Shown here: positions 1-64,000 of the stretch, piece after piece
How positions within the stretch are numbered: the first letter of the stretch is position 1
Layout: the number at the start of each line of letters is the position of its first letter
Virus record (IMG/VR): IMGVR_UViG_3300023174_000039
Location: 248,001-312,000 of that record
Direction: 5' to 3' (one strand)
Length of the DNA stretch: 64,000 nt
Notes under the pieces: generated by a model
Told to the model about the DNA's origin: nothing
Database searches by the model: none
What the model saw: the letters and a program-made list of their open reading frames with translations, nothing else
Made by a program: the position numbers and the translations under genes

Positions 1-703
1 CTAACTTGATCTCGGTAGCACCTGGTACTGTGTATGTTACACCACTTGCTGATTGGTACTGACTTGGGAAGTGATAAATGTAGGGTGGATCTAGCAGGTT
101 AGGGTGCCACGAATAATTAACAGAGTCAACTTTGATAGTAGCAGGAACTGACCAATTGTCTTTACAGGGCAATGTGGTCACTTGAAACGCATCCACCAAC
201 TTGATTTCAGTGGCACCAGGCACAGTGTATGTTACACCACTGGCTGATTGCCATTGATCTGGAAAGTGATAAATGTAAGGTGGTGCAAATGGATCAGGAT
301 GCCATGAATAATCCACGCTGGCAGTAGCGACACTGTCGGGTATGAACCAATGTTGGTTACAGGGCAATGTGGTCACTTGAAACGCATCCACCAACTTGAT
401 TTCAGTGGCGCCCGGAACGACATATGTTACCCCACTTGCGGGTTGCCATTGATCCGGGAAGTGATAAATGTAAGGCGGGTCTAGCGGGTTAGGATGCCAT
501 GAATAATCAACGGTGGACTTTGAGACAGAGTCTGGTATTAACCAATTGTCTTTACAGGGCAATGTGGTCACTTGAAACGCATCGATTAGTTTGATCTCAG
601 TGGCACCGGGCACAGTGTATGTTACACCACTGGCTGATTGATACTGGCTTGAAAAATGATAAATGTAAGGAGGATCCAATGGATCTGGGTGCCATGAATA
701 GTC
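1..703 (-). repeat. 195-bp coding tandem repeat, about 3.6 copies, plus one diverged copy extending to about 895
   Basis: The block agggcaatgtggtcacttgaaacgcatc recurs at 166, 361 and 556 (period 195 nt = 65 aa). Confidence 0.92.
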
Positions 704-1231
704 TACTCTGTCAAAGTTCACATGATTTGGGCATTTCCAATGTGCGTATTGTCGGGTTGCTTTAGCCTGTTGTGTATGTACCAGCTTGATACCCTGATTG
801 CCTGTGTACACAGGACCACCGGCGCTTTGCCATTGTGTGCCAAAGTGATATTCATATGCTGGTTCACGATAGTCCGGATGCCATGAAAAATCAAAACTAT
901 GTTGATCAATTCCTGCAGGAATCCGCCAGTTATCTACTGTAGACAATCTTGTGATAGTACGATCTACATGATAGTGTGTTTCAGTATAGCCCGCAGCAGG
1001 CACAAGATACACACCTGCATCTGCTTGATGTTGGCTAGGCCAGGCATGTCGCTGATGAGCTTGCCAAGGAACAGGCTCCCAAAGAAAATCCCACTCTCTA
1101 AGATCTGCTAAGTATGTGATCCACCAAAAGAACCTTGTGCGACTCAACTGCTGTGCATGCCCAATATCACTTGCTTCACGCTCATGAGCAAACAACCCTG
1201 GCTTCTTACCTGAATAAAAAATATCAAACAT
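2..1231 (-). CDS. Repeat-containing protein (Trp/His/Pro-rich 65-aa repeats), runs off the left edge; not in the ORF track
   Basis: Minus-strand frame from ATG at 1231 (in-frame TAA upstream at 1250-1252) reads MFDIFYSGKKPGLFAHEREASDIGHAQQLSRTRFFWWITYL... and stays open to the window edge. It contains repeats of DYSWHPxPxDPPYIYHFPxQxQSASGVTYTVPGATEIKL. Confidence 0.85.
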   Translation of the reverse strand, partial: MFDIFYSGKKPGLFAHEREASDIGHAQQLSRTRFFWWITYLADLREWDFLWEPVPWQAHQRHAWPSQHQADAGVYLVPAAGYTETHYHVDRTITRLSTVDNWRIPAGIDQHSFDFSWHPDYREPAYEYHFGTQWQSAGGPVYTGNQGIKLVHTQQAKATRQYAHWKCPNHVNFDRVDYSWHPDPLDPPYIYHFSSQYQSASGVTYTVPGATEIKLIDAFQVTTLPCKDNWLIPDSVSKSTVDYSWHPNPLDPPYIYHFPDQWQPASGVTYVVPGATEIKLVDAFQVTTLPCNQHWFIPDSVATASVDYSWHPDPFAPPYIYHFPDQWQSASGVTYTVPGATEIKLVDAFQVTTLPCKDNWSVPATIKVDSVNYSWHPNLLDPPYIYHFPSQYQSASGVTYTVPGATEIKL

Positions 1232-2336
1232 GATTAGAATAGACGAAATTTACAACAACACTTTTTGGCCCTGGATTAATAATCAAATCCCTGGCACTAG
1301 AACATACTTCTGTGATCCACCTGGCCGCAGTGATCCAGATGCATTGTTTAACTTTGGTCGAGATGACATTCCCGAAAACGATTTTGTGTTTTTCCATGAT
1401 CAAGAACCTGTGCATTTAGATCTTCATAGACCTTTGTTTACACAGGTCAGAGAGTACACCGAAGACATTAGAAAAAGCAACGGCGATGTCAAAAAAGGCG
1501 GGCATGTAATTGTCAGCGAGCATGGAGAATACGTGCGTGAGTTGTGTCGTGCATACGGATGGAAGAGCCATTATTACTTTTATCATGGATGGGCTTGCAA
1601 GGATTGGTTTCGAGGATATGATAAAACTTTCTTGATCCCTCGAGCAAAAGACAGAGCTCCTACACGCACATTTATGAGTCCTAATAGGATTGTTGCCGGC
1701 AAACGAGATCACAGAGTTTTGTTTTTGTATAATGTATTTAAGCACGGGCTAGATCAAAATTATATTTCGGCTCCTAGAATATGTCCTTACGAAAATGTAG
1801 ATATTTCACAGATAGCACTCAAGTATAATAACATATATCCTGACATAGAGCAAGTGTTCTTGGCAGCAGAATTGCCTAGATTGTTTGCCGGCGAAGACAC
1901 TCAGATCATGACCAGCTGTTGGTTGGGCAACTATGCAGAAGCACAAGACAGTTTGGTGTATGTTCCTACAGAGACTGTGTACTTTGGCAAACGATTACAC
2001 ATCACTGAGAAAACATTCAAGGCAATTGCCTTGGAAATGCCATTTGTGCTGGTAGCGCCTGCACACAGTTTGGAGTACATGCGCAGTTATGGATTCCAAA
2101 CATTTGATGGTATATTTGATGAGAGCTATGATCAGGAAACGGATGATAACAAACGTATTGAAAAAGTTACTCAGCTACTAAAAGATCTAGATAATTTATC
2201 CGTAGCAGAACGTCAACAGATACATCGTGCTTGCTTGCCCATTGTTCAACACAATTTTGAACACTTTTATGGCACCGGATTGGAAAACATCCTGTGGCCT
2301 GAACTGATCAACATGCTGAATGAACTTCGTAGCTGA
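1230..2336 (+). CDS. Glycosyltransferase-like protein, TEK family (GT10/fucosyltransferase-like C-terminal motif)
   Basis: PTETVYFGKRLHITEKTFKAI...PF...L...GFQTF...DESYD resembles the GT10 donor-binding ENxxxxxYxTEK motif; three paralogues in the window. Confidence 0.55.
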   Translation: MIRIDEIYNNTFWPWINNQIPGTRTYFCDPPGRSDPDALFNFGRDDIPENDFVFFHDQEPVHLDLHRPLFTQVREYTEDIRKSNGDVKKGGHVIVSEHGEYVRELCRAYGWKSHYYFYHGWACKDWFRGYDKTFLIPRAKDRAPTRTFMSPNRIVAGKRDHRVLFLYNVFKHGLDQNYISAPRICPYENVDISQIALKYNNIYPDIEQVFLAAELPRLFAGEDTQIMTSCWLGNYAEAQDSLVYVPTETVYFGKRLHITEKTFKAIALEMPFVLVAPAHSLEYMRSYGFQTFDGIFDESYDQETDDNKRIEKVTQLLKDLDNLSVAERQQIHRACLPIVQHNFEHFYGTGLENILWPELINMLNELRS

Positions 2337-3474
2337 TTCAATCATCAAAGGTCGGCCATACCCTGCACTGGCACAGCATCAAGCTATACCTTACACACAG
2401 GGCTGGAGAGAATTTGGAAAACATTGGCCACATACTACTCCTGCTGAGTTATTTGGACACATGAGTGATCATGGGTACCAGTATAGTTTGACCACAGAAG
2501 GCAACGGGTACTATGTAATTGGGCTGGGATTCTTTGATTTCACCATTGATTACTTTGCTCTTGTTGACCGTGCATTACTGCAAAGAATTCAGCAAAAGCT
2601 AGTGACTGTGCTGTTTTACTACCACGAAGGCGATAATCCGCACAACATCAAACAGCGTCTGGATTCATTATGCCAATTGCATGGATTGTCAACCGATTGC
2701 TATCGCTTTGTTAGCGGTAACACTGCTGCCAATTCAATCCCGGGCTTTGTGTACTTTCCTGATCATGAACTGTTGTTCTGGCGCAGGAATCAAGATGTAG
2801 CACCTGTTGTGTTGCACACTAACACAAGGCCATATACATTTGTCGCACTAAGCAGAACACACAAATGGTGGAGAGCAGCCATCATGGCAGACCTGTTACA
2901 AAGCAACATGCTGTCACAGAGTTTGTGGAGTTACAACACTGAGTTGCCACTGGGAGATGATCCTGCGGACAATCCCATAGAACAACTGCCCAATGTTGAT
3001 GTTGATGTGTTCATGACAAACGGACCATACAGATGTGACACATTAACAGTGGATGAACACAACAATCATGCATTAACAGTACCCGAGCATTACACGGATG
3101 CATATTTTAATGTTGTAGTAGAAACACACTTTGATGCTGACGGATCTGGTGGTGCTTTCCTAACTGAAAAAACATTCAAACCCATAAAGAATGCACAACC
3201 ATTTGTGCTGGTTGCACCAGCTGGTAGTTTACAATGCTTACGTGAGCTAGGATATCGTACATTTGATTCCGTGCTGGACAATAGCTACGATTTGGAAACA
3301 AACAACACTCAGCGTTGGCTCAAAGTAAAACAAACATTACAACAAATACAACAAGATCCACACGGCATTTTTTTACGCTGTCGTGATGATATACTGCACA
3401 ACCAGCAGTTATTTCAATCCACGAAACTGGACAGATTAAATACTTTACTAAAGAACCTATATGAACAAAATTAA
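2320..3474 (+). CDS. Glycosyltransferase-like protein, TEK family
   Basis: VVVETHFD...FLTEKTFKPI...PFV...LRELGYRTF...DNSYD; paralogue of 1230..2336. Confidence 0.55.
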   Translation: MNFVADSIIKGRPYPALAQHQAIPYTQGWREFGKHWPHTTPAELFGHMSDHGYQYSLTTEGNGYYVIGLGFFDFTIDYFALVDRALLQRIQQKLVTVLFYYHEGDNPHNIKQRLDSLCQLHGLSTDCYRFVSGNTAANSIPGFVYFPDHELLFWRRNQDVAPVVLHTNTRPYTFVALSRTHKWWRAAIMADLLQSNMLSQSLWSYNTELPLGDDPADNPIEQLPNVDVDVFMTNGPYRCDTLTVDEHNNHALTVPEHYTDAYFNVVVETHFDADGSGGAFLTEKTFKPIKNAQPFVLVAPAGSLQCLRELGYRTFDSVLDNSYDLETNNTQRWLKVKQTLQQIQQDPHGIFLRCRDDILHNQQLFQSTKLDRLNTLLKNLYEQN

Positions 3475-4486
3475 CTCCTACACCAGCTGGCAACCTCTTG
3501 AAGAGGTCATTGTGGGTCGCGCCTACTCACCTGATTACTTTGACTTTATTGACAATCCACAAGTGCGTAATCAACTGCAACAGATTCTCTACGAGACTGA
3601 AGAAGACTTGAACGGCCTACAACGAACCATTGAAAAGTATGGTGCTCGAGTACGTCGTCCTAACTTGCCCAGTAAAGACTCGTTTATTTGGCACCAAACA
3701 GAGGGCGGAGGTGCTCCGCTGCCGCCACTGACACCACGCGATTGGCAAATCACCATGGGCGACAAACTGTTGCGGGTGCTCAACATGGAAGAACTAGATG
3801 ACATCTGTGCCGACTTTGGCGATCAAGTTGTTAACCCTCACAAGAGTCGGTGGGACGAAGACTGTATCTTAAATGGTGCGAGTGCCAGCTGTATTGTGCG
3901 TGTGGGTCGCGATGTGTTCTTTGACAACTCAGATTTTTTACGTCCTGATCAAACCAAGTGGATTGTGGACAATGTGCTAGGAGAAGGGTATCGTGTTCAC
4001 GAAGCTATCACAGACGGTCATGGAGATGCTGTGTTTGCTATTCTCAAGCCCGGTGTGTTGCTATCCAGCAAACACGATGTGAACTTGGATCTGGCCAAAG
4101 ATTTTCCTGGCTGGGACGTTTGCAAGATCTGGGACAGTTCAATCTGGGCTGCCATGGAAGTGGGCAAGTTCAAATACGAGCAAACTCCTGGTGCTTGGTA
4201 TGTGCAAGGACAAACACCCACAGCTGAGTTCACAAAGTTTGTGGACACATATTTAAACAAGTGGACTGGCTTTGTGGCCGAAACTGTGTTTGATGTCAAC
4301 TGCCTGGTACTGGATGAAGAAAATGTTATCTTCAGCGCCTACAACCGAGAAGTGTTTGACTACTGTAAAAAACATCGTATCAATCCCATTATCAGTGAAC
4401 TGCGCCACAGCTACTTTTGGGACGGTGGCATCTCATGCTGTACACAAGATCTACGTCGTCGTGGCGGCCTAGAAGATTATCTATAA
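3461..4486 (+). CDS. Amidinotransferase (glycine/inosamine-phosphate amidinotransferase family)
   Basis: N-terminal NSYTSWQPLEEVIVGR, PRD motif, HGD (catalytic His), DVNCLVLDE, C-terminal GGISCCTQDLRR (catalytic Cys). Confidence 0.85.
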   Translation: MNKINSYTSWQPLEEVIVGRAYSPDYFDFIDNPQVRNQLQQILYETEEDLNGLQRTIEKYGARVRRPNLPSKDSFIWHQTEGGGAPLPPLTPRDWQITMGDKLLRVLNMEELDDICADFGDQVVNPHKSRWDEDCILNGASASCIVRVGRDVFFDNSDFLRPDQTKWIVDNVLGEGYRVHEAITDGHGDAVFAILKPGVLLSSKHDVNLDLAKDFPGWDVCKIWDSSIWAAMEVGKFKYEQTPGAWYVQGQTPTAEFTKFVDTYLNKWTGFVAETVFDVNCLVLDEENVIFSAYNREVFDYCKKHRINPIISELRHSYFWDGGISCCTQDLRRRGGLEDYL

Positions 4487-4508
4487 GCATGTTGCAGAGG
4501 ATATAAAA

Positions 4509-5177
4509 ATGAAAATATTGGTCAATGGCGACAGCAACATGTGCGGCGAAGAACTTGAAGACCGCAGTCTGGGTATATCATCACAGGTGGCCAAGATATT
4601 GGGTGCGGATATCAACAATCTTAGTCTCAGTGGCAGTAGCAATGATCGAATATACAACAGCACCATGGATTATGTTCTTAATCAGCCCACACCAGATCTG
4701 GTTCTGATTGGCTGGAGTGAAATGTGTCGTGTGCAATGGTTTTTGGATGATGTGCATCCGTTTGGTGAGTTTGTGGAAATAAACAACCTGGGTGTGGGAC
4801 GTCGTGAGTATCCAGACCATTATGCCAGGCGTCTAGAAAGATGGCACGAAATCAGCAACAATCTAGAATTTCGTACACATCTCAGTTACTACTGGCACGA
4901 ACGCATATATAACTTACACAAGTTTTTGCAAAACCGATGTATTAATCATTTGTTTTTTCATTCATTTCATGACTTCAAAGTAACTGATGCAAATGATCAG
5001 CTTGACTGGTCCAACTGTTTTATGGATCCTTACAGCTGGGACAACACCTATGTGCATTGGTGTGCAGATCAAGGATACAAAGAAATAACGCCTGGATGGT
5101 ATCATTATGAACCTGCGGGACAACGTGCGTGGGCCGAACGCATCGTTGAGTATATTAAACAACACAATATTATATGA
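4509..5177 (+). CDS. SGNH/GDSL hydrolase-like protein
   Basis: N-terminal ILVNGDS, NxSxSGSSN block, C-terminal HYEPAGQ. Confidence 0.65.
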   Translation: MKILVNGDSNMCGEELEDRSLGISSQVAKILGADINNLSLSGSSNDRIYNSTMDYVLNQPTPDLVLIGWSEMCRVQWFLDDVHPFGEFVEINNLGVGRREYPDHYARRLERWHEISNNLEFRTHLSYYWHERIYNLHKFLQNRCINHLFFHSFHDFKVTDANDQLDWSNCFMDPYSWDNTYVHWCADQGYKEITPGWYHYEPAGQRAWAERIVEYIKQHNII

Positions 5178-6289
5178 TTTATTCCGTTGACCAAATTCGA
5201 CATCTACATTTAGAAATAAGCAGTTTATGCAATGCCGCGTGTCCGTTGTGCCCTAGAAATTTCAATGGCTATAAACACAATGCAGGATACACAGAGCACA
5301 ACATGTCATTGGCAGAGGCACAAAAAATATTTCCCGTGGAGTTTGTGCAACAACTAGAGGTCATAGTGATCAATGGGAACTTTGGCGATGCTGTAATGAA
5401 TCCAGACACTGTGCCAATTGTTAGATATTTTAAAGAACACAATCCCAAGATACATATCAATATCAGCACCAATGGTGCCGCAAGAGATGCCAGATTCTGG
5501 AAAGACCTGGCAGCATCTGATGTTGAAGTGAGTTTTTGTATTGACGGCGTTGATGATTTCACGCACGGACTGTATCGACGCAACACAATGTACAGCACAA
5601 TCATGCGTAACTCTGCTACATTTATAGCTGCCGGAGGACGAGCTAACTGGAAGATGATTAAGTTTGATCATAATGGTCCATTTCAGGAACAGGCCCATCA
5701 GCTCAGCATACAAAGAGGATTCACGAATTTTTCACTGATCAACGACGGACGAGACATAGGACCTGTTTACAATGACCAAGGCGATTTACAATACACCATT
5801 GGAGAGGCACGGATCGATTGGCAGCCACCTGCAAGAATTGAACCGTTGTTAGAAATGAATTTTGATGAAAAATTCAAAGGTAATCAGATTATCTGGGTCA
5901 AGAAAGAAGAGATCAAAGAAATCCACTGTGAAGTTGCAGTATCAAAAAGTGTATATGTCAGCAGTACCGGAGATGTGTTCCCTTGTTGTTACATGGGCAT
6001 AAATCCTGCTGAATACAGAAACAATACCAGTCACGGATACAGCATGGAACAAATCAATCAGATTATGGCCAAGAACAATGCACTAGAGCACGATCTTGCC
6101 ACCTGTATTGCATGGTTTGATCACATTGAATCCAGCTGGAACAAAGACTCATTTGAGAATGGCAGATTACTGACCTGCAATCAATCATGCGGAGGCGACA
6201 ATCAGCGTCCGCAGTTTCATGTCAAAGAAGCCACAATATACTATAACGATGTTAACGGGTCCCAAACCCAGGATCAGGCCACCGACTAG
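5174..6289 (+). CDS. Radical SAM protein with C-terminal SPASM/twitch-like domain
   Basis: CNAACPLC (CxxxCxxC), STNG, C-terminal C...GDVFPCC...CNQSC. Confidence 0.9.
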   Translation: MIYSVDQIRHLHLEISSLCNAACPLCPRNFNGYKHNAGYTEHNMSLAEAQKIFPVEFVQQLEVIVINGNFGDAVMNPDTVPIVRYFKEHNPKIHINISTNGAARDARFWKDLAASDVEVSFCIDGVDDFTHGLYRRNTMYSTIMRNSATFIAAGGRANWKMIKFDHNGPFQEQAHQLSIQRGFTNFSLINDGRDIGPVYNDQGDLQYTIGEARIDWQPPARIEPLLEMNFDEKFKGNQIIWVKKEEIKEIHCEVAVSKSVYVSSTGDVFPCCYMGINPAEYRNNTSHGYSMEQINQIMAKNNALEHDLATCIAWFDHIESSWNKDSFENGRLLTCNQSCGGDNQRPQFHVKEATIYYNDVNGSQTQDQATD

Positions 6290-7061
6290 CATTTGGGTTC
6301 GGGGCATAAAAGTTTGTTAAATCAATGGGCCTTGATCCTGGCTCATAGTTTTGATATGTGTCAACTACCAGTGCGCTCATCATTCGATTGTTGTAAGAAC
6401 TAAAATGATTGCATCGACGGTCTTGTATCATGTAGTGCTTTATTATTTCTGCGTCAGTTCCTTTGCCCTCACTGAAACTCACATGAATCAATGGTGTTGT
6501 AAACACCACTCCGGGTAGCGCGGACTTGGAGATTTCTACTGTAAACGGATAGTTGTTAAAATGTATTTGTTTGATGTCTTTAAAAGTCCTGTCTATTTCG
6601 TGGAACCATTGCACTTGTGACCAATCTTGAAAAGAGTAATCAATCAAGTCTGCGGCCCAGGATTGTAGGGATTTTGCCAGCGTTGTTTTGTACTTGTACT
6701 TGGCATCATCTGAGTGCGGTTTCCAATCCAGGTTTAACATTTCATTTCCCACATCTCCATTTTCGCTATTGTACCTGGTGCTGTTGGTGTGACAAAATAC
6801 CATGAGTTCAATGGATTCAATCCATTCAGGATCATACTCCATATGATCAAATAGTTGTTTACGAGAATAATACCAACTGCGACCAGCAAATCCAAAACTG
6901 TACAAGTTCAACTCCAATGCCTCCGCAGTTAAATCCAGCCAACTCTTATTTTTTGGGTCAGAGTCTTTCTGCTGGGCCATCTTGTGCGGTATCACACTGT
7001 CCTCATTCCAACAACTGCAGAAACTGTCACCTACAAATACTATGTTTTTTTTAAATGGCAT
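6252..7061 (-). CDS. SGNH/GDSL hydrolase-like protein (probable start 7061, MPFKKNIVFVGDSF)
   Basis: VFVGDSF block, AGRS, C-terminal NHFS. The ATG at 7061 abuts the upstream gene's stop. Confidence 0.6.
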   Translation of the reverse strand: MPFKKNIVFVGDSFCSCWNEDSVIPHKMAQQKDSDPKNKSWLDLTAEALELNLYSFGFAGRSWYYSRKQLFDHMEYDPEWIESIELMVFCHTNSTRYNSENGDVGNEMLNLDWKPHSDDAKYKYKTTLAKSLQSWAADLIDYSFQDWSQVQWFHEIDRTFKDIKQIHFNNYPFTVEISKSALPGVVFTTPLIHVSFSEGKGTDAEIIKHYMIQDRRCNHFSSYNNRMMSALVVDTYQNYEPGSRPIDLTNFYAPNPNASRWPDPGFGTR

Positions 7062-8463
7062 TGTACCAGCCTGCCAATCTTGGGTAAGTTGCCGCAAAGT
7101 TTTTGCCTCGACGTTGATCGTATTGTTTAAAGAAGCTTTTGAAATCTTTTTGTAATGCCAATACGTTGGCTTCTTCAACATTGCCAGCAAACTCATCTGT
7201 TGTGTGCGCTATGTACTTTTCTTCATGGGGCGCAGTTACTTCCAGCAGATATTTTGAATAGCGTTCAATGTGGTCAATTTCAATATCTGCAAACAACTTT
7301 TTGATATCTGGACCCTTTAAGAAATCTGTAATTTCGTGTGCGTACTGCTCACGCAGTTCTCTAGGTAGTACTACTATGCTCTGAAATGTGGGGAAGCGCA
7401 CAGGATTAACGCTCAGCATGAGTCCACGACTGTGATTGCTATTGGGAGGTGCTGTGCGTTTGCGGTCTGCAAGCCAGTACAGGAACTCAGTAAATCCGTC
7501 GGCAGCGGCTGCACTCAGTGTGCCACATATGCCAGTATTGGCAATCACACCTGAGTTCAGTACCAGGTCTAGATTGCTGTTCCACAGTTCCCAGTCCAGC
7601 CCATCACGCACATACTCCATCTTGTTGCCTGTGCTTTCGGCACTAGTATATACCCATACAGGCACATCAATGCGACTGCATGCGTCTAAGAAACGTTTTA
7701 GTGTGTCTTGATCGTAGGCCAAGTTAGTGGTCATTTCTATACGACAATCAGTCTTGGAAGTGTTGTTGGCCAGCCAATCCAGTAACTTCCAGGTGTGACC
7801 TGACATCATTGGCTCGCCGCCACTGATTCGTATTTGTTTGATGGTTTTGTGCAGGCTAGAATCCCACCATTTAAAGAACGCATCGGCATAGGGGTTGTCC
7901 TCACCAAATGTATATCCTATTGCTTCGTCGCCAGTGGTTAGATAATGATTACGATGATCAGTTGGTAAATTTGTATAAGCACCGTTTTTGCGAATATCTT
8001 TAGCCCAGGTTGTGCTGATGGTTGGGGCACAATAACTGCATCCTAAATTGCAAGTGCGATCAAAACATATTTCCAAATAAGTCAGATCATAATCGTTTTC
8101 AGAACTGGAAGTGAACGCAGTGTTCAGCAACTCTGGACTCATTTGGCCACCCCAGGTGGTCCACACACGATCGCTGAGACCATCTGGTTCAACGTCTTCC
8201 ATTACCCAGCAGAATTGACAATTCTTGGGCTTGAGTCCCTGTTGCATCATGAGTCTCTCTTGTTTTTTAATGGGAGTATTGTGCAGGGCCATTGGGTTGG
8301 TCTTGATTGCTTCCAGGTCTATTAAATGTGGAGGATTATGGTGACAGCTTGTGGTCCATCCTTGGCTGAGCCATAGGCTGCTGTTGTACCATTTAGATCC
8401 ACAAAAACTTGGACTTTTAGAATCCAGGTTGTCAATCTTCCATTGTTTCATATTAATGCTCAT
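7051..8463 (-). CDS. Radical SAM protein with N-terminal twitch-like domain (subtype A)
   Basis: FCGSKW...SCHHNPPH...CQFCW, then CNLGCSYC, SGGEP, YVRDGLDW, C-terminal YDQRRGKNF. Confidence 0.9.
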   Translation of the reverse strand: MSINMKQWKIDNLDSKSPSFCGSKWYNSSLWLSQGWTTSCHHNPPHLIDLEAIKTNPMALHNTPIKKQERLMMQQGLKPKNCQFCWVMEDVEPDGLSDRVWTTWGGQMSPELLNTAFTSSSENDYDLTYLEICFDRTCNLGCSYCAPTISTTWAKDIRKNGAYTNLPTDHRNHYLTTGDEAIGYTFGEDNPYADAFFKWWDSSLHKTIKQIRISGGEPMMSGHTWKLLDWLANNTSKTDCRIEMTTNLAYDQDTLKRFLDACSRIDVPVWVYTSAESTGNKMEYVRDGLDWELWNSNLDLVLNSGVIANTGICGTLSAAAADGFTEFLYWLADRKRTAPPNSNHSRGLMLSVNPVRFPTFQSIVVLPRELREQYAHEITDFLKGPDIKKLFADIEIDHIERYSKYLLEVTAPHEEKYIAHTTDEFAGNVEEANVLALQKDFKSFFKQYDQRRGKNFAATYPRLAGWYNAI

Positions 8464-9110
8464 TGTATTCCTGTCAATTTATTTTTTAATACCGGGACAA
8501 TTACTTGATTGTAGTATCGTTGATGTCCGTCGTTGTTGGGATGGTCGCACACTGATGATTCTGCTTTGGTCCACTTGAAATCAGCAAAAGATAAAAACTG
8601 CGAATCACGCAGTCGATCAAGCACATGGTTATTCAGAGAAGGTATGTGTACAGGGTCAGGCATACACCAGAGAAAATCTGCACCCACCAGCTGGGCAGAA
8701 GCATATGCAGCCAACAATGTTGTGATTGAACTAGCATGCCCTATTCTATCACTGTACAAATATTTGTAGTAGTGTTCTACGGCTGTTTCAAGTTGAGGAA
8801 ATGTGCGATCTGACTGCCAGTTTGGGCCAATTGATTCGGCTGCATTTTCAGTGCGTCTGATTTGAATTCGAGCGGCAAACGACACACAACATATAACCAA
8901 TTTGATATCGTCGGTTAGTTCTTGATGTAATCGTTCCACAATAGATGCATTGCTGTAGCCTGGGCGGGAACGATTGTCCACTGTGACAGCAAACTCTTTT
9001 TGTATTAAACTAGGCCATGCATACTCACTTGGTTTAGCAATATAACCCATGGGGGTATCCGAGCATCCTTGACCAAAGGTAAAACTATCTCCTAATACCA
9101 CAATTTTCAT
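8460..9110 (-). CDS. SGNH/GDSL hydrolase-like protein
   Basis: LGDSFTFG, NRSRPGYSN, C-terminal DHPNNDGH. Confidence 0.75.
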   Translation of the reverse strand: MKIVVLGDSFTFGQGCSDTPMGYIAKPSEYAWPSLIQKEFAVTVDNRSRPGYSNASIVERLHQELTDDIKLVICCVSFAARIQIRRTENAAESIGPNWQSDRTFPQLETAVEHYYKYLYSDRIGHASSITTLLAAYASAQLVGADFLWCMPDPVHIPSLNNHVLDRLRDSQFLSFADFKWTKAESSVCDHPNNDGHQRYYNQVIVPVLKNKLTGIQ

Positions 9111-10586
9111 TTAGCTACAAACCTTTACATTGTACAACTGTTCAAATCTATCGGCATCAGCACGGTCATTTACCATGGGTTCTCCACGTATGTTTAGACT
9201 TGTGTTGAGCAACATGGCACAACCAGTTTCTTCATGCCAGGCTTCTAGTAGACGTCTGATCCCCGATCCGTCTGCGGGAACTGTTTGCACACGACTAGTG
9301 CCGTCATAATGAACGATAGCAGGAAATAAGTCACGATGCCTGCAACGAGCGATGACTTGCATATACCTACTGTTAGGGAAACCGCTAGGCATATCAAAAT
9401 AATTATGAACATGCTCCTCCAGAATAACTGGCGCAAATGGCCTGAATTGTTGTCTGCGTTTGATTGCATTTACACGTTCCTTTATGTCTGCCCCACGTGG
9501 GTCTGCCAATAATGATCTATTGCCCAAAGCCCTGGGACCAAATTCGGCACGACCACTGGCCACACCCACAATTTTATCCCGTAAAAGACCAGCCACGAGA
9601 TCGCCGACAGGATAGTGACCAGGGATATTGTGGCCCAAATAGGCATTGGTCCAATGTATCTGTTTCCTGTAAGCCAATGCTGCCGCACCAAGGCTACTGC
9701 CAGCATCGCCAGGACAAGGCATAATCCATATGTTATCAAAGTATTTTCCCAAGTTACGATTGGCACTACAGTTAAGAGCCACACCGCCCATGTACACTAA
9801 ATTGTTAGACCACGCAAAGTCACGTGCTCTACGCATTACATTATTGATCAACTGTTCTGCAATGCATTGAGCACCGGCAGCAATGTCATAATCTGACAGA
9901 TCTTTCAAGTATTTACGATCTATTCCTGTGTGTAGATTTTCACGGAATCTTATTTGATCTGAGTCTTTTACTAGTGTTTTCATACCAGTAGCCTGTGTGG
10001 CATCGCCATAGGCTGCCATGCCCATCAAGATGTATTCTTCGTCTAATGGGCGTAGGCCAACGCTGCCAGTAGCCGCAGAGTAGAACAGTCCAATTGAATG
10101 TGGATAACGTTGTGTCCAAAGTTTTCGATATGTTGCATAACCTTTTTGATCATATTCTGCTGCCCAGATTGTAATGGTATCAAATTCACCCACAGCATCA
10201 ATGACCACCACTGTGGCACGATTGTATGGCGAGGTTTGAAATCCTGCTGCCGCATGGCAAGCATGATGGTTGTGTGCGCTTGTGGTAGGTGAGCTCAGCA
10301 GAGCCCGAGGCACTTGTTGTTGTAGCACTTGATCAAGTGTGACTTTGTTCCACTCAATGCCTTGACCAGCATACCATTGTCGTAGTTGTTTAATCCAAGG
10401 ACGCTCGTAGTAGGCCACATGATCCACGCTATCAGTCAATGCATCCTCAATCAGTCCAGAGCAAATATCAGCGTCATTCTTGAGTTTTGAATAACGCTCA
10501 GAATGCCCGGCAAAAAGAATATCGCCCTGATGAATTACAGTAGCGGCAGCGTCGTGAAAACCTGCTGAAATTCCAAGTATTTTCAT
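9111..10586 (-). CDS. O-carbamoyltransferase (NodU/CmcH/TobZ family)
   Basis: HD, ERYSK, HHACHA, DAVGE, LMGMAAYG, GGVALNC, GDAG, EFGPRALGNRS, FRPFAP, RVQTV and LNTSLN..GEP motifs. Confidence 0.93.
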   Translation of the reverse strand: MKILGISAGFHDAAATVIHQGDILFAGHSERYSKLKNDADICSGLIEDALTDSVDHVAYYERPWIKQLRQWYAGQGIEWNKVTLDQVLQQQVPRALLSSPTTSAHNHHACHAAAGFQTSPYNRATVVVIDAVGEFDTITIWAAEYDQKGYATYRKLWTQRYPHSIGLFYSAATGSVGLRPLDEEYILMGMAAYGDATQATGMKTLVKDSDQIRFRENLHTGIDRKYLKDLSDYDIAAGAQCIAEQLINNVMRRARDFAWSNNLVYMGGVALNCSANRNLGKYFDNIWIMPCPGDAGSSLGAAALAYRKQIHWTNAYLGHNIPGHYPVGDLVAGLLRDKIVGVASGRAEFGPRALGNRSLLADPRGADIKERVNAIKRRQQFRPFAPVILEEHVHNYFDMPSGFPNSRYMQVIARCRHRDLFPAIVHYDGTSRVQTVPADGSGIRRLLEAWHEETGCAMLLNTSLNIRGEPMVNDRADADRFEQLYNVKVCS

Positions 10587-10684
10587 TTATAGATAAATGG
10601 ATCTCGTTTGCGTAGTTCTTTTAGTTTTTTGCGATAGCGAATTTCCATGCGAATTCTGTCAATTAAATTTCGAATCCATTTCAT
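10583..10684 (-). CDS. 33-aa basic protein ending RDPFIYK, coupled to the carbamoyltransferase; not in the ORF track
   Basis: MKWIRNLIDRIRMEIRYRKKLKELRKRDPFIYK; ATG one nt after the previous stop, and its TGA overlaps the next ATG (ATGA). Confidence 0.75.
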   Translation of the reverse strand: MKWIRNLIDRIRMEIRYRKKLKELRKRDPFIYK

Positions 10685-10685
10685 A

Positions 10686-11756
10686 TTAAGTTCCTTGTGT
10701 GATACACTGTACCTGACGATCACGAAAGTCAGCATCGCTCCAGTGATAGTTGTATATAGCACTAGAGCAACTGGTTGTTATTTTATACACATCTAAATAG
10801 TTATTTAACATGGACCAGATTGTGGCAGCATCTGTTGTGCCAAAACTCCGGATCAAATTCACTTGTGCCACTCTAGGATGGCCAATGGTGAGTGCTTTGT
10901 TTTCGGGGTCAAATCCATTGGCCACAAGCCATTCTCGGAACTGAGCCAGTTCTTTTATCTGCCACGGATAAGCGCCTGGATCTCTTGCCCACTCTATATC
11001 AAAGTCGCCGGCAGCTTCTGTTTGTGCTCGCAGTGTTGTGGTGGTCAATTCGTTTATGCGACTGTCGCGACCTTCATCATGGAACACTTCCCAATGATGT
11101 TTGCCCACTGCTTTGTTGACGCCCACATACACACCGCCTAGGCTGCGATTGATTGTTTCTATGCCAAACAGTTCATAATCTTCTGGCTGTAATTCGAATC
11201 TTGGTGCATTTAACCAACACATGAGTTGGCTGGGACGCACCCATTCAGGTGCATGTTGTGCCTTGCGCATGCTGAGCACAAGACTTTCATACTCGTGACA
11301 CAACAAGTTTAATTGACGAATGTGCCAACGTGTGGCAGCATCTGCGGCTGTGTAAAACGGACTCATTGCACCTGATACGCCTTGAAGGTCTTCAAAATAA
11401 CGGTGCAATCGATTTGTTTTGCTGTGTATGAGTTTGCCTCCAGGCAACCCATCGCCTACAGCACCTGCAGTAATGGTATTTGTGGTATCAAAATGATCTG
11501 TAATTTGATAGCCCATGTCCGCGGCATTGATGGCGGCAATTGACTGATTGATTTGATCACATATGTACTCTGCTGTTCTAGCACCTTGATGCCATCCAAA
11601 CCAACAGTAGTTCTTTTCTAAATGAAGATTGTTTTGTAATATATCATTCAGTGCCGCCAGCCAACGACGGCTAAGGCTGTGATCTTCTACATCTATGTAC
11701 ACTGGCAATAGGTCACCTGTGTGCATGTTTCTCAATGTTATTTCAATTTGTTCCAA
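10686..11756 (-). CDS. Hypothetical protein in the modification cluster
   Basis: 356-aa ORF tiling between neighbours; no family recognised. Confidence 0.75.
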   Translation of the reverse strand: MEQIEITLRNMHTGDLLPVYIDVEDHSLSRRWLAALNDILQNNLHLEKNYCWFGWHQGARTAEYICDQINQSIAAINAADMGYQITDHFDTTNTITAGAVGDGLPGGKLIHSKTNRLHRYFEDLQGVSGAMSPFYTAADAATRWHIRQLNLLCHEYESLVLSMRKAQHAPEWVRPSQLMCWLNAPRFELQPEDYELFGIETINRSLGGVYVGVNKAVGKHHWEVFHDEGRDSRINELTTTTLRAQTEAAGDFDIEWARDPGAYPWQIKELAQFREWLVANGFDPENKALTIGHPRVAQVNLIRSFGTTDAATIWSMLNNYLDVYKITTSCSSAIYNYHWSDADFRDRQVQCITQGT

Positions 11757-13056
11757 TTTGATCCCACCATTCTTTGACGTCAGTCCGTGCGCTCAATATC
11801 TTTGCCATATCAGTAGGCGCTGTGCGTATGCTTTCTAATTTTAACACACGAGCATGGCCTTTTGCAAGCCCTGCACGATAAGTATCTGGCCATTGTTCCT
11901 CAAACGTTGGTCTAGACTGTAGTTGCAACAACATGTCACGCATGACTTGTGTGCGGCATTGCGGCACTAGATCGTTTATCCAGGAATTCAGCAACGGTCT
12001 GGGCAGAGCCAATGGGCTCATTACAATATCTGGACCAAAGCTGAATATCACCTTGGCCAGCAATTCTACCCCATATTCTTCTGCAAGTTGTTCCACTGCT
12101 AGTATTTCTGTCATGCCCGGCAAGGTCAGCGTAAAGTCCAGGCGCATTTGTCTGCGGTTCTGCTGTATGGCTACGCCTTGTGCAAAGTTGTTTCTGAACT
12201 GTTCGTAGTCAAGTCCTGTGCGGATGTATTCTCCTGTGGCTCCTGTTCCGTCAAGACTGGCGCATATCTGCCAGTCGCGGATACAAGCCAAAATATCCCG
12301 ATATAGATTACAGCCCCTATAGTCAACGCGACTAAGATTGGTATTATACCTTGCATATACTCTACCTCCATCTCCTAATTCCACTATTCTTTTCATGTAG
12401 CGCCAGTGCTGTTCGTACATGAGTGGCTCGCCGCCTACCCAGTATATTTCTTCTACTCTGTGTTCTTCTACTGCTTGTGCAAACTCCGCTTCGATCTGTT
12501 GGTCTTGAAAAGCACTTATTTGAGTTCTTATTTCTGGACGCATCCAATTGTTCTTGGGATTTGACCAGTCTGTCATTTCATTTTGTTTTTGTTCTGTTTC
12601 CCACGCACTGCTCAACATATCGCCACAGGTTCTGCATTTAAAATTGCACAGGTTTGAAAAACGATAATCCCAGCTTACAGGCTTCATTGTTGTGTAGCCA
12701 GTGGCGTCTGTTGTGGCTGCTATGTCTTCGTACTTGTGCTTGAACAAATGCCAGAAGTAGGTTCTGTACACATCTGTGTTCAACAGCTTTGAATTGCATA
12801 CATCACACTCAGGCAAAGTTTCACCGGCCAACATGCGACGACGCACTGATCGCATGTGATCACTGTTCCAATGCTGTTCCAAGGTAATGGGAATGTACCG
12901 GCCTGTGCCTGCCGCAGTGTCTATGTACTGTTCAAAACTCTGTGCTGGTTCTCTAGAGGCACAGCACATTCTTCGTTCAGTTTGGGGGCTTAGGTATGTG
13001 TGCGTCCATGGGGCCATACACAATGATTCGGGTTTATTTTGACTCTGCATATGCAA
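11743..13056 (-). CDS. Radical SAM protein with N-terminal twitch-like domain (subtype B)
   Basis: LCMAPWTH...MCC...CDVC, CNFKCRTC, GGEP, YNTN, EYIRTG. Confidence 0.9.
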   Translation of the reverse strand: MHMQSQNKPESLCMAPWTHTYLSPQTERRMCCASREPAQSFEQYIDTAAGTGRYIPITLEQHWNSDHMRSVRRRMLAGETLPECDVCNSKLLNTDVYRTYFWHLFKHKYEDIAATTDATGYTTMKPVSWDYRFSNLCNFKCRTCGDMLSSAWETEQKQNEMTDWSNPKNNWMRPEIRTQISAFQDQQIEAEFAQAVEEHRVEEIYWVGGEPLMYEQHWRYMKRIVELGDGGRVYARYNTNLSRVDYRGCNLYRDILACIRDWQICASLDGTGATGEYIRTGLDYEQFRNNFAQGVAIQQNRRQMRLDFTLTLPGMTEILAVEQLAEEYGVELLAKVIFSFGPDIVMSPLALPRPLLNSWINDLVPQCRTQVMRDMLLQLQSRPTFEEQWPDTYRAGLAKGHARVLKLESIRTAPTDMAKILSARTDVKEWWDQIGTN

Positions 13057-13981
13057 TTATGGGATTTATTATTTCATTTATTATCCGAGACTCTGCCAAA
13101 TTATGATCATAAAATCGATTGTGATTGTGTTCTAACTTTTGTAATGTCAATTGGTCGTGAGGTACTGGATCAAAATTCTTTACGGTACTGACCAATGCTG
13201 TCAATCTCTCGGTGTAATCACTGATATTATCATAACTTTCGTCAAATAGATTGTCAAATGTTTCAAATCCCTGGGACTGGAGATATTTTAAATGTCCCGC
13301 TTGTGCCATTACCACAAAAGGATGATAAAAAGCCATGGGTTTAAATGTCTTTTCTGTGACAAATATTTCAGGAGCATCCACAAGTGTTTCTGCCACTATG
13401 CTAAAATATGTGCTATCATACCAGTCTGGGTTGAAGTGTCGCTGAAAGTTTACATCATTCATATCATTGTCATTGGGCAAGGTTCTACCATGCATGGTAT
13501 AACTCCATACCAGTTGATCTAGTATTTCTGCCAAGTGCACCACCAATGCGTCGCGATGCTGCCGCCGCTGACGCATCGGCAGCAGTGCCAGTTTTTGATA
13601 GGTCCTATTAGGTTGATAACCGGACCAGTTGGCTTTGTTTAGGCTGGCTTCATTGTACCAAAACCAATTCTGATTGTGCAAAACAAAACAATTCTCTACT
13701 GGGTCAGGGAATTTATGCATTATCTGTGGTGACTCCCATAAATTATCTAATACAATTTTATAAGAATCATTGAGGTACGGTCTATACCAGTCTGTATAAT
13801 ACCAGGCTGAAGAACTGGAGTGTCTAAGAGCATTTGCAACTAACACATGATCATTGCGGTTATAATCAACACCCTCTTGCCAATTTACTATATCAAAATA
13901 TGGTTCTACCAATCTCTGTAGTAGTACTTGATGAAATGATGTCCTGTCATCCTGGTTGATTAATAATTTAAGTCGCGGCAT
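13034..13981 (-). CDS. Glycosyltransferase-like protein, TEK family
   Basis: FSIVAET...FVTEKTFKPM...PFVV...GFETF...DESYD. Confidence 0.55.
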   Translation of the reverse strand: MPRLKLLINQDDRTSFHQVLLQRLVEPYFDIVNWQEGVDYNRNDHVLVANALRHSSSSAWYYTDWYRPYLNDSYKIVLDNLWESPQIMHKFPDPVENCFVLHNQNWFWYNEASLNKANWSGYQPNRTYQKLALLPMRQRRQHRDALVVHLAEILDQLVWSYTMHGRTLPNDNDMNDVNFQRHFNPDWYDSTYFSIVAETLVDAPEIFVTEKTFKPMAFYHPFVVMAQAGHLKYLQSQGFETFDNLFDESYDNISDYTERLTALVSTVKNFDPVPHDQLTLQKLEHNHNRFYDHNLAESRIINEIINPIIAYAESK

Positions 13982-15191
13982 GATTATATGAATAATTTAT
14001 CAATGCTGAAAATTCTGGTTCAACCACAGCTAGGTCTTGTTCACGTTTACGGTCCAGGTCACGTATGCGCATACGCATGATGTTGCCGTCAGTGGATGCA
14101 CCCTTCATCATGAATTCCACAATACGATCAAACTCTTCACGGTACTGAGCAGGTACATCAGCAGAGTTTAAATGGTCTGCAATGGCTGTTTTGGCATCAT
14201 CAGGCAGGGTAGCAATAGAGAAGTACCAGGCATCATGCATCATGTTCCAGTACACAAAGTCAAATTGTTGTTCTACAATCCAGTGGGCCAGTTGATCAAT
14301 ATAGCGCACATTAAAGATATTCACTGTGCTACAGCATTGCAGTTGAATATTGGGATAGTCTTCCCTTAATAAACGAAAACGATCAATATTGAACACCACG
14401 TCTGCCCACACAGCATTTGAACGCTGATACTCAAAGCGTTCGCGCAAGTCATCAATCGAAAATGCAATTTCTACTGTTTTGAAATGCTTCCAGATAGCTT
14501 CTGCTTGTTCAGGAAACTGTGTGCCATTTGTGTTGTAGTGTATTTCAACTTGATGTGCAATACCACGATCCACTAGACCCTGTAACATATTGAAGTGTTC
14601 CTGGATCATGAATGGCTCGCCACCAGTGAATTCAATGTAACGAATGTCAGTCAGAATGTGATCAATTTCTGCCCAGAACGTTTCATTTTCTCTGGGCCAG
14701 GCGCCTGCTTGTAGCATTTGATAATGAAAGCTGGCTTTCTTCTCGTCGCCACGCAGTTGTGTGAGTTCTTCAGCGGCAAATTGACTTGAGCTCCAGGATC
14801 CACATATGCGGCATTTTAAGTTGCAAATGTTGCCCAGTTTGAGATCCATGAACATCAAGGGCTTGGCATCTGCTGTCCAGGCCTGATCGTCAATCACGTG
14901 CTTGAGTCGGTTGAGTGTGTGCATGCGTTTGCTGGTGCGTCCTGAACGCTCTTCGTTCCAGCACTTGCGACATGTCTGTGGCTTTTCGCCATCCAAGAAC
15001 TGTTGCCGTAGACCGCGCATGTGAGTGCTGTTTTGTATGTCTTTAAAGTTGGCAGTCATCAAGCTGAATTTCACGTTGTTGTCATCGACAATTTCGTCAT
15101 CAGCCAAACAGCAAGGGCGCACTGTGCCAATCGGGCTAGCTTCAAGACTGACCCAAGGTAGTACGCAGAATTTTTCGTGTGGTAATTTCAT
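13968..15191 (-). CDS. Radical SAM protein with N-terminal twitch-like domain (subtype B)
   Basis: FCVLPW...PCC...CRKCW, CNLKCRIC, TGGEP, YNTNG. Confidence 0.9.
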   Translation of the reverse strand: MKLPHEKFCVLPWVSLEASPIGTVRPCCLADDEIVDDNNVKFSLMTANFKDIQNSTHMRGLRQQFLDGEKPQTCRKCWNEERSGRTSKRMHTLNRLKHVIDDQAWTADAKPLMFMDLKLGNICNLKCRICGSWSSSQFAAEELTQLRGDEKKASFHYQMLQAGAWPRENETFWAEIDHILTDIRYIEFTGGEPFMIQEHFNMLQGLVDRGIAHQVEIHYNTNGTQFPEQAEAIWKHFKTVEIAFSIDDLRERFEYQRSNAVWADVVFNIDRFRLLREDYPNIQLQCCSTVNIFNVRYIDQLAHWIVEQQFDFVYWNMMHDAWYFSIATLPDDAKTAIADHLNSADVPAQYREEFDRIVEFMMKGASTDGNIMRMRIRDLDRKREQDLAVVEPEFSALINYSYNHAAT

Positions 15192-16477
15192 TTTAATGCT
15201 TTCAATTCAGGAATAACATCCAGGATGTTTTCTTTTCTAATTTCGTCCAGCTGTTGAGTCTTGCTCCAGAATTTAGGGATCAAATGACTGTTGTCTGTAG
15301 CTTGCAAATAGTTAATAGCTGATTCAAAACCCTGTGTGGCACGACCCAACCGGTCCTGGGGGCGTAACCATGCCAGGTGCTGTTGATATAACTCAATCAA
15401 TTCAGCTTTGTATTCTGGTGTGGCAATATCAATTCTATAATACGCAGGGTCTTGCAGTATGTTTACGTTTAGATCCTGAGGGTTTAATAGACCTTTTTCA
15501 ACCCAGTCACGATGAAACTCAGGCAAGTGTTGAGCATTCATAATGCTCAACGTGGGCGAAATATAAAAATCTACTTCAGGACAAATGCTCAGCATGTCTC
15601 TGCGATTTTGTTCCACCACTGACCAGTCTGTGCCCTTGCGTATGTATTCGCCACGTGCACCAGAATCGTCTAGACTTGCGCCCACTGCCACTGATTGAAA
15701 CTGTTTCCAGTATTCAAAAACTGAGTTACCTTTAAGGTCTGTGTGTGTGAAGTTTGTGTTGTATATTAGTCGTACATCAAATCGTTGGCGTTTGACCAGC
15801 TCGTCAAGAATATGATAGTGTTCTTCCATCAACAGCGGTTCGCCGCCGGCAAAATAAATTTGTTCTACATAGTCTAGATGCGGCTCTAGTTGTTCCCACA
15901 CATCTGTTTCTGTGCGGCCAGCATAGTTGAGAACTTTGTTTTTTTGTTTCCAATCACCGCCGGCCAATTTGGCTTGATCTTGATACCACGAACTACTAAA
16001 GATATGACCACAACTGCGGCAACTTAGATTGCACAGATTACTGAAGCGAATGTCCCAGTAGGTCATTTCAAATTGGTCAGTATGTCCTGTAGAATCTGTA
16101 GCTTGTACTCGATCCACATGGTGCCCATGGTGCTTGTTTGCTGATTGTCGCCCTGTGAAGAAACCCGATTGTTCTTGTTCGTAGCAACGTCCGCAGGCAG
16201 CATTGGGTATTTCACTCAGCATGTCCTTGCGCAATTGGCGCTGTGCTGGGCTATTCCATATTTCTTTAAGAGTGTTTGTGCGACAATTGCCAATTTGCCC
16301 CACACCCATTTCGGCGTGACAGCACGGGTATGCTTCGCCTGTGGGGTAGGCATGTAAATGAATCCAAGGATAGATACAGAAAGTTTTGGATTCTGTCAAC
16401 AAGAATCTTTCACGTTCTGTCAGTGCGCTCATGTCTCCACGCACTAGATCACTGCTGTTGTATTTGTATTGTGTCAT
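15188..16477 (-). CDS. Radical SAM protein with N-terminal twitch-like domain (subtype B)
   Basis: FCIYPWIH...PCC...CGRCY, CNLSCRSC, AGGEP, YNTN. Confidence 0.9.
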   Translation of the reverse strand: MTQYKYNSSDLVRGDMSALTERERFLLTESKTFCIYPWIHLHAYPTGEAYPCCHAEMGVGQIGNCRTNTLKEIWNSPAQRQLRKDMLSEIPNAACGRCYEQEQSGFFTGRQSANKHHGHHVDRVQATDSTGHTDQFEMTYWDIRFSNLCNLSCRSCGHIFSSSWYQDQAKLAGGDWKQKNKVLNYAGRTETDVWEQLEPHLDYVEQIYFAGGEPLLMEEHYHILDELVKRQRFDVRLIYNTNFTHTDLKGNSVFEYWKQFQSVAVGASLDDSGARGEYIRKGTDWSVVEQNRRDMLSICPEVDFYISPTLSIMNAQHLPEFHRDWVEKGLLNPQDLNVNILQDPAYYRIDIATPEYKAELIELYQQHLAWLRPQDRLGRATQGFESAINYLQATDNSHLIPKFWSKTQQLDEIRKENILDVIPELKALK

Positions 16478-17801
16478 ACCATTCTTTTAAGTTGGGGAAT
16501 ACGCTGCCAAAATTCTTGTGTCTGCGATGATCGTATTGCGAATAGAACTGTTTGAAATCATTGTGCAGTGAAGGCATGTCAAATGTGTCCGAATGAGGGG
16601 TCTTTACTACATCTAGGTAATCAATTAGCCGTTGTGTGTGATTTACTTCGTGTTCGTGCAACAAAGAGTTGGTACAATTGTTTGCAAGCCATTTTTCTAG
16701 CGCCACACGGAATTGTTCACGCAGTTCTGTGGGCATTACAAGTGCAGATTGAAAACTGGGAAAGCGCAAGATATTTAATGTAAAATTCACACGTTCACGA
16801 CCGTATGTGCGTTTTAATTCCAGCAATTGATCTAGTAACTCGGGCAATGTGGGCAGGCACAAGGCATTGATTGTACACATCACGTGTACTGCTTTTACTG
16901 TATTACTCTGCAACAGCAGGTTTATGTTTGAAAGCCATTGTGCATAGTCCAGGCCGTCACGTATGTACTCAGCACTTGTACCAGTGGCTTCCATACTGGT
17001 GTAAAGTTCCACATGCGGCAGTGAACGGATGGCATCAATGAACTCCTGCAGTTTTTCGGTATCAAAACTCAGATTTGAATTGATAGCTAGTTTTGTAGTT
17101 GACTTGCCCTGATTTGTTTTGAACCAATCAATCAGCTTCCAGGTGTAGCCCGACATCAAGGGCTCTCCGCCGGTTATTCTTAGTTCTTGCAAGGTTTTGT
17201 GGAGGTCTGTTTCCCACCATTCAAAGAAGGCGTTGACGTAAGGATTATCCTCACCGAATTTATAAAGTTGAGCACTATTATGCTCATGAGTAAAGTGGTT
17301 GCGACCATCTGACTGTAACTTAACATAAGGTCCATTTCGCTTGATGTCATTGACCCATGTGCTTGAAAATGCAGGATTGCAGTAACTACAAGCAAGCTGG
17401 CAAGTGCGATCAAAAGCAATTTCCAAGGTGCGTAGGTTAACGTCTTCGTGTACAGGTGTGTTAAAAGCTTCATTTAATGATTCTATAGGATATATCTTTG
17501 ATTTATACACACGATCGCTCACAGCATCACGACCCATGTCTTCAATCTTCCAACAGTACTCGCAGCCTGCTGGTCGTTCACCTGCTAGCATTTTTGCACG
17601 ATCATCACGTTTTTGTCGTGTGTTATGCAAGGCAGCAGGATTAATAATTACTTCTTTTTCAGTCACGTGATGTGCTGGTGGATGATGACAACTTGTGGTT
17701 TGTCCTGAGCCCAACCAGATGGTTGCATTGTACCATTTAGCGGCACAAAAACTAGCTGACTTGGTATCAAGGTGTTGTTGACGGAATTCTAGATCGTTCA
17801 T
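16449..17801 (-). CDS. Radical SAM protein with N-terminal twitch-like domain (subtype A)
   Basis: FCAAKW...SCHHPPAH...CEYCW, CQLACSYC, TGGEP; close paralogue of 7051..8463. Confidence 0.9.
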   Translation of the reverse strand: MNDLEFRQQHLDTKSASFCAAKWYNATIWLGSGQTTSCHHPPAHHVTEKEVIINPAALHNTRQKRDDRAKMLAGERPAGCEYCWKIEDMGRDAVSDRVYKSKIYPIESLNEAFNTPVHEDVNLRTLEIAFDRTCQLACSYCNPAFSSTWVNDIKRNGPYVKLQSDGRNHFTHEHNSAQLYKFGEDNPYVNAFFEWWETDLHKTLQELRITGGEPLMSGYTWKLIDWFKTNQGKSTTKLAINSNLSFDTEKLQEFIDAIRSLPHVELYTSMEATGTSAEYIRDGLDYAQWLSNINLLLQSNTVKAVHVMCTINALCLPTLPELLDQLLELKRTYGRERVNFTLNILRFPSFQSALVMPTELREQFRVALEKWLANNCTNSLLHEHEVNHTQRLIDYLDVVKTPHSDTFDMPSLHNDFKQFYSQYDHRRHKNFGSVFPNLKEWYDTIQIQQQ

Positions 17802-18891
17802 TTAAAAATTGCTCTAATAGTAAGGGAAGGTGAGCACGTTGTTGTTGGTTGTACTCCACAAGATGTTGCTGATTGTATTTACAGATGTCGCGGCTGGCTC
17901 GCCAGAAATGTTCAGGACCACTTTTCAAAATATAACGCACTGTTTCTATTATACGCTTGATCCTGGCATGTGGACAATCAATTTGGTCGTAGGATTCATC
18001 TATAATGCCATCAAATGTTTGAAAGCCAGCATGCTGTAGGTCTCGAAGATAGCCGCAATTGGCAGCAACCACAAACGGATGTGCCATCAGAATTGGCTTG
18101 TAGATCTTTTCTGTTCTAAATGAATACGGATAATCAAATATGGTTTCTGACACTAGGCTAAACCAAGAGTCTGTGTAGCAAAAATGATTAACTATGGCAT
18201 CGCCCCAGGTGTTACCAAACAACTCATGCTTGATAAAACCCGATGTGCTCACCGTGGTCAATTGTGGCACAGCACGTGAAATTTCATACTCTGGAGGCAG
18301 TAATCTTATGTGCTCCTGTTTGTCGGGAGTGAGTCTGGATGTGAATTCCATTTCTACTGTGCTGCCTAGATTGGTCCACAATGCACGATCCAATAGTCCT
18401 TGATCACGCAGACCGTCAATTAAACATTTACGATGGGGGCGTAAGCGGCCGTTTAAAAACAAAAACTCATAGGGTCTTGAATCTGTATACTCCCATAATG
18501 CTTGTATCTGTGATGCCCGATTTTCCCTGTATTCAACAATGTTTGAAAAGTAACAATCTGTACTGAAATGATTCCACCCAGGTTCTAGGCCACCAGATGT
18601 CATTAACAGTATGCGGCCATCACGCACATGGTCTTCTATCATGAGTCGTTTCAATTGTAGCAGGATAGTTTCGCTTCCTTCTGCAGGATTACAAAATACA
18701 ATCCGACCCGGATGTTCCGTTGCCCATGTGGTTATTGCTGTCCAGTTGTCTTTTAACAACAGCCGCCCAATGATGTAAATATTTTCTGGATTCAAGTCAG
18801 GCATTTGCCAAAATGAGTCGTCGGCATAGGGCTTGAGTAAATCCCACACTTCAGCCCATTCGTCTACCACAATCTTATGTGTTCCTAGCAT
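17767..18891 (-). CDS. Glycosyltransferase-like protein, TEK family
   Basis: FSLVSET...FRTEKIYKPI...HPFVV...GFQTF...DESYD. Confidence 0.55.
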   Translation of the reverse strand: MLGTHKIVVDEWAEVWDLLKPYADDSFWQMPDLNPENIYIIGRLLLKDNWTAITTWATEHPGRIVFCNPAEGSETILLQLKRLMIEDHVRDGRILLMTSGGLEPGWNHFSTDCYFSNIVEYRENRASQIQALWEYTDSRPYEFLFLNGRLRPHRKCLIDGLRDQGLLDRALWTNLGSTVEMEFTSRLTPDKQEHIRLLPPEYEISRAVPQLTTVSTSGFIKHELFGNTWGDAIVNHFCYTDSWFSLVSETIFDYPYSFRTEKIYKPILMAHPFVVAANCGYLRDLQHAGFQTFDGIIDESYDQIDCPHARIKRIIETVRYILKSGPEHFWRASRDICKYNQQHLVEYNQQQRAHLPLLLEQFLNERSRIPSTTP

Positions 18892-20266
18892 GATACTTGC
18901 ATTCGGCCCACCAGGCTCGCATTTCAGGAAACGTATTTAAAAAGTCTGTGCCTCTACGGCGATCGTGCTCACTAAAGAATCTATAGAAATCGGCTTGTGC
19001 TACAGCATTAGACTGTGATTGACCTTCACGCATCCAGGCAATATCTCGTTCCAGGCGCTGTACTTCGTAGTCTTTGAATCCGTGCAAAGGATTAGCGTCA
19101 GTTGTCATGTTGTCCAGCATGAAGTTTCTGGCACGTTCTAGTTGCACAGCATAGCTTTCTGGCAACAGTTGTAGACTTTGCCAAGCAGGTTCACGGAGCA
19201 CAGGTGTATCAAACCACACACGTTGATATGTAGCAGAATGCTTTTTGCGCAGAGCAAGTATCCATTCTAGCAATACTGGCAAGCCAGTCACTGTGAGATT
19301 GTTCATTGTGATAATAAACGTTAGACTATTGCGGTTTGGTATCTCGTGCAAGAATCGTTCAACGTTTCGGGCCATACGTGCATAGTCCAGGCCATGGCGT
19401 ATGTACTCGGCTTGTGCGGCATGGCCAGAATCCAAACTAACATACTGCATGAAGTGTTCAATACGCGGAGTACATAGTTTTTTGGCATAATCCATGTACT
19501 TTTCAAACAATGTGTCTTCTACTGAAAAGTTAGATGTCACATTCAAGTGCAGTTTGGGATTGTCGTGCTCTAACACATAGTCAAATACTCTGTAGGTATT
19601 ACGATCCATGAGTGGTTCGCCGCCGGTCATGCGGAAGTGTTCCAGCTGTGGGTACAGTGTGGGCCACCATTCCCAAAATGCATCTACGTAAGGGTTAGCA
19701 GTCCGATTAGGAATAGGTCTGCGATCACCACTGAAATGTTCAGGTGCATTATGAGGGCGACTGGTGGGGTAAGCCCCAAGTCTTTCCATTTCATCTTGCC
19801 AGCTTGAACTAAACTGGGGTGAGCAATAACTACATTTAAGATTACAAGCGTGATTAAAATTAACTTCCACATAACTGGGGATAATATCATCTTCGTTTCC
19901 CGTGCTGTTACGAATTTTTTCTAGATCCACAGCGGCCCAAGGTTCACCTGAACGATAGTGCCGATCACTCAGCTTGCCTAGATTTTCCATGTTCCAACAG
20001 TACTGACATTCACTGGGTTTTTCACCAGACAACATCATTTTTCTTTGTGCTTTTTTATGATCAGTATTGTGCAAGCCACCTGGACGTTTTATATCTTCTG
20101 GGCTGATGCGATGCAGTGGAGGATGGTAGCAAGAATTGTTTAGTCCTGTTGGCAAGTGAAAACTAACTTGTTTCCACTTGGCCAGACACAGCGCCGGGCC
20201 AAGTTCTTGTTGCATCTGCTCGGCAGAGCTCATAAACCCGCTTTGATCACCTTTGCTCATTACCAA
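18875..20266 (-). CDS. Radical SAM protein with N-terminal twitch-like domain (subtype A)
   Basis: LCLAKW...SCYHPPLH...CQYCW, CNLKCSYC, TGGEP, C-terminal HDRRRGTDF. Confidence 0.9.
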   Translation of the reverse strand: MVMSKGDQSGFMSSAEQMQQELGPALCLAKWKQVSFHLPTGLNNSCYHPPLHRISPEDIKRPGGLHNTDHKKAQRKMMLSGEKPSECQYCWNMENLGKLSDRHYRSGEPWAAVDLEKIRNSTGNEDDIIPSYVEVNFNHACNLKCSYCSPQFSSSWQDEMERLGAYPTSRPHNAPEHFSGDRRPIPNRTANPYVDAFWEWWPTLYPQLEHFRMTGGEPLMDRNTYRVFDYVLEHDNPKLHLNVTSNFSVEDTLFEKYMDYAKKLCTPRIEHFMQYVSLDSGHAAQAEYIRHGLDYARMARNVERFLHEIPNRNSLTFIITMNNLTVTGLPVLLEWILALRKKHSATYQRVWFDTPVLREPAWQSLQLLPESYAVQLERARNFMLDNMTTDANPLHGFKDYEVQRLERDIAWMREGQSQSNAVAQADFYRFFSEHDRRRGTDFLNTFPEMRAWWAECKYHARNT

Positions 20267-21192
20267 CCTTCTTGCTTGCGTATGACATCAATCTCACGTG
20301 TCATAGCACCTTGGTTGTGCCAATTGCTACGATAATGGCGTTTGAAAAATGCGCTTTGCTCTTGTTCCAAAATAGCCATGGGCAAATCTAACTGAGTTCC
20401 TAAATCAACACCCAGTTGGTTGCTGAGTAATCGCGGTTGGCTGTCTTTAACTGTGAGCCATAATTCAGATAATGCATCAAACCATTGCACCTGTTTGTGA
20501 TCCCAATTGGTAAGCATGGTCATGTATGTGCCTTGTCGTGCGCCAGCAATGGCCCATTCACCGTGGTCAACATCTGTACCCACATTATGCCAGATGGTCA
20601 AGTTCTCTAGGTTTTTCTTGTGTGCTTGTTCTTTGAAGTCTTCCACTGTGGGCTTGGCGCCTTTGTTCAGACACATCTTTACACCCTCACGGAAGCCGGC
20701 ACGCCAAGCATGAAATGCATCACCGTTGGGATAAGTTGTTGAGTAGCAGTCGTACATGGGCCAGTACAAGGGATCAAAACAAAACTCTACTTCAGTTTCT
20801 GTACGGCCGTCTGTGGCTTCGTGTGTGCGCATGTTCATTACAAATTCTTGTGTCCACGAACTTAGACCTCCGTTGCCATACATGAGTCCATTGACGTGAT
20901 TACGGGCTCTCCAGCGGAACACTGCTTTTTCATACTCTGCAGTGGGAAATGACAGTGTTTGATTAAAGAACTCTGGGTCAGGCATGTTGTCGCCATCAAT
21001 GAGAATAAAGCGTTCAGTATCAGACGCTTCGGCAGCTGCCTTGTGTGCGGCATCACTTCCTTTGACCCCATCCACACGCTTGGCCCAAGGTACCATGTTG
21101 CGTATCTTGACCCAAAATTCTTCTTTCTGTGGTTCGTCGTAGGTTAGATAAATGCAGTCTAGATCTGCTACATCAATTTGATTCAAAGCCAT
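20260..21192 (-). CDS. Putative GT-A fold glycosyltransferase
   Basis: N-terminal strand plus YDEP, AHKAAA helix and hydrophobic-DxD motif FILIDGDN. Confidence 0.55.
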   Translation of the reverse strand: MALNQIDVADLDCIYLTYDEPQKEEFWVKIRNMVPWAKRVDGVKGSDAAHKAAAEASDTERFILIDGDNMPDPEFFNQTLSFPTAEYEKAVFRWRARNHVNGLMYGNGGLSSWTQEFVMNMRTHEATDGRTETEVEFCFDPLYWPMYDCYSTTYPNGDAFHAWRAGFREGVKMCLNKGAKPTVEDFKEQAHKKNLENLTIWHNVGTDVDHGEWAIAGARQGTYMTMLTNWDHKQVQWFDALSELWLTVKDSQPRLLSNQLGVDLGTQLDLPMAILEQEQSAFFKRHYRSNWHNQGAMTREIDVIRKQEGW

Positions 21193-21514
21193 GTGTTTGT
21201 TTACTCCATCGTTGGTGCGTATCAGATTCGGAAACTACAATGCTAACATCACGGGGATGACATGGTGTTCCTGTTTCTGTAGGTTTTAATTTACTAATAA
21301 TATTTTCTGTAAGTTCATACAGTTTTCCTTTGTGTACTCTCACATTTGCAGGGTTTCGACTGTATGTTTCGTGGTCAATTTCTATGTATGTACCTGGCAA
21401 ATCTTCCATGCTATAGAATAACGGAATTCCTTGTTGGTCGTAGTACAATCTATAAAAAATGTCATAGACTTTGGGAGTATCTGTTAGAATTTTCCAGAAC
21501 TCTTCATCTGTCAT
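21173..21514 (-). CDS. Hypothetical protein
   Basis: 113-aa ORF overlapping both neighbours in operon fashion. Confidence 0.7.
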   Translation of the reverse strand: MTDEEFWKILTDTPKVYDIFYRLYYDQQGIPLFYSMEDLPGTYIEIDHETYSRNPANVRVHKGKLYELTENIISKLKPTETGTPCHPRDVSIVVSESDTHQRWSKQTHGFESN

Positions 21515-22292
21515 TGGTCCACTCCTTGACTCTGTAATGCAAGGCTCCCCATTGTACTATGGTGTTGATCTTGGCTATGTAGTTGTGGTATTCAAACACA
21601 AACTCATCAAGCCAGGCCTCTGTACGACTGCCGGCATGTTGTTGCTTCATGTGGGTAATCTGTGGGTAACTGGCAAATGGCATGGTACATCGTTCTGCGC
21701 CAATGATATTGGCAGCCATAGCATACACTAGATCCGTGCTTGGAATGTCTTCGGGGAACTTCAATAACTTCCGATATTCTTCCCAGTTTTCAAATATCTT
21801 GCGTACTGTATCAAAAAATTCCTTGGCTGTTTCACTGAGTCTCCAGTATGTGATAGCATTGTACACATCTGGAAGGTCGTTGGCATCAAATACTTTGCGA
21901 TAGTATCTGCTGGCGGCCTGTTGGTTTTTCCAATCTCTGCAACCAGTTGATACCACTAGATCACGATTGCGTAACAGAGTCCACCAGTGATCAATAGGGC
22001 TAGTAATCATCATGTCTGCTTCCAGCTTGATTGTTTCTCTAAACGGTGTTGCACGAAACACTTGCCAGTCGTTGGCCCAGGGGTTTTCTAAATCCAACGG
22101 ATAAGGAAACTCACGCACATAGTCAAACAGCGGCGGATTTGATGCATCTGTAGCATTGGTCAGCAAACAGATTTGCGCATCAGGATGCCAGTATTTGATG
22201 GTCTTGGCCAGTGTTTCGGCACAACTCACATAGTTTGTGCCGGGTATGTTAATTGCTACTATTAGGTAGCCTTGTTCGGCGATCGGTTTCAA
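21504..22292 (-). CDS. GT8-like glycosyltransferase
   Basis: Y..CA..LA.TIK, TPFRETIKLEADM (ExD in place of DxD), YNA, late HMK motif. Confidence 0.6.
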   Translation of the reverse strand: MKPIAEQGYLIVAINIPGTNYVSCAETLAKTIKYWHPDAQICLLTNATDASNPPLFDYVREFPYPLDLENPWANDWQVFRATPFRETIKLEADMMITSPIDHWWTLLRNRDLVVSTGCRDWKNQQAASRYYRKVFDANDLPDVYNAITYWRLSETAKEFFDTVRKIFENWEEYRKLLKFPEDIPSTDLVYAMAANIIGAERCTMPFASYPQITHMKQQHAGSRTEAWLDEFVFEYHNYIAKINTIVQWGALHYRVKEWTNDR

Positions 22293-23088
22293 CGATGTCT
22301 CCTAGATGTTTTTTGCCCATGGCATGGAAATCCAAGCCTTCGAAGCTCATGTGTTTGAGCTTCTGGTCACTGTCTGTGTATTCTATTGCGTATGAATCAC
22401 TGTTGAGATGTTTCAAGTGTCTGCTTAATCGTGTGTTGGGCATGACGCTGGGCAAGGCCCAGGGTATTTCGTCTACCTTCATTGTATGTCCACTCACAAT
22501 GCCCAGTGCAATACTTAATGCAAAGTCGTTGCGATAGGTAGCACGATCAATGTTGTACAAGTCTCTATAATGCTGCCAGTTGTCTCGCACCATTTGCATG
22601 CAATCAAATATATATTGTGCAGTATTGCTCTTACGGAACATCATCACTGTGGCCCACCACATGGGTATGTTGTATTGTCCAAACATGTTTAGTCCACGCA
22701 TGTCTGTTTGTCCAGCAAGGTCAAATGCTTGTCTATGGCACATGAAGTCTTGCTGTGCGTTTAGTAATTGTTTTAGATTGTTACTGGCCACAACATAGTC
22801 AGCATCCAGCACAATAGTTTGATCATACGGGGTCAAACTGTATGCGTCAACACGCCCGGCATTGTGCCAAGTCACTGTTTTGTCATAATCTTCAAAGTAG
22901 CGAGTACCGCCTGATTCAGCATCAGCGCGGATCACACGGTCAAATGCTGTGCCAGTGTATTCAATATTGGTCACTACACTAACAGGTAGATTCAAATGTC
23001 GACGTACATTGCCAGCACTCCATTCAGCCATGGCCAAGTAGTCTGTTTCTTCGTTGTTGAAGGCAAAGATTAGCACACCTGCGGTCAT
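22249..23088 (-). CDS. GT8-like glycosyltransferase
   Basis: TPYDQTIVLDADY (DxD), RND, late HAMGK motif; paralogous to the adjacent gene. Confidence 0.65.
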   Translation of the reverse strand: MTAGVLIFAFNNEETDYLAMAEWSAGNVRRHLNLPVSVVTNIEYTGTAFDRVIRADAESGGTRYFEDYDKTVTWHNAGRVDAYSLTPYDQTIVLDADYVVASNNLKQLLNAQQDFMCHRQAFDLAGQTDMRGLNMFGQYNIPMWWATVMMFRKSNTAQYIFDCMQMVRDNWQHYRDLYNIDRATYRNDFALSIALGIVSGHTMKVDEIPWALPSVMPNTRLSRHLKHLNSDSYAIEYTDSDQKLKHMSFEGLDFHAMGKKHLGDIVETDRRTRLPNSSN

Positions 23089-23390
23089 CGTTGCTTTCTT
23101 AATTCTTCATGCTCTGCAAGCCATCCGTTCATTTGCTCTTGCCATCGTTGCTGTGCTGCCAGTTCAAGTTCTCTAACATCAACCTTTACTGGAGTTTCGT
23201 ACAAGTCTAGCAACACTGCTGTGTCATCAGGGCACACAGCTAGCACGGCCAATAGTTCAGCACCTGCTCTCCACATACCACCTGCATAAGCAAACAACAT
23301 GCGAGCTTCGTATTTTTCTTTTAGTACACGTTTTGCGGCAACGTGATCAAACCTTGCTCGTGCGTGAGCAACTAATTCATTGGTATCCAT
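23085..23390 (-). CDS. Hypothetical protein, first gene of the leftward modification operon
   Basis: 101-aa ORF directly behind a sigma70-like promoter. Confidence 0.75.
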   Translation of the reverse strand: MDTNELVAHARARFDHVAAKRVLKEKYEARMLFAYAGGMWRAGAELLAVLAVCPDDTAVLLDLYETPVKVDVRELELAAQQRWQEQMNGWLAEHEELRKQR

Positions 23391-23396
23391 AGTGAT

Positions 23397-23425
23397 AGTA
23401 TACGCTGGTTTTAGATAAAAGTAAA
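23397..23425 (-). promoter_or_regulatory. Sigma70-type promoter TTTACT-N17-TATACT, probably giving a leaderless transcript
   Basis: Minus strand reads tttact tttatctaaaaccagcg tatact atcact ATG(23390). Confidence 0.6.
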
Positions 23426-23442
23426 GGGCCCAACGGCCCTTT
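23416..23442 (-). terminator. Intrinsic terminator after the tail fibre genes
   Basis: Hairpin aaagggcc-gttg-ggcccttt followed by actttt on the minus strand, about 20 nt after the stop at 23461. Confidence 0.7.
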
Positions 23443-23460
23443 TGGTAAACAAGTTTGCTA

Positions 23461-24435
23461 TTAAGCGAACGTTGCTGCCACAGTTGGAGTTCCCCAGGCG
23501 GCTGTGGTTAGATATGTTGAACTTGGTGGGTAATATGTAACAATAGTACATGGTGCTGTTCCTGGTGTTGCACTAGTTGGGGCTGAGCCACCAGAAATTG
23601 GGTCACCTTCAGGATTTACCCAGGTTGTTGAGATTACCAATGTATCAGAACTTGCACCTTTGGCCAATGTGTGTTGGATATAGTTAGCAGTGTATGGTGC
23701 AGTGGCTGAGAACTGTTTGTAAACAATGGTTGCGGCAGCACCAGCAGTTAATGAATACCAGCCAGTGGTAGTGGCCAGTGTATTAGGCGTACCTGTTCCA
23801 CCAATTTTGGTTGTTCCTGTGTAGCTGGTAGAGGCAATGGTTTGTGCCGCACCGTTTACACGTCCAGAAATCCAAATTGCACCACACAGTGTGTTGGCCA
23901 AGTTATTCCATTCAGGATCACCTGTTTGTCCAGTAGAACTCTTTGCCACTTGAATTTTAACAAGTCCGCCAGCATTAAAGAAATATCTTGCGGCAGCAGC
24001 ACTGGCAAATGTCACAGTGTTTGTAAATGTCATTGTCCAAGCACCGGCAGTTTTACCACCTGTGTTAGAGTTAGTACCAGTCCAGCCAGTGAACTGCGAA
24101 CCACTCGCGGCTGCGTTTCCACGATTGGTAGTCAATGTAGTCAAGTCAGTGTTTAGTGCTGCCAAAATATTAATGATGTTACCAGCAGTTGGTGCGGTTC
24201 TAGCAGTGATTGCTGTGCCTTGATGGCTTCCCATTGAACTAATGGTGTTGACCAAACTAGCCCACTGTGTAGCAGTAACAGTGTTTGTAGCGGCCACAGT
24301 ACCCAATGCTGATTGTCCGTACCCTGCATCAGTTGACCCAGTTGCCCATATGCTATTGACGTTGGCACCGGCCGTGTCATTAGCAAACCCATTGTAGTCC
24401 GTTGCTACAATTAAACTACCGCTTGAATATGTCAT
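23461..24435 (-). CDS. Virion structural / short tail-fibre-like protein
   Basis: Thr/Ala/Gly-rich, N-terminal MTYSSGSLIVATDYN, ARYFFNAGG motif, located in the tail module. Confidence 0.6.
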   Translation of the reverse strand: MTYSSGSLIVATDYNGFANDTAGANVNSIWATGSTDAGYGQSALGTVAATNTVTATQWASLVNTISSMGSHQGTAITARTAPTAGNIINILAALNTDLTTLTTNRGNAAASGSQFTGWTGTNSNTGGKTAGAWTMTFTNTVTFASAAAARYFFNAGGLVKIQVAKSSTGQTGDPEWNNLANTLCGAIWISGRVNGAAQTIASTSYTGTTKIGGTGTPNTLATTTGWYSLTAGAAATIVYKQFSATAPYTANYIQHTLAKGASSDTLVISTTWVNPEGDPISGGSAPTSATPGTAPCTIVTYYPPSSTYLTTAAWGTPTVAATFA

Positions 24436-24448
24436 GCTATTATCCTAA

Positions 24449-26191
24449 TTAATTTATACTTACAATGGCTTCCACTGTGCCTAGATCAACTGTTGATTTA
24501 TCTACTAATGATCTACCAATTACGTTAAATGGGGTTGGTTCTCCGGGTAGTGCGGCACGGGCTACACCATTTCCGGCACTGACCAAGCGGTCACCTTTAG
24601 TAATTTGTCCTACAACCTTAACTGGTACACGCCCAGTCATTGCAACTGGCGGGTGTGTATCGTTCTGACCGGCACCACCATTCATAGTAAAAGCTGGTCT
24701 TGTACTTATCACTCCGAACACATTTTCGCTTAAATCTGTACGAGATCTAGTAATTTCTTTGGCTCCACCAAGTTCAACCACGGTTCCTGGGTCCATAACT
24801 TCGTCTGCTTCAAATCGTTCTGCAACGTCAGCGTATAGTGCAGTGGTCGCAGTAGCAAACACTTGGTTAAAGTAGTTGGAACTTGATCCAATGTTACCCA
24901 CAGCGTTTGATCCTGATTTGGCAATGCTTTGAGTGGTCAATGTTGAAACAGTAATACCTGTACCAGAAACTACCATGACATTTGATGTGCCACCAATATT
25001 AAAGTTGATGTTACCGCCACTTGCACCAACGTTGGCTTCTGAAGTACCATTTGAAATCTTTGTTACTGAAACGGCTGCACTAATACCAGTCAATTGAGAT
25101 CCGTTACCAACAAAATATATGGCATCAATGTTACCTGAACTTGTGATATTACCGGTTGAACTAATCAATCCAGATGTACGTAAATTCCCGCCTTGAACGT
25201 TGGCAGTAGCACTGATATTTGTGCCTTGAACCAATGCACCTGAAATAACATTGCCGCCTGTGACGTTGCCTGTAGCAGTGACCAAGCCTACTGTACGCAA
25301 GTTTCCGCCATCAATGTTACCTGTTGAGCTAACACTAGCTGTTTGGAAAGAGCCTGCAGTAATAATATTTCCGCCGGTGATGTTGCCAGTGGCTGTTATA
25401 GTACCACCAGTACCTAAATTACCACCAATGATTGATCCAGTAACAATTGCAGTACCACCTGATAACAAGTTACCACCGGTGATGTTACCTGAACTAGTTA
25501 GATATCCGTTGACATTCGCACCAGTTGATGTTACTGTAACAGAGGTAGCACCGCCTGCAGTGAGCGTGATATTTCCGCCATTGGTAACATTACCAGCTAG
25601 TGTACTAGAAGCACTCTTGGTAACTGTGATACCTGGATAGATTGTTGGAAAATTTGTGTTTGTAGGAGCAGCTGGAGTAAATGCACTATCAACACTGACA
25701 ATGGCAATTTGCTGATTGTTTACATACAGGCTGGTAATAAAGTGTGGCGAACCGCCTGAGTCGTTGACTGTGCCTGGAATAGCACCTGCAGTACCCTCAC
25801 TGCTGGTATATGCAGGACCAACTACAATAAAACTAGAACCAGTGTATACTTTTAATTGTTGGTTTGTTGTATCGTACCATAAGTCGCCAGTGACATTTGA
25901 TGTAGGTTGTGTGCTACTGGCAGTGGCAGCACTAATAGTTTTAAAGATAGAACCGTTGTAGACTTTTAACAAGTTATTGGTTTTATCCCACCACAGTTGT
26001 CCAGTTAACGGTGCGCCAGGGGCTGTGGTATTGGATCCATTTTCCAGCAAGTGGATAAAGTTTTCGTCTAAAAATTCACCATAGCCAGCGTAGTTCTTAC
26101 CTACCAGCGTCATGCTACTAGATGAATTGATTGTGCCGTCTGGTATTGTTGCAAAAACTGCACCATCAGTAAGATTAATTGTATATGCCAT
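24449..26191 (-). CDS. Tail fibre protein with GNxTGGN repeats and a C-terminal intramolecular chaperone/auto-cleavage-like domain
   Basis: GQLWWD/GDLWYD...LKVY repeats, GN(I/V)TGGN repeats, C-terminal YADVAE...GVIS...VAMTGRVPVKV...KGDRLVS. Confidence 0.75.
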   Translation of the reverse strand: MAYTINLTDGAVFATIPDGTINSSSSMTLVGKNYAGYGEFLDENFIHLLENGSNTTAPGAPLTGQLWWDKTNNLLKVYNGSIFKTISAATASSTQPTSNVTGDLWYDTTNQQLKVYTGSSFIVVGPAYTSSEGTAGAIPGTVNDSGGSPHFITSLYVNNQQIAIVSVDSAFTPAAPTNTNFPTIYPGITVTKSASSTLAGNVTNGGNITLTAGGATSVTVTSTGANVNGYLTSSGNITGGNLLSGGTAIVTGSIIGGNLGTGGTITATGNITGGNIITAGSFQTASVSSTGNIDGGNLRTVGLVTATGNVTGGNVISGALVQGTNISATANVQGGNLRTSGLISSTGNITSSGNIDAIYFVGNGSQLTGISAAVSVTKISNGTSEANVGASGGNINFNIGGTSNVMVVSGTGITVSTLTTQSIAKSGSNAVGNIGSSSNYFNQVFATATTALYADVAERFEADEVMDPGTVVELGGAKEITRSRTDLSENVFGVISTRPAFTMNGGAGQNDTHPPVAMTGRVPVKVVGQITKGDRLVSAGNGVARAALPGEPTPFNVIGRSLVDKSTVDLGTVEAIVSIN

Positions 26192-26216
26192 GTCAGTTAC
26201 CTGTTCCTGTTTTCAA

Positions 26217-26224
26217 TATTTATA
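26217..26224 (-). promoter_or_regulatory. T4-type late promoter TATAAATA
   Basis: Exact TATAAATA 25 nt upstream of ATG 26191, with AGGA in the leader; a gp55-like gene is in the window. Confidence 0.7.
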
Positions 26225-26825
26225 CAGCATTAATATTGCTTAATGTCTGTATACGTAATGTATAATCAATTTGAATCTGTCGATTCAAACTTTTTTGCAC
26301 TGGATGGAAGATCACATGCGTGATCAAACGTAGGTTATCTGCGCTTCCGTTCCAGGCTTTTAGTCCCAATTCGTCAAATACATATTCGCCATTGTAATTT
26401 GTTGAATTATCAAATGCTTGTTGTTCTGGCGGCTCGCCGTAGTCTAGCAAACAACTTACCAAAATGTCTGTATAAACATTTCCAGATGTATGTAACACTG
26501 TCATTTTGTTGTTTTCTGGATCAGTATCTGCTGCCGAATTGTCGTTTATTACCTTGGCATAGGTTTGATTGTACAAGTCAGCATTTTGACCTGTTGTGTT
26601 TGGGGGCAAATATGTAATAACGCCCGTAGGGTCTACACTAGATCCACCGTTGCCAAACGCCATTTGATAGATATACCCGGTGTTACGATCAGCCAGAGTC
26701 TGGGCCATTGCAATTGAAATATTTTCGTAATGAATAGCATTATGATCATCATAAAAGATCTCACCACTTTTTGGGTCGTGTATCTTGACATGTCCTGTAA
26801 TCTTGGCAAGTCCTGAAGTTATCAT
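26220..26825 (-). CDS. Baseplate / tail-fibre attachment protein
   Basis: MAFGNGG, FDELGL and THVIFHPVQKS..R.IQIDYT motifs; lies between the giant baseplate protein and the fibres. Confidence 0.6.
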   Translation of the reverse strand: MITSGLAKITGHVKIHDPKSGEIFYDDHNAIHYENISIAMAQTLADRNTGYIYQMAFGNGGSSVDPTGVITYLPPNTTGQNADLYNQTYAKVINDNSAADTDPENNKMTVLHTSGNVYTDILVSCLLDYGEPPEQQAFDNSTNYNGEYVFDELGLKAWNGSADNLRLITHVIFHPVQKSLNRQIQIDYTLRIQTLSNINAV

Positions 26826-26974
26826 CCTCGTCCCTCCACAATGGTTTTTTGTGTAGTTGGGTCGCTGATTCTAAAATGGGCTTGTACGCTGATTGTGCCC
26901 ATTTCGTTTGGGCGGCGGGGCCGGGCCGGCTGTGGAGCGGGTGTTGCGGGCTTGTTGTGCGTTGTATTTGACAT
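26822..26974 (-). CDS. 50-aa small protein; not in the ORF track
   Basis: MSNTTHNKPATPAPQPARPRRPNEMGTISVQAHFRISDPTTQKTIVEGRG; ATGA overlap with the next gene; preceded by GATAAATA. Confidence 0.7.
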   Translation of the reverse strand: MSNTTHNKPATPAPQPARPRRPNEMGTISVQAHFRISDPTTQKTIVEGRG

Positions 26975-26982
26975 GGTCTTTT

Positions 26983-26990
26983 ATTTATCC
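26983..26990 (-). promoter_or_regulatory. Late promoter variant GATAAATA
   Basis: Lies in the 19-nt gap between the giant gene stop and the small ORF start. Confidence 0.5.
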
Positions 26991-26993
26991 GTG

Positions 26994-29900
26994 TTATAAT
27001 CCGCGTAAGAACCTTGCGGCTTGTGTGTTGGTTTGTTGCAGAGCAATACCATTGGAAACTGTGCTTATTGTACCTGTTCCTGTGCCAGGTCCTGTTGCAG
27101 TAAACAGTATTCCCACTGTGTTTTCTGCGGCGCCAATCCGGGTAAAATCAGTGTTGCCAACAGCATTAATAAAGTAACTTTCTCCGGCAATTGCCGTGGT
27201 TGCCTTTTGAACTATGCCATTACCATACCAGAAGTATCCACGACGTTGAGCAATAGTAACTGATACTCCAGCTGCTGGCGCCAGCAACGGATGATATGGA
27301 TCGTTATCGGTGATAAATTCTACGCCAATTGTGTAAGGGTCTCCTGGCACCACTGGATCCACAGTAAACACAGTATAGCGATATTGACTGGGTGTGTTGA
27401 CTTCTGTAATTGGGTATTGGCGAGTTCCTCCCACATACACTTCAATGCTGTGATCAATGTACACTGTACTGGAATCTTTGGGGTCTACAATAGGCAAGTA
27501 AATGCTTGGGGCATAGAATATAGTAGTTGATCCATCTGCCAATGTGTCATCTTTGATGATGTGATCTTGGTACTGTTCGCCCAGCAAATTGCCACGGCCC
27601 ATGTCGTAGATTGGGGTGCCAATGATGTGCTCTGCGGCAGCAGTACCAGCAGTACCTCGCATGAGTCCTGAAATTGTATTCAATGCAGTATTGCGGTAAC
27701 GATACATAATGCGCTCGCCACCAATGGTACACACACCAAATACTCCATTTGTTAAGTCTGGCTCAGACAAGTTTGATGCATTTAACACATACATTATGTC
27801 AGCTATAGAACTTAATGGTTGAACTAGTTCTGTGGTGGAGTTTGTTGTAATTCTGTAGGTAGCTTGTACTCCTCGCATGTCCTGAAACACCCGGAAAGCC
27901 ATGGCTTCTGGTACAATGCTATTGGTAAATTCTTGTATTACTGCAATATCGCTAGAAGCAATTGCACCGCTGGCAAAAATCACATACTGTCCTTGCACAG
28001 TGTAATCTTGTCCGTCAAACAATCTATAACCATTGAGTGTTACCCATAGACGACTTGCATCAACTCCCAGTCTACCAAGGTCAAATTGATTTGACAGCAA
28101 CGGAATACCTTCAGAATAAGCATATGATCCGGGATCATTGTTGACTACTCCTGTATCAAATGCAGTTGAATCATATGGTTCATCAATAACCACTCCGCCT
28201 ACTACGGGTCCTTGATACACTTGAGTTAAAATGTTCTGTTGTGAAGTATCATTAAACGTAGTCACAGCAATAATTGATCCAACCGATGGCGGGCTAATCA
28301 GTTGCAATTGAGATCCTGCTACATAGTATGCGGCTGCAACACTTACAGAGATTAAAATTCTAGCACCGTAATCAGGCGCTGTAACAAACTGTACTTGACG
28401 ACCCGGAGTGTTAGATCCATTCCAGTTGGTCACACTGTAGTCTCCTGTGATTGAACCAAAACTCTGCACTTGTAGAACGTTATCTACAAACACAGTAATG
28501 TCTGTCACAGGATTGATAATTGATTGCTGATATCCACCACGTTGTGGCAATCCAAAGCTGGTAGTACTGTTGTCACCAATCCACTCAATGCCTTCATAAG
28601 GACGCAATCTAACACCATTGATTTCTACAATCATGTTAGGAATATTTGTACCTGCTACCGAATTGGCCAAGTTAACAGTTTTGCTGGCATTAATAGCCGA
28701 AGTAACTGTGAAATATTCTGTTTGCGGTGTGCTCCAGGAATACTGTTTTGGTGTAGTAAATCCAAGAATAGTTATATTCAACGCATCGGTACTGGTGTAT
28801 ACTCGGTTCAGCGCGATCTTGCTAAGAGTTGTTGGCACAAACTGTTGCCAGTAGGCTGTGTTATGGATATCAATACCGGCAATGACATTTTGTAATGCTC
28901 TATAATATGTTGTAGGCCCTGTTGTGTATACTACATCAAGTGTGCTGTAAGTATTCAACTGGTTCCATATACTTGCTGGATAGTAAGGTTCCCAGGAGTT
29001 AACTGCGGTATACACGCCATTAACAAACAAAACTGCTTGATATATTTCAGTTGAATTAACAGGCACAATCAATTTGTTGCCCACTTTGTCACCAACATAA
29101 TTTTGTCTGTACAACTGACTTCCGCCGCCCAATTCGTAAGCTGTGATGTTTATAATGTCGCCACTGGTCACTCCAGAACGCATTGCAACAGTGCGAGCTA
29201 CCCAATCAACCACATAGTCAATATTTGGCACAAGATCTATTCCTGAGCTAACATTGCTAATTTCAAGATGCACTGGGTTTTCTACCAGTCCGTTCCAATT
29301 CAGCTCAGTGTTGCTCAAGCTGTATGTGTACCGACGGCTGGTAATTTGAAATCCATGACCGTTGGATCCAGCAATGTTGTCATACAATGTCCAGTCTGAC
29401 CCTGGACGAGTATATACTCTTATGTCTAGTGTGTCAAATTCAGAGCCATTTACTAGTTCTTCGGGTGCATAACCTTCATACATTCCAATAAATTTTCCAC
29501 CATCAATGTTGATGTCAGAATATCTTGTGCCCAGGTATACATCACGGAAACTACTGGAGTATGTGGCATCCAGCATTTGCAAACTGATTGCTTGCATAGA
29601 TCCCGTGGCTGTTGTTAGCTCTATTGTAAACCCGCCAACTTTGGCGCAGATAGTAAAATGTGTTTGATCAACTATGTCTTTTACAAAATAGTTAACATCT
29701 TGTTCTATACCGCCAATGGTAGTGCCTAAGAATTTGATAGGTGCAGTTGCTTGCAGTCCCAAAGTATTGGTGCACGTAATTTGGTTGTTGTCTGCAGAAG
29801 TTGCAGTACACTCAAGTTGTGTACTGGTTGGGTCACTTCCCAAGAAATAGTCTCCCCAAACCTGCACACCTGGATAACTTGTACCATCAATCAACAATGG

Positions 29901-32900
29901 CAGGTCAAGACCTGGTTCGTTGACTCCTGGAATATAGTAACCCATTGTGCGATCAACCCCACTAAGTTCATTAGCAGGAACTAATTGCCAATCTTCTAAA
30001 TTAAATGTTGCACTTGTTACTGATGTACCAGTAGGATTGGCAGCTCTCCAAACTTGATCATCGTATCTAACTAATGTACCGTTCTCGTAAGTGACATTGG
30101 CAGTCCATGTGAGTATGTTTGTATGGTACTGATACCGATCGTATTTGATAACAGTTTTAAAGCTACGAACAAGGTCGTTATTCATTAACGCATATGCTCG
30201 CGCTCCAGAGCCATTGCCACCACTGAATATCACATTGGGTGTCGCATAATATCCTGAACCTTCGTCAATGATTGCAACGTACAATACCGACGCTGTACCT
30301 GATGCATTAACTGGTCCCAAGAAAGCCTGTAGTGTAGCAGGCGTTGTTGCATCACCATCAAGAGTTACTGTTGGCGGTTCTGTATAGCCGCTGCCGCCAG
30401 TGATCACTTTGATAAGTTGTAAATTCAACAAGTAATGATTGTACCACTGACTGTACGGCCATGCTTGCCATACTAGACTTGATGGCGGAGTATCACTCAG
30501 TGTATTGTCTTGCTGGTGTGTGCTGTGCAAGTACGGCTCTTGATAACGTGGGTCAGTGGTGTCATCAATGTTTAAAATTGGACTTGTGTACTGGGGAACA
30601 ACCAAACTGGTATTATAGTAAGCCGGTACATCAAAGTCAGTTACGTCACCGCCGTATTCGTCTTGACCGTTGTATCGCAAATTAAATTCACGAATTTGAA
30701 CGTGATAGGGTTTGACTTCTTTGACGTAGTCAAGCACAAATTCTTGATTGTCACGACGATAGTTCTGGAACGGTGCTAGGTTACGAATATTATGATCTAC
30801 ATCAATCAATGATGTTTTGACCAACCACTCAGGTGCTGAGAATTCACTCAACACAAAGTTAAACATCAAAGTTAATGCTTTGTTGCGCTCAAGTGCAAGT
30901 TCGTCAATGAACAATTCTTCGTTGATTGCTTGTATAATCTTGCGAGTTTCAATCACTGGCTCCTGGTCAAAGTATTGTGCGTCAAATACTTCAACGTCAA
31001 ATCCAAAACGTCCCAGTGCATAGTTGTATATTTCTGCAGAGATTTCAATTGTTCCATCTTGTAACCCAACTCGTTCCCATCCAAGATCAGTTAACAAATA
31101 AATTTCAAACTTGCCTTGAGCATTGGCAGTGACCTTTACACTAGATCCAACAGGCACCGTGATTGTTGCCAGGGCACTGTAGTTAGGAACTTCAGCGATA
31201 ACTTTGGTGCTTGAATTGTATCCTGGACGATACCAGTTGACATAACTCCAGTATCTACGAGTATCATAATTTTGCACACGAGTCAACACAAGTTCTTTGG
31301 TACCAACCAAAGCGCCTTGTCCGTTTTGAACTGTGTAAATTGTCCACAAGCCGTTGTTTCGACTATCACTGTCAACTAGATACTTGTATCCAAATGGTAC
31401 TAGACTGATATCTTGAAAACTAAGAATTTCTAAATTAGCAACTCTTAGATTCCAATTGACAATTCCACCGGTAGTTGATGGCGGTTCAGGTTCTCTAGAG
31501 TTCAACAGCAAAAGGCTGCGATTTTCAACTATGGGATACAATGATAACACATTGTTTGTGCGCACAATGTAATTTTTCAGTGCGGCAAATCGGTCCACAA
31601 ACATTGACTGTCGTGGACGGAACTGTACGCCGTATCGTTCTGCATCGTTTAGTGTGGGGTCAGGAACTAAATTACCAGCAGTATCAACACCGCAAAAGCT
31701 GTCTTGCAATTTGCGATACAAGTTGGTGCTTAAGAATGCGTCTGACTTTCCTTGTGCAATTAGTTCATATTCAACGTGAACATTGTTATCAGTGTATTCT
31801 CGATCAAATTCAACACTGATCACTGTGTCTTCTGCTTCAATGATCGTTGTGGCATTGTAAATTGCAACAGTACTTGCATTAACCGGAGCAATATATGCTA
31901 TTCCGCTGGCTTTGGGATTTTCAATATAATTGGCCACTGTTTGTGGTGCCAGAGTTTTACCTTGTTGTGTTGCAACAGTTGTGAGTCCCTTGACCCAGAA
32001 ATAGTAATAGGTATTGAATGTACCATCAACACTTAATTTGGTACTCACAGTATATGAATACACATTCAATGGTTTTCCTTCACCTGTGTATGTTGCAGGT
32101 GGTACACTAGATTGTATCCATTGATACATATCAACGGTACTTCCTGGAAATACTTGTCCCCAACGACGGCTTGCATACACAATGTCATCCTGGTTTGGAT
32201 CAATAAATCTCACTGTGCTAACATCCCACCAGACTTGTCCCACATGATCAGCTAACCAGGTGTTTCCTGAATTGTTAGTTGGGCCAACATTATAACCTGC
32301 GGGGTCAATTGCGCTGATGTAATTGATATTTTGTTTGGCAGCGCCAAGTATCTTACCTTGCAATGGATCAAAGAAATCAAACTGCTGTGTTCTTGCACTG
32401 GTAAGTCGATCGTATGTAAACACCGAATTCAACAGTCGAATATCCACCACTGGTTGTTGTACTCGTATTGGAGTCCAAGCTGGCATGCGAGTTGCATTTT
32501 CGAACACAAATACACGACCATAGTTAGATCCTGAACTGTCAGCGGCAGTAGCATCACTGCCCGACGCTCCAACCATTAACACACCGTCAACATAGCTTAC
32601 AGATGCACCATATACATCATAAGGATAAACGTTGCTGTCAGTTATTTGTAAACCAAATGCAAATTTACCTGGGTTGGCTGCGGTTTCATCTGCGCTGGCC
32701 AAATAATCATATGTGTACACCGCACCACTTTGAACCACTTCTGAGAAGAAGATTGTGCTGTTTTCATCAAAGTCTGTGGTACCATCATCAAATATAGTGA
32801 TCAAATACAATGTGCCACGAGGAGAGCCAACTACTAAGTTAGCAGCCGAGTCATCAATGCTAATACTTGTGCCAAATCCAGCAAAGTCTACAGGATAAGG

Positions 32901-35900
32901 GCTATAGATACTTTGGGTGTATGTAAAAGTATTGAAACCAATTGTGGTAAATGCACTACCAACTGATCCTGGAGCCACCTGAAGTTTGTTGCCCGGTGCA
33001 GCCGAGGCAGGATTTTTAACAGCAATAGTCAGGTATCCTTTAGATACACTGGCCACAACGTTTGGTACAGTTTCTGTAATAGACTGTGCTAGACGTTGCA
33101 GGCTTGTTTGTTCAGCGGTGGGAAATAAAATTACAACGTCTTGATTGTTGACTCGTAGAGTATGTCCGGGTGTCAACACCGGATCCTGGTTTAAAGACAC
33201 TGTGCTACCGTACACACGGCTTTGATTTACATTGCGTTGTACACTTCCAGACTTCCAGCCATCTGTGCTGTCTTGTGGAGCACCAACATACAAACTGCAA
33301 CTGTACACACAGATGTCTACAGATTGTCCAAAGTTAGTGTATTCAGTCACAGTATTTTTGGTAATCTTTTGCATCTGTGTGAACTGGTTGGTTTCAATCT
33401 CAATTACATCGCCAGTTTGTAGATCAGAGTTAATGGTGATATCATTGCCGCTGACAGTGAAACTATTTGAAGCTCCAATGATACTGTTGTTTTGGTTTAC
33501 CAAGAATACATTATTAACAATAACACTTACAGGTGCAGTAACAGTTCCTAGTACTGTGAACATGGTTGAGCTTGGATCAGTTCCGTAATCAAACCGCTGA
33601 ACGTTGCGATCAAACACATACACACTACCAGCATCAACCTTGCCACTGATGTCTTCGTCTTTACATCCAATAATGACTTGTCGGCCATCAACTGTGGTAG
33701 TGACACTATAGCCAAACTGTGCATCGGCTGCTAGTCCGGCAACAGTCAATGTGTTAACATATTCAAAATAACTCTGAGCTTGTACTGAAATTAAGGTACC
33801 TGCGGCAGGATTGTTAACAAATGTCATGTCCTGTGTGCTGGTATTAAATGTGTAATCGATACCTGGACGTTGTAACACAGTATCAACATATACAGAGAAT
33901 GAATAGATGTTATCAACTGTGAAGAAATATTCATTTAGAGAAAATGTTGATGTTAGTGTAACAGGAGTGTATGCAATATTAAATGTTTCAACTTTTCCAC
34001 CTGCGCCCACAGATACCACTGTTAGCACTAAATTTGCTTGGCCGCCAAACTTGCTGGCTGCAAAAGTTATTGTATTTCCTACTGCATACCCAGTACCACC
34101 AGCAGTTACACCTACACCTCCTGAGATACTGCCTGGTTGTCCAACTTCATTACGAACTCGTCTGATAGTAAACTTAGCGCCTGTGCCTGAACCAGAAGTT
34201 GATGTTTGAGCAACGTTATAGTAATTGCCGCCATCAATAATTTTATTGTTATAACGGTGAATGTCAACCAACACACCAACTGCTGGCGCTGTTGCAAATG
34301 TCACTGTGGCCAATCCTGAGTCAACTGTGTAGTCTGTACCAAGTAATTGTTGTGTTCCGTCGAGTGTTACCAACAGCTGAGTAGCAGTGTTAATTTGTAT
34401 AGTTTGAGCTATGCTAAAAGATTTGGTGACTCCATCTCCTCTAGATTTAACAAATTGATCTTGCCAGTCTACTCGACCGTATGCATATACTTTGTTGGCA
34501 GCAGGTGCTCCTATGTATACCCAGCGTTCATCAGTGCTGATTGCTACGCTGTGTCCAAATAATCCTGATTCAGTGTTGTTGGGTGATACCAACAACTGCC
34601 ACGATACATAGGGAATTACACCCGGTTTGCCAAGATTTGGATCACGATAAATTATCGCGGCGTATCCAACATCTGCTTGGCTGGCAGGACCAAGACTCTT
34701 GCTTGCACCAGCAACTGCCCATGTTTGGTTGCCAAATTCCACGGCATTTCCAAATCCGCGAGCGCCGGTAGTGTCAAGAGTTAAAACAGCATCTCCGTTG
34801 GCCACTGGACTTACAGGTGCATACTGATCGCTGTAGTTTTTAACATAAACATACACAGCACCTTTTTCTGCACCAGTTGGGAATCCGTAGCGTGGGCTAC
34901 CTACCAAAGCGGCAAATCTATTACGGGCCTGTGACACGCTCTGTCCATACTGCTCTGTGGCATCTAGTAATTTAGGTGACAACTCAATCACTGTTGAAAA
35001 CTGATTTTCTTTTTGTAAAACTTCCCAATGCCCTGTTCCGTCATTGTCTACCCATAACTTAGCACCTGTTTGAATATCATTTGCATAAGGTAGATTTATA
35101 ATGTCACTGGCCTGTCTCACACGTTGAGTTTTTAATGTAAATCCAATACCAACGCCGTTGATAACTGTTTGGCCACCAGGGGTGAATGTATATGCAATAG
35201 TAACACGGTTAATACCTTGAACAGTTAGTACTTTGTATACACCATCAATTCTTGTGTCAAATTGTTTGATGATCAGTCGATCGCCAACTGACAAACCGTG
35301 TGGCTTGGTAAAGTTTACAATTGATGTTCCATCTAGGTTGTCACACACGTGGTCAATAAAACCTGGAATGTTGACGCAACGATAAATGTCCCAGTCGTAG
35401 TTGTTGACCTTGGCCACCCATACGGTGGCACCAACACTCACCAATCCTAAATTGGCAGCAATAGTAGATCTTGTTCCGAGATCAAAAGTAGCAATGTCAG
35501 CATCTTCAAGATTGACATATCCTGCATTTGGCAATGCAGTATCAGTTACTTGTGTGATTGTGGTAGGCAAAAAGTCTGGAGAAGTCAATTTATAACTTTG
35601 TCTCCAGACATTGTCTAATAAAATAGTCTGGTCTGCTTGACTTTGTTCTTGTGGTTGAATAACTTGTACTAAACTTGGATTTGCACTTAGCAATGCACGA
35701 TTTAGTTTTAGTTCAACAAAACTGCGGTTAGCATTGGCTCCGTATACTGCACGTTGTACCGCCCAGTTTTCATAGATCTGATAGTCTGCAGATTCTTTAC
35801 CAAGATTAGCATTGCTCAACAACTCTGCTGAAAGAATTGTGCCTTTGGTGCCCAAAAACTGTGAATAAACATTTACCTGGCTGACATCATCCAAATTCAG

Positions 35901-38900
35901 TGCTGCCATGTACTGGCGCGGACGGAATCCAATCAAGCCATAACTCAGCAAATCGTTGTCATTCTCAAGATTGGCACTGTTGATACTGTATGAATTTTGT
36001 AATTGGTTGGCCTTGTTTGAGATATTGGGCAATAATCCCAATGCAATCTGATTGTAATCGCTCTTGACCCACTTGTTGAAATCAAAGTCAGTACTGGGAT
36101 CAACAATGACCTGCGCACTCCAATACTGGTCTTTGTACTTGACAATTTGTCCTTTGCTGTACTTCTTGAGACCAGACCATTCTTCAACATTGTCTTGGTT
36201 TAGAATGAAACCTTGTGCATCCACAGTGCCATTCCACTCAGTGGTTGTTACACCAACAAAATTCAATCGGCTTTGTCTAGCACCTGTAATTGGTTGATAT
36301 ATTAAATCTCCAAACACTGATTGATTGTTCAACACAATCATGTGTTCAAAATTTGTGAATCTTAAATCAGCAAAACTTAAACTTTGATCAGTCAATGGCT
36401 GTAATGTCAATGTGTTATCAAGACGAACAATATTGATATTACGAGCAGGCAGCTCACGTTTGTTTTGATCTAGTATGACATTCTCGCTGGTCTGTGTGAC
36501 AATGCTGTCAACCACTGCGCCTGGTTTGGTAATTGTCAACGCACTGGCCAGTGGGTTGAGATTGATCAGGCAATTGTTTTCCCATCCTTGCTGACTCCAA
36601 TACAAGAACTCAACAACCATCTGGTCCCAGTCTAACTGATAGCCGTTGACTCTGTCATCAAACGTGAGTCCTTGATCTGTTAGTAGTTTGCCATAGCTCA
36701 ACAAGAAATCACAAACACTGGTTTGGTTAGTAAACACATACCCATAAGGAACTTGTGCCACTGTATTTGTATAAGTGGTAGGGACTCTCACAGTAACATC
36801 GCCAACTGTATATGGCTTTAATCTACCAGCTGACTGGCTTACTAAAATATTAAAGTACGGCTGAGTGGTTGAATATCCATATACAGCATAACCGCCTTCA
36901 ACAATTTGTATCACAACTGAGCTATAAATTAGTCGATCAAATGGCTGATTTTTGTACAGCAACAAATCATAACTTTCGTCAGGAATCAACAATGTTGCAT
37001 TCAAGCTGTTGGGGCTAGATTTTTCTGTGTATAATTTGATATACTGTTTGTCGGAATAACTAGCCAGTCTATAGCACAAGCGAACATCAATGCTGGCAAG
37101 ATCTGCTTCAAGGGCAGAGGTGCTGTTTATACCAGTGATACGATTATAGTCCACAATCCAGTTAATAAAACTAGCTTTGCTTGTGCCGTCACCGTACACT
37201 TGTATGCCATTGGCATCAAGTCGATACCGGTCATTGTAAAGAAATTGATCAAACTCTGCCTGATAACGATATAAATCTCTATCAGCGTACAGTGCGTAAA
37301 ACTTAGCTGGAATTGTCAATGCATACAATCTCATGACAGCAAATGGATAAGCACTAGAGTTCCGCCATGATGATTCAACAGGACTACCGTCGCCGGCACT
37401 CCAACTCTTTTGAAATGTTGTTTCGTTGTAGTTGCCAACTACACATTCAAACGGGCTTACTAAATTGCCTTCAGTATCAACTGGTATCACTTGAGTGAGT
37501 CCTGGACGCACATAGGCTGGTAGTACATATGTTCCTGCTGGATCTGCTACAATACCTGCTTCTAAATCATCCCATAGCACCATGTTTTCAGATGTGTAAG
37601 GTCCTACACCATATACAGTTTCCCACCAGGTTGGTTTGATACTGAATCCCAGCATCTCCCAAGGAGTTTTGGCAGGATCTTGTGTGTCATAAAAGTATCT
37701 ATAGATGCCACGCCAGGAGCCAATTAAGTTTTGACCAGTAGATAGTTTGTTTTGTGATCCACTATAGTTCCAGGAGAATTCGTTGTTTACAATATAATTT
37801 TGTGTGTTGTAATCAAGTTTGTTCCAGCCCACATAACTTAAAAAATCAACATTCAATATGGAATTAATTTCTTGTGATGAGTAACCGGTGTTGCGGAATT
37901 GTCCAGGAATAACATCACTGGCATTGATAGGCACTGGGTTGCCATCAAGTTTCAAGTTGTTGTAGATTCGAGTTTCAAACTCAAGTAACACTTGGTCTCG
38001 TACGTCACCAAATACTGGGGTTTGACTACCATCATGCCCAATGATAACTTCGCTGGAGCCGGATGTGGTGTCAATTGCAGTTATTACTGGACGGAATGTT
38101 GGGTACAGACCCATCTTGGTAGGAGTGTTTGGAACAAAACTTCCGTAAGTCGCTGAGTATTCTTGAACAGAGATAACATCGCCAATGGCCAATGGCACAA
38201 GTACTGTAATGCGTGGGCCATCTGTAGCAACAGTATAATCAATGCCACGAGTTAGTAATGCTTTGTTTTTGTAAACTAACAGTCCCAGATAGTTAGATGA
38301 TGTATAATTGTAAACTTGTACTGTATCAAATACATTGGTTGTGATCAAACTTACTGTGTAATTGTTTTCAATGTACACTGACCCTGATGGCAACATGTCT
38401 GACCAATAGAACGGATTAGATTCTAATCGTCCCAGAGTAATGTTGGCCATGGCCTCTACCAATATCTCTGCAGGAGTTTCTGTGTACAAAGTTAAATTGG
38501 TAACTTCGTTCATCAATAAGTCTTTGAACTTTTGGTATTCTCGCGAATTGTACTGCAAGGCAGCAAAAATATTATATTCTTTACTACGATTAAAATATCC
38601 AGCCAGTGTCAACGGACTACTTTGTTGTAGGATAATCAATCCATAAGGGCCAATGTTTCCAAGGTCTCGAGTGTTGTTGGCACCATTGATTTTACCAGAC
38701 AGTGTAATTAAGTTTTCACATATGGATTCGTAATGCGTACGAATGGTACCCAAAGTGAATACATCGCTGTTGCCATTGAGCGGGTTGTTCTCCAAATTGA
38801 TAGGCACTTGATAAAATGCCACTTGACTTGTTTGGTCGCTTAACACCAATACTTCCACAATATCGCCAATGGCATAGGTATTATCCAACGTGATAGTAGA

Positions 38901-41804
38901 TGAGTTAGACGTGGTTTCTAAAGTGTATGTTCCTGGATCTTTAAATTTACTACCAACGTAGATTTTTACAGCTGGAACAATGCCGTCGCTTTGTGCTTGA
39001 ATATCCAGCAACAAAGGTCTACCAGTGTAGGTAAATTTAAACTGTTGTCTAACCTGAGTTGGTGTAATTGCTGTGTTCCATCCTAGCAGTCGATCATACA
39101 ATAATCTTGTGGCATACTCTCTAGGAAATCCAGAGCTGATGGACGAAGTTGTACTAACGTTATCACGCACATATAAAAATGTATCTTTGTATAGATTATT
39201 TTCAAATACAATGTCACCAACGTTGTTCAAATTCAAATACTGTAACGGAAATTGTAAAATTGGATCTAATATACCTGTAGATCCTTCGGCATAACTGAAT
39301 AATTTTGATCCAGCAAATGTTGTTGATGGGTATACTGCTTTGTTTCCAAAGCTCACCCCATTGGCGTCGTACACATTGAACAATGGTGCTTGTTGAACTT
39401 TGGTTTTCAGTTGCGCTTTGGTCCAAACAACTCCATCATACCAAAATGTAATGCCTCTAAGAGTTGAGCCATCTAGACACACAGTACTCTCGTCGACTAA
39501 TACATCACCGTCATTGGCCAGCGTCAAATTAATAACAGGCTGAGAAATTATTGGAGATATTGAATCGGGAGACACAAAATTAACAACCCAAATCTTATTT
39601 CGAACATTGGCATCTGCATCCTTGGCAAAGATAACTCGGCTGCCTTGAACAAAATTGTATCCGTCTACGGTATAACCAGTTGACCCTTCTACATTACTAA
39701 ACGCATCAGTTTCTGCAAAGTCAATGACATTGACCGGCTGTTTGCCTTCTGTACCCATGTTGTACAACCGTAGTCCAGGGCGAAATTGAATAATTGGACG
39801 TTTGGCTCGGTACTGATTGTCAATGGTAACATCTGTATTATTGTATTTTGCAGTGGCGTTGATAACATCTATATGAAACCAGCGATTGCCTCTGGTCCAG
39901 GCATTGAGATCCAAGCTGGCACGGCTGATGGTTAGATAATCCAAATCTGACGGCTCTGATGCAAATGTACTGGTATCAGCATCTACCACATATGTTTCTG
40001 GGCAGATAAAATCTGTCACTGGCAACAACTTTATGGCCGTACCAACCCCACTGATATAATATTCGTTGCCAATGTAACTTGCTGGCACCACATCTCCACG
40101 GAATACAATTTTCAACCCATTGGTAAACTCTACACCATTTGGGCTGGTATATGTTTTTTTGCCAATGATTTCATCAATGTACAAAGTAGAACTTTGTGAT
40201 TGTTCAATCAGTCTGATTCGACCAAATATTCCTGGATCTGTCCCATCTTGATAGTACAACGTATCCTGCGACGCAGTCAGCAACGGTATTTGTTTAAACA
40301 CCCCAGCATCGTTCTTAAACCATCCGGTACTGGCATAAGTGTTACCATACAAGATAGTGAACTTTTCTAGATCATTGATAGTACCTACATTGGTTAGGCT
40401 AATGTAAATAAAACCATTATTATTAATATAGTTAATCTGCCAGATATCTCGACGCTGGGACAATGGTACTTCAGTTTGTTGTGTATATAACAAACTATCA
40501 TATCCTCCCACTTGACTTGTACTGCCTTGTGACAACGGATCAAAGTATGTGGTTTTGGTCCAACCGCCTACATCAGTATCCAGTGATGTGCCTTCAAAAA
40601 TCAGTGTTCTACCATCAAGTGCAGTGATGCCATCGATACCGCCGTGAGTGGCAATAAAATCAGCCACAGTGATATTGTTGATTTGATCAAATCTCAAATC
40701 AGTCAATAAATCAACTGTGCCAATGCTGGGTAGATTATAGTAAAACTGTTGCGCAATTTTGGTAGGAGCGTTAAATGTTATGGTGCCAAGATCTTCTCCA
40801 TTATTGGTTACACCATACACATCTCTAGAACTGATATTTGGGGTAGAGGGCATTTTTCCATTGAACCCTGGCGCGGCTTGAATCCAAAAGCCTGGACCAG
40901 TTCCTGGGGTACCATCAACAATGTTCAGTTGTCCACGCATGTTTGATTGCGTGGAGCTAGAATAGTACAAGGTATCTGGGGCGTCTTGGGGCACAACAAA
41001 TGTTACCAATCCAGTAACAGCACCATTATTGGTTACACCTATACTGTAAACATTGTTTAGTCCTGTGGTTGCGGCTGTTTTAATATAGAACGGATACACA
41101 CCATTTAAATTTAAATTAAACACATAGGTGTTGCCACGAACCAAAGTCAATGTAGGATTGTTAACATAGTCAATGACATATGCACTGGTTCCAGAATTAG
41201 TCACACGATAGTTTACAGTTTCTTTATCGTTTTGTGCCACTTGAAAAGTGTAACTGCCGCCACGCACCAGATCAACTGTGGGATTATCTCCGTTAAGACC
41301 AGAGAATGTGTACACACCATTGGCTCTTGTGACTACAAAATTGTCCGATGCCGGAACTCCAGTCGCTGCCACATCTACTGCTCCTGGCCCGCCAGGTAGC
41401 CAAAAATACTGACTGAAGTTGATGAACGTATCCCAGTCAATGAATGGGTCCCAGGTATAGTATTCGCTTTCAAATAGTCTGTCAGGTCGTGCAGAATTGC
41501 CGCCTTGATATGCAATTGAATCCAGCAGGCCCGGGTAAGTGATAGCATCTTCAATGGTATTGGTATCTGGCTTGAGACTGATAATACCTGGCTCAAGTTG
41601 ATAATCAGCACGAGCTTTGGTTGGCTCTACGACATATTTTTCGTTGGGGTTAACACCTGGACCCACTGTGCGGCCAATGAATCCTTGAGTCTTTTTAAAT
41701 TTGGGCTCTTGTATCAACTGATCCAGCGTGGCCGCTAGGAACTGTTTGTTTACATCAGTCTGAAAAATTTCAGGTAAAAAATCTACGCTTCGTACTTTTG
41801 CCAT
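26994..41804 (-). CDS. Giant (4936 aa) baseplate wedge/fibre-like structural protein
   Basis: Uninterrupted 14.8-kb ORF directly downstream of the gp6-like gene. It has FG-GAP-like repeats (FGxSVxxS...VGA) and many VxVNG/DG...GxDY beta repeats. Confidence 0.8.
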   Translation of the reverse strand: MAKVRSVDFLPEIFQTDVNKQFLAATLDQLIQEPKFKKTQGFIGRTVGPGVNPNEKYVVEPTKARADYQLEPGIISLKPDTNTIEDAITYPGLLDSIAYQGGNSARPDRLFESEYYTWDPFIDWDTFINFSQYFWLPGGPGAVDVAATGVPASDNFVVTRANGVYTFSGLNGDNPTVDLVRGGSYTFQVAQNDKETVNYRVTNSGTSAYVIDYVNNPTLTLVRGNTYVFNLNLNGVYPFYIKTAATTGLNNVYSIGVTNNGAVTGLVTFVVPQDAPDTLYYSSSTQSNMRGQLNIVDGTPGTGPGFWIQAAPGFNGKMPSTPNISSRDVYGVTNNGEDLGTITFNAPTKIAQQFYYNLPSIGTVDLLTDLRFDQINNITVADFIATHGGIDGITALDGRTLIFEGTSLDTDVGGWTKTTYFDPLSQGSTSQVGGYDSLLYTQQTEVPLSQRRDIWQINYINNNGFIYISLTNVGTINDLEKFTILYGNTYASTGWFKNDAGVFKQIPLLTASQDTLYYQDGTDPGIFGRIRLIEQSQSSTLYIDEIIGKKTYTSPNGVEFTNGLKIVFRGDVVPASYIGNEYYISGVGTAIKLLPVTDFICPETYVVDADTSTFASEPSDLDYLTISRASLDLNAWTRGNRWFHIDVINATAKYNNTDVTIDNQYRAKRPIIQFRPGLRLYNMGTEGKQPVNVIDFAETDAFSNVEGSTGYTVDGYNFVQGSRVIFAKDADANVRNKIWVVNFVSPDSISPIISQPVINLTLANDGDVLVDESTVCLDGSTLRGITFWYDGVVWTKAQLKTKVQQAPLFNVYDANGVSFGNKAVYPSTTFAGSKLFSYAEGSTGILDPILQFPLQYLNLNNVGDIVFENNLYKDTFLYVRDNVSTTSSISSGFPREYATRLLYDRLLGWNTAITPTQVRQQFKFTYTGRPLLLDIQAQSDGIVPAVKIYVGSKFKDPGTYTLETTSNSSTITLDNTYAIGDIVEVLVLSDQTSQVAFYQVPINLENNPLNGNSDVFTLGTIRTHYESICENLITLSGKINGANNTRDLGNIGPYGLIILQQSSPLTLAGYFNRSKEYNIFAALQYNSREYQKFKDLLMNEVTNLTLYTETPAEILVEAMANITLGRLESNPFYWSDMLPSGSVYIENNYTVSLITTNVFDTVQVYNYTSSNYLGLLVYKNKALLTRGIDYTVATDGPRITVLVPLAIGDVISVQEYSATYGSFVPNTPTKMGLYPTFRPVITAIDTTSGSSEVIIGHDGSQTPVFGDVRDQVLLEFETRIYNNLKLDGNPVPINASDVIPGQFRNTGYSSQEINSILNVDFLSYVGWNKLDYNTQNYIVNNEFSWNYSGSQNKLSTGQNLIGSWRGIYRYFYDTQDPAKTPWEMLGFSIKPTWWETVYGVGPYTSENMVLWDDLEAGIVADPAGTYVLPAYVRPGLTQVIPVDTEGNLVSPFECVVGNYNETTFQKSWSAGDGSPVESSWRNSSAYPFAVMRLYALTIPAKFYALYADRDLYRYQAEFDQFLYNDRYRLDANGIQVYGDGTSKASFINWIVDYNRITGINSTSALEADLASIDVRLCYRLASYSDKQYIKLYTEKSSPNSLNATLLIPDESYDLLLYKNQPFDRLIYSSVVIQIVEGGYAVYGYSTTQPYFNILVSQSAGRLKPYTVGDVTVRVPTTYTNTVAQVPYGYVFTNQTSVCDFLLSYGKLLTDQGLTFDDRVNGYQLDWDQMVVEFLYWSQQGWENNCLINLNPLASALTITKPGAVVDSIVTQTSENVILDQNKRELPARNINIVRLDNTLTLQPLTDQSLSFADLRFTNFEHMIVLNNQSVFGDLIYQPITGARQSRLNFVGVTTTEWNGTVDAQGFILNQDNVEEWSGLKKYSKGQIVKYKDQYWSAQVIVDPSTDFDFNKWVKSDYNQIALGLLPNISNKANQLQNSYSINSANLENDNDLLSYGLIGFRPRQYMAALNLDDVSQVNVYSQFLGTKGTILSAELLSNANLGKESADYQIYENWAVQRAVYGANANRSFVELKLNRALLSANPSLVQVIQPQEQSQADQTILLDNVWRQSYKLTSPDFLPTTITQVTDTALPNAGYVNLEDADIATFDLGTRSTIAANLGLVSVGATVWVAKVNNYDWDIYRCVNIPGFIDHVCDNLDGTSIVNFTKPHGLSVGDRLIIKQFDTRIDGVYKVLTVQGINRVTIAYTFTPGGQTVINGVGIGFTLKTQRVRQASDIINLPYANDIQTGAKLWVDNDGTGHWEVLQKENQFSTVIELSPKLLDATEQYGQSVSQARNRFAALVGSPRYGFPTGAEKGAVYVYVKNYSDQYAPVSPVANGDAVLTLDTTGARGFGNAVEFGNQTWAVAGASKSLGPASQADVGYAAIIYRDPNLGKPGVIPYVSWQLLVSPNNTESGLFGHSVAISTDERWVYIGAPAANKVYAYGRVDWQDQFVKSRGDGVTKSFSIAQTIQINTATQLLVTLDGTQQLLGTDYTVDSGLATVTFATAPAVGVLVDIHRYNNKIIDGGNYYNVAQTSTSGSGTGAKFTIRRVRNEVGQPGSISGGVGVTAGGTGYAVGNTITFAASKFGGQANLVLTVVSVGAGGKVETFNIAYTPVTLTSTFSLNEYFFTVDNIYSFSVYVDTVLQRPGIDYTFNTSTQDMTFVNNPAAGTLISVQAQSYFEYVNTLTVAGLAADAQFGYSVTTTVDGRQVIIGCKDEDISGKVDAGSVYVFDRNVQRFDYGTDPSSTMFTVLGTVTAPVSVIVNNVFLVNQNNSIIGASNSFTVSGNDITINSDLQTGDVIEIETNQFTQMQKITKNTVTEYTNFGQSVDICVYSCSLYVGAPQDSTDGWKSGSVQRNVNQSRVYGSTVSLNQDPVLTPGHTLRVNNQDVVILFPTAEQTSLQRLAQSITETVPNVVASVSKGYLTIAVKNPASAAPGNKLQVAPGSVGSAFTTIGFNTFTYTQSIYSPYPVDFAGFGTSISIDDSAANLVVGSPRGTLYLITIFDDGTTDFDENSTIFFSEVVQSGAVYTYDYLASADETAANPGKFAFGLQITDSNVYPYDVYGASVSYVDGVLMVGASGSDATAADSSGSNYGRVFVFENATRMPAWTPIRVQQPVVDIRLLNSVFTYDRLTSARTQQFDFFDPLQGKILGAAKQNINYISAIDPAGYNVGPTNNSGNTWLADHVGQVWWDVSTVRFIDPNQDDIVYASRRWGQVFPGSTVDMYQWIQSSVPPATYTGEGKPLNVYSYTVSTKLSVDGTFNTYYYFWVKGLTTVATQQGKTLAPQTVANYIENPKASGIAYIAPVNASTVAIYNATTIIEAEDTVISVEFDREYTDNNVHVEYELIAQGKSDAFLSTNLYRKLQDSFCGVDTAGNLVPDPTLNDAERYGVQFRPRQSMFVDRFAALKNYIVRTNNVLSLYPIVENRSLLLLNSREPEPPSTTGGIVNWNLRVANLEILSFQDISLVPFGYKYLVDSDSRNNGLWTIYTVQNGQGALVGTKELVLTRVQNYDTRRYWSYVNWYRPGYNSSTKVIAEVPNYSALATITVPVGSSVKVTANAQGKFEIYLLTDLGWERVGLQDGTIEISAEIYNYALGRFGFDVEVFDAQYFDQEPVIETRKIIQAINEELFIDELALERNKALTLMFNFVLSEFSAPEWLVKTSLIDVDHNIRNLAPFQNYRRDNQEFVLDYVKEVKPYHVQIREFNLRYNGQDEYGGDVTDFDVPAYYNTSLVVPQYTSPILNIDDTTDPRYQEPYLHSTHQQDNTLSDTPPSSLVWQAWPYSQWYNHYLLNLQLIKVITGGSGYTEPPTVTLDGDATTPATLQAFLGPVNASGTASVLYVAIIDEGSGYYATPNVIFSGGNGSGARAYALMNNDLVRSFKTVIKYDRYQYHTNILTWTANVTYENGTLVRYDDQVWRAANPTGTSVTSATFNLEDWQLVPANELSGVDRTMGYYIPGVNEPGLDLPLLIDGTSYPGVQVWGDYFLGSDPTSTQLECTATSADNNQITCTNTLGLQATAPIKFLGTTIGGIEQDVNYFVKDIVDQTHFTICAKVGGFTIELTTATGSMQAISLQMLDATYSSSFRDVYLGTRYSDINIDGGKFIGMYEGYAPEELVNGSEFDTLDIRVYTRPGSDWTLYDNIAGSNGHGFQITSRRYTYSLSNTELNWNGLVENPVHLEISNVSSGIDLVPNIDYVVDWVARTVAMRSGVTSGDIINITAYELGGGSQLYRQNYVGDKVGNKLIVPVNSTEIYQAVLFVNGVYTAVNSWEPYYPASIWNQLNTYSTLDVVYTTGPTTYYRALQNVIAGIDIHNTAYWQQFVPTTLSKIALNRVYTSTDALNITILGFTTPKQYSWSTPQTEYFTVTSAINASKTVNLANSVAGTNIPNMIVEINGVRLRPYEGIEWIGDNSTTSFGLPQRGGYQQSIINPVTDITVFVDNVLQVQSFGSITGDYSVTNWNGSNTPGRQVQFVTAPDYGARILISVSVAAAYYVAGSQLQLISPPSVGSIIAVTTFNDTSQQNILTQVYQGPVVGGVVIDEPYDSTAFDTGVVNNDPGSYAYSEGIPLLSNQFDLGRLGVDASRLWVTLNGYRLFDGQDYTVQGQYVIFASGAIASSDIAVIQEFTNSIVPEAMAFRVFQDMRGVQATYRITTNSTTELVQPLSSIADIMYVLNASNLSEPDLTNGVFGVCTIGGERIMYRYRNTALNTISGLMRGTAGTAAAEHIIGTPIYDMGRGNLLGEQYQDHIIKDDTLADGSTTIFYAPSIYLPIVDPKDSSTVYIDHSIEVYVGGTRQYPITEVNTPSQYRYTVFTVDPVVPGDPYTIGVEFITDNDPYHPLLAPAAGVSVTIAQRRGYFWYGNGIVQKATTAIAGESYFINAVGNTDFTRIGAAENTVGILFTATGPGTGTGTISTVSNGIALQQTNTQAARFLRGL

Positions 41805-44800
41805 TAAATGACTCCACTGCCTGGTGCTGTTCTTAGATTGGTGCTGGTCAGGGCTTCAATCACTTCTATATTAGTTATGTCTGCTGCATTCACAAAAATT
41901 TCGTTGGGCTCAGATCTAATCTCATACAAGTCACCAAAACTTTTCTGTGTGTCAAGTGGTACTAGCACTATTGAACTAATGATAGTGCCAAGTGTTCTGT
42001 GTAAGTATCCTGCTAGTTCAGAGAAATAAAATGTATCGCCAAAGTTCCATTTGTCAATGCTGAAATAGCTGTTCATTGCTGCCACCACACTGCTCTTGAT
42101 TTCACTGGTACTGGCTGTTGAGTTCTGTGCTTTGATCACTTTGATTGTGGCTCTCAGTTGTTGTGCGGCTTTGGCACCAAACAATGGTTTAAAGTTCACT
42201 GAGTTCAACACAATGTTGTCTGAAATCATTTTGTAATCTTGTAAGCCTTGGTATGCTGTTGACAATTCATCAATGGTAGGAACGTCAGGTTCTGTCACTG
42301 TACCTGTGGTGTCTTTGATCCAGTTCTGATATGCGGTATAATATGCCTGTGTAACCACGTACAGGTCAATGATGTTTGTGGTGCCAGGATCAATGCGATT
42401 GGTCAATGGCGAGTTGTGACGATACTGGAAATACAAGTTTTGTCTTCCTGCTCTTGCAATCCATCCTGACTGTTGAACCAATGTTCGTGTGCCAGCAACA
42501 TTGATACTGAGTAGATAAAACAAGTTTTGAGAATAAGCATAGAACACTTGTCCTGGACTCCACTCTGATTTTACCAATTCAATGTCGTCTAATGTAGCGT
42601 AGTCTGAGTTGACTACCCCTTCTTCAACCAACAAGTAACGTTGTAAGTTGTCAAAGTCCACTGTTTGCTGGAGGAACACCCAAGGTCCTGTGCTGGGAGT
42701 AGTTGGAACTGGTCCTACAATCTCACTAAAGAAATCTGGATTATCAGGTACACCATCATTGTCTGAATCGCGGAAACTTACCAAGACCTGGAAGTCATCA
42801 ACATATCCGTCACTCTCTACAGGCTGTCCAATGATATTCATGTAGATATCACTTTGCAACGGCTTGCTGTCAGTTGGTTGTGTATTCATTGCCAACACAT
42901 TGATAAAGTCTTTGATAATTGTGCCAGTTCGACTGTCGTAGACCAATTGGTCATCATAGAAGAAGAAACGTGTTTGTAACACACTGCCAAAGTTATATGC
43001 AAGTCCGCGGAAAGTCACTGTGTAGTTTTGATTTTCAACCACAAACTGTGCTAGCCAACTGGCATCCTTGTTTGTGCCTGATGTATCCCCGGCATATGTT
43101 TGACTCCACGTAGCATTGGCGTTGAGATTTGTACTGGTGATCAAATACCATGTACCTGGAGGAATAGTTACACCTTGTGCTGTGACGAGTTCTGTACTGG
43201 CGTAACCAATACCAAAATTGCGGAACAATTCAATTTGATCGCCCATTTGTTGCTCTAGTGACAATGGCAAGTCTGTGATAAACACAGGAATGATGCTGTC
43301 AACCACTGCTCCTGTTGGCACAAAGTTATTGAGAGTTACTGGGCCAGTGCCTGATGGTAAGTTGCCAATACCGCCATTGTACCCGTCTCCCACGATGGCT
43401 TGTGGAGCTGCCCATATCTCAGAACTTTCTTCTGGTTTAGTAGGTGGCCCTGGTTGCAATCTGTTGTTACGATCAAAATGGTATTCTATCCCGTTGATTG
43501 TTGGGGCAGTGAATTTAATAATGCTGCCGACTTGTACGTATTTAAAAACCGTCGTGGTGCTATTACCAACCGGAATAGCATTTCCGTTGGCATTTTCAAA
43601 GTACCCAGTGGTTTCGTTGGCCAGTGTGGTACTCTGTTGCCAGGTACTTAATGCTGTGGCTGAATCTACAACGTTGACTGTGGGTCTAGGAAAGTTGGCA
43701 TAATAAAATTGTTTCATTGTGGCTTTGCCCACTTGTGGTTGAGCAGAGTTAGTAACAAAGTCAGCAATTTCGTTGCGGTTGATCCACGAGAACAATACTG
43801 TGGGGAGAATATTTTGTTCCCACAACGCACCGTCACTGGAGAAAGAGTTAGTTGATGAATACTTGCCAGTATTGTCCACTAGATCCAGGTACCGGCTGGT
43901 ACCAATTGAACTACGGTTTAGAGCCTTGGATTTAATAATACTATTGTAGGCAGTGTAAGGAAACAGATTGTAGTCTTCACCATTGACCATACGGTTTTGT
44001 GTGTAGTATCTGGCAGGAGCACGTTGCTTGATTGCGTCAATTGTTTCACGTGCTTGTGCATTGCTCACTGGTTGAGTGATGCCACAAGTGAATGTGATTG
44101 TTTGAATGTTACCATTGCGGTCAGTGTAACTGATTGGCAATGTAACGTTTTGCATTTCTTCAGGATTGATAATGTACTGCAATCCGTTTGATGCACGAGT
44201 ATAGCAACGGAAGATACCAACTGGAATCTCTGAGAACACTCCGTCGCCAAAAACTAGAGTAATTTGGTCATTGCTACGACTGGTGGTAGAATAAATAGGA
44301 CGCAATGCCACAGTTTGTTCTGCGGCTGCTGTGTATACACTTTCTACATACTGCCATTCGCGGTTGATATTGCCTAGATTGGTAAGTTCAAACAACCAAC
44401 GGTCGGTGTTGTTGACGCCTTCTACATTGATGTTTACAGTGCGGTTGCTTGTGCGTTCCGCCAAGTTAAAATCTGTGTTCTGCAATGTGCCTTGCTTGAA
44501 CATAAAGAAGTAGCCGGTGTTGGCAGAACTAAATCCCAATTGATCATTACGGAACAACACGTTGAAACTTGTGTTTGGAACTGGTGGTGGCTCATATAGA
44601 TAGTCTCGGCCTACACTGGTGGATGTGGTGGCTTCAAATGGCATATTAACACCATCAACTGTGGCAGTATAAGGGATCACTGGCAAAAAGCCTGGCACTA
44701 GATTCACTGCATACTCAGCAGTATCCACACCTAGTATTGTTTGTTTGTTGCCTGGACGACCAACACGTTGAGTATCAACCAATGAAGCATTGATAATTGC

Positions 44801-45271
44801 TGTGAACTGTTCTTGCCAGTCTGGATTTGTAGGATCTGCCCAGTCAACTGTGACGTTAGATAAGTTCACTCCGTTATAGTCAACAACATTTTCTGTTGTG
44901 GTAACATTGAATACTTTTAACAGGCCTTGAGCGGCTGTGTTGCGCTTGGGACTGTAGCTTACTAGGTTAGCAAGACGCACAACAGAATCACGACGTTCTG
45001 CTGTGTCCAAATAATTCTCACGAGTATTAAGGTCAGTACGGAAAGCAAGCGATTGCCCCATAAACGCAATAATGTCTAACAGCGCAATAAATTCACTTGA
45101 CTCAATGTAGTCATTGAATGTTTCTGGATAGTACAAACGTAGATAATCTACAAAACTCTTGCGTAGAGTTTCAAAATCGTAGCTTTGGAAGTCTGCTTCT
45201 CTATACGTCTGATAGATTTGCTTCCAATCTTCTACTCCAAATATTGCCGTTTGTCTAGTGGTTGTTGCCAT
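41804..45271 (-). CDS. Baseplate wedge subunit, T4 gp6-like
   Basis: DFETLRKSF, LLDIIAF, RENYLDTAERRDSVVRLA..VSY.PKR, FGDG, ETIDAIKQRAP..Y.TQNRMV..EDY. Confidence 0.85.
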   Translation of the reverse strand: MATTTRQTAIFGVEDWKQIYQTYREADFQSYDFETLRKSFVDYLRLYYPETFNDYIESSEFIALLDIIAFMGQSLAFRTDLNTRENYLDTAERRDSVVRLANLVSYSPKRNTAAQGLLKVFNVTTTENVVDYNGVNLSNVTVDWADPTNPDWQEQFTAIINASLVDTQRVGRPGNKQTILGVDTAEYAVNLVPGFLPVIPYTATVDGVNMPFEATTSTSVGRDYLYEPPPVPNTSFNVLFRNDQLGFSSANTGYFFMFKQGTLQNTDFNLAERTSNRTVNINVEGVNNTDRWLFELTNLGNINREWQYVESVYTAAAEQTVALRPIYSTTSRSNDQITLVFGDGVFSEIPVGIFRCYTRASNGLQYIINPEEMQNVTLPISYTDRNGNIQTITFTCGITQPVSNAQARETIDAIKQRAPARYYTQNRMVNGEDYNLFPYTAYNSIIKSKALNRSSIGTSRYLDLVDNTGKYSSTNSFSSDGALWEQNILPTVLFSWINRNEIADFVTNSAQPQVGKATMKQFYYANFPRPTVNVVDSATALSTWQQSTTLANETTGYFENANGNAIPVGNSTTTVFKYVQVGSIIKFTAPTINGIEYHFDRNNRLQPGPPTKPEESSEIWAAPQAIVGDGYNGGIGNLPSGTGPVTLNNFVPTGAVVDSIIPVFITDLPLSLEQQMGDQIELFRNFGIGYASTELVTAQGVTIPPGTWYLITSTNLNANATWSQTYAGDTSGTNKDASWLAQFVVENQNYTVTFRGLAYNFGSVLQTRFFFYDDQLVYDSRTGTIIKDFINVLAMNTQPTDSKPLQSDIYMNIIGQPVESDGYVDDFQVLVSFRDSDNDGVPDNPDFFSEIVGPVPTTPSTGPWVFLQQTVDFDNLQRYLLVEEGVVNSDYATLDDIELVKSEWSPGQVFYAYSQNLFYLLSINVAGTRTLVQQSGWIARAGRQNLYFQYRHNSPLTNRIDPGTTNIIDLYVVTQAYYTAYQNWIKDTTGTVTEPDVPTIDELSTAYQGLQDYKMISDNIVLNSVNFKPLFGAKAAQQLRATIKVIKAQNSTASTSEIKSSVVAAMNSYFSIDKWNFGDTFYFSELAGYLHRTLGTIISSIVLVPLDTQKSFGDLYEIRSEPNEIFVNAADITNIEVIEALTSTNLRTAPGSGVI

Positions 45272-45298
45272 TGTTCTGTAACCTTTGTGTCACTGAAG

Positions 45299-45306
45299 TA
45301 TTTATG
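45299..45306 (-). promoter_or_regulatory. Late promoter variant CATAAATA
   Basis: Intergenic, 27 nt upstream of ATG 45271. Confidence 0.6.
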
Positions 45307-45325
45307 GTTACTAAAAACGGCGTAG

Positions 45326-45700
45326 TTATACGTAGGAGGCCACTCGTTGTTGTTGATCAAAGAATATGCTGAGAATTTCGGCGTTTTGCGTGGGCACTGC
45401 TGTGAGTTGTATCTCGATCAAGATACCATTTTCCTGTGGATAAGTTTGTATATCACTGATGTAGATGCGCGGATCACCGCCTGCTACACGTTGTATTTCT
45501 GCTTCTATTCCGTTTTGTGTTTGTGTTGTTTGTGGTTCAAACAAAAAATCCCAAATCACTGTGCCATATGCTGGGCGACCAGGCAGTTGTCCTTGACGGA
45601 TATTAAATGCATTCAACAGGTCACGTTTGATCAGATCAAAGTCAGTTAATGTAAACTTTTTGTATTGTCTAATGGTGTTGAACCCAATGAATGTAGTCAT
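45326..45700 (-). CDS. Baseplate wedge subunit, gp25-like
   Basis: IKRDLLNAFNIRQG...PAYG..IWDFLFEP...DPRI pattern and length. Confidence 0.85.
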   Translation of the reverse strand: MTTFIGFNTIRQYKKFTLTDFDLIKRDLLNAFNIRQGQLPGRPAYGTVIWDFLFEPQTTQTQNGIEAEIQRVAGGDPRIYISDIQTYPQENGILIEIQLTAVPTQNAEILSIFFDQQQRVASYV

Positions 45701-45705
45701 GATAA

Positions 45706-45713
45706 TATTTATA
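45706..45713 (-). promoter_or_regulatory. T4-type late promoter TATAAATA
   Basis: Exact TATAAATA, 5 nt before ATG 45700. Confidence 0.65.
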
Positions 45714-47049
45714 TGCTTTGTAACGAGGCATTAAATCGGCGAATGTTTTCAATTTCGTTATCTAATAATTCAATCAATGCTTGAGCGTTTGCGATTGCCA
45801 ATTCAGCTCGGGTACTAAGTGTTTTAGAAGTAGTTGCTACTGAAATTGCTACTGCGGCCAAACTGTCAACGACTGGAGTAATTTCGGACTTTAATGCTGT
45901 TATTCGTGCTTCTCTAGCGTCAACTGTGTCTGACAACATGGGTTCAGCAATGATAGCATTGGCCTTGGACTCAACATCACTGAGTTGCATATACAATGTT
46001 TTTAGTTCTTGTTCAGCAGCTGGGTCAGGTGTACCTTTGTTATAGTTTAAACTGGGGATCTTATCGTTTCCAACTACTCTACCAACGGCAGCATTAAGAG
46101 TTGTTCTGTTAACAGTCCCCACTGATCCAGTGATCTGTTTGATGTTCAATGTCTCGTTAGCCAGTTTCTCATCAACTAGATTTACTGCAAACGATGCATC
46201 TTTAGCTGTTTGGTTGAACTTTGACAGTAGACCCGAACTTAACGTTGATGTTTGTCCTGTTGCCCAGGCCAGAGTTGCAGTAACATCTTTGGCTGCGTTT
46301 AATGCAACTCCTCCGAGCACTGTTGCAGATAATTTATCTATAGGCAACCCCAATGATTTAACTTGATCTAATCCTGTGGTCATGAGACTCTGTTGTACTT
46401 TGCTTTGCGCTGCCGGGTTGTTTAACATATTCTGAACTTGGTTAATTCCATCTTTACCAGTCCATACCGAAGGGCTGTTCAACACACTGGTTATAGAATT
46501 TTGTCCCGTGGAAACATATTTGGCTGTCATGCCTGGCTTGATGTATCCTGCTTTTTCTAACTGCCCAACATCAAGTCCAAAATTGCCGGCACCCCCAAGA
46601 TTACTCACAATTGATGATGGTTGAGCCAATAACTTACTTGCCTGAGCAAGGGTACCAGTGACCTGTGAAGGATTTAGATTTCCAATGCTAGCAAGTGCTG
46701 GTAATTCTTTAACAAAGTTTCCTGGATTTATACCAGCAGTAATTCCTGTTTTACTGAGTGCAGATGTTATTCCATTGGTTGCTTTGGAAACTGATGCTCC
46801 TATACTGCTTATACCTGAAGTCAACTGAGATTGTGCTGATTTCAACCCATCAGCCACTTGACTTGCCGCATTTAGTACGTCACCTGATTTAAATCCTGTT
46901 AGGCCGCCTGTTTTGACTTGTTTTTCAAATATAGCCTGCGCTTGTGCCTGTGTCAAAGTGCTGGGTCCAGAAATTTTAAATGTTTTTGCACTGTCGGCAT
47001 CTGCTGGTGCGCCCGGCACCTGATCAATATTGAATGTAAATGTTCCCAT
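45709..47049 (-). CDS. Baseplate-associated hypothetical protein
   Basis: 446-aa ORF between the gp5-like and gp25-like genes; C-terminal coiled coil. Confidence 0.7.
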   Translation of the reverse strand: MGTFTFNIDQVPGAPADADSAKTFKISGPSTLTQAQAQAIFEKQVKTGGLTGFKSGDVLNAASQVADGLKSAQSQLTSGISSIGASVSKATNGITSALSKTGITAGINPGNFVKELPALASIGNLNPSQVTGTLAQASKLLAQPSSIVSNLGGAGNFGLDVGQLEKAGYIKPGMTAKYVSTGQNSITSVLNSPSVWTGKDGINQVQNMLNNPAAQSKVQQSLMTTGLDQVKSLGLPIDKLSATVLGGVALNAAKDVTATLAWATGQTSTLSSGLLSKFNQTAKDASFAVNLVDEKLANETLNIKQITGSVGTVNRTTLNAAVGRVVGNDKIPSLNYNKGTPDPAAEQELKTLYMQLSDVESKANAIIAEPMLSDTVDAREARITALKSEITPVVDSLAAVAISVATTSKTLSTRAELAIANAQALIELLDNEIENIRRFNASLQSI

Positions 47050-47050
47050 G

Positions 47051-48550
47051 TTATTCTGCCTGTATTTCTACGCCTTCAGGAACAGGTTCTGCTCCTGGTG
47101 GAGGTGGTGGTTTACCTTCTTCAAGACTCAGCTTGACATCAACCCCTTCGTTGTGATAACTGTAGGGTTCGTGTGTGGGTGCTCTGCTCACAATACTTTC
47201 AAGTCCGTCTGCTAGAGTTTGCCAACCTTTACTGGTGTCAAACTCTGTGTCGTCCATGGTGGTTTTAACCACGGGCTTGGGTGCTGTTACTGAGGCTGCT
47301 GATGGCCCGTTCAAATCAATACCACCAGCTGAGAATATCAGCGTACTACCACCTTTCCAGGAACCGTTTGAACTATCTAACGCAAGTGATCCATCTGCTT
47401 TGACTCCAATGTAACTCTTGCTGTACAAGGTTAAATTTTCCTGTGCTGTAGCAGTCAAATTCATTTCTGCTTCTAATGTGATATTTTCTTTGGATTTGGC
47501 AGTGATGTTACGACCTGCATACATGTTGATATCTCGGTCGGCATGAAGATTGATATCTCCACGGGTGCGAACATTTACAGAGTTTGTGGCAAACACATCC
47601 ACAGTGCCTTCAGATCCAAACTCCAACCATGTGAGTCCATTGGCATGTGTGATATAAAAGAAATCGCCCGAATCACTCATGGTAATTTGATGACCCTTGG
47701 CAGTTCGCAAACGGAACAATGCATTATCGCCGTCTTGATTACCGTCGTCCATGACCAATGTATGGCCGCCCATGCGTCCAATAACTTTGACATCTTGTGG
47801 TTTTAGTGTGCCCGCATCAATGCGATCTCTAATCTCACCTGGTTTGATACCGCCTTGGTAAATGGCAACACCTGGAGTACTGACACCAAATACTGCACTA
47901 GGCGATTCTCGTTGACAGCTACTGGCAATTGGGCCGCGCTCGGGGTCATTTATTAGACCTTGTTGGAATAGCGCGGCGGCCACAACACTGTGGACTGGCT
48001 TGGACTGTTCAAAGAAACGTGGATTGTTGATTACCCCAAGATTAGTGTCGTTGATTTCAGTTACAGGTGCTTGACTAGCATCTGCTAGATACACTTTTTG
48101 GTTTTCGTTTTGTGCCACAAAATTTGTTGCAGAGCCAATTGCAGGGATCATGTGGTTGATACCTTGTTCAGGTACTACACCAATGTAATAACCTTGATCT
48201 CGATCACCGTTGATAAAGATACAAACTACGGTGACTCCCAGATCTGGCGGTGTGAACCACATACCATAACTGTTTCTGTTGCCAGGATATGTGCCTGGAC
48301 CTGTGCTGGTTCCTGACTTAGGTGTGGCGCCATAAAAACTAGGCAAATAATCCACTGTGGTCCACTTGGTTTCGTCAGTCATGTTGCCATCGTTGAAGTT
48401 GGTAATGAATACTTGTAGTCTCCCTGCTCGTGTGGGGTCAATGTTGTTCATTACTATGCCCAAAAACGGACCGTTCTCTGATGGGTATCCGCCACGGTCT
48501 AATTTATAATTCCCGGGACGTCCACGACTGCGTTGTGTATTTTCTGCCAT
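47051..48550 (-). CDS. Baseplate central spike, gp5/VgrG-like
   Basis: N-terminal OB-fold motif DPTRAGRLQV...W...YGMW..PPD.G..V, GH.LVMDD, beta-helix repeats, C-terminal PTHEPY. Confidence 0.85.
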   Translation of the reverse strand: MAENTQRSRGRPGNYKLDRGGYPSENGPFLGIVMNNIDPTRAGRLQVFITNFNDGNMTDETKWTTVDYLPSFYGATPKSGTSTGPGTYPGNRNSYGMWFTPPDLGVTVVCIFINGDRDQGYYIGVVPEQGINHMIPAIGSATNFVAQNENQKVYLADASQAPVTEINDTNLGVINNPRFFEQSKPVHSVVAAALFQQGLINDPERGPIASSCQRESPSAVFGVSTPGVAIYQGGIKPGEIRDRIDAGTLKPQDVKVIGRMGGHTLVMDDGNQDGDNALFRLRTAKGHQITMSDSGDFFYITHANGLTWLEFGSEGTVDVFATNSVNVRTRGDINLHADRDINMYAGRNITAKSKENITLEAEMNLTATAQENLTLYSKSYIGVKADGSLALDSSNGSWKGGSTLIFSAGGIDLNGPSAASVTAPKPVVKTTMDDTEFDTSKGWQTLADGLESIVSRAPTHEPYSYHNEGVDVKLSLEEGKPPPPPGAEPVPEGVEIQAE

Positions 48551-48559
48551 TATAGGTCC

Positions 48560-51500
48560 TTAGAAGTCTTTCTCTATAGTTTGTGGATTTGAATCAGTTT
48601 GTAGTTCAGCATTGGCATCAATCATGTTTTGATCTACGCCCATTTTAGGTGGTGCTAAAAACGCATTCAAACCAATGTCTTGGCCGTCACTGCTGGTTGT
48701 AGAATTTTGTTGCGGTCCTGGTGCTGAATCATCATTGGGTGTGGTGCTGGTAATAGATGCACTGGCAGTATTAGAATTATTAACTTCTGCTTCTATCTCT
48801 GCCTTTGTCTTGCCACCAGTTTTATTTGTTGATGTGCTGTCTTCAGATCTACTGCTAGCACCATCATTGCCAACACTGTTGCTTGGTTGCGTTACTGCAT
48901 TCTTCAAATTTTCAGTTGGATACAGATACAATGATCCATCAATGGTTTGTTCAAATCTACCTTGACGAAATTCTGAAGTACACTTGATTGCCTGGTACAC
49001 ATAGCTGTTTATAGGTTTACGTGGGCCGCCTTCTTTTCCATACGGGTTAGCAAGTCCTGTGTTTAAATTGTAGTCTTGTGGCTTTTGCCATTCAATGGAA
49101 AACATCACCTGCTGCGAATCAAAATTTATAGTGCCGTCAGGTAAAAACCCACCGTAATAAAAATTGCCAATGCCAACTCCGCTAGATACACTGCCTTGTT
49201 GTATCCATCCTGGATCACCAACAATTTTTATTTTGCCTTTGGCCAAGTCACTGGGGCTGTACAAAGACTCTGCCGCATTGGCACTGACTTCATTGGCATC
49301 TAACTCGGCACCTGATCGTGTTTGATCACTTGCAGCCTGGTAAGAATATTTTGTTAGTTCTCTCATACTACTGGTATATTTTTGTCGTAGTTTCTTAAGG
49401 TTGTTGTTGCCAGGTTCTTTACCACTTACTGTCATGTTATACAAGTGATTGAATGTGGCTTGGTAGTCAATCACATCTGTGTTTTCTCCAGTGAACCAGT
49501 AAAGATATTGTTTGTGTACTCCCAAGAACTTGGGAATAGGATAGAACTTGCTGTTGAAGTTTTGTATGATGTACGGACTGATAATGTATCTAATGGTATA
49601 AGAATAATCGTTGCGCTTGTAATCATATTTGCCAGGAATTGCTTCCATGGTAATTTCAAACCAATTTAAATTTGCAGTTGCCGGAACTTTGTTTTCAGAC
49701 GAGTTGTCATCTTCTCCGTCTTTGTTTATTTTTTCTACGTTGGGAGTCTCTGAGTTTTGTATTGCTGCCTGCTTGTAGATATAACTGCTGTTGCGAATGG
49801 TCAAATCAATAGCTTGCAGTATTTGTTGACCTGCAGTTACATTGAAATTTCTTACATTGTTGTCAGTGCGTTGTCTAGCAGTGTCTTTGCTCTTGGGATC
49901 CTTGGCTGCGGCTGGAGACATAGGAGTTGCACTTTGGTTTTTTACTTTACCAGGCAAAGTAATCAATGCATCTCTAATGGCTTCAGCTCCATTGGTAAAC
50001 ACAATTTCGTATGTGTCTGGTACTTGATAAATTCCTTTGGCTACTAGTTCGGCCTGAAGTTCATTCATGGCACCCATAAGTCCGGCAGTGATGGTTTTCT
50101 TAGGAGTTGGCGCCGCACTGGCTTTGGCTGGGCTGGGCAGTGCTACTCCAGTTACCGAGTTTAGACCGCCAGTTGCGCTGTCTGTACGTCTTGGATCGTT
50201 TGCATTACGCCCGCCGGCTGCCGCTGCATTTTGTCTTGTTAGCCGAGCAGTTTCAGCATTGCTTTGATTGCTGTTTGTAGGAGTAGTTGTGGTACTTGCT
50301 CCGGGGTTTGACGTAGTAGTTGCACCAGTTCCGTATTTGGCCGACCCGCCAAGCAATCCGCTTACAGTTGAATCTGACAGTTCTATATCATAAGGAACAG
50401 TGCCACGTGCGGTTGTACCGGCAATCAACTGTCCCACTGGTCCACATTCAAAATCATAGCTTACCAACTTGTTGCTCACACCCCAGTTGATTTTTTTAAT
50501 AATAAAAGGAATAAACTTTTCACAAATGGCATTGGGGTCACTCAGTCCGTCTTTGCCTTTGGCACCTGGTCGTATCAAGTTACCTGCTTCGTCATATCCA
50601 TACCAACGTATGACCATGAGATATTGTGCGGCTGTGTAGTTAACTGCACCTGTAGAATCTCTGGGTGCTTGATCTTGTACAGCTTGGTATAATCTGTCAA
50701 TTAGTGTGATGCCACCAGGTTCAATTACAGTGAACTTCATGTTGGTAACCATGTGCGCTGCATTGGTTTGCTTGCCTGGAAACTGATTTTCAACGGTGAT
50801 ACTTTCAATATAAAAGTCATCCGCAAAAAATGGATTACGTCCAGCATCTGGATCTTTGGCTCCAGGGGTAGCAATTGCTGACGATGTGTCTACACCCGGA
50901 GTAGGGTCTCCAGCATTCAAATTACTTGTACTGGCACTTGATAGCGCACCTTTAGCTCCCCCAACATTGGTAGGTGCTCCGCCAGATTGGAACAGCAAAT
51001 TGTAGCCGTTGACTTTCTTTTGTTTGCTTTGTATTAGTGCTTGGTACTGTGCCGGTGTCATCAAATACACCGAAGCATTATATGTTGAACTAGCAAACTT
51101 GGCTAGAATATTAGGCTGAGGAACAATAGGTTGTGGATCGTTAAACCCATTGTTAGTTTTTACAGATTGTGTTTCGGGTGTTGGGGGAATATTATCGTCA
51201 ACTTGCCCGTTGCCAGCAGTGGTTGGTGTGATTGGAGCACCGGTAGAACTTCCATTGGCTTCGCTGCCAATATTGGTATTAGTATCAGAATTAAGATTAA
51301 ATGTTGTTGTATTTGCACCTGTGTTTGTGTTTGTGTTTGTGTTTGTATTTGCACCTGTGTTTGTGTTTGTGTTTGTGTTTGTATTTGCACCTGTGGTCAC
51401 AAAACCATCACCAGTGTTTACCGGAGGAACTGGCATTGCTTGTCCAGACACTCCCTCATAGGTAGCTTGTGTGGTATTAAACGTTTTAGTAGCTTGATCA

Positions 51501-51862
51501 GTTCCTGCACTTGCAACTCCCACATCAGGCTGAGTGGCATTTGTAGGAGTGGTTGTTGCTGGAGGCGTTGTTACACGCCCGTCAGGACCTGCTTGCAATG
51601 GCGGCGGCTTGTTGGAATTGTTTGTTGCATCATCGTTGACTGTTTTACCAGCAGATTCTCCTGGGGTTGTTTGAATAGAATTTAGTTGTGCTTCCAGTGC
51701 TCTAATTTGCCCAGGAATAGTGGCAACTTCGGTAGTGTATCTTGCTATGATAGCCTGATTGCTTTGTAAACTTTTGTTTAATGTAGAAAGGCCATTTTGA
51801 GCAACACGATAGCGATCCTGAAGGGCGGCAATCTGTTGTTGAATTTGTGCCGAGGTAGCCAT
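48560..51862 (-). CDS. Baseplate hub (gp27-like) protein with low-complexity extensions
   Basis: F.VIEP.G..L, KIKIVGDP.W, Y......SEF..G.FEQ motifs; lies between the gp53-like and gp5-like genes. Confidence 0.65.
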   Translation of the reverse strand: MATSAQIQQQIAALQDRYRVAQNGLSTLNKSLQSNQAIIARYTTEVATIPGQIRALEAQLNSIQTTPGESAGKTVNDDATNNSNKPPPLQAGPDGRVTTPPATTTPTNATQPDVGVASAGTDQATKTFNTTQATYEGVSGQAMPVPPVNTGDGFVTTGANTNTNTNTNTGANTNTNTNTNTGANTTTFNLNSDTNTNIGSEANGSSTGAPITPTTAGNGQVDDNIPPTPETQSVKTNNGFNDPQPIVPQPNILAKFASSTYNASVYLMTPAQYQALIQSKQKKVNGYNLLFQSGGAPTNVGGAKGALSSASTSNLNAGDPTPGVDTSSAIATPGAKDPDAGRNPFFADDFYIESITVENQFPGKQTNAAHMVTNMKFTVIEPGGITLIDRLYQAVQDQAPRDSTGAVNYTAAQYLMVIRWYGYDEAGNLIRPGAKGKDGLSDPNAICEKFIPFIIKKINWGVSNKLVSYDFECGPVGQLIAGTTARGTVPYDIELSDSTVSGLLGGSAKYGTGATTTSNPGASTTTTPTNSNQSNAETARLTRQNAAAAGGRNANDPRRTDSATGGLNSVTGVALPSPAKASAAPTPKKTITAGLMGAMNELQAELVAKGIYQVPDTYEIVFTNGAEAIRDALITLPGKVKNQSATPMSPAAAKDPKSKDTARQRTDNNVRNFNVTAGQQILQAIDLTIRNSSYIYKQAAIQNSETPNVEKINKDGEDDNSSENKVPATANLNWFEITMEAIPGKYDYKRNDYSYTIRYIISPYIIQNFNSKFYPIPKFLGVHKQYLYWFTGENTDVIDYQATFNHLYNMTVSGKEPGNNNLKKLRQKYTSSMRELTKYSYQAASDQTRSGAELDANEVSANAAESLYSPSDLAKGKIKIVGDPGWIQQGSVSSGVGIGNFYYGGFLPDGTINFDSQQVMFSIEWQKPQDYNLNTGLANPYGKEGGPRKPINSYVYQAIKCTSEFRQGRFEQTIDGSLYLYPTENLKNAVTQPSNSVGNDGASSRSEDSTSTNKTGGKTKAEIEAEVNNSNTASASITSTTPNDDSAPGPQQNSTTSSDGQDIGLNAFLAPPKMGVDQNMIDANAELQTDSNPQTIEKDF
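51309..51395 (-). repeat. In-frame nested tandem repeat: 36-bp unit containing a 6-bp microsatellite, encoding TGANTNTNTNTN
   Basis: gtatttgcacct at 51309, 51345 and 51381, with (gtgttt)4 between copies. Confidence 0.9.
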
Positions 51863-51865
51863 TGA

Positions 51866-52165
51866 TTAAAACCCCAGTGATGTTTTGAGAGTGTTGAGTT
51901 TAGGCAAGTAAATTTTTACACCTGACTTAAAATCCAACGGTGGTGCTGTGAGTGTGTTAGGGTTGCGTTGATAAAATACCCACCACAAGGCAGCATCTTG
52001 GTACAAGTCAAATGCCAACAGGTCTGGTCGATACTGGTATGTTTGATTGATGATAAATTCCAGGTCATCAGTTTCTTTGGGAATAGATCGGTTGACCATG
52101 ACATCCAAGAAAAACTGACTATATCCAGTTTGATAGTACGGGCTTGTTGACACATAGTTAGACAT
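51866..52165 (-). CDS. Baseplate wedge subunit, gp53/LysM-like
   Basis: YRPDLLAFDLY...LWWVF..RN...G..IYLP pattern. Confidence 0.8.
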   Translation of the reverse strand: MSNYVSTSPYYQTGYSQFFLDVMVNRSIPKETDDLEFIINQTYQYRPDLLAFDLYQDAALWWVFYQRNPNTLTAPPLDFKSGVKIYLPKLNTLKTSLGF

Positions 52166-54918
52166 TACCAGAATCCTCCTTTGATCAACGCACCCGATGC
52201 AAATTCTTTCATGTTGAACTGTGTGCTCACTTGACTGCGTGTGTTGATTGGCAGCAGAGTAATACTGAGTTCAATCTTGGTTGGCACATAGGTTGCCTGC
52301 GAAGTGTTATTGACGTTTTGATTTATCATACCTGGAGTTGGCGGAGTTGCTGTAGCACCCACTGGGGGTTTGGTTGGTGTTCCTAACAATCGTGTTAGGC
52401 TAGCAGATCCAGCATTGGCCGCAATAGCACCTGTTCGGGCACGTTGTGTTAACAAATTTGTACCATAGTTGTTGGGTGCATTTGCTCTTATATAGTCAAC
52501 ATCAGGCGGTAGGCTGTAGTTAAACTGCGATACCACACACGGATGCTGATTAAACTGGTACGCACCCAGGCCACTTAGATAAGTCAGCGGGGGCGGTGCA
52601 CCGCGATATGCATCTTTGGCACCGTAGAACATTTTGGTTACACTGCGGAAGAAGTGAATTACTGCTAACAAGTAGGCGGCTTCTTGTGTGTCTTGTGCGG
52701 TAAATGTAGCACGAATATTGATGTCATTCACGCGGCTGTTCTTGTAGAAGTATCCACGGAAGTTTGAGTGTGTGAGATCATACATTTCATAGTTGGCATT
52801 GTATGATGTTTCAATTGACGGAGTGTAAGGGAATATCACACCATCGGTGTCGTATAAGGGTTTTAATATGCCTGCTTCGGCACCATCTTTGCCGGCTTTG
52901 TACAGGTAGTTTGCCCCAGGTGCCAGTTGCAATCGCACACGCCAATCTGAACTGGCAGGCTGTTTGTAACGTGCTTGTAGTGTGGCTTGGTTCAGTGCAT
53001 TATTTTTAGCGGCTGCAGTTTCGGCAGCATCTCGATCAGCATTGATTTGATCTTGTATAGGGCCTGTGGTTCCATCATCAGCGGCGGCACCCAGTGCTGG
53101 ATCAGTTTTAGAGTCAACATTGGTGGCTTCATATTGTTCGGCACCTTCAGCAGCGGCAGCTGCCAATTCAGCATCAACTTCTTCCGGCGATAACAGCGGC
53201 GGTTCTTCTAGTGCGTTTTCATTGGCACGAACTTGTTCATCAACTCCGGCAAATTCATCTACAGCTTCTGGATCAAAGTGCTGAGGTTCTGCATTGGCGT
53301 CAATAAGATTTTGATCAACTATAGAGTTTTGAGGGTCTGCATTAGCGTCAACAAAATTCTGGTCAACTGCTTGCGGATCAAAACTTTGAGGTGCTGCATT
53401 AGCGTCAAGAAGATTCTGATCAACTGCTTGTGGATCAAAGTTTTCCGGCGCCGTGTTAGCGTCAATAAAGTTTTGATCAACTGCTGCTGGGTCTCTCGAT
53501 TCAAACAGTGCCGCAGTTTCAGCTTCGGTCAATTCTGTTACGGTAACATCAGCTTCAACAAACGAATCAACTAAGTTTGGATCAGCACCATCAAACAATG
53601 CATTGGTTTCTTCTTCGCTGAGAATTGTTAATGTAGTTTCTGCCTGAACTTCTGCATTGGCGTCAAGAAAGTTCTGATCCACAGCAGTTTCTGGATCATT
53701 GTCGGCGACTACTAATGCATTGAGATTTTGGTTGTTAGCGGTGAATGCATCAGAGTTTTCTACAATTACTGCTTGATTTATTTCAACAGATGTCAGCTGG
53801 CGGTTATTGTTATCTGTTGCATTGTCAATGTTGGTCTGTGCTCGATCGATTACAGATGCATTTTCTGCAATTGTGGCCAGTTGTGCGGCATTGTTTGCTT
53901 CAAGTAATGCTCGTCGATCAGCAGGCAAGTTGTCATCTGCGAGTTCACGATTGTTCTGATCAATGATTGCTTGTGCTTGCCGTTGCTGTTCTTGTGCCTC
54001 TGCCAATGATTCTTGATTGGCCAAGATTGATCGATTGTTGGCTTGAATATTTTCTTCTGCTCGGGCAATTTCGGTTTGTGCACCAACAACATTTTGTAAA
54101 TTTTGATCCTCGTCATCTGTTAATACAGTGTTTCCGGCCAAAAGTTTTGCGGCATCCTGAGCAACAGCGGATGTGTCAGGTGTTGGTACTGGATTGCCCG
54201 TGGTAGTACCACTCTGTGTCACTGATGAGTTGGTGGTTTTACCTAGTCCAGAATAATATGTACCGCCAGTTTCTTCATTGATAGCAAAGCCAGGCATCAA
54301 GTTACCATCGTCGTCATATGCAGGAAACTGACTGGGATCTGAAGAGGGCTTAACCAGTGTTTTACTTGTTGCTGGTCCGGGATCAAAAACTGATTCGCCA
54401 ATGTTGGCTACAGCCGACGGTGCAGTTGTAGAAGAAGTAGTGCCTCCTACACCTAAAATATCTTTGGCTGAACTGAATAACGATCCAACCAGTTTGGCAG
54501 TTCCTGCAGGATTGGCCACTGCCATTGCCAAGGCAGTTGCACCTGCAATATCTAACAGTCCATTACTACTACTCATAGTTGGACCAGTTCCAGTGTTAGT
54601 TTGTACGTTGTATGGTTTTGCTTGTTTAACCCCAGAATCAACTGCTGGTGATACTGCTTTTCCTGTGGTTCCTGCGGCCACTGCTACCTTATTGTTGGCA
54701 GCATTTAGTGCCATTTGTGCGCTTTTGACTGTGGTGCTACTGGTAGTCACAGCATTTTGTGCCGCCGTTAATGCCGCAGTTTGTGCGGCTGTAGGAGTTC
54801 CGCCCTTGGCTGTTATAGTTGCAATTGCTTGCTGAGACGCGGCCAATGAAGCAACTGCATTGTTATATGCTCGTTGAGCTAGCACAGCGGCATTGTTTAG
54901 TTTTGGATCGACGGCCAT
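52165..54918 (-). CDS. Tail-tube initiator / baseplate cap-like protein with a long low-complexity N-terminal region
   Basis: C-terminal domain DWRVRL...GVIFPYTP...FTAQ...HFFRSVTKMFYG...PPP...VP..I.LSITL.P; adjacent to the gp53-like gene. Confidence 0.6.
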   Translation of the reverse strand: MAVDPKLNNAAVLAQRAYNNAVASLAASQQAIATITAKGGTPTAAQTAALTAAQNAVTTSSTTVKSAQMALNAANNKVAVAAGTTGKAVSPAVDSGVKQAKPYNVQTNTGTGPTMSSSNGLLDIAGATALAMAVANPAGTAKLVGSLFSSAKDILGVGGTTSSTTAPSAVANIGESVFDPGPATSKTLVKPSSDPSQFPAYDDDGNLMPGFAINEETGGTYYSGLGKTTNSSVTQSGTTTGNPVPTPDTSAVAQDAAKLLAGNTVLTDDEDQNLQNVVGAQTEIARAEENIQANNRSILANQESLAEAQEQQRQAQAIIDQNNRELADDNLPADRRALLEANNAAQLATIAENASVIDRAQTNIDNATDNNNRQLTSVEINQAVIVENSDAFTANNQNLNALVVADNDPETAVDQNFLDANAEVQAETTLTILSEEETNALFDGADPNLVDSFVEADVTVTELTEAETAALFESRDPAAVDQNFIDANTAPENFDPQAVDQNLLDANAAPQSFDPQAVDQNFVDANADPQNSIVDQNLIDANAEPQHFDPEAVDEFAGVDEQVRANENALEEPPLLSPEEVDAELAAAAAEGAEQYEATNVDSKTDPALGAAADDGTTGPIQDQINADRDAAETAAAKNNALNQATLQARYKQPASSDWRVRLQLAPGANYLYKAGKDGAEAGILKPLYDTDGVIFPYTPSIETSYNANYEMYDLTHSNFRGYFYKNSRVNDINIRATFTAQDTQEAAYLLAVIHFFRSVTKMFYGAKDAYRGAPPPLTYLSGLGAYQFNQHPCVVSQFNYSLPPDVDYIRANAPNNYGTNLLTQRARTGAIAANAGSASLTRLLGTPTKPPVGATATPPTPGMINQNVNNTSQATYVPTKIELSITLLPINTRSQVSTQFNMKEFASGALIKGGFW
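53255..53490 (-). repeat. 57-bp coding repeat (AVDQNxxDANAxPQxFDPQ), about 4 copies, with another core copy near 53660-53700
   Basis: Seen directly in the translation of 52165..54918. Confidence 0.8.
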
Positions 54919-54936
54919 TATTAGTTTCCTATATGT

Positions 54937-54944
54937 TATTTACC
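54937..54944 (-). promoter_or_regulatory. Late promoter variant GGTAAATA heading the baseplate operon
   Basis: Followed by acatatAGGAaactaata ATG(54918). Confidence 0.55.
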
Positions 54945-54987
54945 GGGTTTAAAATGTGGGCCGTTTATCCGTAATCGCACAAACAGG

Positions 54988-55015
54988 TTGACAAATGTTG
55001 TAAATATGCTACACT
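54988..55015 (+). promoter_or_regulatory. Sigma70-type promoter for the late sigma factor gene
   Basis: Perfect TTGACA (54988-54993), 16-nt spacer ending TGC, TACACT (55010-55015); AGGAG ribosome binding site near 55028. Confidence 0.65.
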
Positions 55016-55044
55016 ACATTATATTTTAGGAGTTCATACACAGT

Positions 55045-55944
55045 ATGTCTTTATTGCCCAAGCCGGCCGCCAAGGTCAACTATCTCAACAACAGAGATAT
55101 TTTAAAAGAGATTCACCACAGCAAAAACACTTACTGCTGGTACAGAGACAGAGATCTAGATCATCAGTTTGATTTAATCTTACCTAGCGTGGACAAAATA
55201 AATCAACGCACTGTGGTTGAAGCACGTAAAAACCGTGCGGACCGTATCAAACGAGAAACAGGCGAAATTATTGATCAAAAGAAGATACCCAATACAGATC
55301 TAGTGTTTCGTATCACGTGTTGGGATCATATTCCCAAGGCACCTAAGAAAATTACCAAAGCTGAAGCAAAAAAGAAAAAGCTAGAAGAAATACTGGATCT
55401 AGATGATGCGGTTGAAGATGACCCGCTAGCAGACCTAGTAGATGTGCCGGTACTGAACATGAACTATGTGCGTTTGAACTTCCCACCGTTTGAACACTAT
55501 CGACTAGATGAAAATAAAAATACTTTTTTGGTTGGGCGAAGTCACTGGCAGGGCGACTTGGAAACAGGAGAGTTTTCTAGAGATCATGGCAACATGACTC
55601 GTAAACTTGCAATGATGTTTATGAAGCTGTGTGAGCGTTATGCCACACGGTCAAACTGGCGTGGCTACACCTACAACGAAGAGATGCGTGGACAGGCTCT
55701 ACTACAACTCAGCCAAATTGGTCTGCAGTTTGACGAGTCAAAATCGCAGAACCCTTTTGCTTATTACACTGCGGCCATTACCAACAGCTTTACTCGTATC
55801 CTAAATATTGAGAAGAAGAATCAAAACATACGCGATGACATTTTGGAAATGAACGGATTGAATCCATCATGGACTAGACAGAATTCCGGCAAGGCAGGTA
55901 TGGCAGCCATGTCCGGACCGGTTGTGTCTAGCTTGGATGAGTAG
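55045..55944 (+). CDS. Late-transcription sigma factor, T4 gp55-like
   Basis: NYLNNRDIL, NWRGYTYNEEM, FDESKSQNPFAYYT...F.R....EKK; sits upstream of gp47/gp46. Confidence 0.85.
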   Translation: MSLLPKPAAKVNYLNNRDILKEIHHSKNTYCWYRDRDLDHQFDLILPSVDKINQRTVVEARKNRADRIKRETGEIIDQKKIPNTDLVFRITCWDHIPKAPKKITKAEAKKKKLEEILDLDDAVEDDPLADLVDVPVLNMNYVRLNFPPFEHYRLDENKNTFLVGRSHWQGDLETGEFSRDHGNMTRKLAMMFMKLCERYATRSNWRGYTYNEEMRGQALLQLSQIGLQFDESKSQNPFAYYTAAITNSFTRILNIEKKNQNIRDDILEMNGLNPSWTRQNSGKAGMAAMSGPVVSSLDE

Positions 55945-55950
55945 TATAAT
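55922..55950 (+). promoter_or_regulatory. Sigma70-type promoter (TTGTGT-N17-TATAAT), probably leaderless, for gp47
   Basis: Perfect TATAAT at 55945-55950; ATG 55957 follows after 6 nt with no Shine-Dalgarno. Confidence 0.55.
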
Positions 55951-55956
55951 CAATAG

Positions 55957-56973
55957 ATGAGTAATCTATTTAAAAAAGCCGCAATCTTCACAGACATCCA
56001 CTTTGGTCTCAAGTCAAACAGCACATTGCACAACGAAGACTGTTTGGCTTTTGTCAAATGGGCCACTGCCAAGGCCAAGGCAGAAGGCTGTGACACTTGT
56101 CTGTTTCTAGGTGATTGGCACAACAATCGATCAAGCCTAAACATTGTCACACTAAGCTACAGTCTGCGAGCATTAGAACACATGAATGCCAACTTTGATC
56201 GTGTGTTTTTCATTCCTGGCAATCATGACTTGTATTATCGTGACAAGCGTGATATACAAAGTGTAGAATGGGCCAAACACTTGCCAAACATTGAAATATG
56301 CAACGACTGGTTCAGTGATGGCAATGTTATCATTGCTCCTTGGTTGTGTGGCGACGATCATAAACGTATTCCCAAACTAAAAGGTCAGTACATGTTTGGG
56401 CATTTTGAACTGCCTGGATACATGATGAATGCCATGGTAGAGATGCCAGATCACGGAGAGATCCGCAGGGAAGACTTCAACAACTTTGATCATGTGTTCA
56501 CTGGTCACTTTCACAAACGTCAGACCAAAAAGAACATTACCTACATTGGTAACTGCTTTCCGCACAACTATGCTGATGCCGGTGACGATGATCGTGGATT
56601 GACTATTTTAGAGTGGGGGCAAGATCCGGTGTATCATGCGTGGCCCGCACAACCCAAATATCGGGTGTTAGGGTTAAGCTCGGTAATTGACAATGCTGCC
56701 ACACTGCTTGCTCCTGACATGCATGTTCGTGTACAATTAGACATTGAGATCTCATACGAAGAAGCCAACTTCATTAAAGAAACATTTATCAAGCAGTATC
56801 AACTGCGAGAAATGGCATTGATTCCTAACAAGAACTCCGGGGTTGACACAGACATGGCACCCGGAGAAGTAAAGTTTGAATCTGTTGATCAAATTGTTAC
56901 AGACCAACTCACCAACATTGAATCTGAATTTTACGATCCAAAACTGTTGCTAAAGATTTATCAAAACTTATGA
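55957..56973 (+). CDS. Recombination endonuclease subunit gp47 (Mre11/SbcD-like)
   Basis: Metallophosphoesterase motifs DIHFG, GDW, GNHD, GHFE, GHFH. Confidence 0.93.
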   Translation: MSNLFKKAAIFTDIHFGLKSNSTLHNEDCLAFVKWATAKAKAEGCDTCLFLGDWHNNRSSLNIVTLSYSLRALEHMNANFDRVFFIPGNHDLYYRDKRDIQSVEWAKHLPNIEICNDWFSDGNVIIAPWLCGDDHKRIPKLKGQYMFGHFELPGYMMNAMVEMPDHGEIRREDFNNFDHVFTGHFHKRQTKKNITYIGNCFPHNYADAGDDDRGLTILEWGQDPVYHAWPAQPKYRVLGLSSVIDNAATLLAPDMHVRVQLDIEISYEEANFIKETFIKQYQLREMALIPNKNSGVDTDMAPGEVKFESVDQIVTDQLTNIESEFYDPKLLLKIYQNL

Positions 56974-57680
56974 GATTTCAAGACACACGTTTCTGGAAAA
57001 ATTACAGTGAGTACACTCGTATTACACTGAACTCGTCTATGCGATCAACCGTTGATGCTGTAATTTACTGGCGGTTGTTAAATTATTTTAAGTTTAATAA
57101 GTTTTTAGAAATTGGGGTATATCAAGGATTAACTACTGGATTGATATTTGACACAACACCTACTGCTCATGTGACTGCAATTGATCCAACAGATCGGTTG
57201 GCATTATTTTATAAAAATTATCCAGAATACCAATCACAGTTTACTTTTATTAACCAACCAAGTCAAAAAGTTGAGTTAGGTGACACCATGTATGATTTTA
57301 TTCTAGTCGATGGCGACCATTCCTACGAGATAGTGGTAGATGATATTTTAAAATGTTTACCAAGGCTGGACACTAGTGGGGTGTTAGCAATTGACGATTA
57401 CAAACTGCCGGGGGTTGCAAAAGCAATAGAATACCTGTATAATTTAAAAACTGACTGGGTTCCATTTTTACGATCTGAACAAACTGAATTTTGGCATCAT
57501 TGCAGGTGTGATCGTGGTGACTTTTTAGATTCCTTGTTCACTGATTCAATTAGTAAATTTATTTTTATTAGAAACACAGTTGACCAATATAACAATACCA
57601 TATGCTCTGCAACCACACTAGGCATATTTACTGATCAAACTGAATACTTTGATATGGCCTTACAGCACTATAACATATGA
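56970..57680 (+). CDS. Class I SAM-dependent methyltransferase (Methyltransf_24-like)
   Basis: LEIGVYQG, AIDP, YDFILVDGDHSYE...D...L...G.LAIDDY. Confidence 0.8.
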   Translation: MRFQDTRFWKNYSEYTRITLNSSMRSTVDAVIYWRLLNYFKFNKFLEIGVYQGLTTGLIFDTTPTAHVTAIDPTDRLALFYKNYPEYQSQFTFINQPSQKVELGDTMYDFILVDGDHSYEIVVDDILKCLPRLDTSGVLAIDDYKLPGVAKAIEYLYNLKTDWVPFLRSEQTEFWHHCRCDRGDFLDSLFTDSISKFIFIRNTVDQYNNTICSATTLGIFTDQTEYFDMALQHYNI

Positions 57681-59758
57681 TCCAAATTAAAAACTTGACT
57701 GTTAAAAACTTCATGAGTGTGGGCAATGCCACACAAGGTATTGACTTTGACCGTAACGACCTTACACTTGTGCTGGGCGAAAACTTGGATCTAGGCGGTG
57801 ACGGATCACGCAATGGCACAGGCAAGACCACTATCATTAATGCGTTGAGTTATGCTTTGTATGGACAAGCACTATCAAACATTCGCAAAGATAATCTTGT
57901 GAACAAAACCAACGGCAAGAATATGTTGGTTAGTCTAGACTTTGTTGTGAACGGGCAAGAATACAAGATCGAACGTGGGCGCAAACCCAATGTGTTGCGG
58001 TTTTATGTCAACAATCAAGCGCAGGTATCTACAGACGAAGCGCAAGGCGATAGTCGAGAAACACAAGATGCAATTGAACGGATTATGAATATGAGTCATG
58101 ACATGTTCAAACATGTGCTGGCGCTAAACACTTACACCGAACCGTTCTTGAGTTTAAAAGCCAATGACCAGCGCAACATAATCGAGCAGTTGTTGGGTAT
58201 CACTTTGCTGAGTGAACGTGCAGATGCCATCAAAGAACTTAATCGACAGACCAAAGATGGCATCAGTCAAGAAGAATTTCGTATTCGTGCTGTGCAAGAA
58301 GCCAACAAACGCATCGAAGAACAGATTGAAAGTTTGAAACGCAGACAAGTACTCTGGCAGAAGAAGTACGATAGTGATGTAGCATATCTCGTGGCACAAT
58401 ATGATGATCTAGACAAGATTGATATTGAAGTAGAATTACTAGCTCACAAAGATCTGGCCTTGTGGACCACAAGAAAACAACAACAAGATGCGTATACTGC
58501 ACTTGTTGGTCGCCAAACTGCTTGGAAGCAAAAACAACAAAAAGATATCAGTGAGTTGGAATCAGGTTACAACAATCTCAGTCACATTGACATTACTGCA
58601 GAACTACAAGCACATGCGGACTTGGCTGCTCACACACAACAAGCCAAGGACATTGCTGACCTTGAAAAACTCATTGCTAGATGTGTTACCGACGAGGCAA
58701 AAGAACAGAAAACAATTGATAAGCTCAAAACCGAAATTGATGAATTAAAAAATCACAAGTGTTATGCTTGTGGGCAAGACTTTCACGACGCCAATCATGA
58801 AACAGTGCTAGCAACAAAAGAAAAGGCTCTACAAGAAGCCGCACTGCAAGCATTGAGTACCAATGGTCAGTGGATAGAAAATACAGATGCATTGGCTGCA
58901 TTAGGTGTGCTAGGTACCAAACCCACCACACACTACCGTACAGAAACAGAAGCAATTCGACATTCAAGTGAACTAGAAAATATTCAACACAAGATTGATG
59001 CCAAACGTGCAGAAACAGATCCCTATGCTGAACAACTAGCAGAACATGCCCTTGTAGAAGTCGGCACACAACCTGTTACACATTACGACACAGAGGCTCA
59101 AGCTGTTGAGCACCGCAGTCGTATGAACACATTGCTGACACAGATTGCTACCAAAGGTGAAGAGAAGGATCCTTACACAGAACAGATTGTTGAAATGCAA
59201 CAACAAGCATTGCAGACTGTGAGTTACGATACACTCAACGATCTTACCAGATTGCAAGATCATCAAGACTTCTTGCTCAAACTATTGACATCAAAAGATT
59301 CATTTGTGCGCAAGAAAATTATTGATCAGAACTTGAGTTACCTGAACGCACGACTCACACACTATCTAGATCGCATTGGATTGCCACACACTGTGAAGTT
59401 CCAGAACGATCTAAGTGTAAGCATTGAAGAACTGGGTCGTGAACTAGATTTTGATAACTTATCACGTGGTGAACGCAATCGATTAATCTTGAGTATGTCA
59501 TGGGCCTTCCGTGACGTATGGGAAAGTCTGTACTCACCAATCAACTTGTTGTTTATTGACGAGTTAATTGACAACGGTCTAGACACACAAGGCGTAGAAA
59601 ATGCCCTGGCTTTGCTGAAGAAGATGAGTCGCGAACGCCACAAGAGTATCTGGCTTGTAAGCCATAGAGACGAGCTTGCAGGGCGTGTGGAAAACATTCT
59701 CAAAGTTGTAAAAGAGAATGGCTTTACCAGCTACAACACCGACATAGAACTGGCATAA
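57677..59758 (+). CDS. Recombination ATPase subunit gp46 (Rad50/SbcC-like)
   Basis: NFMSVG, Walker A NGTGKTT, zinc hook CYAC, signature LSRGE, Walker B LLFIDE, VSH. Confidence 0.93.
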   Translation: MIQIKNLTVKNFMSVGNATQGIDFDRNDLTLVLGENLDLGGDGSRNGTGKTTIINALSYALYGQALSNIRKDNLVNKTNGKNMLVSLDFVVNGQEYKIERGRKPNVLRFYVNNQAQVSTDEAQGDSRETQDAIERIMNMSHDMFKHVLALNTYTEPFLSLKANDQRNIIEQLLGITLLSERADAIKELNRQTKDGISQEEFRIRAVQEANKRIEEQIESLKRRQVLWQKKYDSDVAYLVAQYDDLDKIDIEVELLAHKDLALWTTRKQQQDAYTALVGRQTAWKQKQQKDISELESGYNNLSHIDITAELQAHADLAAHTQQAKDIADLEKLIARCVTDEAKEQKTIDKLKTEIDELKNHKCYACGQDFHDANHETVLATKEKALQEAALQALSTNGQWIENTDALAALGVLGTKPTTHYRTETEAIRHSSELENIQHKIDAKRAETDPYAEQLAEHALVEVGTQPVTHYDTEAQAVEHRSRMNTLLTQIATKGEEKDPYTEQIVEMQQQALQTVSYDTLNDLTRLQDHQDFLLKLLTSKDSFVRKKIIDQNLSYLNARLTHYLDRIGLPHTVKFQNDLSVSIEELGRELDFDNLSRGERNRLILSMSWAFRDVWESLYSPINLLFIDELIDNGLDTQGVENALALLKKMSRERHKSIWLVSHRDELAGRVENILKVVKENGFTSYNTDIELA

Positions 59759-60768
59759 TGTTAGCTACTTGGCACTTTCACATTGAGATCTCCAGCAAGT
59801 GTACCTTGCAGTGTCCTCGTTGTGCTCGTCAAGAAGTACCCAACAGTCTTGTGAATACAGAACTAGACCTAGAATTTTTTAAACGTAATTTTACTCCAGA
59901 GTTTATCAAAAACAATGTAGAGAAGATTACGTTTTGTGGCGACGATGGTGATCCTATATATGCACATGATCTAATTCCTGTTATAGAATATATCAAAAGC
60001 GTCAAACCTGTTGAGTTTGTGATTGTCACCAATGGATCGCATAAAAAAACTGCATGGTGGACAGAACTAGGCCAATCTCTAGATTCCAGCGACAGTGTGC
60101 ATTTTAGTGTAGACGGATATGACAATGACAGCAATAACCTGTATCGTGTCAACAGTGATTATGATAGTGTTGTTGATGGCATAAAAACTTTGCGAGCATC
60201 AAGCGATTGCAAGATTGTGTGGGCCGCTATTGCTTTCAAATTCAACGAAGAACAATTAGACTCCATGAAAGAGTTTGCACAATCTATAGGTGTTGACCGG
60301 TTCCAGTTAACCAAGAGTACCAAATTTGGCAGTGTGTATCCTTCATATGGCATAAACGATCCATTGCAACCCAGTGTAAAATACATTAGCAGTACTCACC
60401 GATTTGAACGTGAGGCAACGGTGTTTACAGATACAGGATCCCAAGACTCTGTATCCCAGACAAACATACAATTATTCAAACAAACAACAAGTCGCAATGG
60501 TATTACTCCATTGTGCATGATAGGCAACAAAGGACTGTACATTGATGCCCGCGGCAGGTTATTTCCCTGCTGTTGGGTAGCTAACCGATACAATCACAAT
60601 TCAGACTGGCAACAACAGGCAACAAACTTTGATTTACACAACAAAACATTAATCAATGTACTTGCAGATACATTTTGGTCTACAGAATTTCAAACATTCA
60701 AGTGGCAAGAATGCCAAAGCAAGTGCAAAACTTCAGTAGTAGACGAGAAATACGCAACTTCTTGGTAA
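59758..60768 (+). CDS. Radical SAM protein with C-terminal SPASM/twitch-like domain
   Basis: CTLQCPRC, TNG, C...GRLFPCCW...CQSKC; paralogue of 5174..6289. Confidence 0.9.
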   Translation: MLATWHFHIEISSKCTLQCPRCARQEVPNSLVNTELDLEFFKRNFTPEFIKNNVEKITFCGDDGDPIYAHDLIPVIEYIKSVKPVEFVIVTNGSHKKTAWWTELGQSLDSSDSVHFSVDGYDNDSNNLYRVNSDYDSVVDGIKTLRASSDCKIVWAAIAFKFNEEQLDSMKEFAQSIGVDRFQLTKSTKFGSVYPSYGINDPLQPSVKYISSTHRFEREATVFTDTGSQDSVSQTNIQLFKQTTSRNGITPLCMIGNKGLYIDARGRLFPCCWVANRYNHNSDWQQQATNFDLHNKTLINVLADTFWSTEFQTFKWQECQSKCKTSVVDEKYATSW

Positions 60769-60808
60769 CGGAGATAACTATACAGCAAGGATAAATCGCA
60801 TACAACAC

Positions 60809-61237
60809 ATGACATGGCTATATCAAGATACCCCAATTGAGATGTTGCCCGATGAGTGTGTTGGATTTGTTTACTTGATTACAAATAATCTCACTGGACG
60901 CAAGTACATAGGCAAAAAATTAGCAAAATTTAGCAAAACAACATACAAGACAGTTAAGCAAAAGAATGGCATCAAGAAGAAGAAAAAGATACGATCAAAG
61001 GTCGACTCAGACTGGAGAGAGTACTATGGGTCAAGCCCAGAATTAACTTCAGACGTAATCAAACTAGGCACCGAAAACTTTACCAGAGAAATACTTTTTT
61101 ATTGCAACTCTAAATCGGAATGTAGTTACATTGAAGCAAGAGAACAATTTGCAAGAAGAGTATTAGAATCACAAGATTATTACAATGGCCACATACAAGT
61201 GCGTGTGCATGGCAGTCATATTATAGGCAAATTATGA
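60809..61237 (+). CDS. Stand-alone GIY-YIG family nuclease
   Basis: GFVYLITNNLTGRKYIGKK, YYGS, FTREIL, catalytic-type Glu in YIEAREQ, YYN. Confidence 0.8.
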   Translation: MTWLYQDTPIEMLPDECVGFVYLITNNLTGRKYIGKKLAKFSKTTYKTVKQKNGIKKKKKIRSKVDSDWREYYGSSPELTSDVIKLGTENFTREILFYCNSKSECSYIEAREQFARRVLESQDYYNGHIQVRVHGSHIIGKL

Positions 61238-61503
61238 CCAAACTTGATTGGAACCGACAACCTTGGATCAGTACAATGAACTCAGAGTACTGGACAAATC
61301 CAAAGACCGGGTTTGACAAGGCTTGGCACGAGCAACAAAAACACAAAAAAGCACAGACAGAGAAAGAAAAGCAGTTTTTAGGCATACATGCAACACACGA
61401 GTTAGATCGCATTCAGCTAGAGTACGGTCCTCATGCAGGCAAACTTATTTGTAAAACTTGTAAAAATAAATTTCTAAAGTGGCTTCCAAAGGAAGCATTT
61501 TAA
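61234..61503 (+). CDS. Small hypothetical protein, possible Zn ribbon
   Basis: ATGA overlap with the nuclease gene; H...H...CKTC motif. Confidence 0.65.
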   Translation: MTKLDWNRQPWISTMNSEYWTNPKTGFDKAWHEQQKHKKAQTEKEKQFLGIHATHELDRIQLEYGPHAGKLICKTCKNKFLKWLPKEAF

Positions 61504-61504
61504 T

Positions 61505-61900
61505 CTAACACTGAAGGTTAGCGGGCCAGTTTGTAATACCGCTGTGGAAAAACCGGGGAATAACCGGACACGTAACATATTGAAGCACTCCCGTCAGTAG
61601 ATCTGACTATCCTGAAAAATTGGAAGTGAGTCTGAGAGCAGAACCCTACGCTCAACGCTTTGATATAGTATGAATGTTAGCATACGAGAACACCGGCTAT
61701 AAAAACTTAAACACTAGGAACGAGGTTTAAGGTAGCAAGAGATTGCAATGTCGACGTAGGTTGGGAAAGGTCAGAGCCCAGTAGCACACGGTGTATAAAA
61801 ATACCTACTTCCAATGTCGTGGCTGTGACAACTCACATGAAGACAAAAACGGAACCGCGCAAAACGGTTCCGTCTGACTAAAACAATCTACATGAATACT
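61505..61900 (+). ncRNA. Candidate large structured non-coding RNA of unknown family
   Basis: Nested helices attggaagt(61619-27)/acttccaat(61807-15), tctga/tcaga and cctacg/cgtagg, plus at least six local hairpins, in the only long ORF-free gap. Strand inferred from a GAGA tetraloop and G-U pairs. Confidence 0.6.
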
Positions 61901-61929
61901 TAATCGCTTCGCTCTTGAATTAAAAAAAC

Positions 61930-61971
61930 ATTGACGAGCAAAGCGAGTCAATAGAACTTCGTAGAAGTTCT
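61930..61971. terminator. Two tandem hairpins at the convergence of the + and - operons
   Basis: attgac...gtcaat (61930-52) and agaacttc-gta-gaagttct (61953-71), abutting the stop of the nucleosidase gene. Confidence 0.5.
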
Positions 61972-62531
61972 TAAACAGTTACTCCAAGTTCAAGTAGTTT
62001 AGCAATAAAGAACTTTTCTCCATTGGATACAGATTGTTTCCAAGAGTCATGAGCTTGATCATCTGCTTGATCAGTAATGTATTTGAAGCAACGGAATTTG
62101 ACCTTGTACCGTAAACATGCCTTGGCAATTGCATATGCCTCCATATCAACTACGTCTGCAGGTATGTCAAGTTTGGGATTCATCACAAAGTTATCTCCGG
62201 TACTGCATGTGAGTCCATTGGTACCTGTGCTCAGTATGATATCATCTTCAAATGGAGTTTGTCCGTCTGCACATCCCATGGCCTGACACGTGATATCTCT
62301 TTGTACAAATTGAGTACATTCATGTAGACCGGGACCAGCAGTAATACCACCTGCTGTGCCTATATTGATAATGCGATCTGGTTGATAACGTTCGATCACT
62401 TGTGCGGCAGTTAATGCCGCATTGACCTTGCCAACCCCGGTATAGAACACATTCATCATGTGTCGTAGGTTAGGAGCCTCGCTGGGCAAGGCTATCAAGA
62501 TCACAGTTTTCATACAAAGGTATCTGGCCAA
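61971..62531 (-). CDS. mtnN: 5'-methylthioadenosine/S-adenosylhomocysteine nucleosidase (probable start 62513, MKTVILIAL)
   Basis: AL.SE, TGVGKVNAA, IINIGTAGG, STGDNF, VDMEAYAIA, KYITDQAD. Confidence 0.85.
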   Translation of the reverse strand: MARYLCMKTVILIALPSEAPNLRHMMNVFYTGVGKVNAALTAAQVIERYQPDRIINIGTAGGITAGPGLHECTQFVQRDITCQAMGCADGQTPFEDDIILSTGTNGLTCSTGDNFVMNPKLDIPADVVDMEAYAIAKACLRYKVKFRCFKYITDQADDQAHDSWKQSVSNGEKFFIAKLLELGVTV

Positions 62532-62845
62532 TCACGGAACAATGCGTGTTGAATTGTTCCTGACACAAATTGATTGAAACTTTTGTGTTTGACTTCTAGT
62601 TCACCTGCAAGAGGTGCAACACGTTTGAATGCCAAGTCCATTTGGCCCATGTCTTTGAACTCCATCAAGATCATCCATTCTGGCATGTTGGCAATACTTC
62701 TAAAGCCCATCTTGCATCTGGTAATGCGATAGTCTTCTAGTTTGCCTTCTGATTTCAAATGATCAAAGAAACTCTTCATGCCGTTAACCCAGTCCAAGTC
62801 TGAGATGTCGCCTTCTTTATCTGCCCAAATTGTGTAAATGTCCAT
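62510..62845 (-). CDS. Small alpha/beta protein (DUF6614-like)
   Basis: HLKSEGKLEDYRITRCKMG...EFKDMGQMDLAF...H pattern; family recalled from memory only. Confidence 0.5.
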   Translation of the reverse strand: MDIYTIWADKEGDISDLDWVNGMKSFFDHLKSEGKLEDYRITRCKMGFRSIANMPEWMILMEFKDMGQMDLAFKRVAPLAGELEVKHKSFNQFVSGTIQHALFRDWPDTFV

Positions 62846-63276
62846 TATAGTGGTCCTAGTATTTCAAAACCTTCAAGGTCCTGTTTATACAGATGTGCCT
62901 GATCCAAGTACAGGTACTGGAATCCGCGCTCTCTGTAGATTGCACATTCTGTTTGTAAGCTCGTAATACCCAACCGTAGTCGGGGCTTGCGATAGTTCCA
63001 AGCAAATTGTGCGGCTAATAAATTTTTGTCGTCGTAACGTTTCATTATTGAAAACGCTGCCAGTTCGCCGTTGTCTCGGTATCCTATTAGATCCACACCT
63101 GGTTCTGTAAATTGGCTGTCAAACAACGGCATCACACTGGCAAAGTGTTTGTAGGTACAATAGGTTCTGTATATGTCCTGTAGTTCTGCAATATTGGGCT
63201 GAGTGATATAAAACCAGTCAACTGTGGGTTTGTATGTTGTTTTTTCCAAATTGATTCTAGCAAACTGATAGGTCAT
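62845..63276 (-). CDS. GNAT-fold protein resembling the C-terminal domain of arginyl-tRNA-protein transferase (ATE/Bpt)
   Basis: YRDNGELAAF...RLGITSL..E....RERGFQYLYL...YK...GFE. Confidence 0.55.
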   Translation of the reverse strand: MTYQFARINLEKTTYKPTVDWFYITQPNIAELQDIYRTYCTYKHFASVMPLFDSQFTEPGVDLIGYRDNGELAAFSIMKRYDDKNLLAAQFAWNYRKPRLRLGITSLQTECAIYRERGFQYLYLDQAHLYKQDLEGFEILGPL

Positions 63277-63776
63277 GTTCTTGGGTCTTTTCTATGTTGA
63301 AATAAGCCAGTGAGATACTCTTCGGGCCAGGTGTCATAAAATCCTCGCTTGGCCATTAACTGTGCTTTTGAATCAAGATCGCTCAGACTTTGTACTAATG
63401 CAAGCGCATATGTACCTTGATTCATACAGATTCCGTTGACAATTTCAACATCGTTGGGATGATCTTCAAGTGTTAACAAATCTGCATTTAACAAAAAATC
63501 TCTGTTGGCCTGATCTAAGCTACTTGCAAACAGGTCGTGTGGCCATTCTTTAGGATCATATGCATACACAATAACTTCTTTGTCGCCCATGCCATACCGG
63601 GCACGATTTTTAAGATCAAAGTAAGGATCAGCACCAATGAACACATCGTAGCTGTTTTTGAGTCTTGAGCTACGAGCATATGGGCAAGGAGGGAAGTTGC
63701 CCAGGGCAGGATGCGGAACTTCTACAAAGTTCACAATCCACTGCTCAATATCTCGTTTAACTTGATCTATATCCAT
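63273..63776 (-). CDS. Hypothetical protein (DUF1415-like)
   Basis: W...FV.......PCPYAR N-terminus and a DHP motif. Confidence 0.5.
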   Translation of the reverse strand: MDIDQVKRDIEQWIVNFVEVPHPALGNFPPCPYARSSRLKNSYDVFIGADPYFDLKNRARYGMGDKEVIVYAYDPKEWPHDLFASSLDQANRDFLLNADLLTLEDHPNDVEIVNGICMNQGTYALALVQSLSDLDSKAQLMAKRGFYDTWPEEYLTGLFQHRKDPRT

Positions 63777-64000
63777 TAGAAGAACGGTAGTTTGCTGTTT
63801 TTAGTTGTTTCAAGATTGTCTTTGATTAACTCACTGATCATCTGACGTTCATGATGACTCATGTTCATAACATCATCATAACTGGCTCCGCCACGCATGT
63901 ACCACGACATTTTTAAGCCTTGACGTCTTAGGTCACTGGCCTCCTGGTCCATCCTGTCTACCATAGCAGAAATCTGCTCAGCTGACGAAATCAGGAGGCG
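63776..64000 (-). CDS. Baseplate hub assembly catalyst-like (gp51-like) protein; frame open to the right edge
   Basis: SWYMRGGASY.D.MNMS..ER..I.ELIK motif; the upstream frame RLLISSAEQISA has no stop. Confidence 0.5.
   Translation of the reverse strand, partial: RLLISSAEQISAMVDRMDQEASDLRRQGLKMSWYMRGGASYDDVMNMSHHERQMISELIKDNLETTKNSKLPFF

Follow-up and report, generated by a model that had tools for sequence, protein, structure and literature searches.

A distinct viral branch of L-arginine amidinotransferases in the tailoring island of a freshwater jumbo phage, with an amino sugar as the tentative acceptor

What does an L-arginine amidinotransferase do in a phage, and what would it share with the two glycosyltransferase-like genes directly upstream? 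AGAT-family enzymes transfer an amidino group from arginine to an amine, and amidinotransferases have described roles in the chemistry of creatine, streptomycin, saxitoxin, cylindrospermopsin and polyamines. Annotations of phage amidinotransferases go back to 2010, and to our knowledge none has an assigned substrate. The original prediction for this locus described such an enzyme coupled to two glycosyltransferase-like genes, with a guanidino sugar or a similar cationic decoration as its product. The window we analyze is a stretch of 64,000 nt, positions 248,001-312,000 of the virus record IMGVR_UViG_3300023174_000039, and all coordinates given here are window positions. In Table 1, we report the features of the island to which the gene belongs.

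The amidinotransferase ORF is not a chance ORF, because a word search finds 1668 homologues (the top 120 at 83-94% identity) and approximately 600 viral contigs carry one. The proposed overlap with the upstream TEK gene is there: the ATG sits 14 nt within the TEK2 ORF, which ends with a TAA at 3472-3474. The TEK1 and TEK2 ORFs in turn overlap by 17 nt. The phage setting holds as well, as the window includes gp55 late sigma factor, gp46/47, and baseplate wedge and hub genes, and the gp23 capsid protein is encoded in the same virus record (331,654 bp). The source is a T4-like-capsid freshwater jumbo phage (a myovirus) from lake metagenomes, with a capsid nearest those of the jumbo phages PA5oct, Phosso and Vibrio 2.275.O; given that capsid and the lack of psbA, we reject a cyanophage. 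The genome is 95% complete. It carries four amidinotransferases in three deep subclades plus one of canonical type, and approximately 14 N-terminal-twitch (N-twitch) radical SAM enzymes. Cultured phages have no DNA match to the island, and only three matches to the amidinotransferase and four to the N-twitch radical SAMs.

Table 1. Genes of the island up to its right-hand border, in window coordinates.
Feature	Position	Strand	Remarks
N-terminal 410 aa of a 2047-aa protein with ~20 Trp/Pro-rich repeats of ~95 aa	2..1231	-	Divergent from TEK1; most variable gene of the island
TEK1, paralogue of TEK2	1230..2336	+	25% identity, HMM E 1e-23 to 6e-28
TEK2, GT-B glycosyltransferase-like, presumably GT10-like T-E-K motif	2320..3474	+	Stop overlaps amidinotransferase start by 14 nt
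FWDGG-type amidinotransferase-like enzyme	3461..4486	+	341 aa, ATG start; key residues D94, H187, D189, C326
SGNH/GDSL-like protein	4509..5177	+	Weak DUF6071 match
Radical SAM/SPASM enzyme	5174..6289	+	
Distant relative of the GDSL protein at 8460-9110	6252..7196	-	
N-terminal-twitch radical SAM paralogue	7051..8463	-	
GDSL-like esterase/acyltransferase	8460..9110	-	
NodU/CmcH-type O-carbamoyltransferase	9111..10586	-	
Conserved island protein	10686..11756	-	
N-terminal-twitch radical SAM paralogue	11743..13056	-	
Third TEK-family GT-B paralogue	13034..13981	-	
N-terminal-twitch radical SAM	13968..15191	-	NF033640, E 4.7e-99, above curated cut-off
N-terminal-twitch radical SAM paralogue	15188..16477	-	
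N-terminal-twitch radical SAM paralogue	16449..17801	-	
Fourth TEK-family GT-B paralogue	17767..18891	-	
N-terminal-twitch radical SAM paralogue	18875..20266	-	
Protein related to the 2047-aa repeat protein	20260..21192	-	HMM E 1e-13; right-hand island border

The assignment to the amidinotransferase family is backed by sequence, profile and fold. A single-sequence phmmer search of the PDB finds StrB1 (2.8e-13), AGAT (~1e-12), SxtG (1.5e-9) and HsvA (4e-9), and the family profile matches only amidinotransferases of these types (E 3e-34 to 1e-30). The top seven Foldseek matches of the AF2 model (pLDDT 88.2, pTM 0.90) are all amidinotransferases, with E-values between 1.6e-20 and 1.4e-19 (1bwd 1.6e-20, 6u1r 2.4e-20, 5wpi 3.2e-20, 1jdw 7.2e-20), followed by DDAH and arginine deiminase at 2e-9 at best. 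The catalytic His and Cys motifs are intact, as had been claimed. G-H187-G-D189 aligns to His303/Asp305 of human AGAT and His227 of StrB1, G-G-I-S-C326-C-T aligns to AGAT Cys407 and StrB1 Cys332, and the guanidinium-binding Asp residues (AGAT Asp170/Asp305) are present as Asp94 and Asp189. In the 55-member family alignment, D189 and C326 occur in all 55 sequences, and D94 and H187 in 54 each. The triad Asp (AGAT Asp254, StrB1 Asp179) is not conserved; the aligned residue is Ser141 (ungapped) or Asn138 (HMMER), and the column is variable in the family (S13, N8, D7, A5 and others), so the chemistry may differ in detail from that of AGAT. Glu274 and Asp321 are candidates to take its place. The donor-binding Arg322 of AGAT is not conserved either; as we read the profile alignments, SxtG and HsvA lack it too, so its loss says nothing about the donor. 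As judged from sequence and model, the gene product is a predicted catalytically competent member of the L-arginine amidinotransferase family (AGAT/StrB1/SxtG/HsvA).

Within this family, the phage enzyme belongs to a distinct, almost exclusively viral branch that curated models miss. A Pfam scan of the enzyme gives nothing at E<=0.1, an NCBIfam scan nothing at E<=1, and a PHROG scan no named family. We call the branch FWDGG-type, after the signature preceding the catalytic Cys; it also has a family-specific insert of approximately 40 aa (225-268). Its subclades come from a quick tree in which StrB1, AGAT and SxtG are not among the rows. The longer relatives (n = 10, 421-572 aa) include no informative fused domain in Pfam. 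The insert, the F-W-D ahead of the Cys, the missing Asp254 and weak matches of two of the 55 relatives to the Pfam arginine deiminase (ADI) model PF02274 would fit a hydrolase that deiminates arginine or guanidino groups, or some other non-transferase. We consider that very unlikely: every significant sequence match is a transferase, the transferase folds match 11 orders of magnitude better than the hydrolase ones, and both ends of the protein carry the motifs typical of AGAT/StrB1.

The coupling to two glycosyltransferase-like genes is borne out by sequence, profile, fold and synteny. TEK1 and TEK2 share the T-E-K motif, and residues R179, R185, E268, T282, E283 and K284 are invariant in 23 TEK sequences including TEK1. 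We take the conserved Arg and E...T-E-K residues to be equivalent to Arg195/Glu249/Lys250 of the GT10 enzyme FucT, and the T-E-K motif to be GT10-like. The TEK2 model (pLDDT 88.2) has a two-Rossmann GT-B fold. Its VIA Z scores are 13.0 for the H. pylori alpha-1,3-fucosyltransferase (2nzw), 12.2 for T4 BGT, 12.0 for EXT1/2 and 10.8 for the T4 alpha-glucosyltransferase, and its Foldseek matches are at E ~1e-4 (1.2e-4 for the T4 beta- and alpha-glucosyltransferases). TEK1 and TEK2 are both predicted to fold as GT-B glycosyltransferases nearest GT10 fucosyltransferase. The TEK genes match nothing in Pfam (including Glyco_transf_10), NCBIfam or PHROG, and the TEK proteins have no tblastn match among 50,697 cultured phage records. 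An Atlas feature search with TEK finds GT10 at 0.77-0.78 only, a lead, and a viral Atlas cluster joins a TEK-like fold to an epimerase/dehydratase domain in one protein. The prediction of a TEK2-amidinotransferase complex scores 0.00 without a verdict, and counts neither for nor against.

The T4 glucosyltransferases amongst the top fold matches raise another explanation, hypermodification of the phage DNA by the island: sugars would be added to a modified base by the GT-B enzymes, as by the T4 glucosyltransferases, and the amidinotransferase would give the adduct its positive charge. ThyX at the island border points the same way, as does the part that radical SAM enzymes take in known thymidine hypermodification. 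Of the explanations weighed here we give this one the least probability, as the fucosyltransferase and exostosin matches of TEK2 score equal or better and the T-E-K motif is, we assume, GT10-like. The 95%-complete genome lacks a ThyA-family dCMP/dUMP hydroxymethylase (PF00303), and base-exchange and kinase/pyrophosphorylase genes are not seen in the island.

The conserved island spans approximately 28 kb adjoining the tail genes of the phage. It includes an NDP-sugar SDR, a DegT sugar aminotransferase, four GT-B paralogues, SGNH proteins, a NodU-type carbamoyltransferase and seven radical SAM genes. The SDR matches Pfam Epimerase at 2e-44 and DegT its Pfam family at 6e-61; their best NCBIfam matches, dTDP-glucose 4,6-dehydratase and PseC respectively, are below the curated cut-offs. 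A 6-kb gene on the opposite strand separates these two genes from the TEK-amidinotransferase operon. For the island protein at 10686-11756, an Atlas search gives sub-threshold leads only. Promoter-like sigma-70 sites are no more frequent than chance, terminator-like sites are slightly above it (10 observed, 5.9 ± 2.8 expected), and the two copies of the T4 late motif TATAAATA in the window, both outside the island, are what chance would give.

In 75 related loci, the amidinotransferase is the best-conserved gene of the island, with a median identity of 83% (ThyX 76%, radical SAMs ~70%, carbamoyltransferase 67%, TEK1 51%, TEK2 48%). A TEK gene is directly upstream in 66/67 loci of the lineage, usually with an overlap of 4-41 nt, and the carbamoyltransferase is downstream in 67/67. 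The SDR (dehydratase/epimerase family) is found 5-7 kb upstream in 56/58 related loci and DegT in 53/58. This synteny evidence is not independent, because most of it comes from one phage lineage. Among homologues at 36-39% identity, a TEK-family gene occurs within 2-8 kb in loci L082, L083, L084, L096, L110, L122, L124, L125, L159 and L168, and in L006 a DegT fragment sits immediately upstream of a distant homologue. In about 11 of the 27 non-lineage viral loci, neither a sugar nor a radical SAM partner lies within 10 kb, a point against the sugar reading.

Many distant homologues stand alone among ordinary phage genes, as would suit a metabolic enzyme that acts by itself on a free amine of the host. 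This could be a polyamine, the substrate type of HsvA, or glycine (giving guanidinoacetate) or lysine (giving homoarginine). DNA condensation in the jumbo capsid and a reprogramming of host nitrogen metabolism are examples of what such a product might bring about. HsvA is indeed among the best structural and profile matches, the paralogues of this genome suggest several acceptors, and the homologue in cyanophage S-SCSM2R was detected in the virion proteome (PMC12801897). Still, the GT-B gene directly upstream in 66/67 loci of the lineage, with start and stop usually overlapping, and the recurrence close to distant homologues of TEK genes, a family without any tblastn match in cultured phage records, make this explanation unlikely.

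The amidinotransferase associates with N-twitch radical SAM arrays at least as strongly as with sugar partners. In a scan of bacterial genomes, which used a narrower alignment than the 55-sequence one, five Pseudobdellovibrionaceae MAG contigs have a homologue amongst N-twitch radical SAM genes, of which there are as many as 12 in 21 kb, while TEK genes are absent. Such arrays are also near homologues in viral loci L085/L141, L116, L123, L145 and L160, the marine virus contig MH319727 has both gene types within 8 kb, and in locus L099 a domain of the repeat protein adjoins the array. The links to GT-B genes, SDRs and N-twitch arrays recur in unrelated phages and in Bdellovibrio-like MAGs, and Campylobacter phage CP220 offers an analogous case.

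These observations, together with the radical SAMs of the genome itself and the five that surround the CP220 amidinotransferase, are what one would expect if the enzyme worked with N-twitch arrays on a non-sugar substrate, either a peptide or protein (such as the 2047-aa repeat protein) or a nucleotide-derived small molecule, with the glycosyltransferase adjacency secondary. We find this doubtful. No substrate is established for the N-twitch radical SAMs (NF033640), neither a RiPP recognition element nor a precursor is identified, AGAT-family enzymes have no known action on proteins, and the SDR, DegT, GT-B and carbamoyltransferase genes indicate carbohydrate chemistry.

Given an intact if unusual enzyme, its translational coupling in an operon with two fucosyltransferase-like genes and an island of sugar-tailoring and radical SAM genes, the enzyme probably guanidinylates an amine, and that of an amino sugar is the most plausible. 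AGAT and StrB1 form a covalent S-amidino intermediate, release ornithine and turn the acceptor amine into a guanidine. By analogy with them, Asp94 and Asp189 would grip the guanidinium of L-arginine, Cys326 would attack it to form the S-amidino intermediate, His187 would serve as acid/base while ornithine departs, and a primary amine would accept the amidino group. The likeliest acceptor would be an NDP-4-amino-4,6-dideoxyhexose made from host NDP-hexose by the island SDR and DegT, which together could supply the sugar amine, or such a sugar in an existing glycan. The resulting cationic sugar could then be carbamoylated, acylated or radical-SAM-tailored, and the GT-B enzymes would attach it to a macromolecule, with a virion protein and the host envelope as candidates.

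The guanidino sugar is our best guess for the product, inferred rather than found, and we hold it tentatively, at somewhat less than an even chance. No residue-level argument splits sugar from non-sugar amines, and the genome has no sugar nucleotidyltransferase, which leads us to reject an activated sugar made by the phage. An aminoglycoside-like aminocyclitol pathway (streptidine- or bluensidine-type) is rejected too, since the 95%-complete genome has neither of the cyclitol-forming enzymes 2-deoxy-scyllo-inosose (DOI) synthase (PF01761) and inositol-1-phosphate synthase (PF01658). A literature search found no glycan in which an AGAT-family enzyme makes a guanidino sugar, and we know of no natural one.

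What is newly defined is a separate, almost purely viral amidinotransferase branch, and its gene, the most conserved of a large tailoring island, comes with testable partners: SDR/DegT products that would be acceptors and GT-B enzymes that would do the installing. Should a guanidino sugar be the product, this would be new glycochemistry that provides a permanent positive charge, with bearing on phage adsorption, virion stability or host-surface remodelling. The N-twitch link is an entry to a large enzyme family without known function. A wider conjecture, to which we give a minor share of belief, is that ~330-kb freshwater jumbo phages, and independently some Bdellovibrio-like predators, have a novel pathway in which FWDGG amidinotransferases, N-twitch radical SAMs, a carbamoyltransferase and fast-evolving GT10-like glycosyltransferases would make a cationic glycan or polymer, guanidinylated, carbamoylated and radical-tailored, to decorate the virion or remodel the prey or host envelope. 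If true, the product would represent a class of guanidino-glycoconjugate new to biology.

Amongst known systems, the best single-sequence and fold match is StrB1, the L-arginine:inosamine-phosphate amidinotransferase of Streptomyces griseus (1BWD, TM 0.67). StrB1 (348 aa) is similar in length and has the same Cys, His and two Asp residues, and both enzymes share an N-terminal W-x-P-L-E-E-V-I-V-G and a C-terminal H/S-C-x-T-x-D-x-R-R. The StrB1 acceptor is an amino-cyclitol, a sugar-like amine, which is the chemistry proposed for the phage enzyme. The two differ in that identity is approximately 20%, the triad Asp179 of StrB1 is Ser/Asn in the phage enzyme, the phage enzyme has the extra insert and F-W-D-G-G in place of L-G-G-G before the Cys, and the phage genome has no cyclitol synthase. 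AGAT (1JDW), SxtG (6U1R) and Erwinia HsvA (5WPI), at profile E-values of 3e-34 to 4e-33, have the pentein fold and the covalent-catalysis residues in common with the phage enzyme. They are longer (380-420 aa) than the phage enzyme, which has about half of the large lid module that separates their PRD motif from the triad Asp. Their acceptors are glycine (AGAT), a saxitoxin intermediate (SxtG) and polyamines (HsvA), and none of them is coupled to glycosyltransferases. For TEK2, the GT10 fucosyltransferase 2NZW shares the GT-B fold over 259 residues at 10% identity. The GT10-like E...T-E-K donor-binding motif is invariant in the TEK proteins, yet they lack a Pfam GT10 match. T4 BGT and exostosin nearly equal 2NZW, so donor and acceptor are not readable from the fold.

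Two cultured T4-like phages have related genes. ORF266 of Synechococcus phage S-SCSM2R is named a "glycine amidinotransferase", which its authors interpret from annotation only (PMC12801897). It is an FWDGG-type homologue (28% identity, profile E 1.9e-65) of a different subclade in the quick tree, with KdsA/KdsB, a glycosyltransferase and 2OG oxygenases as neighbours and no TEK or N-twitch radical SAM gene. Campylobacter phage CP220/CPt10 has a module (CPT_0080-0089) of radical SAMs and a "possible glycine amidinotransferase" beside baseplate genes (PMC2853527). Its amidinotransferase is canonical rather than FWDGG in the quick tree, matching the FWDGG family profile in two pieces (4e-20 and 3e-13), its transferases are annotated as nucleotide-diphospho-sugar (GT-A) type whereas TEK is GT-B, and its radical SAMs match the type at 5174, not the N-twitch type. 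With several radical SAMs, one amidinotransferase and two nucleotide-sugar-transferase-like genes, it resembles the island described here, and CP220 offers a cultured system with an analogous module.

The target gene, an FWDGG-type amidinotransferase-like ORF (after the signature ahead of its catalytic Cys), has an ATG start and encodes 341 aa. It lies behind TEK1 and TEK2, two glycosyltransferase-like genes named after a T-E-K motif. The TAA stop of TEK2 is at 3472-3474, so that TEK2 overlaps the target by 14 nt, in agreement with the original prediction; TEK1 and TEK2 overlap by 17 nt. TEK1-TEK2-target is a densely packed three-gene unit, probably with translational coupling. A word search finds 1668 target homologues, of which the best 120 are 83-94% identical, on contigs of up to 350 kb; about 600 viral contigs carry relatives. 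The target gene is under selection and is no chance frame.

Positions of features, in window coordinates unless a record is named (C1, the genome record; L004, a piece of the phage genome itself)
Feature	Position	Strand	Remark
2047-aa repeat protein	2-1231, continuing C1:243088-249231 (L004:9088-15231)	-	
TEK1	1230-2336		
TEK2	2320-3474		
Target amidinotransferase	3461-4486	+	
N-terminal-twitch radical SAMs	7051-20266	-	six paralogues
TEK paralogue	13034-13981		HMM
TEK paralogue	17767-18891		HMM
Domain related to the 2047-aa protein	20260-21192		
T4 late motif	26217-26224	-	26 nt upstream of structural gene 24449-26191
4936-aa ORF	26994-41804	-	Thr/Gly/Ser/Asn-rich
Baseplate wedge gene	41804-45271		adjoins the 4936-aa ORF
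T4 late motif	45706-45713	-	
Radical SAM/SPASM gene	59758-60768	+	phrog_21308, as 5174-6289
Canonical, StrB1-like paralogue	C1:91857-92780		short, triad Asp kept
FWDGG-type paralogue	C1:167901-168965		
FWDGG-type paralogue	C1:227459-228514		
TctA transporter subunit	1491-2927 of viral contig L084		
CP220 module	70690-79273 of the phage record (L092)		

The target matches no Pfam or NCBIfam model, and in PHROGs it falls in an unnamed family only. Compared as a single sequence with solved structures, it matches the L-arginine amidinotransferases StrB1 (2.8e-13), AGAT (about 1e-12), SxtG (1.5e-9) and HsvA (4e-9) in three blocks, at the N-terminus, around the His and, C-terminally, around the Cys. 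Searched against the PDB, a profile made from 55 full-length relatives retrieves these four amidinotransferase types only (3e-34 to 1e-30). The AlphaFold2 model built on the same alignment has pLDDT 88.2 and pTM 0.90, and in a Foldseek search its seven closest structures are without exception amidinotransferases (1.6e-20 to 1.4e-19). The superfamily's hydrolases (DDAH, arginine deiminase and agmatine deiminase) appear from 2e-9 onward, and we consider it improbable that the target is itself a hydrolase. An exhaustive representative search gives 701 clusters at E<=1e-3, among which only the target's own exceeds 50% identity, the relatives after it reaching 35-43%. In 185,579 prokaryotic species genomes, a motif scan finds the FWDGG branch in 12 contigs only, all MAG; the branch is plentiful in viral contigs.

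Among the 55 relatives, Asp94 (AGAT Asp170) and His187 (AGAT His303) are each conserved in 54, and Asp189 (AGAT Asp305) and Cys326 (AGAT Cys407) in all 55; the catalytic His and Cys motifs are thus intact, as first proposed. Ping-pong transfer via S-amidino-cysteine was reportedly established for AGAT and StrB1 (Humm et al. 1997; Fritsche et al. 1998), and the conserved residues suggest that the target would transfer the amidino group in the same way. Three departures set the target apart. In place of the triad Asp (AGAT Asp254, StrB1 Asp179) it has Ser141 or Asn138, in a variable column; the loop that leads to the Cys is R-H-x-x-F-W-D-G-G where canonical enzymes have L-G-G-G; and a segment of about 40 residues (225-268), where model confidence is partly low, is family-specific. 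We therefore file the target as a divergent FWDGG-type branch of the amidinotransferase family, orthologue of no characterised enzyme.

TEK1 and TEK2 are paralogues without a family match in Pfam, NCBIfam or PHROG. TEK2 has 3344 homologues, and across their alignment Arg179, Arg185, Glu268 and Thr282-Glu283-Lys284 never vary. The TEK2 model (pLDDT 88.2) has a GT-B fold, with H. pylori alpha-1,3-fucosyltransferase (VIA Z 13.0), T4 beta-glucosyltransferase (12.2) and exostosin (12.0) as nearest structures. The proposed coupling of the amidinotransferase to two glycosyltransferase-like genes is supported by overlapping ORFs and by fold. An ESM Atlas fold search with the TEK2 model finds a 705-aa viral cluster (90 members) in which a TEK-like GT-B fold (TM 0.69) is joined to Epimerase/GDP-mannose-dehydratase domains, and this natural fusion ties the TEK fold to nucleotide-sugar chemistry.

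The conserved island around the target also encodes a NodU-type O-carbamoyltransferase (Pfam 5e-49 and 2e-34), two or three SGNH/GDSL-like proteins, one radical SAM/SPASM enzyme and the N-terminal-twitch radical SAMs (NF033640, 4.7e-99, exceeding the cut-off). On the upstream side the genome encodes an SDR epimerase/dehydratase (Pfam Epimerase 2e-44; top NCBIfam match dTDP-glucose 4,6-dehydratase, under the curated cut-off) and a DegT aminotransferase (Pfam 6e-61; top NCBIfam match PseC, under the curated cut-off). An amino sugar is our favoured acceptor, tentatively, and the SDR and DegT pair would make it from a host NDP-hexose; a nucleotidyltransferase for sugars is absent from the phage genome (95% complete). 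An aminocyclitol route is not supported by genome searches. ThyX is also encoded upstream of TEK1. DNA hypermodification is the least probable reading; the absence of a ThyA-like hydroxymethylase from the genome speaks against it. The repeat protein encoded between TEK1 and ThyX/SDR/DegT is built from about 20 repeats in tandem, each of about 95 aa (Trp 4.4%, Pro 8.6%; recurring motif D-Y-S-W-H-P-D-P ... Y-I-Y-H-F ... Q-W-Q), and has no Pfam match and a marginal PHROG match only. Its gene is the island's most variable, and its start codon shares 2 nt with that of the divergently oriented TEK1.

We counted synteny and identity over 75 IMG/VR loci of one phage lineage, which are related and hence not independent events. 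A TEK gene lies directly upstream of the amidinotransferase in 66/67 loci (overlap usually 4-41 nt), a carbamoyltransferase within 6 kb downstream in 67/67, and an SDR and a DegT within 10 kb upstream in 56/58 and 53/58. The amidinotransferase is the island's best-conserved gene, with a median identity of 83%, followed by ThyX (76%), the radical SAMs (about 70%), the carbamoyltransferase (67%), TEK1 (51%) and TEK2 (48%). The contrast with the TEK genes suggests a fixed chemical step that supplies fast-evolving transferases.

The source is an uncultivated freshwater jumbo myovirus, from a single 331,654-bp IMG/VR record (an estimated 95% complete) of which the window covers bases 248,001-312,000, with near-identical DNA in lake and freshwater metagenomes of at least two studies. 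Among the products of the window are a gp55-type late sigma factor, the gp46/47 nuclease and baseplate wedge and hub proteins; the genome encodes a gp23 capsid protein that shares 68-72% identity with its counterparts in the jumbo phages PA5oct, Sinorhizobium Phosso and Vibrio 2.275.O, and lacks psbA. The 4936-aa ORF presumably encodes a giant fibre or a protein attached to the baseplate. A radical SAM/SPASM gene directly follows the gp46/gp47 genes, distant from the island. The exact T4 late-promoter motif TATAAATA occurs twice in the window, not above chance, and nowhere within the island. The whole genome has about 14 N-twitch radical SAMs, five TEK genes, three SDRs, two DegT genes and four amidinotransferase genes, the target among them. 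The canonical copy lies 1.5 kb from the fifth TEK-family gene, and in a quick maximum-likelihood tree it clusters with the CP220 and S-SCSM2R ORF309 enzymes (support 99). In the same tree each of the three FWDGG copies belongs to a deep subclade of its own, which points to differing specificities and not to recent duplication.

Outside the lineage we examined the surroundings of homologues of only 30-46% identity, with counts over 27 viral loci. A TEK-family gene lies 2-8 kb from the homologue in L082/L084, L083, L096, L110, L122, L124, L125, L159 and L168, a recurrence unlikely to be chance because a tblastn search of 50,697 cultured phage records gives no match to TEK proteins. An SDR is near the homologue in 7/27 loci, and in L006 a DegT fragment abuts it. 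L084 further carries genes for a TctA tricarboxylate transporter subunit, full-length (Pfam 5.5e-94), and for a DUF6267 protein, and L106, L108, L111/L112 and L145, unrelated viral contigs, carry FWDGG-type genes as tandem pairs. The radical SAM association is at least as strong: N-twitch radical SAMs neighbour the homologue in 5/27 loci, and in five Pseudobdellovibrionaceae MAG contigs, one with bacterial-looking flanks (glutamate synthase, LD-carboxypeptidase), it sits inside N-twitch arrays, which hold as many as 12 genes in 21 kb. A role in chemistry centred on the radical SAMs, with a non-sugar substrate, is in our view less likely than an amino-sugar acceptor. Among such contigs (L095, L099, L101 and L102), one encodes a protein with an Asp/Asn beta-hydroxylase domain, and a second encodes a B12-binding radical SAM; in L099 a domain related to the 2047-aa protein lies beside the array. 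About 11/27 loci have no TEK, SDR, DegT or N-twitch radical SAM partner. Free-amine metabolism, rather unlikely in our view, ranks behind radical-SAM chemistry. The amino-sugar acceptor remains our preferred reading.

Our literature searches turned up no account of the FWDGG branch or of its coupling to GT10-like transferases, and none of a natural guanidino-glycan. Earlier annotations of phage amidinotransferases exist, with no substrate assigned (PMC2853527, PMC12801897). In the cultured T4-like Campylobacter phage CP220, an analogous module lies beside gp5/PAAR baseplate genes and comprises four radical SAMs, a hypothetical gene, the amidinotransferase and a fifth radical SAM, together with two nucleotide-sugar-transferase-like genes and a PAP2 phosphatase (PMC2853527); its amidinotransferase is of the canonical type, whereas the target is FWDGG-type. 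Cyanophage S-SCSM2R has two copies, a canonical one and one of FWDGG type that neighbours KdsA/KdsB (PMC12801897).

What the first reader, a model, noticed from the sequence alone, without database searches (positions are those of the whole stretch)
7051..20266. Six radical SAM paralogues with the auxiliary Cys cluster at the N-terminus, in two subtypes of three
Seen: subtype A (7051, 16449, 18875) has CxxKW...SC(H/Y)HxPxH...CxxCW...SDR. Subtype B (11743, 13968, 15188) has CxxPW...CC...CxxC. Both precede the CxxxCxxC motif, and all end in a (D/E)xxR motif. Known: SPASM/twitch domains are normally C-terminal. Inference: a permuted architecture, with His possibly replacing a Cys ligand in subtype A. 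The 3+3 count could reflect paired or sequential steps.
Basis: partly seen in the sequence, partly recalled or inferred. Interest (0 to 1): 0.7.

Follow-up and report, generated by a model that had tools for sequence, protein, structure and literature searches.

The report
Phage radical SAM enzymes beside glycosyltransferases
The six genes are real members of an already catalogued but unstudied family of radical SAM enzymes whose extra iron-sulfur domain sits at the front of the protein; they lie in a freshwater giant phage that carries 14 such genes, mostly next to sugar-transferring enzymes, so they most likely tailor a phage-made glycan.

Summary
Six minus-strand ORFs at the stated coordinates encode radical SAM proteins with a Cys-rich N-terminal domain ahead of CxxxCxxC.

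The architecture is not new. All six score 260-405 bits against NCBIfam NF033640, "N_Twi_rSAM, twitch domain-containing radical SAM protein" (cut-off 170).

Four N-terminal cysteines are conserved in all six proteins and their orthologues, enough for one fully ligated auxiliary cluster. The His/Tyr of subtype A stands where subtype B has a fifth cysteine, not at a core ligand position.

"3+3" is an accident of this window. The 331-kb freshwater jumbo phage has 14 paralogues. The conserved core has two A and three B genes. Copy 7051 is a recent duplicate. B is not a clade.

The context points to glycan work. The genes interleave with GT-B and GT-A-like glycosyltransferases and a carbamoyltransferase. 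Natural fusions join subtype A modules to GT2 and to the 20260-type protein. The same pairing recurs in unrelated bacterial and metagenomic loci.

The phage also encodes a SAM synthetase and an MTA/SAH nucleosidase. I found no characterised member.

Best reading: radical carbohydrate-tailoring enzymes of a phage glycan pathway. The chemistry and the acceptor are unknown.

The parts
18875..20266 (-). N-twitch radical SAM protein, subtype A (463 aa). Twitch Cys at C27, C46, C87, C90; CxxxCxxC at C141/145/148; GGEP at 215-218.
   Evidence: NF033640 312 bits. AF2 model pLDDT 90.2. About 70% median identity in 80 related loci. All cluster cysteines 100% conserved.
16449..17801 (-). N-twitch radical SAM protein, subtype A (450 aa)
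   Evidence: NF033640 305 bits. 50.6% identical to Ralstonia phage RsoM2USA gp202. Its reading frame overlaps 15188's by 29 nt.
7051..8463 (-). N-twitch radical SAM protein, subtype A (470 aa); a lineage-specific duplicate of 16449
   Evidence: NF033640 260 bits. 43% identical to 16449. An orthologue above 50% identity in only 2 of 80 related loci. Tree placement inside the 16449 group.
15188..16477 (-). N-twitch radical SAM protein, subtype B (429 aa); the member closest to the family consensus
   Evidence: NF033640 405 bits. Pfam SPASM 45.6 bits at residues 34-99. More than 7,700 relatives scored, with the top 120 all at least 76% identical.
13968..15191 (-). N-twitch radical SAM protein, subtype B (407 aa)
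   Evidence: NF033640 332 bits. Pfam SPASM 26.4 bits at residues 9-78. 73% median identity in related loci.
11743..13056 (-). N-twitch radical SAM protein, subtype B (437 aa); divergent C-terminal part
   Evidence: NF033640 267 bits, profile positions 2-358 only. 74% median identity in related loci.
20260..21192 (-). Putative GT-A-like glycosyltransferase (310 aa) with a conserved ILIDGDN (DxD-type) motif, directly upstream of 18875
   Evidence: 82% mean column identity in alignment A2. Atlas nearest clusters are named 'Glycosyltransferase 2-like' at score 0.99. Natural fusion P0174 joins this family to a subtype A radical SAM module (A2 HMM E 9.4e-20). A homologue lies in the radical SAM/GT2 array of L098 (E 3e-63). 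Not confirmed by a structure.
17767..18891 (-). GT-B-fold glycosyltransferase (374 aa), between the two conserved subtype A genes
   Evidence: AF2 model pLDDT 91.3. The top 17 Foldseek PDB hits, and nearly all 50 listed, are GT-B glycosyltransferases: EXT1/2, SenB, PglA, alpha-1,3-fucosyltransferase, T4 BGT, WaaG.
13034..13981 (-). Paralogue of the 17767 GT-B family (315 aa); variable among related phages
   Evidence: Same BLAST paralogue family of five. Aligned in A4. No orthologue above 50% identity in related loci.
1230..3474 (+). Two further paralogues of the 17767 GT-B family (1230-2336 and 2320-3474)
   Evidence: Paralogue family; alignment A4.
21504..23088 (-). Paralogous pair 21504-22292 and 22249-23088; possibly GT8-like GT-A glycosyltransferases (weak evidence)
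   Evidence: Paralogues. phrog_1903. The A7 profile gives only weak PDB hits, but most are to one fold class: glycogenin-1/2 at E 0.1-0.6 and NleB at E about 1.
21173..21514 (-). Small conserved protein (113 aa), function unknown; looks globular, not like a peptide precursor
   Evidence: Conserved along its whole length in 14 aligned orthologues. Present in 68 of 80 loci.
10686..11756 (-). Conserved protein of unknown function (356 aa)
   Evidence: 67 of 80 loci, 65% median identity. No Pfam, NCBIfam, PHROG, PDB-profile or Atlas lead. Unrelated to the GT families.
9111..10586 (-). NodU/CmcH-type carbamoyltransferase (491 aa)
   Evidence: Pfam Carbam_trans_N 2.2e-34 and Carbam_trans_C 4.7e-49. 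45.5% identical to RsoM2USA gp199, which lies close to the subtype A homologue gp202. Also lies at the end of the radical SAM arrays in L093 and L101.
8460..9110 (-). SGNH/GDSL-like protein (216 aa); weak assignment
   Evidence: Pfam Lipase_GDSL_2 E 1e-4, below the gathering score. GDSL genes also flank family members in G152 and L099.
5174..6289 (+). Canonical radical SAM protein with a C-terminal SPASM domain (371 aa), divergently transcribed from the cluster
   Evidence: Pfam Radical_SAM at 14-156 and SPASM at 252-301. Paralogue of 59758-60768.
61971..62531 (-). MTA/SAH nucleosidase (Pfs/MtnN) homologue; could clear 5'-deoxyadenosine made by the radical SAM enzymes
   Evidence: Pfam PNP_UDP_1 9.7e-20. 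All 40 PDB sequence hits are MTA/SAH or aminodeoxyfutalosine nucleosidases, best E 2e-12. The role in 5'-dAdo removal is from general knowledge of the family, not tested here.

Best explanation
The six genes encode functional radical SAM enzymes of the N-terminal-twitch family (NCBIfam NF033640).

Each protein has three parts:
- An N-terminal domain of about 100 residues. It has a beta-hairpin and helices, and four invariant cysteines (C-x17/18-C-x~40-C-x2-C) that should fully ligate one auxiliary [4Fe-4S] cluster.
- A partial TIM-barrel core with CxxxCxxC and GGEP, which binds the SAM-cleaving cluster.
- A helical C-terminal region with a conserved (D/E)xxR motif.

They belong to a conserved operon of a freshwater jumbo phage. 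The operon is a glycan assembly and tailoring line. Glycosyltransferases (GT-B, GT-A-like) add sugars. The radical SAM paralogues each abstract a hydrogen from an unactivated sugar carbon to carry out a tailoring step: oxidation, epimerisation, deoxygenation or decarboxylation. This is what twitch enzymes such as BtrN and BlsE do on carbohydrates. The auxiliary cluster would serve as the electron conduit. A carbamoyltransferase and an SGNH-type enzyme add further decorations.

The phage backs this chemistry with its own SAM synthetase and MTA/SAH (5'-deoxyadenosine) nucleosidase.

Shown here: family membership, motif conservation, fold, synteny, gene fusions and genomic co-occurrence with glycosyltransferases.

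Inferred: cluster binding, a carbohydrate substrate, the kind of reaction, and the acceptor. The acceptor may be the neighbouring giant fibre-like protein or another virion or cell-surface glycoconjugate.
For: Membership and catalytic motifs.

Fold:
- AF2 model pLDDT 90.2.
- The nearest solved structures are SPASM/twitch-subgroup enzymes: SkfB Z 14.1, BlsE 13.9, SuiB, anSME, MoaA; DesII also ranks high.

N-domain is a twitch:
- Pfam SPASM hits above threshold at the N-terminus of subtype B.
- A-to-B N-domain hhalign 97%.
- Only 4-5 cysteines, with none of the second-cluster cysteines.

Glycan context in the window:
- The 17767 family of five paralogues has the GT-B fold.
- 20260 is GT2-like by Atlas name and DxD motif.
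- Carbamoyltransferase.
- Weak GT8-like pair.
- Sugar epimerase/dehydratases and a DegT aminotransferase lie about 5 kb upstream of the window and at about 203 kb.

Rosetta-stone fusions: P0162 is a subtype A radical SAM module fused to GT2. P0174 is a 20260-type domain fused to a subtype A radical SAM module.

Independent recurrences:
- Bacteroidota chromosome G152: SGNH, four N-twitch radical SAM genes, a MTase-GT2 fusion and two GT-C genes.
- L098 (GC 30%): six N-twitch radical SAM genes, five GT2 genes and a 20260 homologue.
- L099/L100 (GC 60%): GT2, GT4, GDSL and B12-radical SAM genes.

Conservation: the operon core is conserved at 50-78% identity in 80 related loci out of 185 viral contigs.

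Support genes: MetK and an MTA/SAH nucleosidase.
Against: - No biochemical datum exists for any family member that I could find.
- The bacterial locus G080 pairs the family with PhyH/WelO5-type oxygenases and a methyltransferase, not with glycosyltransferases.
- Eight of the 14 paralogues lie outside the glycan region. Several sit among replication and packaging genes.
- No sugar nucleotidyltransferase was found in the phage.
- The best structural match, SkfB, is a peptide-modifying enzyme. Structural similarity is confined to the core at 10-16% identity.
- The GT assignments for 20260 and 21504/22249 rest on weak or indirect evidence.
Confidence: 0.5

Rival explanations
1. The enzymes modify a protein or peptide. 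The target could be the neighbouring 4,936-aa fibre-like protein or another virion protein, with cross-links, epimerised residues or oxidised side chains. The glycosyltransferases would then glycosylate the modified protein.
For: - Most characterised SPASM/twitch enzymes act on peptides or proteins. The top structural hits include SkfB, SuiB, anSME, CteB and AlbA.
- Some family members are fused to TPR or Sel1 protein-interaction repeats.
- In G080 the family lies beside five PhyH dioxygenases and a T9SS-secreted protein with a tail-fibre chaperone domain.
- The phage cluster abuts the tail and baseplate module and the giant FG-GAP protein.
Against: - No RRE/PqqD-like domain was detected by Pfam; the N-terminus is taken up by the twitch domain.
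- No short hypervariable precursor ORF is present. The only small conserved ORF (21173) looks globular.
- Scores to RiPP-maturase models are far below their cut-offs.
- The fusions are to glycosyltransferases.
Confidence: 0.2
2. The enzymes act on nucleotides or DNA. With the glycosyltransferases and the carbamoyltransferase they would form a DNA hypermodification pathway, or they would make modified nucleotides in a viperin-like way.
For: - The phage has T4-like replication and packaging genes, and several paralogues lie among them.
- T4 beta-glucosyltransferase is among the GT-B fold hits.
- Viperin structures and the NCBIfam viperin model give weak hits.
Against: - No thymidylate-synthase-type dNMP hydroxymethylase and no TGT/DpdA in a genome estimated 95% complete.
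- Viperin model scores are 18-30 bits against a cut-off of 180.
- The better GT-B matches are glycan and protein glycosyltransferases.
- The bacterial contexts with GT-C and GT2 enzymes point to envelope glycans.
Confidence: 0.12
3. Subtypes A and B form obligate heterodimers or matched pairs, each pair carrying out one two-step reaction.
For: - A and B genes are adjacent and translationally coupled; the 16449 and 15188 reading frames overlap by 29 nt.
- Bacterial loci also combine divergent family members.
- Tandem fusions show that paralogues can work in one polypeptide.
Against: - The conserved core has 2 A and 3 B genes, and the third A is a recent duplicate.
- The genome has 14 paralogues.
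- Tandem fusions are B-B (20) or A-A (2), and no A-B fusion was identified.
- RsoM2USA carries a subtype A gene beside the carbamoyltransferase with no B-type neighbour in that 17-kb locus.
- The complex prediction gave no verdict, so it counts neither way.
Confidence: 0.08

Closest known systems
NCBIfam NF033640, N_Twi_rSAM (twitch domain-containing radical SAM protein)
   Same: All six proteins match end to end (profile positions about 1-398) at 260-405 bits against a cut-off of 170. They share the N-terminal 4-Cys domain, CxxxCxxC and GGEP.
   Different: Nothing separates them from the family. What is added here:
- A 14-fold expansion in one jumbo phage.
- A His-rich sub-clade (A).
- The link to glycosyltransferases.
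The family has no assigned function.
Twitch-domain radical SAM enzymes acting on carbohydrates (BtrN, BlsE; also DesII, which lacks a twitch)
   Same: - One auxiliary cluster site with four cysteines arranged Cys / hairpin / Cys ... CxxC, as described for BtrN's fully ligated cluster (PMC6231123, read).
- BlsE (Z 13.9) and DesII (Z 12.1) are among the best structural matches.
- A sugar-pathway gene context.
   Different: - Here the twitch domain is N-terminal to the core, not C-terminal.
- Sequence identity is only 13-16%.
- There is an additional C-terminal helical region with (D/E)xxR.
- The substrate and reaction are unknown.
- The exact Cys numbering of BtrN is from my memory and was not checked.
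Canonical C-terminal SPASM enzymes (anSME, AlbA, SuiB, CteB, PqqE)
   Same: The Pfam SPASM model matches the N-domain of subtype B above threshold. The radical SAM cores superpose at Z 11-13.
   Different: - The domain order is reversed.
- Only the first half of the seven-Cys motif is present, so one cluster rather than two.
- There is no RRE.
Radical SAM enzymes with other N-terminal auxiliary clusters (LipA, MiaB/RimO, TYW1)
   Same: The auxiliary cluster lies ahead of the core in sequence. LipA and LIAS align from about residue 22-24 of the model, at Z 10.5-10.8.
   Different: - The N-terminal fold and Cys motif are different.
- Those clusters are sulfur donors or substrate anchors.
- There is no sequence relation to SPASM/twitch (general knowledge).
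Virus-encoded glycosylation systems (T4 DNA glucosyltransferases, mycobacteriophage virion glycosylation, giant-virus fibril glycans)
   Same: A virus carries its own glycosyltransferases and sugar-modifying enzymes.
   Different: To my knowledge none of those systems uses arrays of radical SAM enzymes. This comparison rests on memory, not on a test here.

Membership tests
NF033640 N_Twi_rSAM | Whole-protein HMM score above the curated cut-off (170 bits) | tested here: met
   260, 305.5, 312.2, 266.6, 332.2 and 405 bits for the six proteins. 13 places in the genome are above the cut-off.
NF033640 N_Twi_rSAM | Radical SAM core with CxxxCxxC and a SAM-binding GGE motif | tested here: met
   C138/C142/C145 and G215-G216-E217-P218 are invariant in A1 and in the 44-sequence A5.
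NF033640 N_Twi_rSAM | Twitch-type Cys domain N-terminal to the core | tested here: met
   Four cysteines are conserved in all six proteins, in most of the 14 phage paralogues, in the bacterial homologues and in about 80 orthologues per gene. The model has a beta-hairpin (33-37, 42-44) followed by helices.
SPASM/twitch domain (Pfam PF13186) | Significant match to the SPASM model | tested here: met
   - 15188: 45.6 bits. 13968: 26.4 bits. Threshold 21.5.
- 11743 is below threshold at 16.6 bits.
- Subtype A gives no direct hit but is homologous to the B N-domain at hhalign 97%.
SPASM/twitch domain (Pfam PF13186) | Domain located C-terminal to the radical SAM core | tested here: not met
   The domain occupies roughly residues 10-105, ahead of CxxxCxxC. 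In the canonical protein L099_4410 the same profile positions align at residues 276-338.
SPASM (two auxiliary clusters) | Seven-Cys motif CX9-15GX4C...CX2CX5CX3C...C | tested here: not met
   Only C...GX4C(C)...CX2C is present. No cysteines follow CxxC before the core. The motif definition is from PMC6231123. [quoted passage not shown]
SPASM/twitch radical SAM enzymes | The auxiliary [4Fe-4S] cluster is actually bound, near the active site | not testable with these tools
   This needs Fe/S analysis, EPR or Mossbauer spectroscopy, or a structure.
RiPP maturases of the SPASM group | RRE/PqqD-like leader-binding domain and a nearby precursor peptide | tested here: not met
   - No RRE-type Pfam hit.
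- Scores to RiPP-maturase NCBIfam models are 16-24 bits against cut-offs of 340-650.
- The only small conserved ORF is globular-looking.
Viperin-like radical SAM (NF038283) | HMM score above the cut-off (180 bits) | tested here: not met
   18-30 bits.
Carbohydrate-tailoring twitch enzymes (BtrN/BlsE type) | Turnover of a sugar or aminocyclitol substrate | not testable with these tools
   Only indirect support: structural rank of BlsE and DesII, glycosyltransferase fusions and neighbours.

The most novel reading that the evidence does not exclude
N-twitch radical SAM enzymes and glycosyltransferases form repeating 'add a sugar, then edit it by radical chemistry' modules. The modules are sometimes fused into one protein. 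They build a heavily C-H-functionalised glycan on the virion or fibre of a widespread clade of freshwater jumbo phages. This would be a previously undescribed kind of glycan biosynthesis, and the first function for a family of more than 8,000 sequence clusters.
Probability: 0.3. Interest if true: 0.8.

Novelty: new member of a known kind. Interest (0 to 1): 0.5.

Why it matters
The family is large: 8,234 representatives of 50%-identity clusters at E <= 1e-30. It is curated by name only, and I found no solved structure, Swiss-Prot entry or paper that gives it a function.

This phage clade offers an unusually rich natural experiment:
- Up to 14 paralogues in one genome.
- Five of them in a strongly conserved operon.
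- Clear partner enzymes, including natural fusions to glycosyltransferases.

If the glycan-tailoring reading holds, it would add radical SAM chemistry to the known ways viruses decorate themselves or their hosts. It would also supply candidate enzymes for C-H functionalisation of sugars.

The phage's own SAM synthetase and MTA/SAH nucleosidase suggest that it invests in sustaining this chemistry during infection.

Tried and rejected
- Alignment A1 was too divergent for the search for related loci in genome contigs. 'Relatives' cannot be drawn for a virus record.
- The single-protein scan of genome contigs found only two contigs of a Haliscomenobacter MAG. Both proved to be mis-binned phage contigs: all matches above the cut-off lie on C1 and C3.
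- PDB sequence-profile searches gave nothing for the partner proteins 20260, 10686 and 17767. 10686 stays unexplained after hhalign against both GT families and an Atlas search.
- The subtype A N-domain profile alone finds neither the window's canonical SPASM region nor any PDB twitch domain; only chance zinc-finger-like CxxC hits appear.
- The complex prediction of 16449 + 15188 scored 0.00. That is no verdict, and it is not evidence for or against binding.
- Model coordinates are not exposed, so Cys-Cys and cluster-to-cluster distances could not be measured.
- No phage-encoded flavodoxin or plant-type ferredoxin was found.
- DNA-hypermodification markers (ThyA-like hydroxymethylase, TGT/DpdA) were absent.
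- Literature searches for the architecture or for a characterised member found nothing relevant. The library lacks most subscription journals, so absence there is weak evidence.
- No RNA run holds the locus, so expression could not be examined.

Full report
**What is there.** The window is bases 248,001-312,000 of a 331,654-bp IMG/VR virus record that CheckV estimates to be 95% complete. Phage hallmarks are present. In the window there is a baseplate hub (47051-48550, phrog_13211), an SbcCD-like pair and a 4,936-aa FG-GAP protein. Elsewhere in the genome there is a T4-type large terminase, a UvsX/RecA-like gene, a UvsW-like gene and a weak gp32-like hit. The terminase is closest to the PA5oct-like jumbo phages, at about 53% identity. 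Public runs holding the locus are lake, river and other freshwater metagenomes. One run from an independent study holds 79% of the sampled words, so the locus is not an assembly artefact.

**The observation.** Their alignment shows the reported motifs. Invariant columns in 7051 numbering are C21, W25, C40, N62, R70, C82, C85 and R99, then C138/C142/C145 and GGEP 215-218. A (D/E)xxR motif lies near the C-terminus in all six. This is homology, not chance: each protein matches one curated model end to end at E 4e-77 to 3.5e-121.

**The architecture is real but already catalogued.** That model is NCBIfam NF033640, 'N_Twi_rSAM, twitch domain-containing radical SAM protein'. The six proteins score 260-405 bits against a cut-off of 170.
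- Pfam's SPASM model matches the N-terminus of 15188 (residues 34-99, 45.6 bits) and 13968 (9-78, 26.4 bits), above its 21.5-bit threshold. 11743 falls just below.
- Subtype A gives no direct SPASM hit. Its N-domain profile still matches the subtype B N-domain profile at 97% probability, E 7.9e-11, over 90 columns.
- In a canonical radical SAM/SPASM protein (L099_4410), my family profile's N-domain positions 23-90 align at residues 276-338, behind the core. This shows the reversed order directly.
- Only the first half of the seven-Cys SPASM motif is present. The motif is as quoted in PMC6231123. No cysteines follow CxxC before the core. The domain is therefore a twitch with a single cluster site.

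**Cysteines and histidines.** Across about 80 orthologues of each conserved gene, the four N-terminal cysteines and the three of CxxxCxxC are 100% conserved. The four are also kept in most of the phage's 14 paralogues and in the bacterial homologues. Their layout is one Cys before a hairpin, one after it at G-x4-C, and CxxC after a helix. This is the layout described for BtrN's fully ligated twitch cluster (PMC6231123). Subtype B has a fifth cysteine, also 100% conserved, adjacent to the second one (the 'CC'). Profile-profile alignment puts subtype A's cysteine opposite the first C of CC, and A's Tyr (18875) or His (16449, 7051) opposite the second C. Some bacterial members also lack that second C. 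So histidine does not replace one of the four core ligands. The conserved subtype A residues (K-W, S-C-[H/Y]-H-P-P..H, LHNT, SDR) may shape the substrate pocket or tune the cluster, but that is conjecture.

**Structure.** The AF2 model of 18875, built on a 44-sequence alignment, has pLDDT 90.2 and pTM 0.90. It has an N-terminal hairpin plus helices, a beta/alpha core and a helical C-terminal region.
- Foldseek and VIA-align both rank SPASM/twitch-subgroup enzymes first: SkfB Z 14.1, BlsE 13.9, SuiB 13.1, anSME 13.1, MoaA 12.8; DesII scores 12.1.
- In the best SPASM/twitch matches only residues from about 105-131 onward align, at 10-16% identity.
- No Swiss-Prot model shares the whole architecture. 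TM by query is at most 0.37.

**'Three plus three' does not hold.** The genome has 14 paralogues by BLAST clustering, and 13 score above the family cut-off. In a maximum-likelihood tree, subtype A is a supported clade (99/96) that also contains a paralogue at genome position 43,693, with 29,347 as its sister. The subtype B genes are deep, separate branches; bacterial homologues fall among them, though on weakly supported forks. Among 80 loci from 185 related viral contigs, five of the genes are conserved in place at 70-76% median identity: 11743, 13968, 15188, 16449 and 18875. Gene 7051 has an orthologue above 50% identity in only two loci, and it groups inside the 16449 lineage. Of 28 two-module natural fusions among the 150 best family representatives, 20 are B-B, 2 are A-A and 6 have one unclassified half; none was identified as A-B by simple motif rules. 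A complex prediction for the translationally coupled pair 16449 + 15188 returned no verdict.

**Context.** The operon is tightly packed, with overlapping stop and start codons. The radical SAM genes are interleaved with other conserved genes.
- 17767 has four paralogues (13034, 1230, 2320 and one at genome position 88,821). It folds confidently (pLDDT 91.3), and the top 17 PDB matches, with nearly all of the 50 listed, are GT-B glycosyltransferases.
- 20260 is 82% conserved, carries an ILIDGDN motif, and falls in Atlas clusters named 'Glycosyltransferase 2-like' at score 0.99.
- 9111 is a NodU/CmcH-type carbamoyltransferase.
- 8460 is weakly SGNH-like.
- The pair 21504/22249 gives weak hits, mostly to glycogenin and NleB, which are GT-A folds.
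- 10686 and 21173 remain unknown.
- About 5 kb upstream of the window, and again at about 203 kb, the phage encodes NAD-dependent sugar epimerase/dehydratases next to DegT-type aminotransferase sequences.
- The 2,047-aa protein that runs off the window's left edge ends in a 20260-like domain.

**Links beyond this phage.**
- P0162 fuses a subtype A N-twitch module to a GT2 domain.
- P0174 fuses a 20260-type domain to a subtype A module, reproducing the gene order 20260 then 18875.
- Contig L098 (GC 30%) has six N-twitch genes, five GT2 genes and a 20260 homologue within 20 kb.
- Contigs L099/L100 (GC 60%) place a Sel1-fused member among GT2, GT4, GDSL and B12-radical SAM genes.
- In a Bacteroidota chromosome (G152), four tandem members are flanked by an SGNH-like gene, a methyltransferase-GT2 fusion and two GT-C enzymes.
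- Ralstonia phage RsoM2USA has a subtype A homologue (gp202, 50.6% identity) close to a carbamoyltransferase (gp199, 45.5%).
- L093 and L101 again end their radical SAM arrays with a carbamoyltransferase.
- One bacterial locus differs: G080 pairs two members with five PhyH dioxygenases, a WelO5-like enzyme and a methyltransferase.
- The family is rare in cellular genomes: 3 of 300 sampled Bacteroidota, apart from a MAG contaminated by phage contigs.

**Support genes.** The phage encodes a SAM synthetase right after one paralogue (genome 30,973-32,142). It also encodes an MTA/SAH nucleosidase homologue in the window (61971-62531). From general knowledge, that enzyme family also hydrolyses 5'-deoxyadenosine, the inhibitory by-product of radical SAM turnover. 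No flavodoxin or plant-type ferredoxin was found, so reduction presumably uses host donors.

**Interpretation.** I think the six proteins are carbohydrate-tailoring radical SAM enzymes of a phage glycan pathway, with a confidence of about 0.5. Each would act after, or together with, a glycosyl transfer. The fully ligated twitch cluster would serve electron transfer, as proposed for BtrN and anSME (PMC6231123). The kind of reaction and the acceptor are unknown. The neighbouring giant fibre-like protein is a candidate acceptor by position only. The rivals are:
- Protein or peptide modification (0.2). It is favoured by the family's structural kin and the G080 context. It is weakened by the absence of an RRE or a precursor peptide.
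- Nucleotide or DNA modification (0.12). It is weakened by the absence of hydroxymethylase and TGT/DpdA genes.
- Obligate A/B pairing (0.08).

**Novelty.** Three things appear undescribed in what I could search: the scale of the expansion in a widespread freshwater jumbo-phage clade, the His-rich subtype A, and the repeated coupling to glycosyltransferases, including gene fusions. The paper library lacks most subscription journals, so a characterised member could exist that I did not see.

Noticed in passing
window 26994-41804 (-): A single 4,936-aa ORF with FG-GAP repeats (Pfam 3.6e-15). It is followed by a 1,155-aa ORF and the baseplate hub. It is probably a giant fibre or tail-associated protein, and it is a candidate acceptor for the neighbouring glycan cluster.
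   Followed up: partly
genome C1:30973-32142 (+), outside the window: A phage-encoded S-adenosylmethionine synthetase (all three MetK domains, E 3e-58 to 4e-32), directly downstream of the N-twitch paralogue at 29347-30591.
   Followed up: partly
window 61971-62531 (-): An MTA/SAH nucleosidase homologue of 186 aa, which seems short at the N-terminus compared with PDB relatives of about 230 aa. With MetK it could form a radical SAM support kit: SAM supply plus 5'-deoxyadenosine removal.
   Followed up: partly
window 2-1231 (-), continuing to genome C1:243088: The ORF that runs off the window's left edge is a 2,047-aa protein. Its C-terminal residues 1817-2033 resemble the 20260 GT-A-like family (E 1.5e-13 to P0174's N-domain). 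It lies next to a DegT aminotransferase and an epimerase/dehydratase at 241-243 kb.
   Followed up: partly
L081/L082 (NZ_JBBAKG010000003.1 and ...001.1): Two contigs (148 kb and 183 kb) of a 'Haliscomenobacter sp.' MAG carry the same radical SAM operon at 72-74% identity. They hold all of that MAG's family matches above the cut-off. They look like two mis-binned jumbo-phage genomes, or at best a hint about the host.
   Followed up: partly
window 5174-6289 (+) and 59758-60768 (+): Two further radical SAM genes, paralogous to each other, with the ordinary layout. The first has a C-terminal SPASM domain. So the phage carries both domain orders side by side.
   Followed up: partly
P0121-P0155: Many family representatives are double or triple N-twitch radical SAM modules in a single polypeptide of 800-1,400 aa, nearly all of the same subtype (20 B-B, 2 A-A).
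   Followed up: partly
L091 (G080:C2:1208000-1227999): A Bacteroidota chromosomal cluster with five PhyH dioxygenases, a WelO5-like enzyme, a methyltransferase, a reductive-dehalogenase-like Fe-S protein and two N-twitch radical SAM genes. It lies beside a T9SS-secreted protein with a tail-fibre chaperone (Peptidase_S74) domain. Its product is unknown.
   Followed up: no
window 3461-4486 (+) and 4509-5177 (+): A 341-aa protein with three paralogues elsewhere in the genome and 83% identity across related phages, with no family assignment. Next to it is a DUF6071-like protein with a weak relative beside the subtype A gene of RsoM2USA.
   Followed up: no
genome C1:203765-204331 (+), outside the window: A second DegT-type aminotransferase sequence appears split, with one TAG inside the match. 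It may be a pseudogene, a frameshift or an assembly error.
   Followed up: no

What the first reader, a model, noticed from the sequence alone, without database searches (positions are those of the whole stretch)
60809..61900. Minimal GIY-YIG nuclease + small Cys/His protein + structured RNA: possible ribonucleoprotein module
Seen: the 142-aa nuclease is a bare catalytic domain with no C-terminal DNA-recognition module, but with a very basic insert (KTVKQKNGIKKKKKIRSK). It is coupled to an 89-aa CxxC protein, and the structured region starts right at that gene's stop. Known: homing GIY-YIG enzymes carry separate DNA-binding domains, and some compact nucleases (IscB, TnpB) take specificity from an adjacent RNA. 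Inference, speculative: the RNA binds or directs the nuclease, or the nuclease processes a structure at this locus during replication initiation.
Basis: inference. Interest (0 to 1): 0.75.

Follow-up and report, generated by a model that had tools for sequence, protein, structure and literature searches.

The report
Phage nuclease gene beside large RNA
A freshwater jumbo phage carries a small GIY-YIG nuclease gene followed by a real, roughly 400-460-nt intricately folded RNA that is a new relative of the little-known Polynucleobacter-1 RNA, but the evidence points to neighbouring genes rather than an RNA-guided nuclease.

Summary
All three described parts are there. There is a 142-aa bare GIY-YIG nuclease (60809-61237). 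An overlapping 89-aa His/Cys protein follows (61234-61503). A structured RNA on the + strand starts 2 nt after its stop (61505 to about 61970).

The RNA is real: 77 non-redundant homologues show many compensatory pairs and two pseudoknot-type crossings. Rfam does not recognise it (class A).

In this phage lineage every nuclease gene with enough downstream DNA is followed by one of three interchangeable RNA classes:
- class A;
- a new class B;
- class C, whose 5' domain is Rfam Polynucleobacter-1, already reported downstream of this gene family in 2010.

All classes share a 3' module with two direct repeats that change in parallel. This is unexplained.

Several results argue against an RNA-guided nuclease:
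- Class A also occurs in near-complete 30-kb phages with no such nuclease, apparently behind a promoter of its own.
- The nuclease family occurs in about 500 isolated phages; the three I checked have no such RNA.
- RNA class switches at least 24 times on the nuclease tree.
- No guide-like variable end exists.

Best reading: a conserved stand-alone nuclease beside an autonomous large ncRNA of unknown function. Binding was not testable.

The parts
60809..61237 (+). Stand-alone GIY-YIG nuclease gene (142 aa), here called giy. GIY motif G19-Y22, YIG motif Y33-G35. R93, E94 and N126 are invariant.
   Evidence: PF19835 E 6.3e-33 and phrog_447 E 6.7e-38. Invariant columns in 27 homologues. Model pLDDT 86; best PDB match is the I-TevI catalytic domain, prob 0.93, TM 0.61 by target.
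60926..61006 (+). Basic beta-hairpin insert of the nuclease (residues 40-66, including KTVKQKNGIKKKKKIRSK).
   Evidence: Strands E40-50 and E56-66 in the model. Conserved in the lineage; 5-11 residues shorter but still basic in P-SSM2, Melnitz and S-SRM01.
61234..61503 (+). ORF2: 89-aa small His/Cys protein, probably zinc-binding, overlapping the nuclease stop by ATGA. An optional gene, found only together with class A RNA.
   Evidence: Invariant H52, H55, P66, H67, K70, C73, C76, W83. No Pfam or PHROG family. 199 uncharacterised metagenomic homologues. No fold match. Context is always nuclease-ORF2-RNA.
61505..61895 (+). Class A structured RNA: the conserved 391-nt block used for the alignments.
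   Evidence: nhmmer finds it in 114 of 118 loci fetched with an 18-nt RNA motif. 77 representatives; covariation. No Rfam match. Unique in the genome.
61505..61567 (+). Nearly invariant 5' domain: hairpins S1 (61505-61521), S2 (61521-61542) and S3 (61553-61567), joined by CUGUGGAAAAA.
   Evidence: S3 is 94% paired against 63% shuffled, with 68 both-side-changed cells.
61577..61666 (+). Long-range helix S4 (61577-61586 with 61657-61666). It encloses a variable domain (hairpin Hd 61593-61607) that is replaced or deleted in divergent members.
   Evidence: Top covarying pair 81-154: GC 41, CG 15, AU 12, UA 8. S4 is 96% paired against 82% shuffled. Alignment.
61690..61808 (+). Pseudoknotted core. 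S6 (61690-61699 with 61782-61794) crosses S9 (61756-61760 with 61804-61808). Inside it lie S7 (61706-61731), the variable hairpin S8 (61732-61750) and S10 (61761-61781). PK (61753-61755 with 61770-61772) also crosses S9 and S10.
   Evidence: S6a 99.7% paired with 105 both-side-changed cells. PK 99.6% paired with 52. S9 99% paired with 14. S7 93% paired with 141.
61816..61842 (+). Direct repeat 1. Its 3' half, X1 (ACUCACAUGAAG), lies at 61831-61842.
   Evidence: X1 changes in parallel with X2 across lineages and classes.
61850..61878 (+). Hairpin S13 (61850-61856 with 61866-61872), followed by the invariant GUCUGAC.
   Evidence: 99.6% paired. GGUUCCGUCUGAC is invariant.
61886..61897 (+). Direct repeat 2, X2 (AUCUACAUGAAU). 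UCUAC (61887-61891) can pair with GUGGA (61544-61548). Homology to class B loci resumes here.
   Evidence: PX2 99% paired, but nearly invariant, so without compensatory support.
61930..61970 (+). 3' tail shared by all classes. Hairpin AUUGAC-GAGCAAAGCGA-GUCAAU (61930-61952), then terminator-like hairpin GAACUUCGUAGAAGUUC (61954-61970), which abuts the stop of the convergent gene at 61971.
   Evidence: The stem covaries UUGAC/GUCAA with UUGAU/AUCAA. Fold.

Best explanation
The locus holds two neighbouring but functionally separable genes, not an RNA-guided nuclease.

(1) The nuclease, here called giy, is a stand-alone GIY-YIG nuclease. Its family is about 140 aa long and single-copy in T4-like phages. 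It sits next to the Mre11/Rad50 (gp47/gp46-like) genes and needs no RNA.

(2) The RNA is an autonomous, roughly 390-465-nt pseudoknotted non-coding RNA (class A), made from the + strand at the 3' end of that operon. It is a divergent relative of the RNA whose 5' domain is Rfam's Polynucleobacter-1 motif. In this jumbo-phage lineage the RNA gene is effectively a core gene. It exists in three exchangeable classes (A, B, C), swapped by recombination between conserved flanks: the nuclease 3' end on one side, the second repeat and tail hairpins on the other.

Inferred, not shown: the RNA acts in trans. A compact class-specific core presents a shared 3' module, in which two near-identical sequence motifs (X1 and X2) next to hairpins engage two copies of one partner, or the same partner twice.

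ORF2 is an optional accessory of class A. In many relatives its last codons and stop lie inside the RNA's first hairpin.
For: RNA reality and strand.

Three classes at one locus:
- A 17, B 45, C 23 of 85 informative nuclease loci.
- Class B is itself structured: 38 of 87 predicted pairs are compensatory, with 273 G-U cells against 12 A-C cells.
- Class C is RF01718 at 75-122 bits.
- Classes A and C share colinear blocks.

Autonomy of the RNA:
- Near-complete 30-kb phages carry class A and have no nuclease homologue (positive control).
- Those phages show a promoter-like TTATACTAAATAGTAT and a GGCA-repeat leader upstream of the RNA.
- In 10 class B loci the RNA lies 0.7-1.9 kb downstream of the nuclease gene, far enough for inserted genes.
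- ORF2 lies between the nuclease gene and the RNA in 25 of 92 class A loci.

Autonomy of the nuclease:
- 507 phage isolates carry it once each. Three examined lack the RNA.
- In three loci a PDDEXK_15 nuclease takes its place.

Cassette exchange: at least 24 class changes on the nuclease tree (shuffled mean 50, least possible 2). The window's nearest nuclease (96% identical) carries class B.

Parallel repeats.

Metatranscriptome contigs cover the nuclease gene and the RNA of relatives.
Against: - Within the lineage the nuclease and an RNA co-occur in every informative locus. The order nuclease-then-RNA survives much gene turnover around it, which could reflect a functional tie.
- A different nuclease fold at the same position keeps ORF2 and the RNA.
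- The nuclease carries a lysine-rich beta-hairpin that could bind RNA.
- No experiment or transcript-end data exist. The metatranscriptome signal could be DNA carry-over.
- All nuclease loci come from one viral lineage, so co-occurrence and independence are both hard to weigh.
- The trans-acting two-site model is inference only. No partner was found.
Confidence: 0.45

Rival explanations
1. Ribonucleoprotein. The RNA binds the nuclease (and ORF2), through the shared 3' module with its two repeats, and inhibits, activates or localises it. It would be a regulator or scaffold, not a programmable guide.
For: 85 of 85 co-occurrence in the lineage. 79 of 92 class A loci lie behind the nuclease gene. 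The 3' module is the only part common to all classes. A basic beta-hairpin sits on the nuclease. The pairing survives replacement by a PDDEXK nuclease.
Against: Class A works in complete small phages without the nuclease. The nuclease family is widespread, and the three isolates examined lack the RNA. There is no co-evolution with RNA class. The basic insert is not specific to RNA-linked members. Binding could not be computed.
Confidence: 0.17
2. Cis-acting 3' UTR element of the nuclease operon mRNA. It would control mRNA stability, termination or translation of the upstream genes. Polynucleobacter-1 was listed as possibly cis-regulatory.
For: The RNA starts 0-16 nt after the upstream stop codon in most loci. 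It is on the same strand and no promoter was found in the window. It ends in hairpins at a convergent gene boundary. The ORF2 stop lies inside hairpin S1 in many relatives. Weinberg 2010 table: cis-reg 'y'.
Against: A 400-nt pseudoknotted fold, more conserved than the flanking proteins and in three swappable classes, is far more than a stabiliser needs. In small phages it follows unrelated genes at 90-355 nt with a promoter-like site of its own. Genes are inserted between the nuclease gene and the RNA.
Confidence: 0.15
3. Selfish or catalytic RNA. It would be a ribozyme or intron-like element whose two repeats are twin reaction sites (cleavage/ligation or excision of the 54-nt hairpin segment), spreading with help from breaks made by the neighbouring nuclease.
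For: Size, pseudoknots and invariant junction nucleotides. The repeats keep identical sequence in the eight positions that follow their fixed CUC (repeat 1) or UCU (repeat 2) triplets. Transfer between phage types and frequent cassette replacement beside a nuclease gene.
Against: No Rfam ribozyme or intron model matches, even at E up to 10. There are no flanking exons or split gene, because the upstream gene differs among loci. The helix order does not fit group I. No reverse transcriptase is encoded in the genome.
Confidence: 0.1
4. DNA-level element: a replication origin or protein-binding iterons processed by the nuclease.
For: Two direct repeats about 54 bp apart that co-vary like iterons. 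The element neighbours recombination genes.
Against: Compensatory changes and the G-U against A-C asymmetry show selection on one RNA strand. The site lies between convergent genes. The repeat motif is not enriched in the genome. The nuclease sequence does not track the repeat sequence.
Confidence: 0.04

Closest known systems
Polynucleobacter-1 RNA motif (Rfam RF01718; Weinberg et al. 2010, PMC2864571)
   Same: It has the same genomic place. Class C loci of this phage lineage match it at 75-122 bits immediately after the nuclease gene. The 2010 supplement already says the motif lies downstream of a gene family with possible homology to P-SSM2 PSSM2_218, and I show that this is a homologue of the nuclease here (36% identity, E 6e-19). 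The window's RNA shares colinear blocks with class C (AAGCACUC, ACUAUCCU, AUAUAGUAUG..UGUUAGC) and the whole 3' module. Function is unknown in both.
   Different: The Rfam model (141 nt) covers only the 5' domain of class C. It does not detect the window's RNA even at E up to 10. Class A has a different 5' domain and core. The motif had not been seen in any phage genome, nor tied to a GIY-YIG nuclease, to a roughly 450-nt full-length RNA, or to alternative classes.
Stand-alone GIY-YIG nucleases of T4-like phages (PF19835 SegE_GIY-YIG, phrog_447, cyanophage cluster T4-GC213; I-TevI catalytic domain)
   Same: Catalytic-domain sequence motifs and fold. Phage-encoded.
   Different: There is no C-terminal DNA-binding module as in I-TevI or SegE. 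The gene is single-copy and syntenic beside Rad50/Mre11 rather than sporadic like homing endonuclease genes. It is often mis-annotated as 'NAD synthetase'.
OMEGA systems (IscB/TnpB with omega RNA; the HEARO RNA)
   Same: A compact nuclease gene sits next to a large structured RNA.
   Different: In OMEGA systems the nuclease is RuvC/HNH, and the RNA carries a variable guide at one end and co-evolves with the protein inside a transposon. Here the nuclease is GIY-YIG. There is no variable guide and no transposon ends. RNA classes swap independently of the protein, and the RNA also lives without it.
Large ornate phage-associated RNAs of unknown function (GOLLD, ROOL)
   Same: Several hundred nucleotides, complex folds, phage-borne, no known function (my own knowledge; bioRxiv 10.1101/2024.12.08.627333, listed and not read).
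   Different: No sequence or model similarity. Smaller. It has a distinctive repeat-hairpin-repeat 3' module and fixed synteny with a nuclease gene.

Membership tests
GIY-YIG nuclease superfamily (PF19835 SegE_GIY-YIG) | Profile match above the curated cut-off | tested here: met
   114.1 bits against a cut-off of 25, E 6.3e-33, profile positions 1-123 of 123.
GIY-YIG nuclease superfamily (PF19835 SegE_GIY-YIG) | GIY and YIG motifs plus conserved Arg, Glu and Asn | tested here: met
   G19-V21-Y22, Y33-I34-G35, R93, E94 and N126 are invariant in 27 homologues. Assigning them catalytic roles is by analogy with I-TevI.
GIY-YIG nuclease superfamily (PF19835 SegE_GIY-YIG) | GIY-YIG alpha/beta fold | tested here: inconclusive
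   The best PDB matches are I-TevI catalytic domains (prob 0.85-0.93, TM 0.58-0.62 by target), but Foldseek E is only 0.14.
Homing endonuclease (I-TevI / Seg type) | Separate C-terminal DNA-binding domain | tested here: not met
   At 142 aa the Pfam domain covers residues 3-129. Family profile phrog_447 is 148 positions long.
Homing endonuclease (I-TevI / Seg type) | Sporadic, mobile distribution among related genomes | tested here: not met
   Same position after Rad50 in all loci. Single copy in complete genomes and in 507 isolates.
RNA-guided nuclease (IscB/TnpB-like) | Adjacent structured RNA with a hypervariable single-stranded guide at one end | tested here: not met
   An adjacent RNA is present, but its ends are conserved. 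The variable parts are hairpin S8 and the domain enclosed by S4. No match of the intergenic RNA elsewhere in the genome.
RNA-guided nuclease (IscB/TnpB-like) | Obligate co-occurrence and co-evolution of nuclease and RNA | tested here: not met
   At least 24 class switches on the nuclease tree. RNA without the nuclease in complete small phages. Nuclease without the RNA in the isolates examined.
RNA-guided nuclease (IscB/TnpB-like) | RNA-dependent activity | not testable with these tools
   Complex prediction did not fold the protein-RNA job. A biochemical assay is needed.
Rfam RF01718 Polynucleobacter-1 | Covariance-model score at or above gathering (37 bits) | tested here: not met
   No hit in the window at gathering or at E up to 10, nor in the whole genome. 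Class C relatives score 75-122 bits.
Rfam RF01718 Polynucleobacter-1 | Location downstream of the GOS11034 / PSSM2_218 gene family | tested here: met
   The nuclease is homologous to PSSM2_218, and the RNA lies downstream of it.
Group I intron | Match to the intron model, flanking exons of a split gene, group I helix order | tested here: not met
   No RF00028 hit at E up to 10. Upstream genes differ among loci and none is split. An S6/S9 crossing exists, but hairpin S10 lies where P7 should abut P3', and no P8 is present.
Retroelement template RNA (retron or DRT-like) | A reverse transcriptase encoded with the RNA | tested here: not met
   No PF00078 match in the 95%-complete genome. None seen next to the RNA in any locus.

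The most novel reading that the evidence does not exclude
The RNA is the regulatory or specificity subunit of a nuclease complex. This would be the first RNA partner of a GIY-YIG enzyme (interchangeable with a PD-(D/E)XK one), with the two co-varying repeats as twin docking sites. Alternatively, it is a new ribozyme class whose two identical sites are its reaction sites.
Probability: 0.15. Interest if true: 0.9.

Novelty: new variant of a known kind. Interest (0 to 1): 0.6.

Why it matters
Large RNAs with complex, pseudoknotted folds and no known function are rare, and several have led to new biochemistry. This work makes five advances.
- It places the orphan Polynucleobacter-1 motif in 330-350-kb freshwater T4-like phages.
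- It shows that the motif is only the 5' domain of one of three exchangeable RNA classes of about 400-460 nt.
- It identifies the long-noted upstream gene as a GIY-YIG nuclease.
- It uncovers a shared 3' module whose two repeats evolve in concert.
- It gives a clear answer to the RNA-guided-nuclease idea and a defined set of constructs to test.

If the RNA does partner with the nuclease, or is catalytic, it would be a new kind of phage ribonucleoprotein or ribozyme.

Tried and rejected
- **Group I intron with the nuclease ORF in a loop.** Rejected: upstream genes differ among loci, nothing is split, there is no Rfam hit, and my first guess at a P7 pairing was overturned by covariation.
- **A short 3' exon ending 'Ser-Thr-stop' at TCTACATGA.** Rejected: the same motif recurs inside the RNA as X1, and the variant ACAGAA has no stop.
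- **Reverse-transcription template with repeats for template jumping.** Rejected: no reverse transcriptase is encoded.
- **A third strand inside the RNA complementary to X1/X2 (a conformational switch).** None found consistently.
- **X as a genome-wide regulatory motif.** Not enriched: 65 copies on both strands against about 55 expected.
- **X tracking the nuclease start region.** It does not.
- **The hairpin at 61847-61875 as a minus-strand terminator.** The T-run is absent in most relatives, so the hairpin is S13 of the RNA.
- **Hammerhead or K-turn readings of the tail hairpin and of the repeats.** The sequences do not fit.
- **blastn of the locus against 50,697 phage records.** No match.
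- **Complex prediction of the nuclease dimer plus the 3' module.** Not folded, so it is no evidence either way.
- **ORF2 fold search.** Nothing significant.

Full report
**What is there.** The window is part of a 331,654-bp IMG/VR virus record, 95% complete. Its gene order is Mre11-like (55957-56973), a 236-aa ORF, Rad50-like (57677-59758), a radical-SAM gene (59758-60768), the finding, and then a block of genes on the opposite strand.

ORF 60809-61237 encodes a 142-aa protein, here called giy. It matches PF19835 SegE_GIY-YIG end to end (E 6.3e-33) and the 148-position phage family phrog_447. The GIY and YIG motifs and R93, E94 and N126 are invariant in 27 homologues. The model (pLDDT 86) is closest to the I-TevI catalytic domain, and it shows the basic insert as a beta-hairpin spanning residues 40-66.

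ORF2 (61234-61503) overlaps the nuclease stop by ATGA. It is a member of an orphan family of 80-100-aa proteins with invariant H52, H55, H67, C73 and C76. It has no Pfam, PHROG or fold match.

**The RNA is real.** Folding the window sequence alone is unimpressive (z about -2.1 on both strands), and Rfam finds nothing. Comparison with relatives settles it. Loci fetched through the nuclease and through ORF2 showed a roughly 390-nt block. It is conserved at 76-88% nucleotide identity even where ORF2 is only 50-60% identical or absent.

An 18-nt motif from the RNA then fetched 118 further viral loci, and 114 of them hold the RNA. In 77 representatives under 97% identical, eight of the nine helices with compensatory support are 93-100% paired (S10 is 82%), against 63-82% when the partners are shuffled. 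They carry dozens to more than a hundred both-side-changed cells.

S6 crosses S9, and a 3-bp helix (PK) crosses S9 and S10, so the core is pseudoknotted. G-U pairs, which would be A-C on the other strand, place the RNA on the + strand. The conserved RNA begins at 61505. Its tail hairpins, shared with relatives, run to 61970, against the stop of the convergent gene.

Metatranscriptome contigs of relatives cover both the nuclease gene and the RNA. They do not prove transcription.

**Three classes and a known relative.** Nuclease loci that seemed to lack the RNA carry another conserved element of about 330 nt at the same place (class B). It is also structured: 38 of 87 predicted pairs are compensatory, with 273 G-U cells against 12 A-C cells.

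The remaining loci match Rfam RF01718 Polynucleobacter-1 at 75-122 bits right after the nuclease gene (class C).

| Downstream RNA class | Nuclease loci |
|---|---|
| A (window type, not in Rfam) | 17 |
| B (new, not in Rfam) | 45 |
| C (5' domain is Polynucleobacter-1) | 23 |
| Locus too truncated to tell | 3 |

These counts cover all 88 nuclease loci.

The 2010 description of Polynucleobacter-1 noted that the motif lies downstream of a gene family with possible homology to PSSM2_218 of cyanophage P-SSM2, and that it had not been seen in any sequenced phage. PSSM2_218 is a homologue of the nuclease here (36% identity, E 6e-19).

Class A shares colinear sequence blocks with class C. All three classes share a 3' module made of repeat 1, a hairpin, repeat 2 and the tail hairpins. 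The window's RNA is therefore a new, Rfam-invisible class of an RNA superfamily of which only one 141-nt domain was known.

**The unexplained repeats.** X1 (ACUCACAUGAAG, 61831-61842) and X2 (AUCUACAUGAAU, 61886-61897) flank hairpin S13 and the invariant GUCUGAC. Across lineages and classes they keep a fixed difference (CUC in X1, UCU in X2). The next seven positions change together: ACAUGAA, GCAUAAU, ACAGAAA and ACAUAAA in class A; AGAUAAU and AGAUGAU in class B; GGAUAAU and GGAUGAU in class C. Several of these variants recur in unrelated branches.

In a noisier, anchor-only scan, 69% of modules were identical over six positions, against 12% for shuffled pairings. The first halves of the repeats can pair with separate internal strands: UCUAC of X2 with GUGGA, and ACUCAC of X1 with GUGAGU. 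The latter pairing is weak and is missing in divergent members.

No common complementary strand exists inside the RNA. The motif is not enriched in the genome, and it does not follow the nuclease start site. Something requires the two sites to be the same. A partner bound twice, or twin reaction sites, are the simplest ideas. Neither is shown.

**Is it a nuclease-RNA machine?** For: co-occurrence in the lineage is complete, and 79 of 92 non-redundant class A loci have the nuclease within 900 nt upstream. Of these, 42 are direct, 25 go through ORF2 and 12 have a gap. In three loci a PDDEXK_15 nuclease replaces the GIY-YIG gene, while ORF2 and the RNA stay.

Against:
- Nine or ten class A loci lie in another kind of phage, after tail-fibre-like and unknown genes. 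Two of those records are 98% and 100% complete at about 30 kb and contain no nuclease homologue. The same search finds single copies in complete 345-347-kb genomes.
- In those small phages the RNA follows a promoter-like TTATACTAAATAGTAT and a leader of GGCA repeats.
- The nuclease family is single-copy in 507 isolated phages, mostly Kyanoviridae. Melnitz, S-SRM01 and P-SSM2 have no such RNA after it.
- On a 132-sequence nuclease tree the RNA class changes at least 24 times, and the window's nearest nuclease (96% identical) carries class B.
- The RNA has no variable single-stranded end.
- The basic insert is shared, in shorter form, by RNA-less homologues.

The protein-RNA prediction was not run by the tool.

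**Conclusion.** The RNA-guided reading is not supported.

The best account is a conserved stand-alone nuclease of the recombination gene cluster, next to an autonomous large ncRNA. The RNA gene is core to this jumbo-phage lineage, comes in three recombining classes, and has moved into small phages. Its function is unknown. A regulatory nuclease-RNA contact, a 3' UTR role and a catalytic RNA remain possible, at lower probability.

Noticed in passing
L001:1979-2420 and 44 other loci (class B): A second conserved structured RNA of about 330-440 nt, not recognised by Rfam, occupies the same slot after the nuclease gene in the window's closest relatives. 38 of 87 predicted pairs are compensatory.
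   Followed up: partly
L115:2170-2279, L106, L150, L125, L159 (upstream of class A RNA in small phages): A promoter-like TTATACTAAATAGTAT lies about 50-60 nt upstream, followed by a leader with 3-5 (A)GGCA(A) repeats ending AGGCAAAUCAU just before the RNA. The nuclease 3' end in the window (AUAGGCAAAUUAUGA, 61223-61237) resembles the last repeat.
   Followed up: no
L018:1748-1755, L007:3682-3689 and others; window 61501-61521: In many relatives ORF2 ends ...PNT*, with its last codons and its stop (the UAA in the loop of hairpin S1) inside the RNA. Translating ORF2 would therefore unfold S1. In the window the stop lies 2 nt before the RNA.
   Followed up: no
L095:8216-8725, L195:1181-1702 (-), L104:1520-2071 (-): A PF24608 PDDEXK_15 endonuclease replaces the GIY-YIG gene between Rad50 and the ORF2-like gene plus RNA. 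This is a non-homologous nuclease at the same position.
   Followed up: partly
window 59758-60768, and loci: The space between Rad50 and the nuclease gene is a variable slot holding zero, one or two radical-SAM genes (22-79% identical to the window's). The slot after the RNA variably holds the PNP_UDP_1-like gene (61971-62531, minus strand).
   Followed up: no
window 26994-41804 (-) and 41804-45271 (-): A giant 4936-aa ORF is followed by a 1155-aa ORF on the minus strand. I did not examine them.
   Followed up: no
window 61482-61496: A terminator-like hairpin GCUUCCAAAGGAAGC plus AUUUUAAU sits inside the last ORF2 codons, just before the RNA start. It is present only in ORF2 variants ending LPKEAF.
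   Followed up: no
L007:4054-4065 and other class A loci: The spacer before repeat 2 forms a 12-bp DNA palindrome TAGATTAATCTA in some lineages. The window has TAAAACAATCTA instead.
   Followed up: no
window 62510-63776 (-): The conserved convergent block comprises DUF6614 (E 8e-22), a 143-aa protein with a weak ATE_C-like match, and a 167-aa phrog_28122 protein. It is syntenic in nearly all related loci.
   Followed up: no
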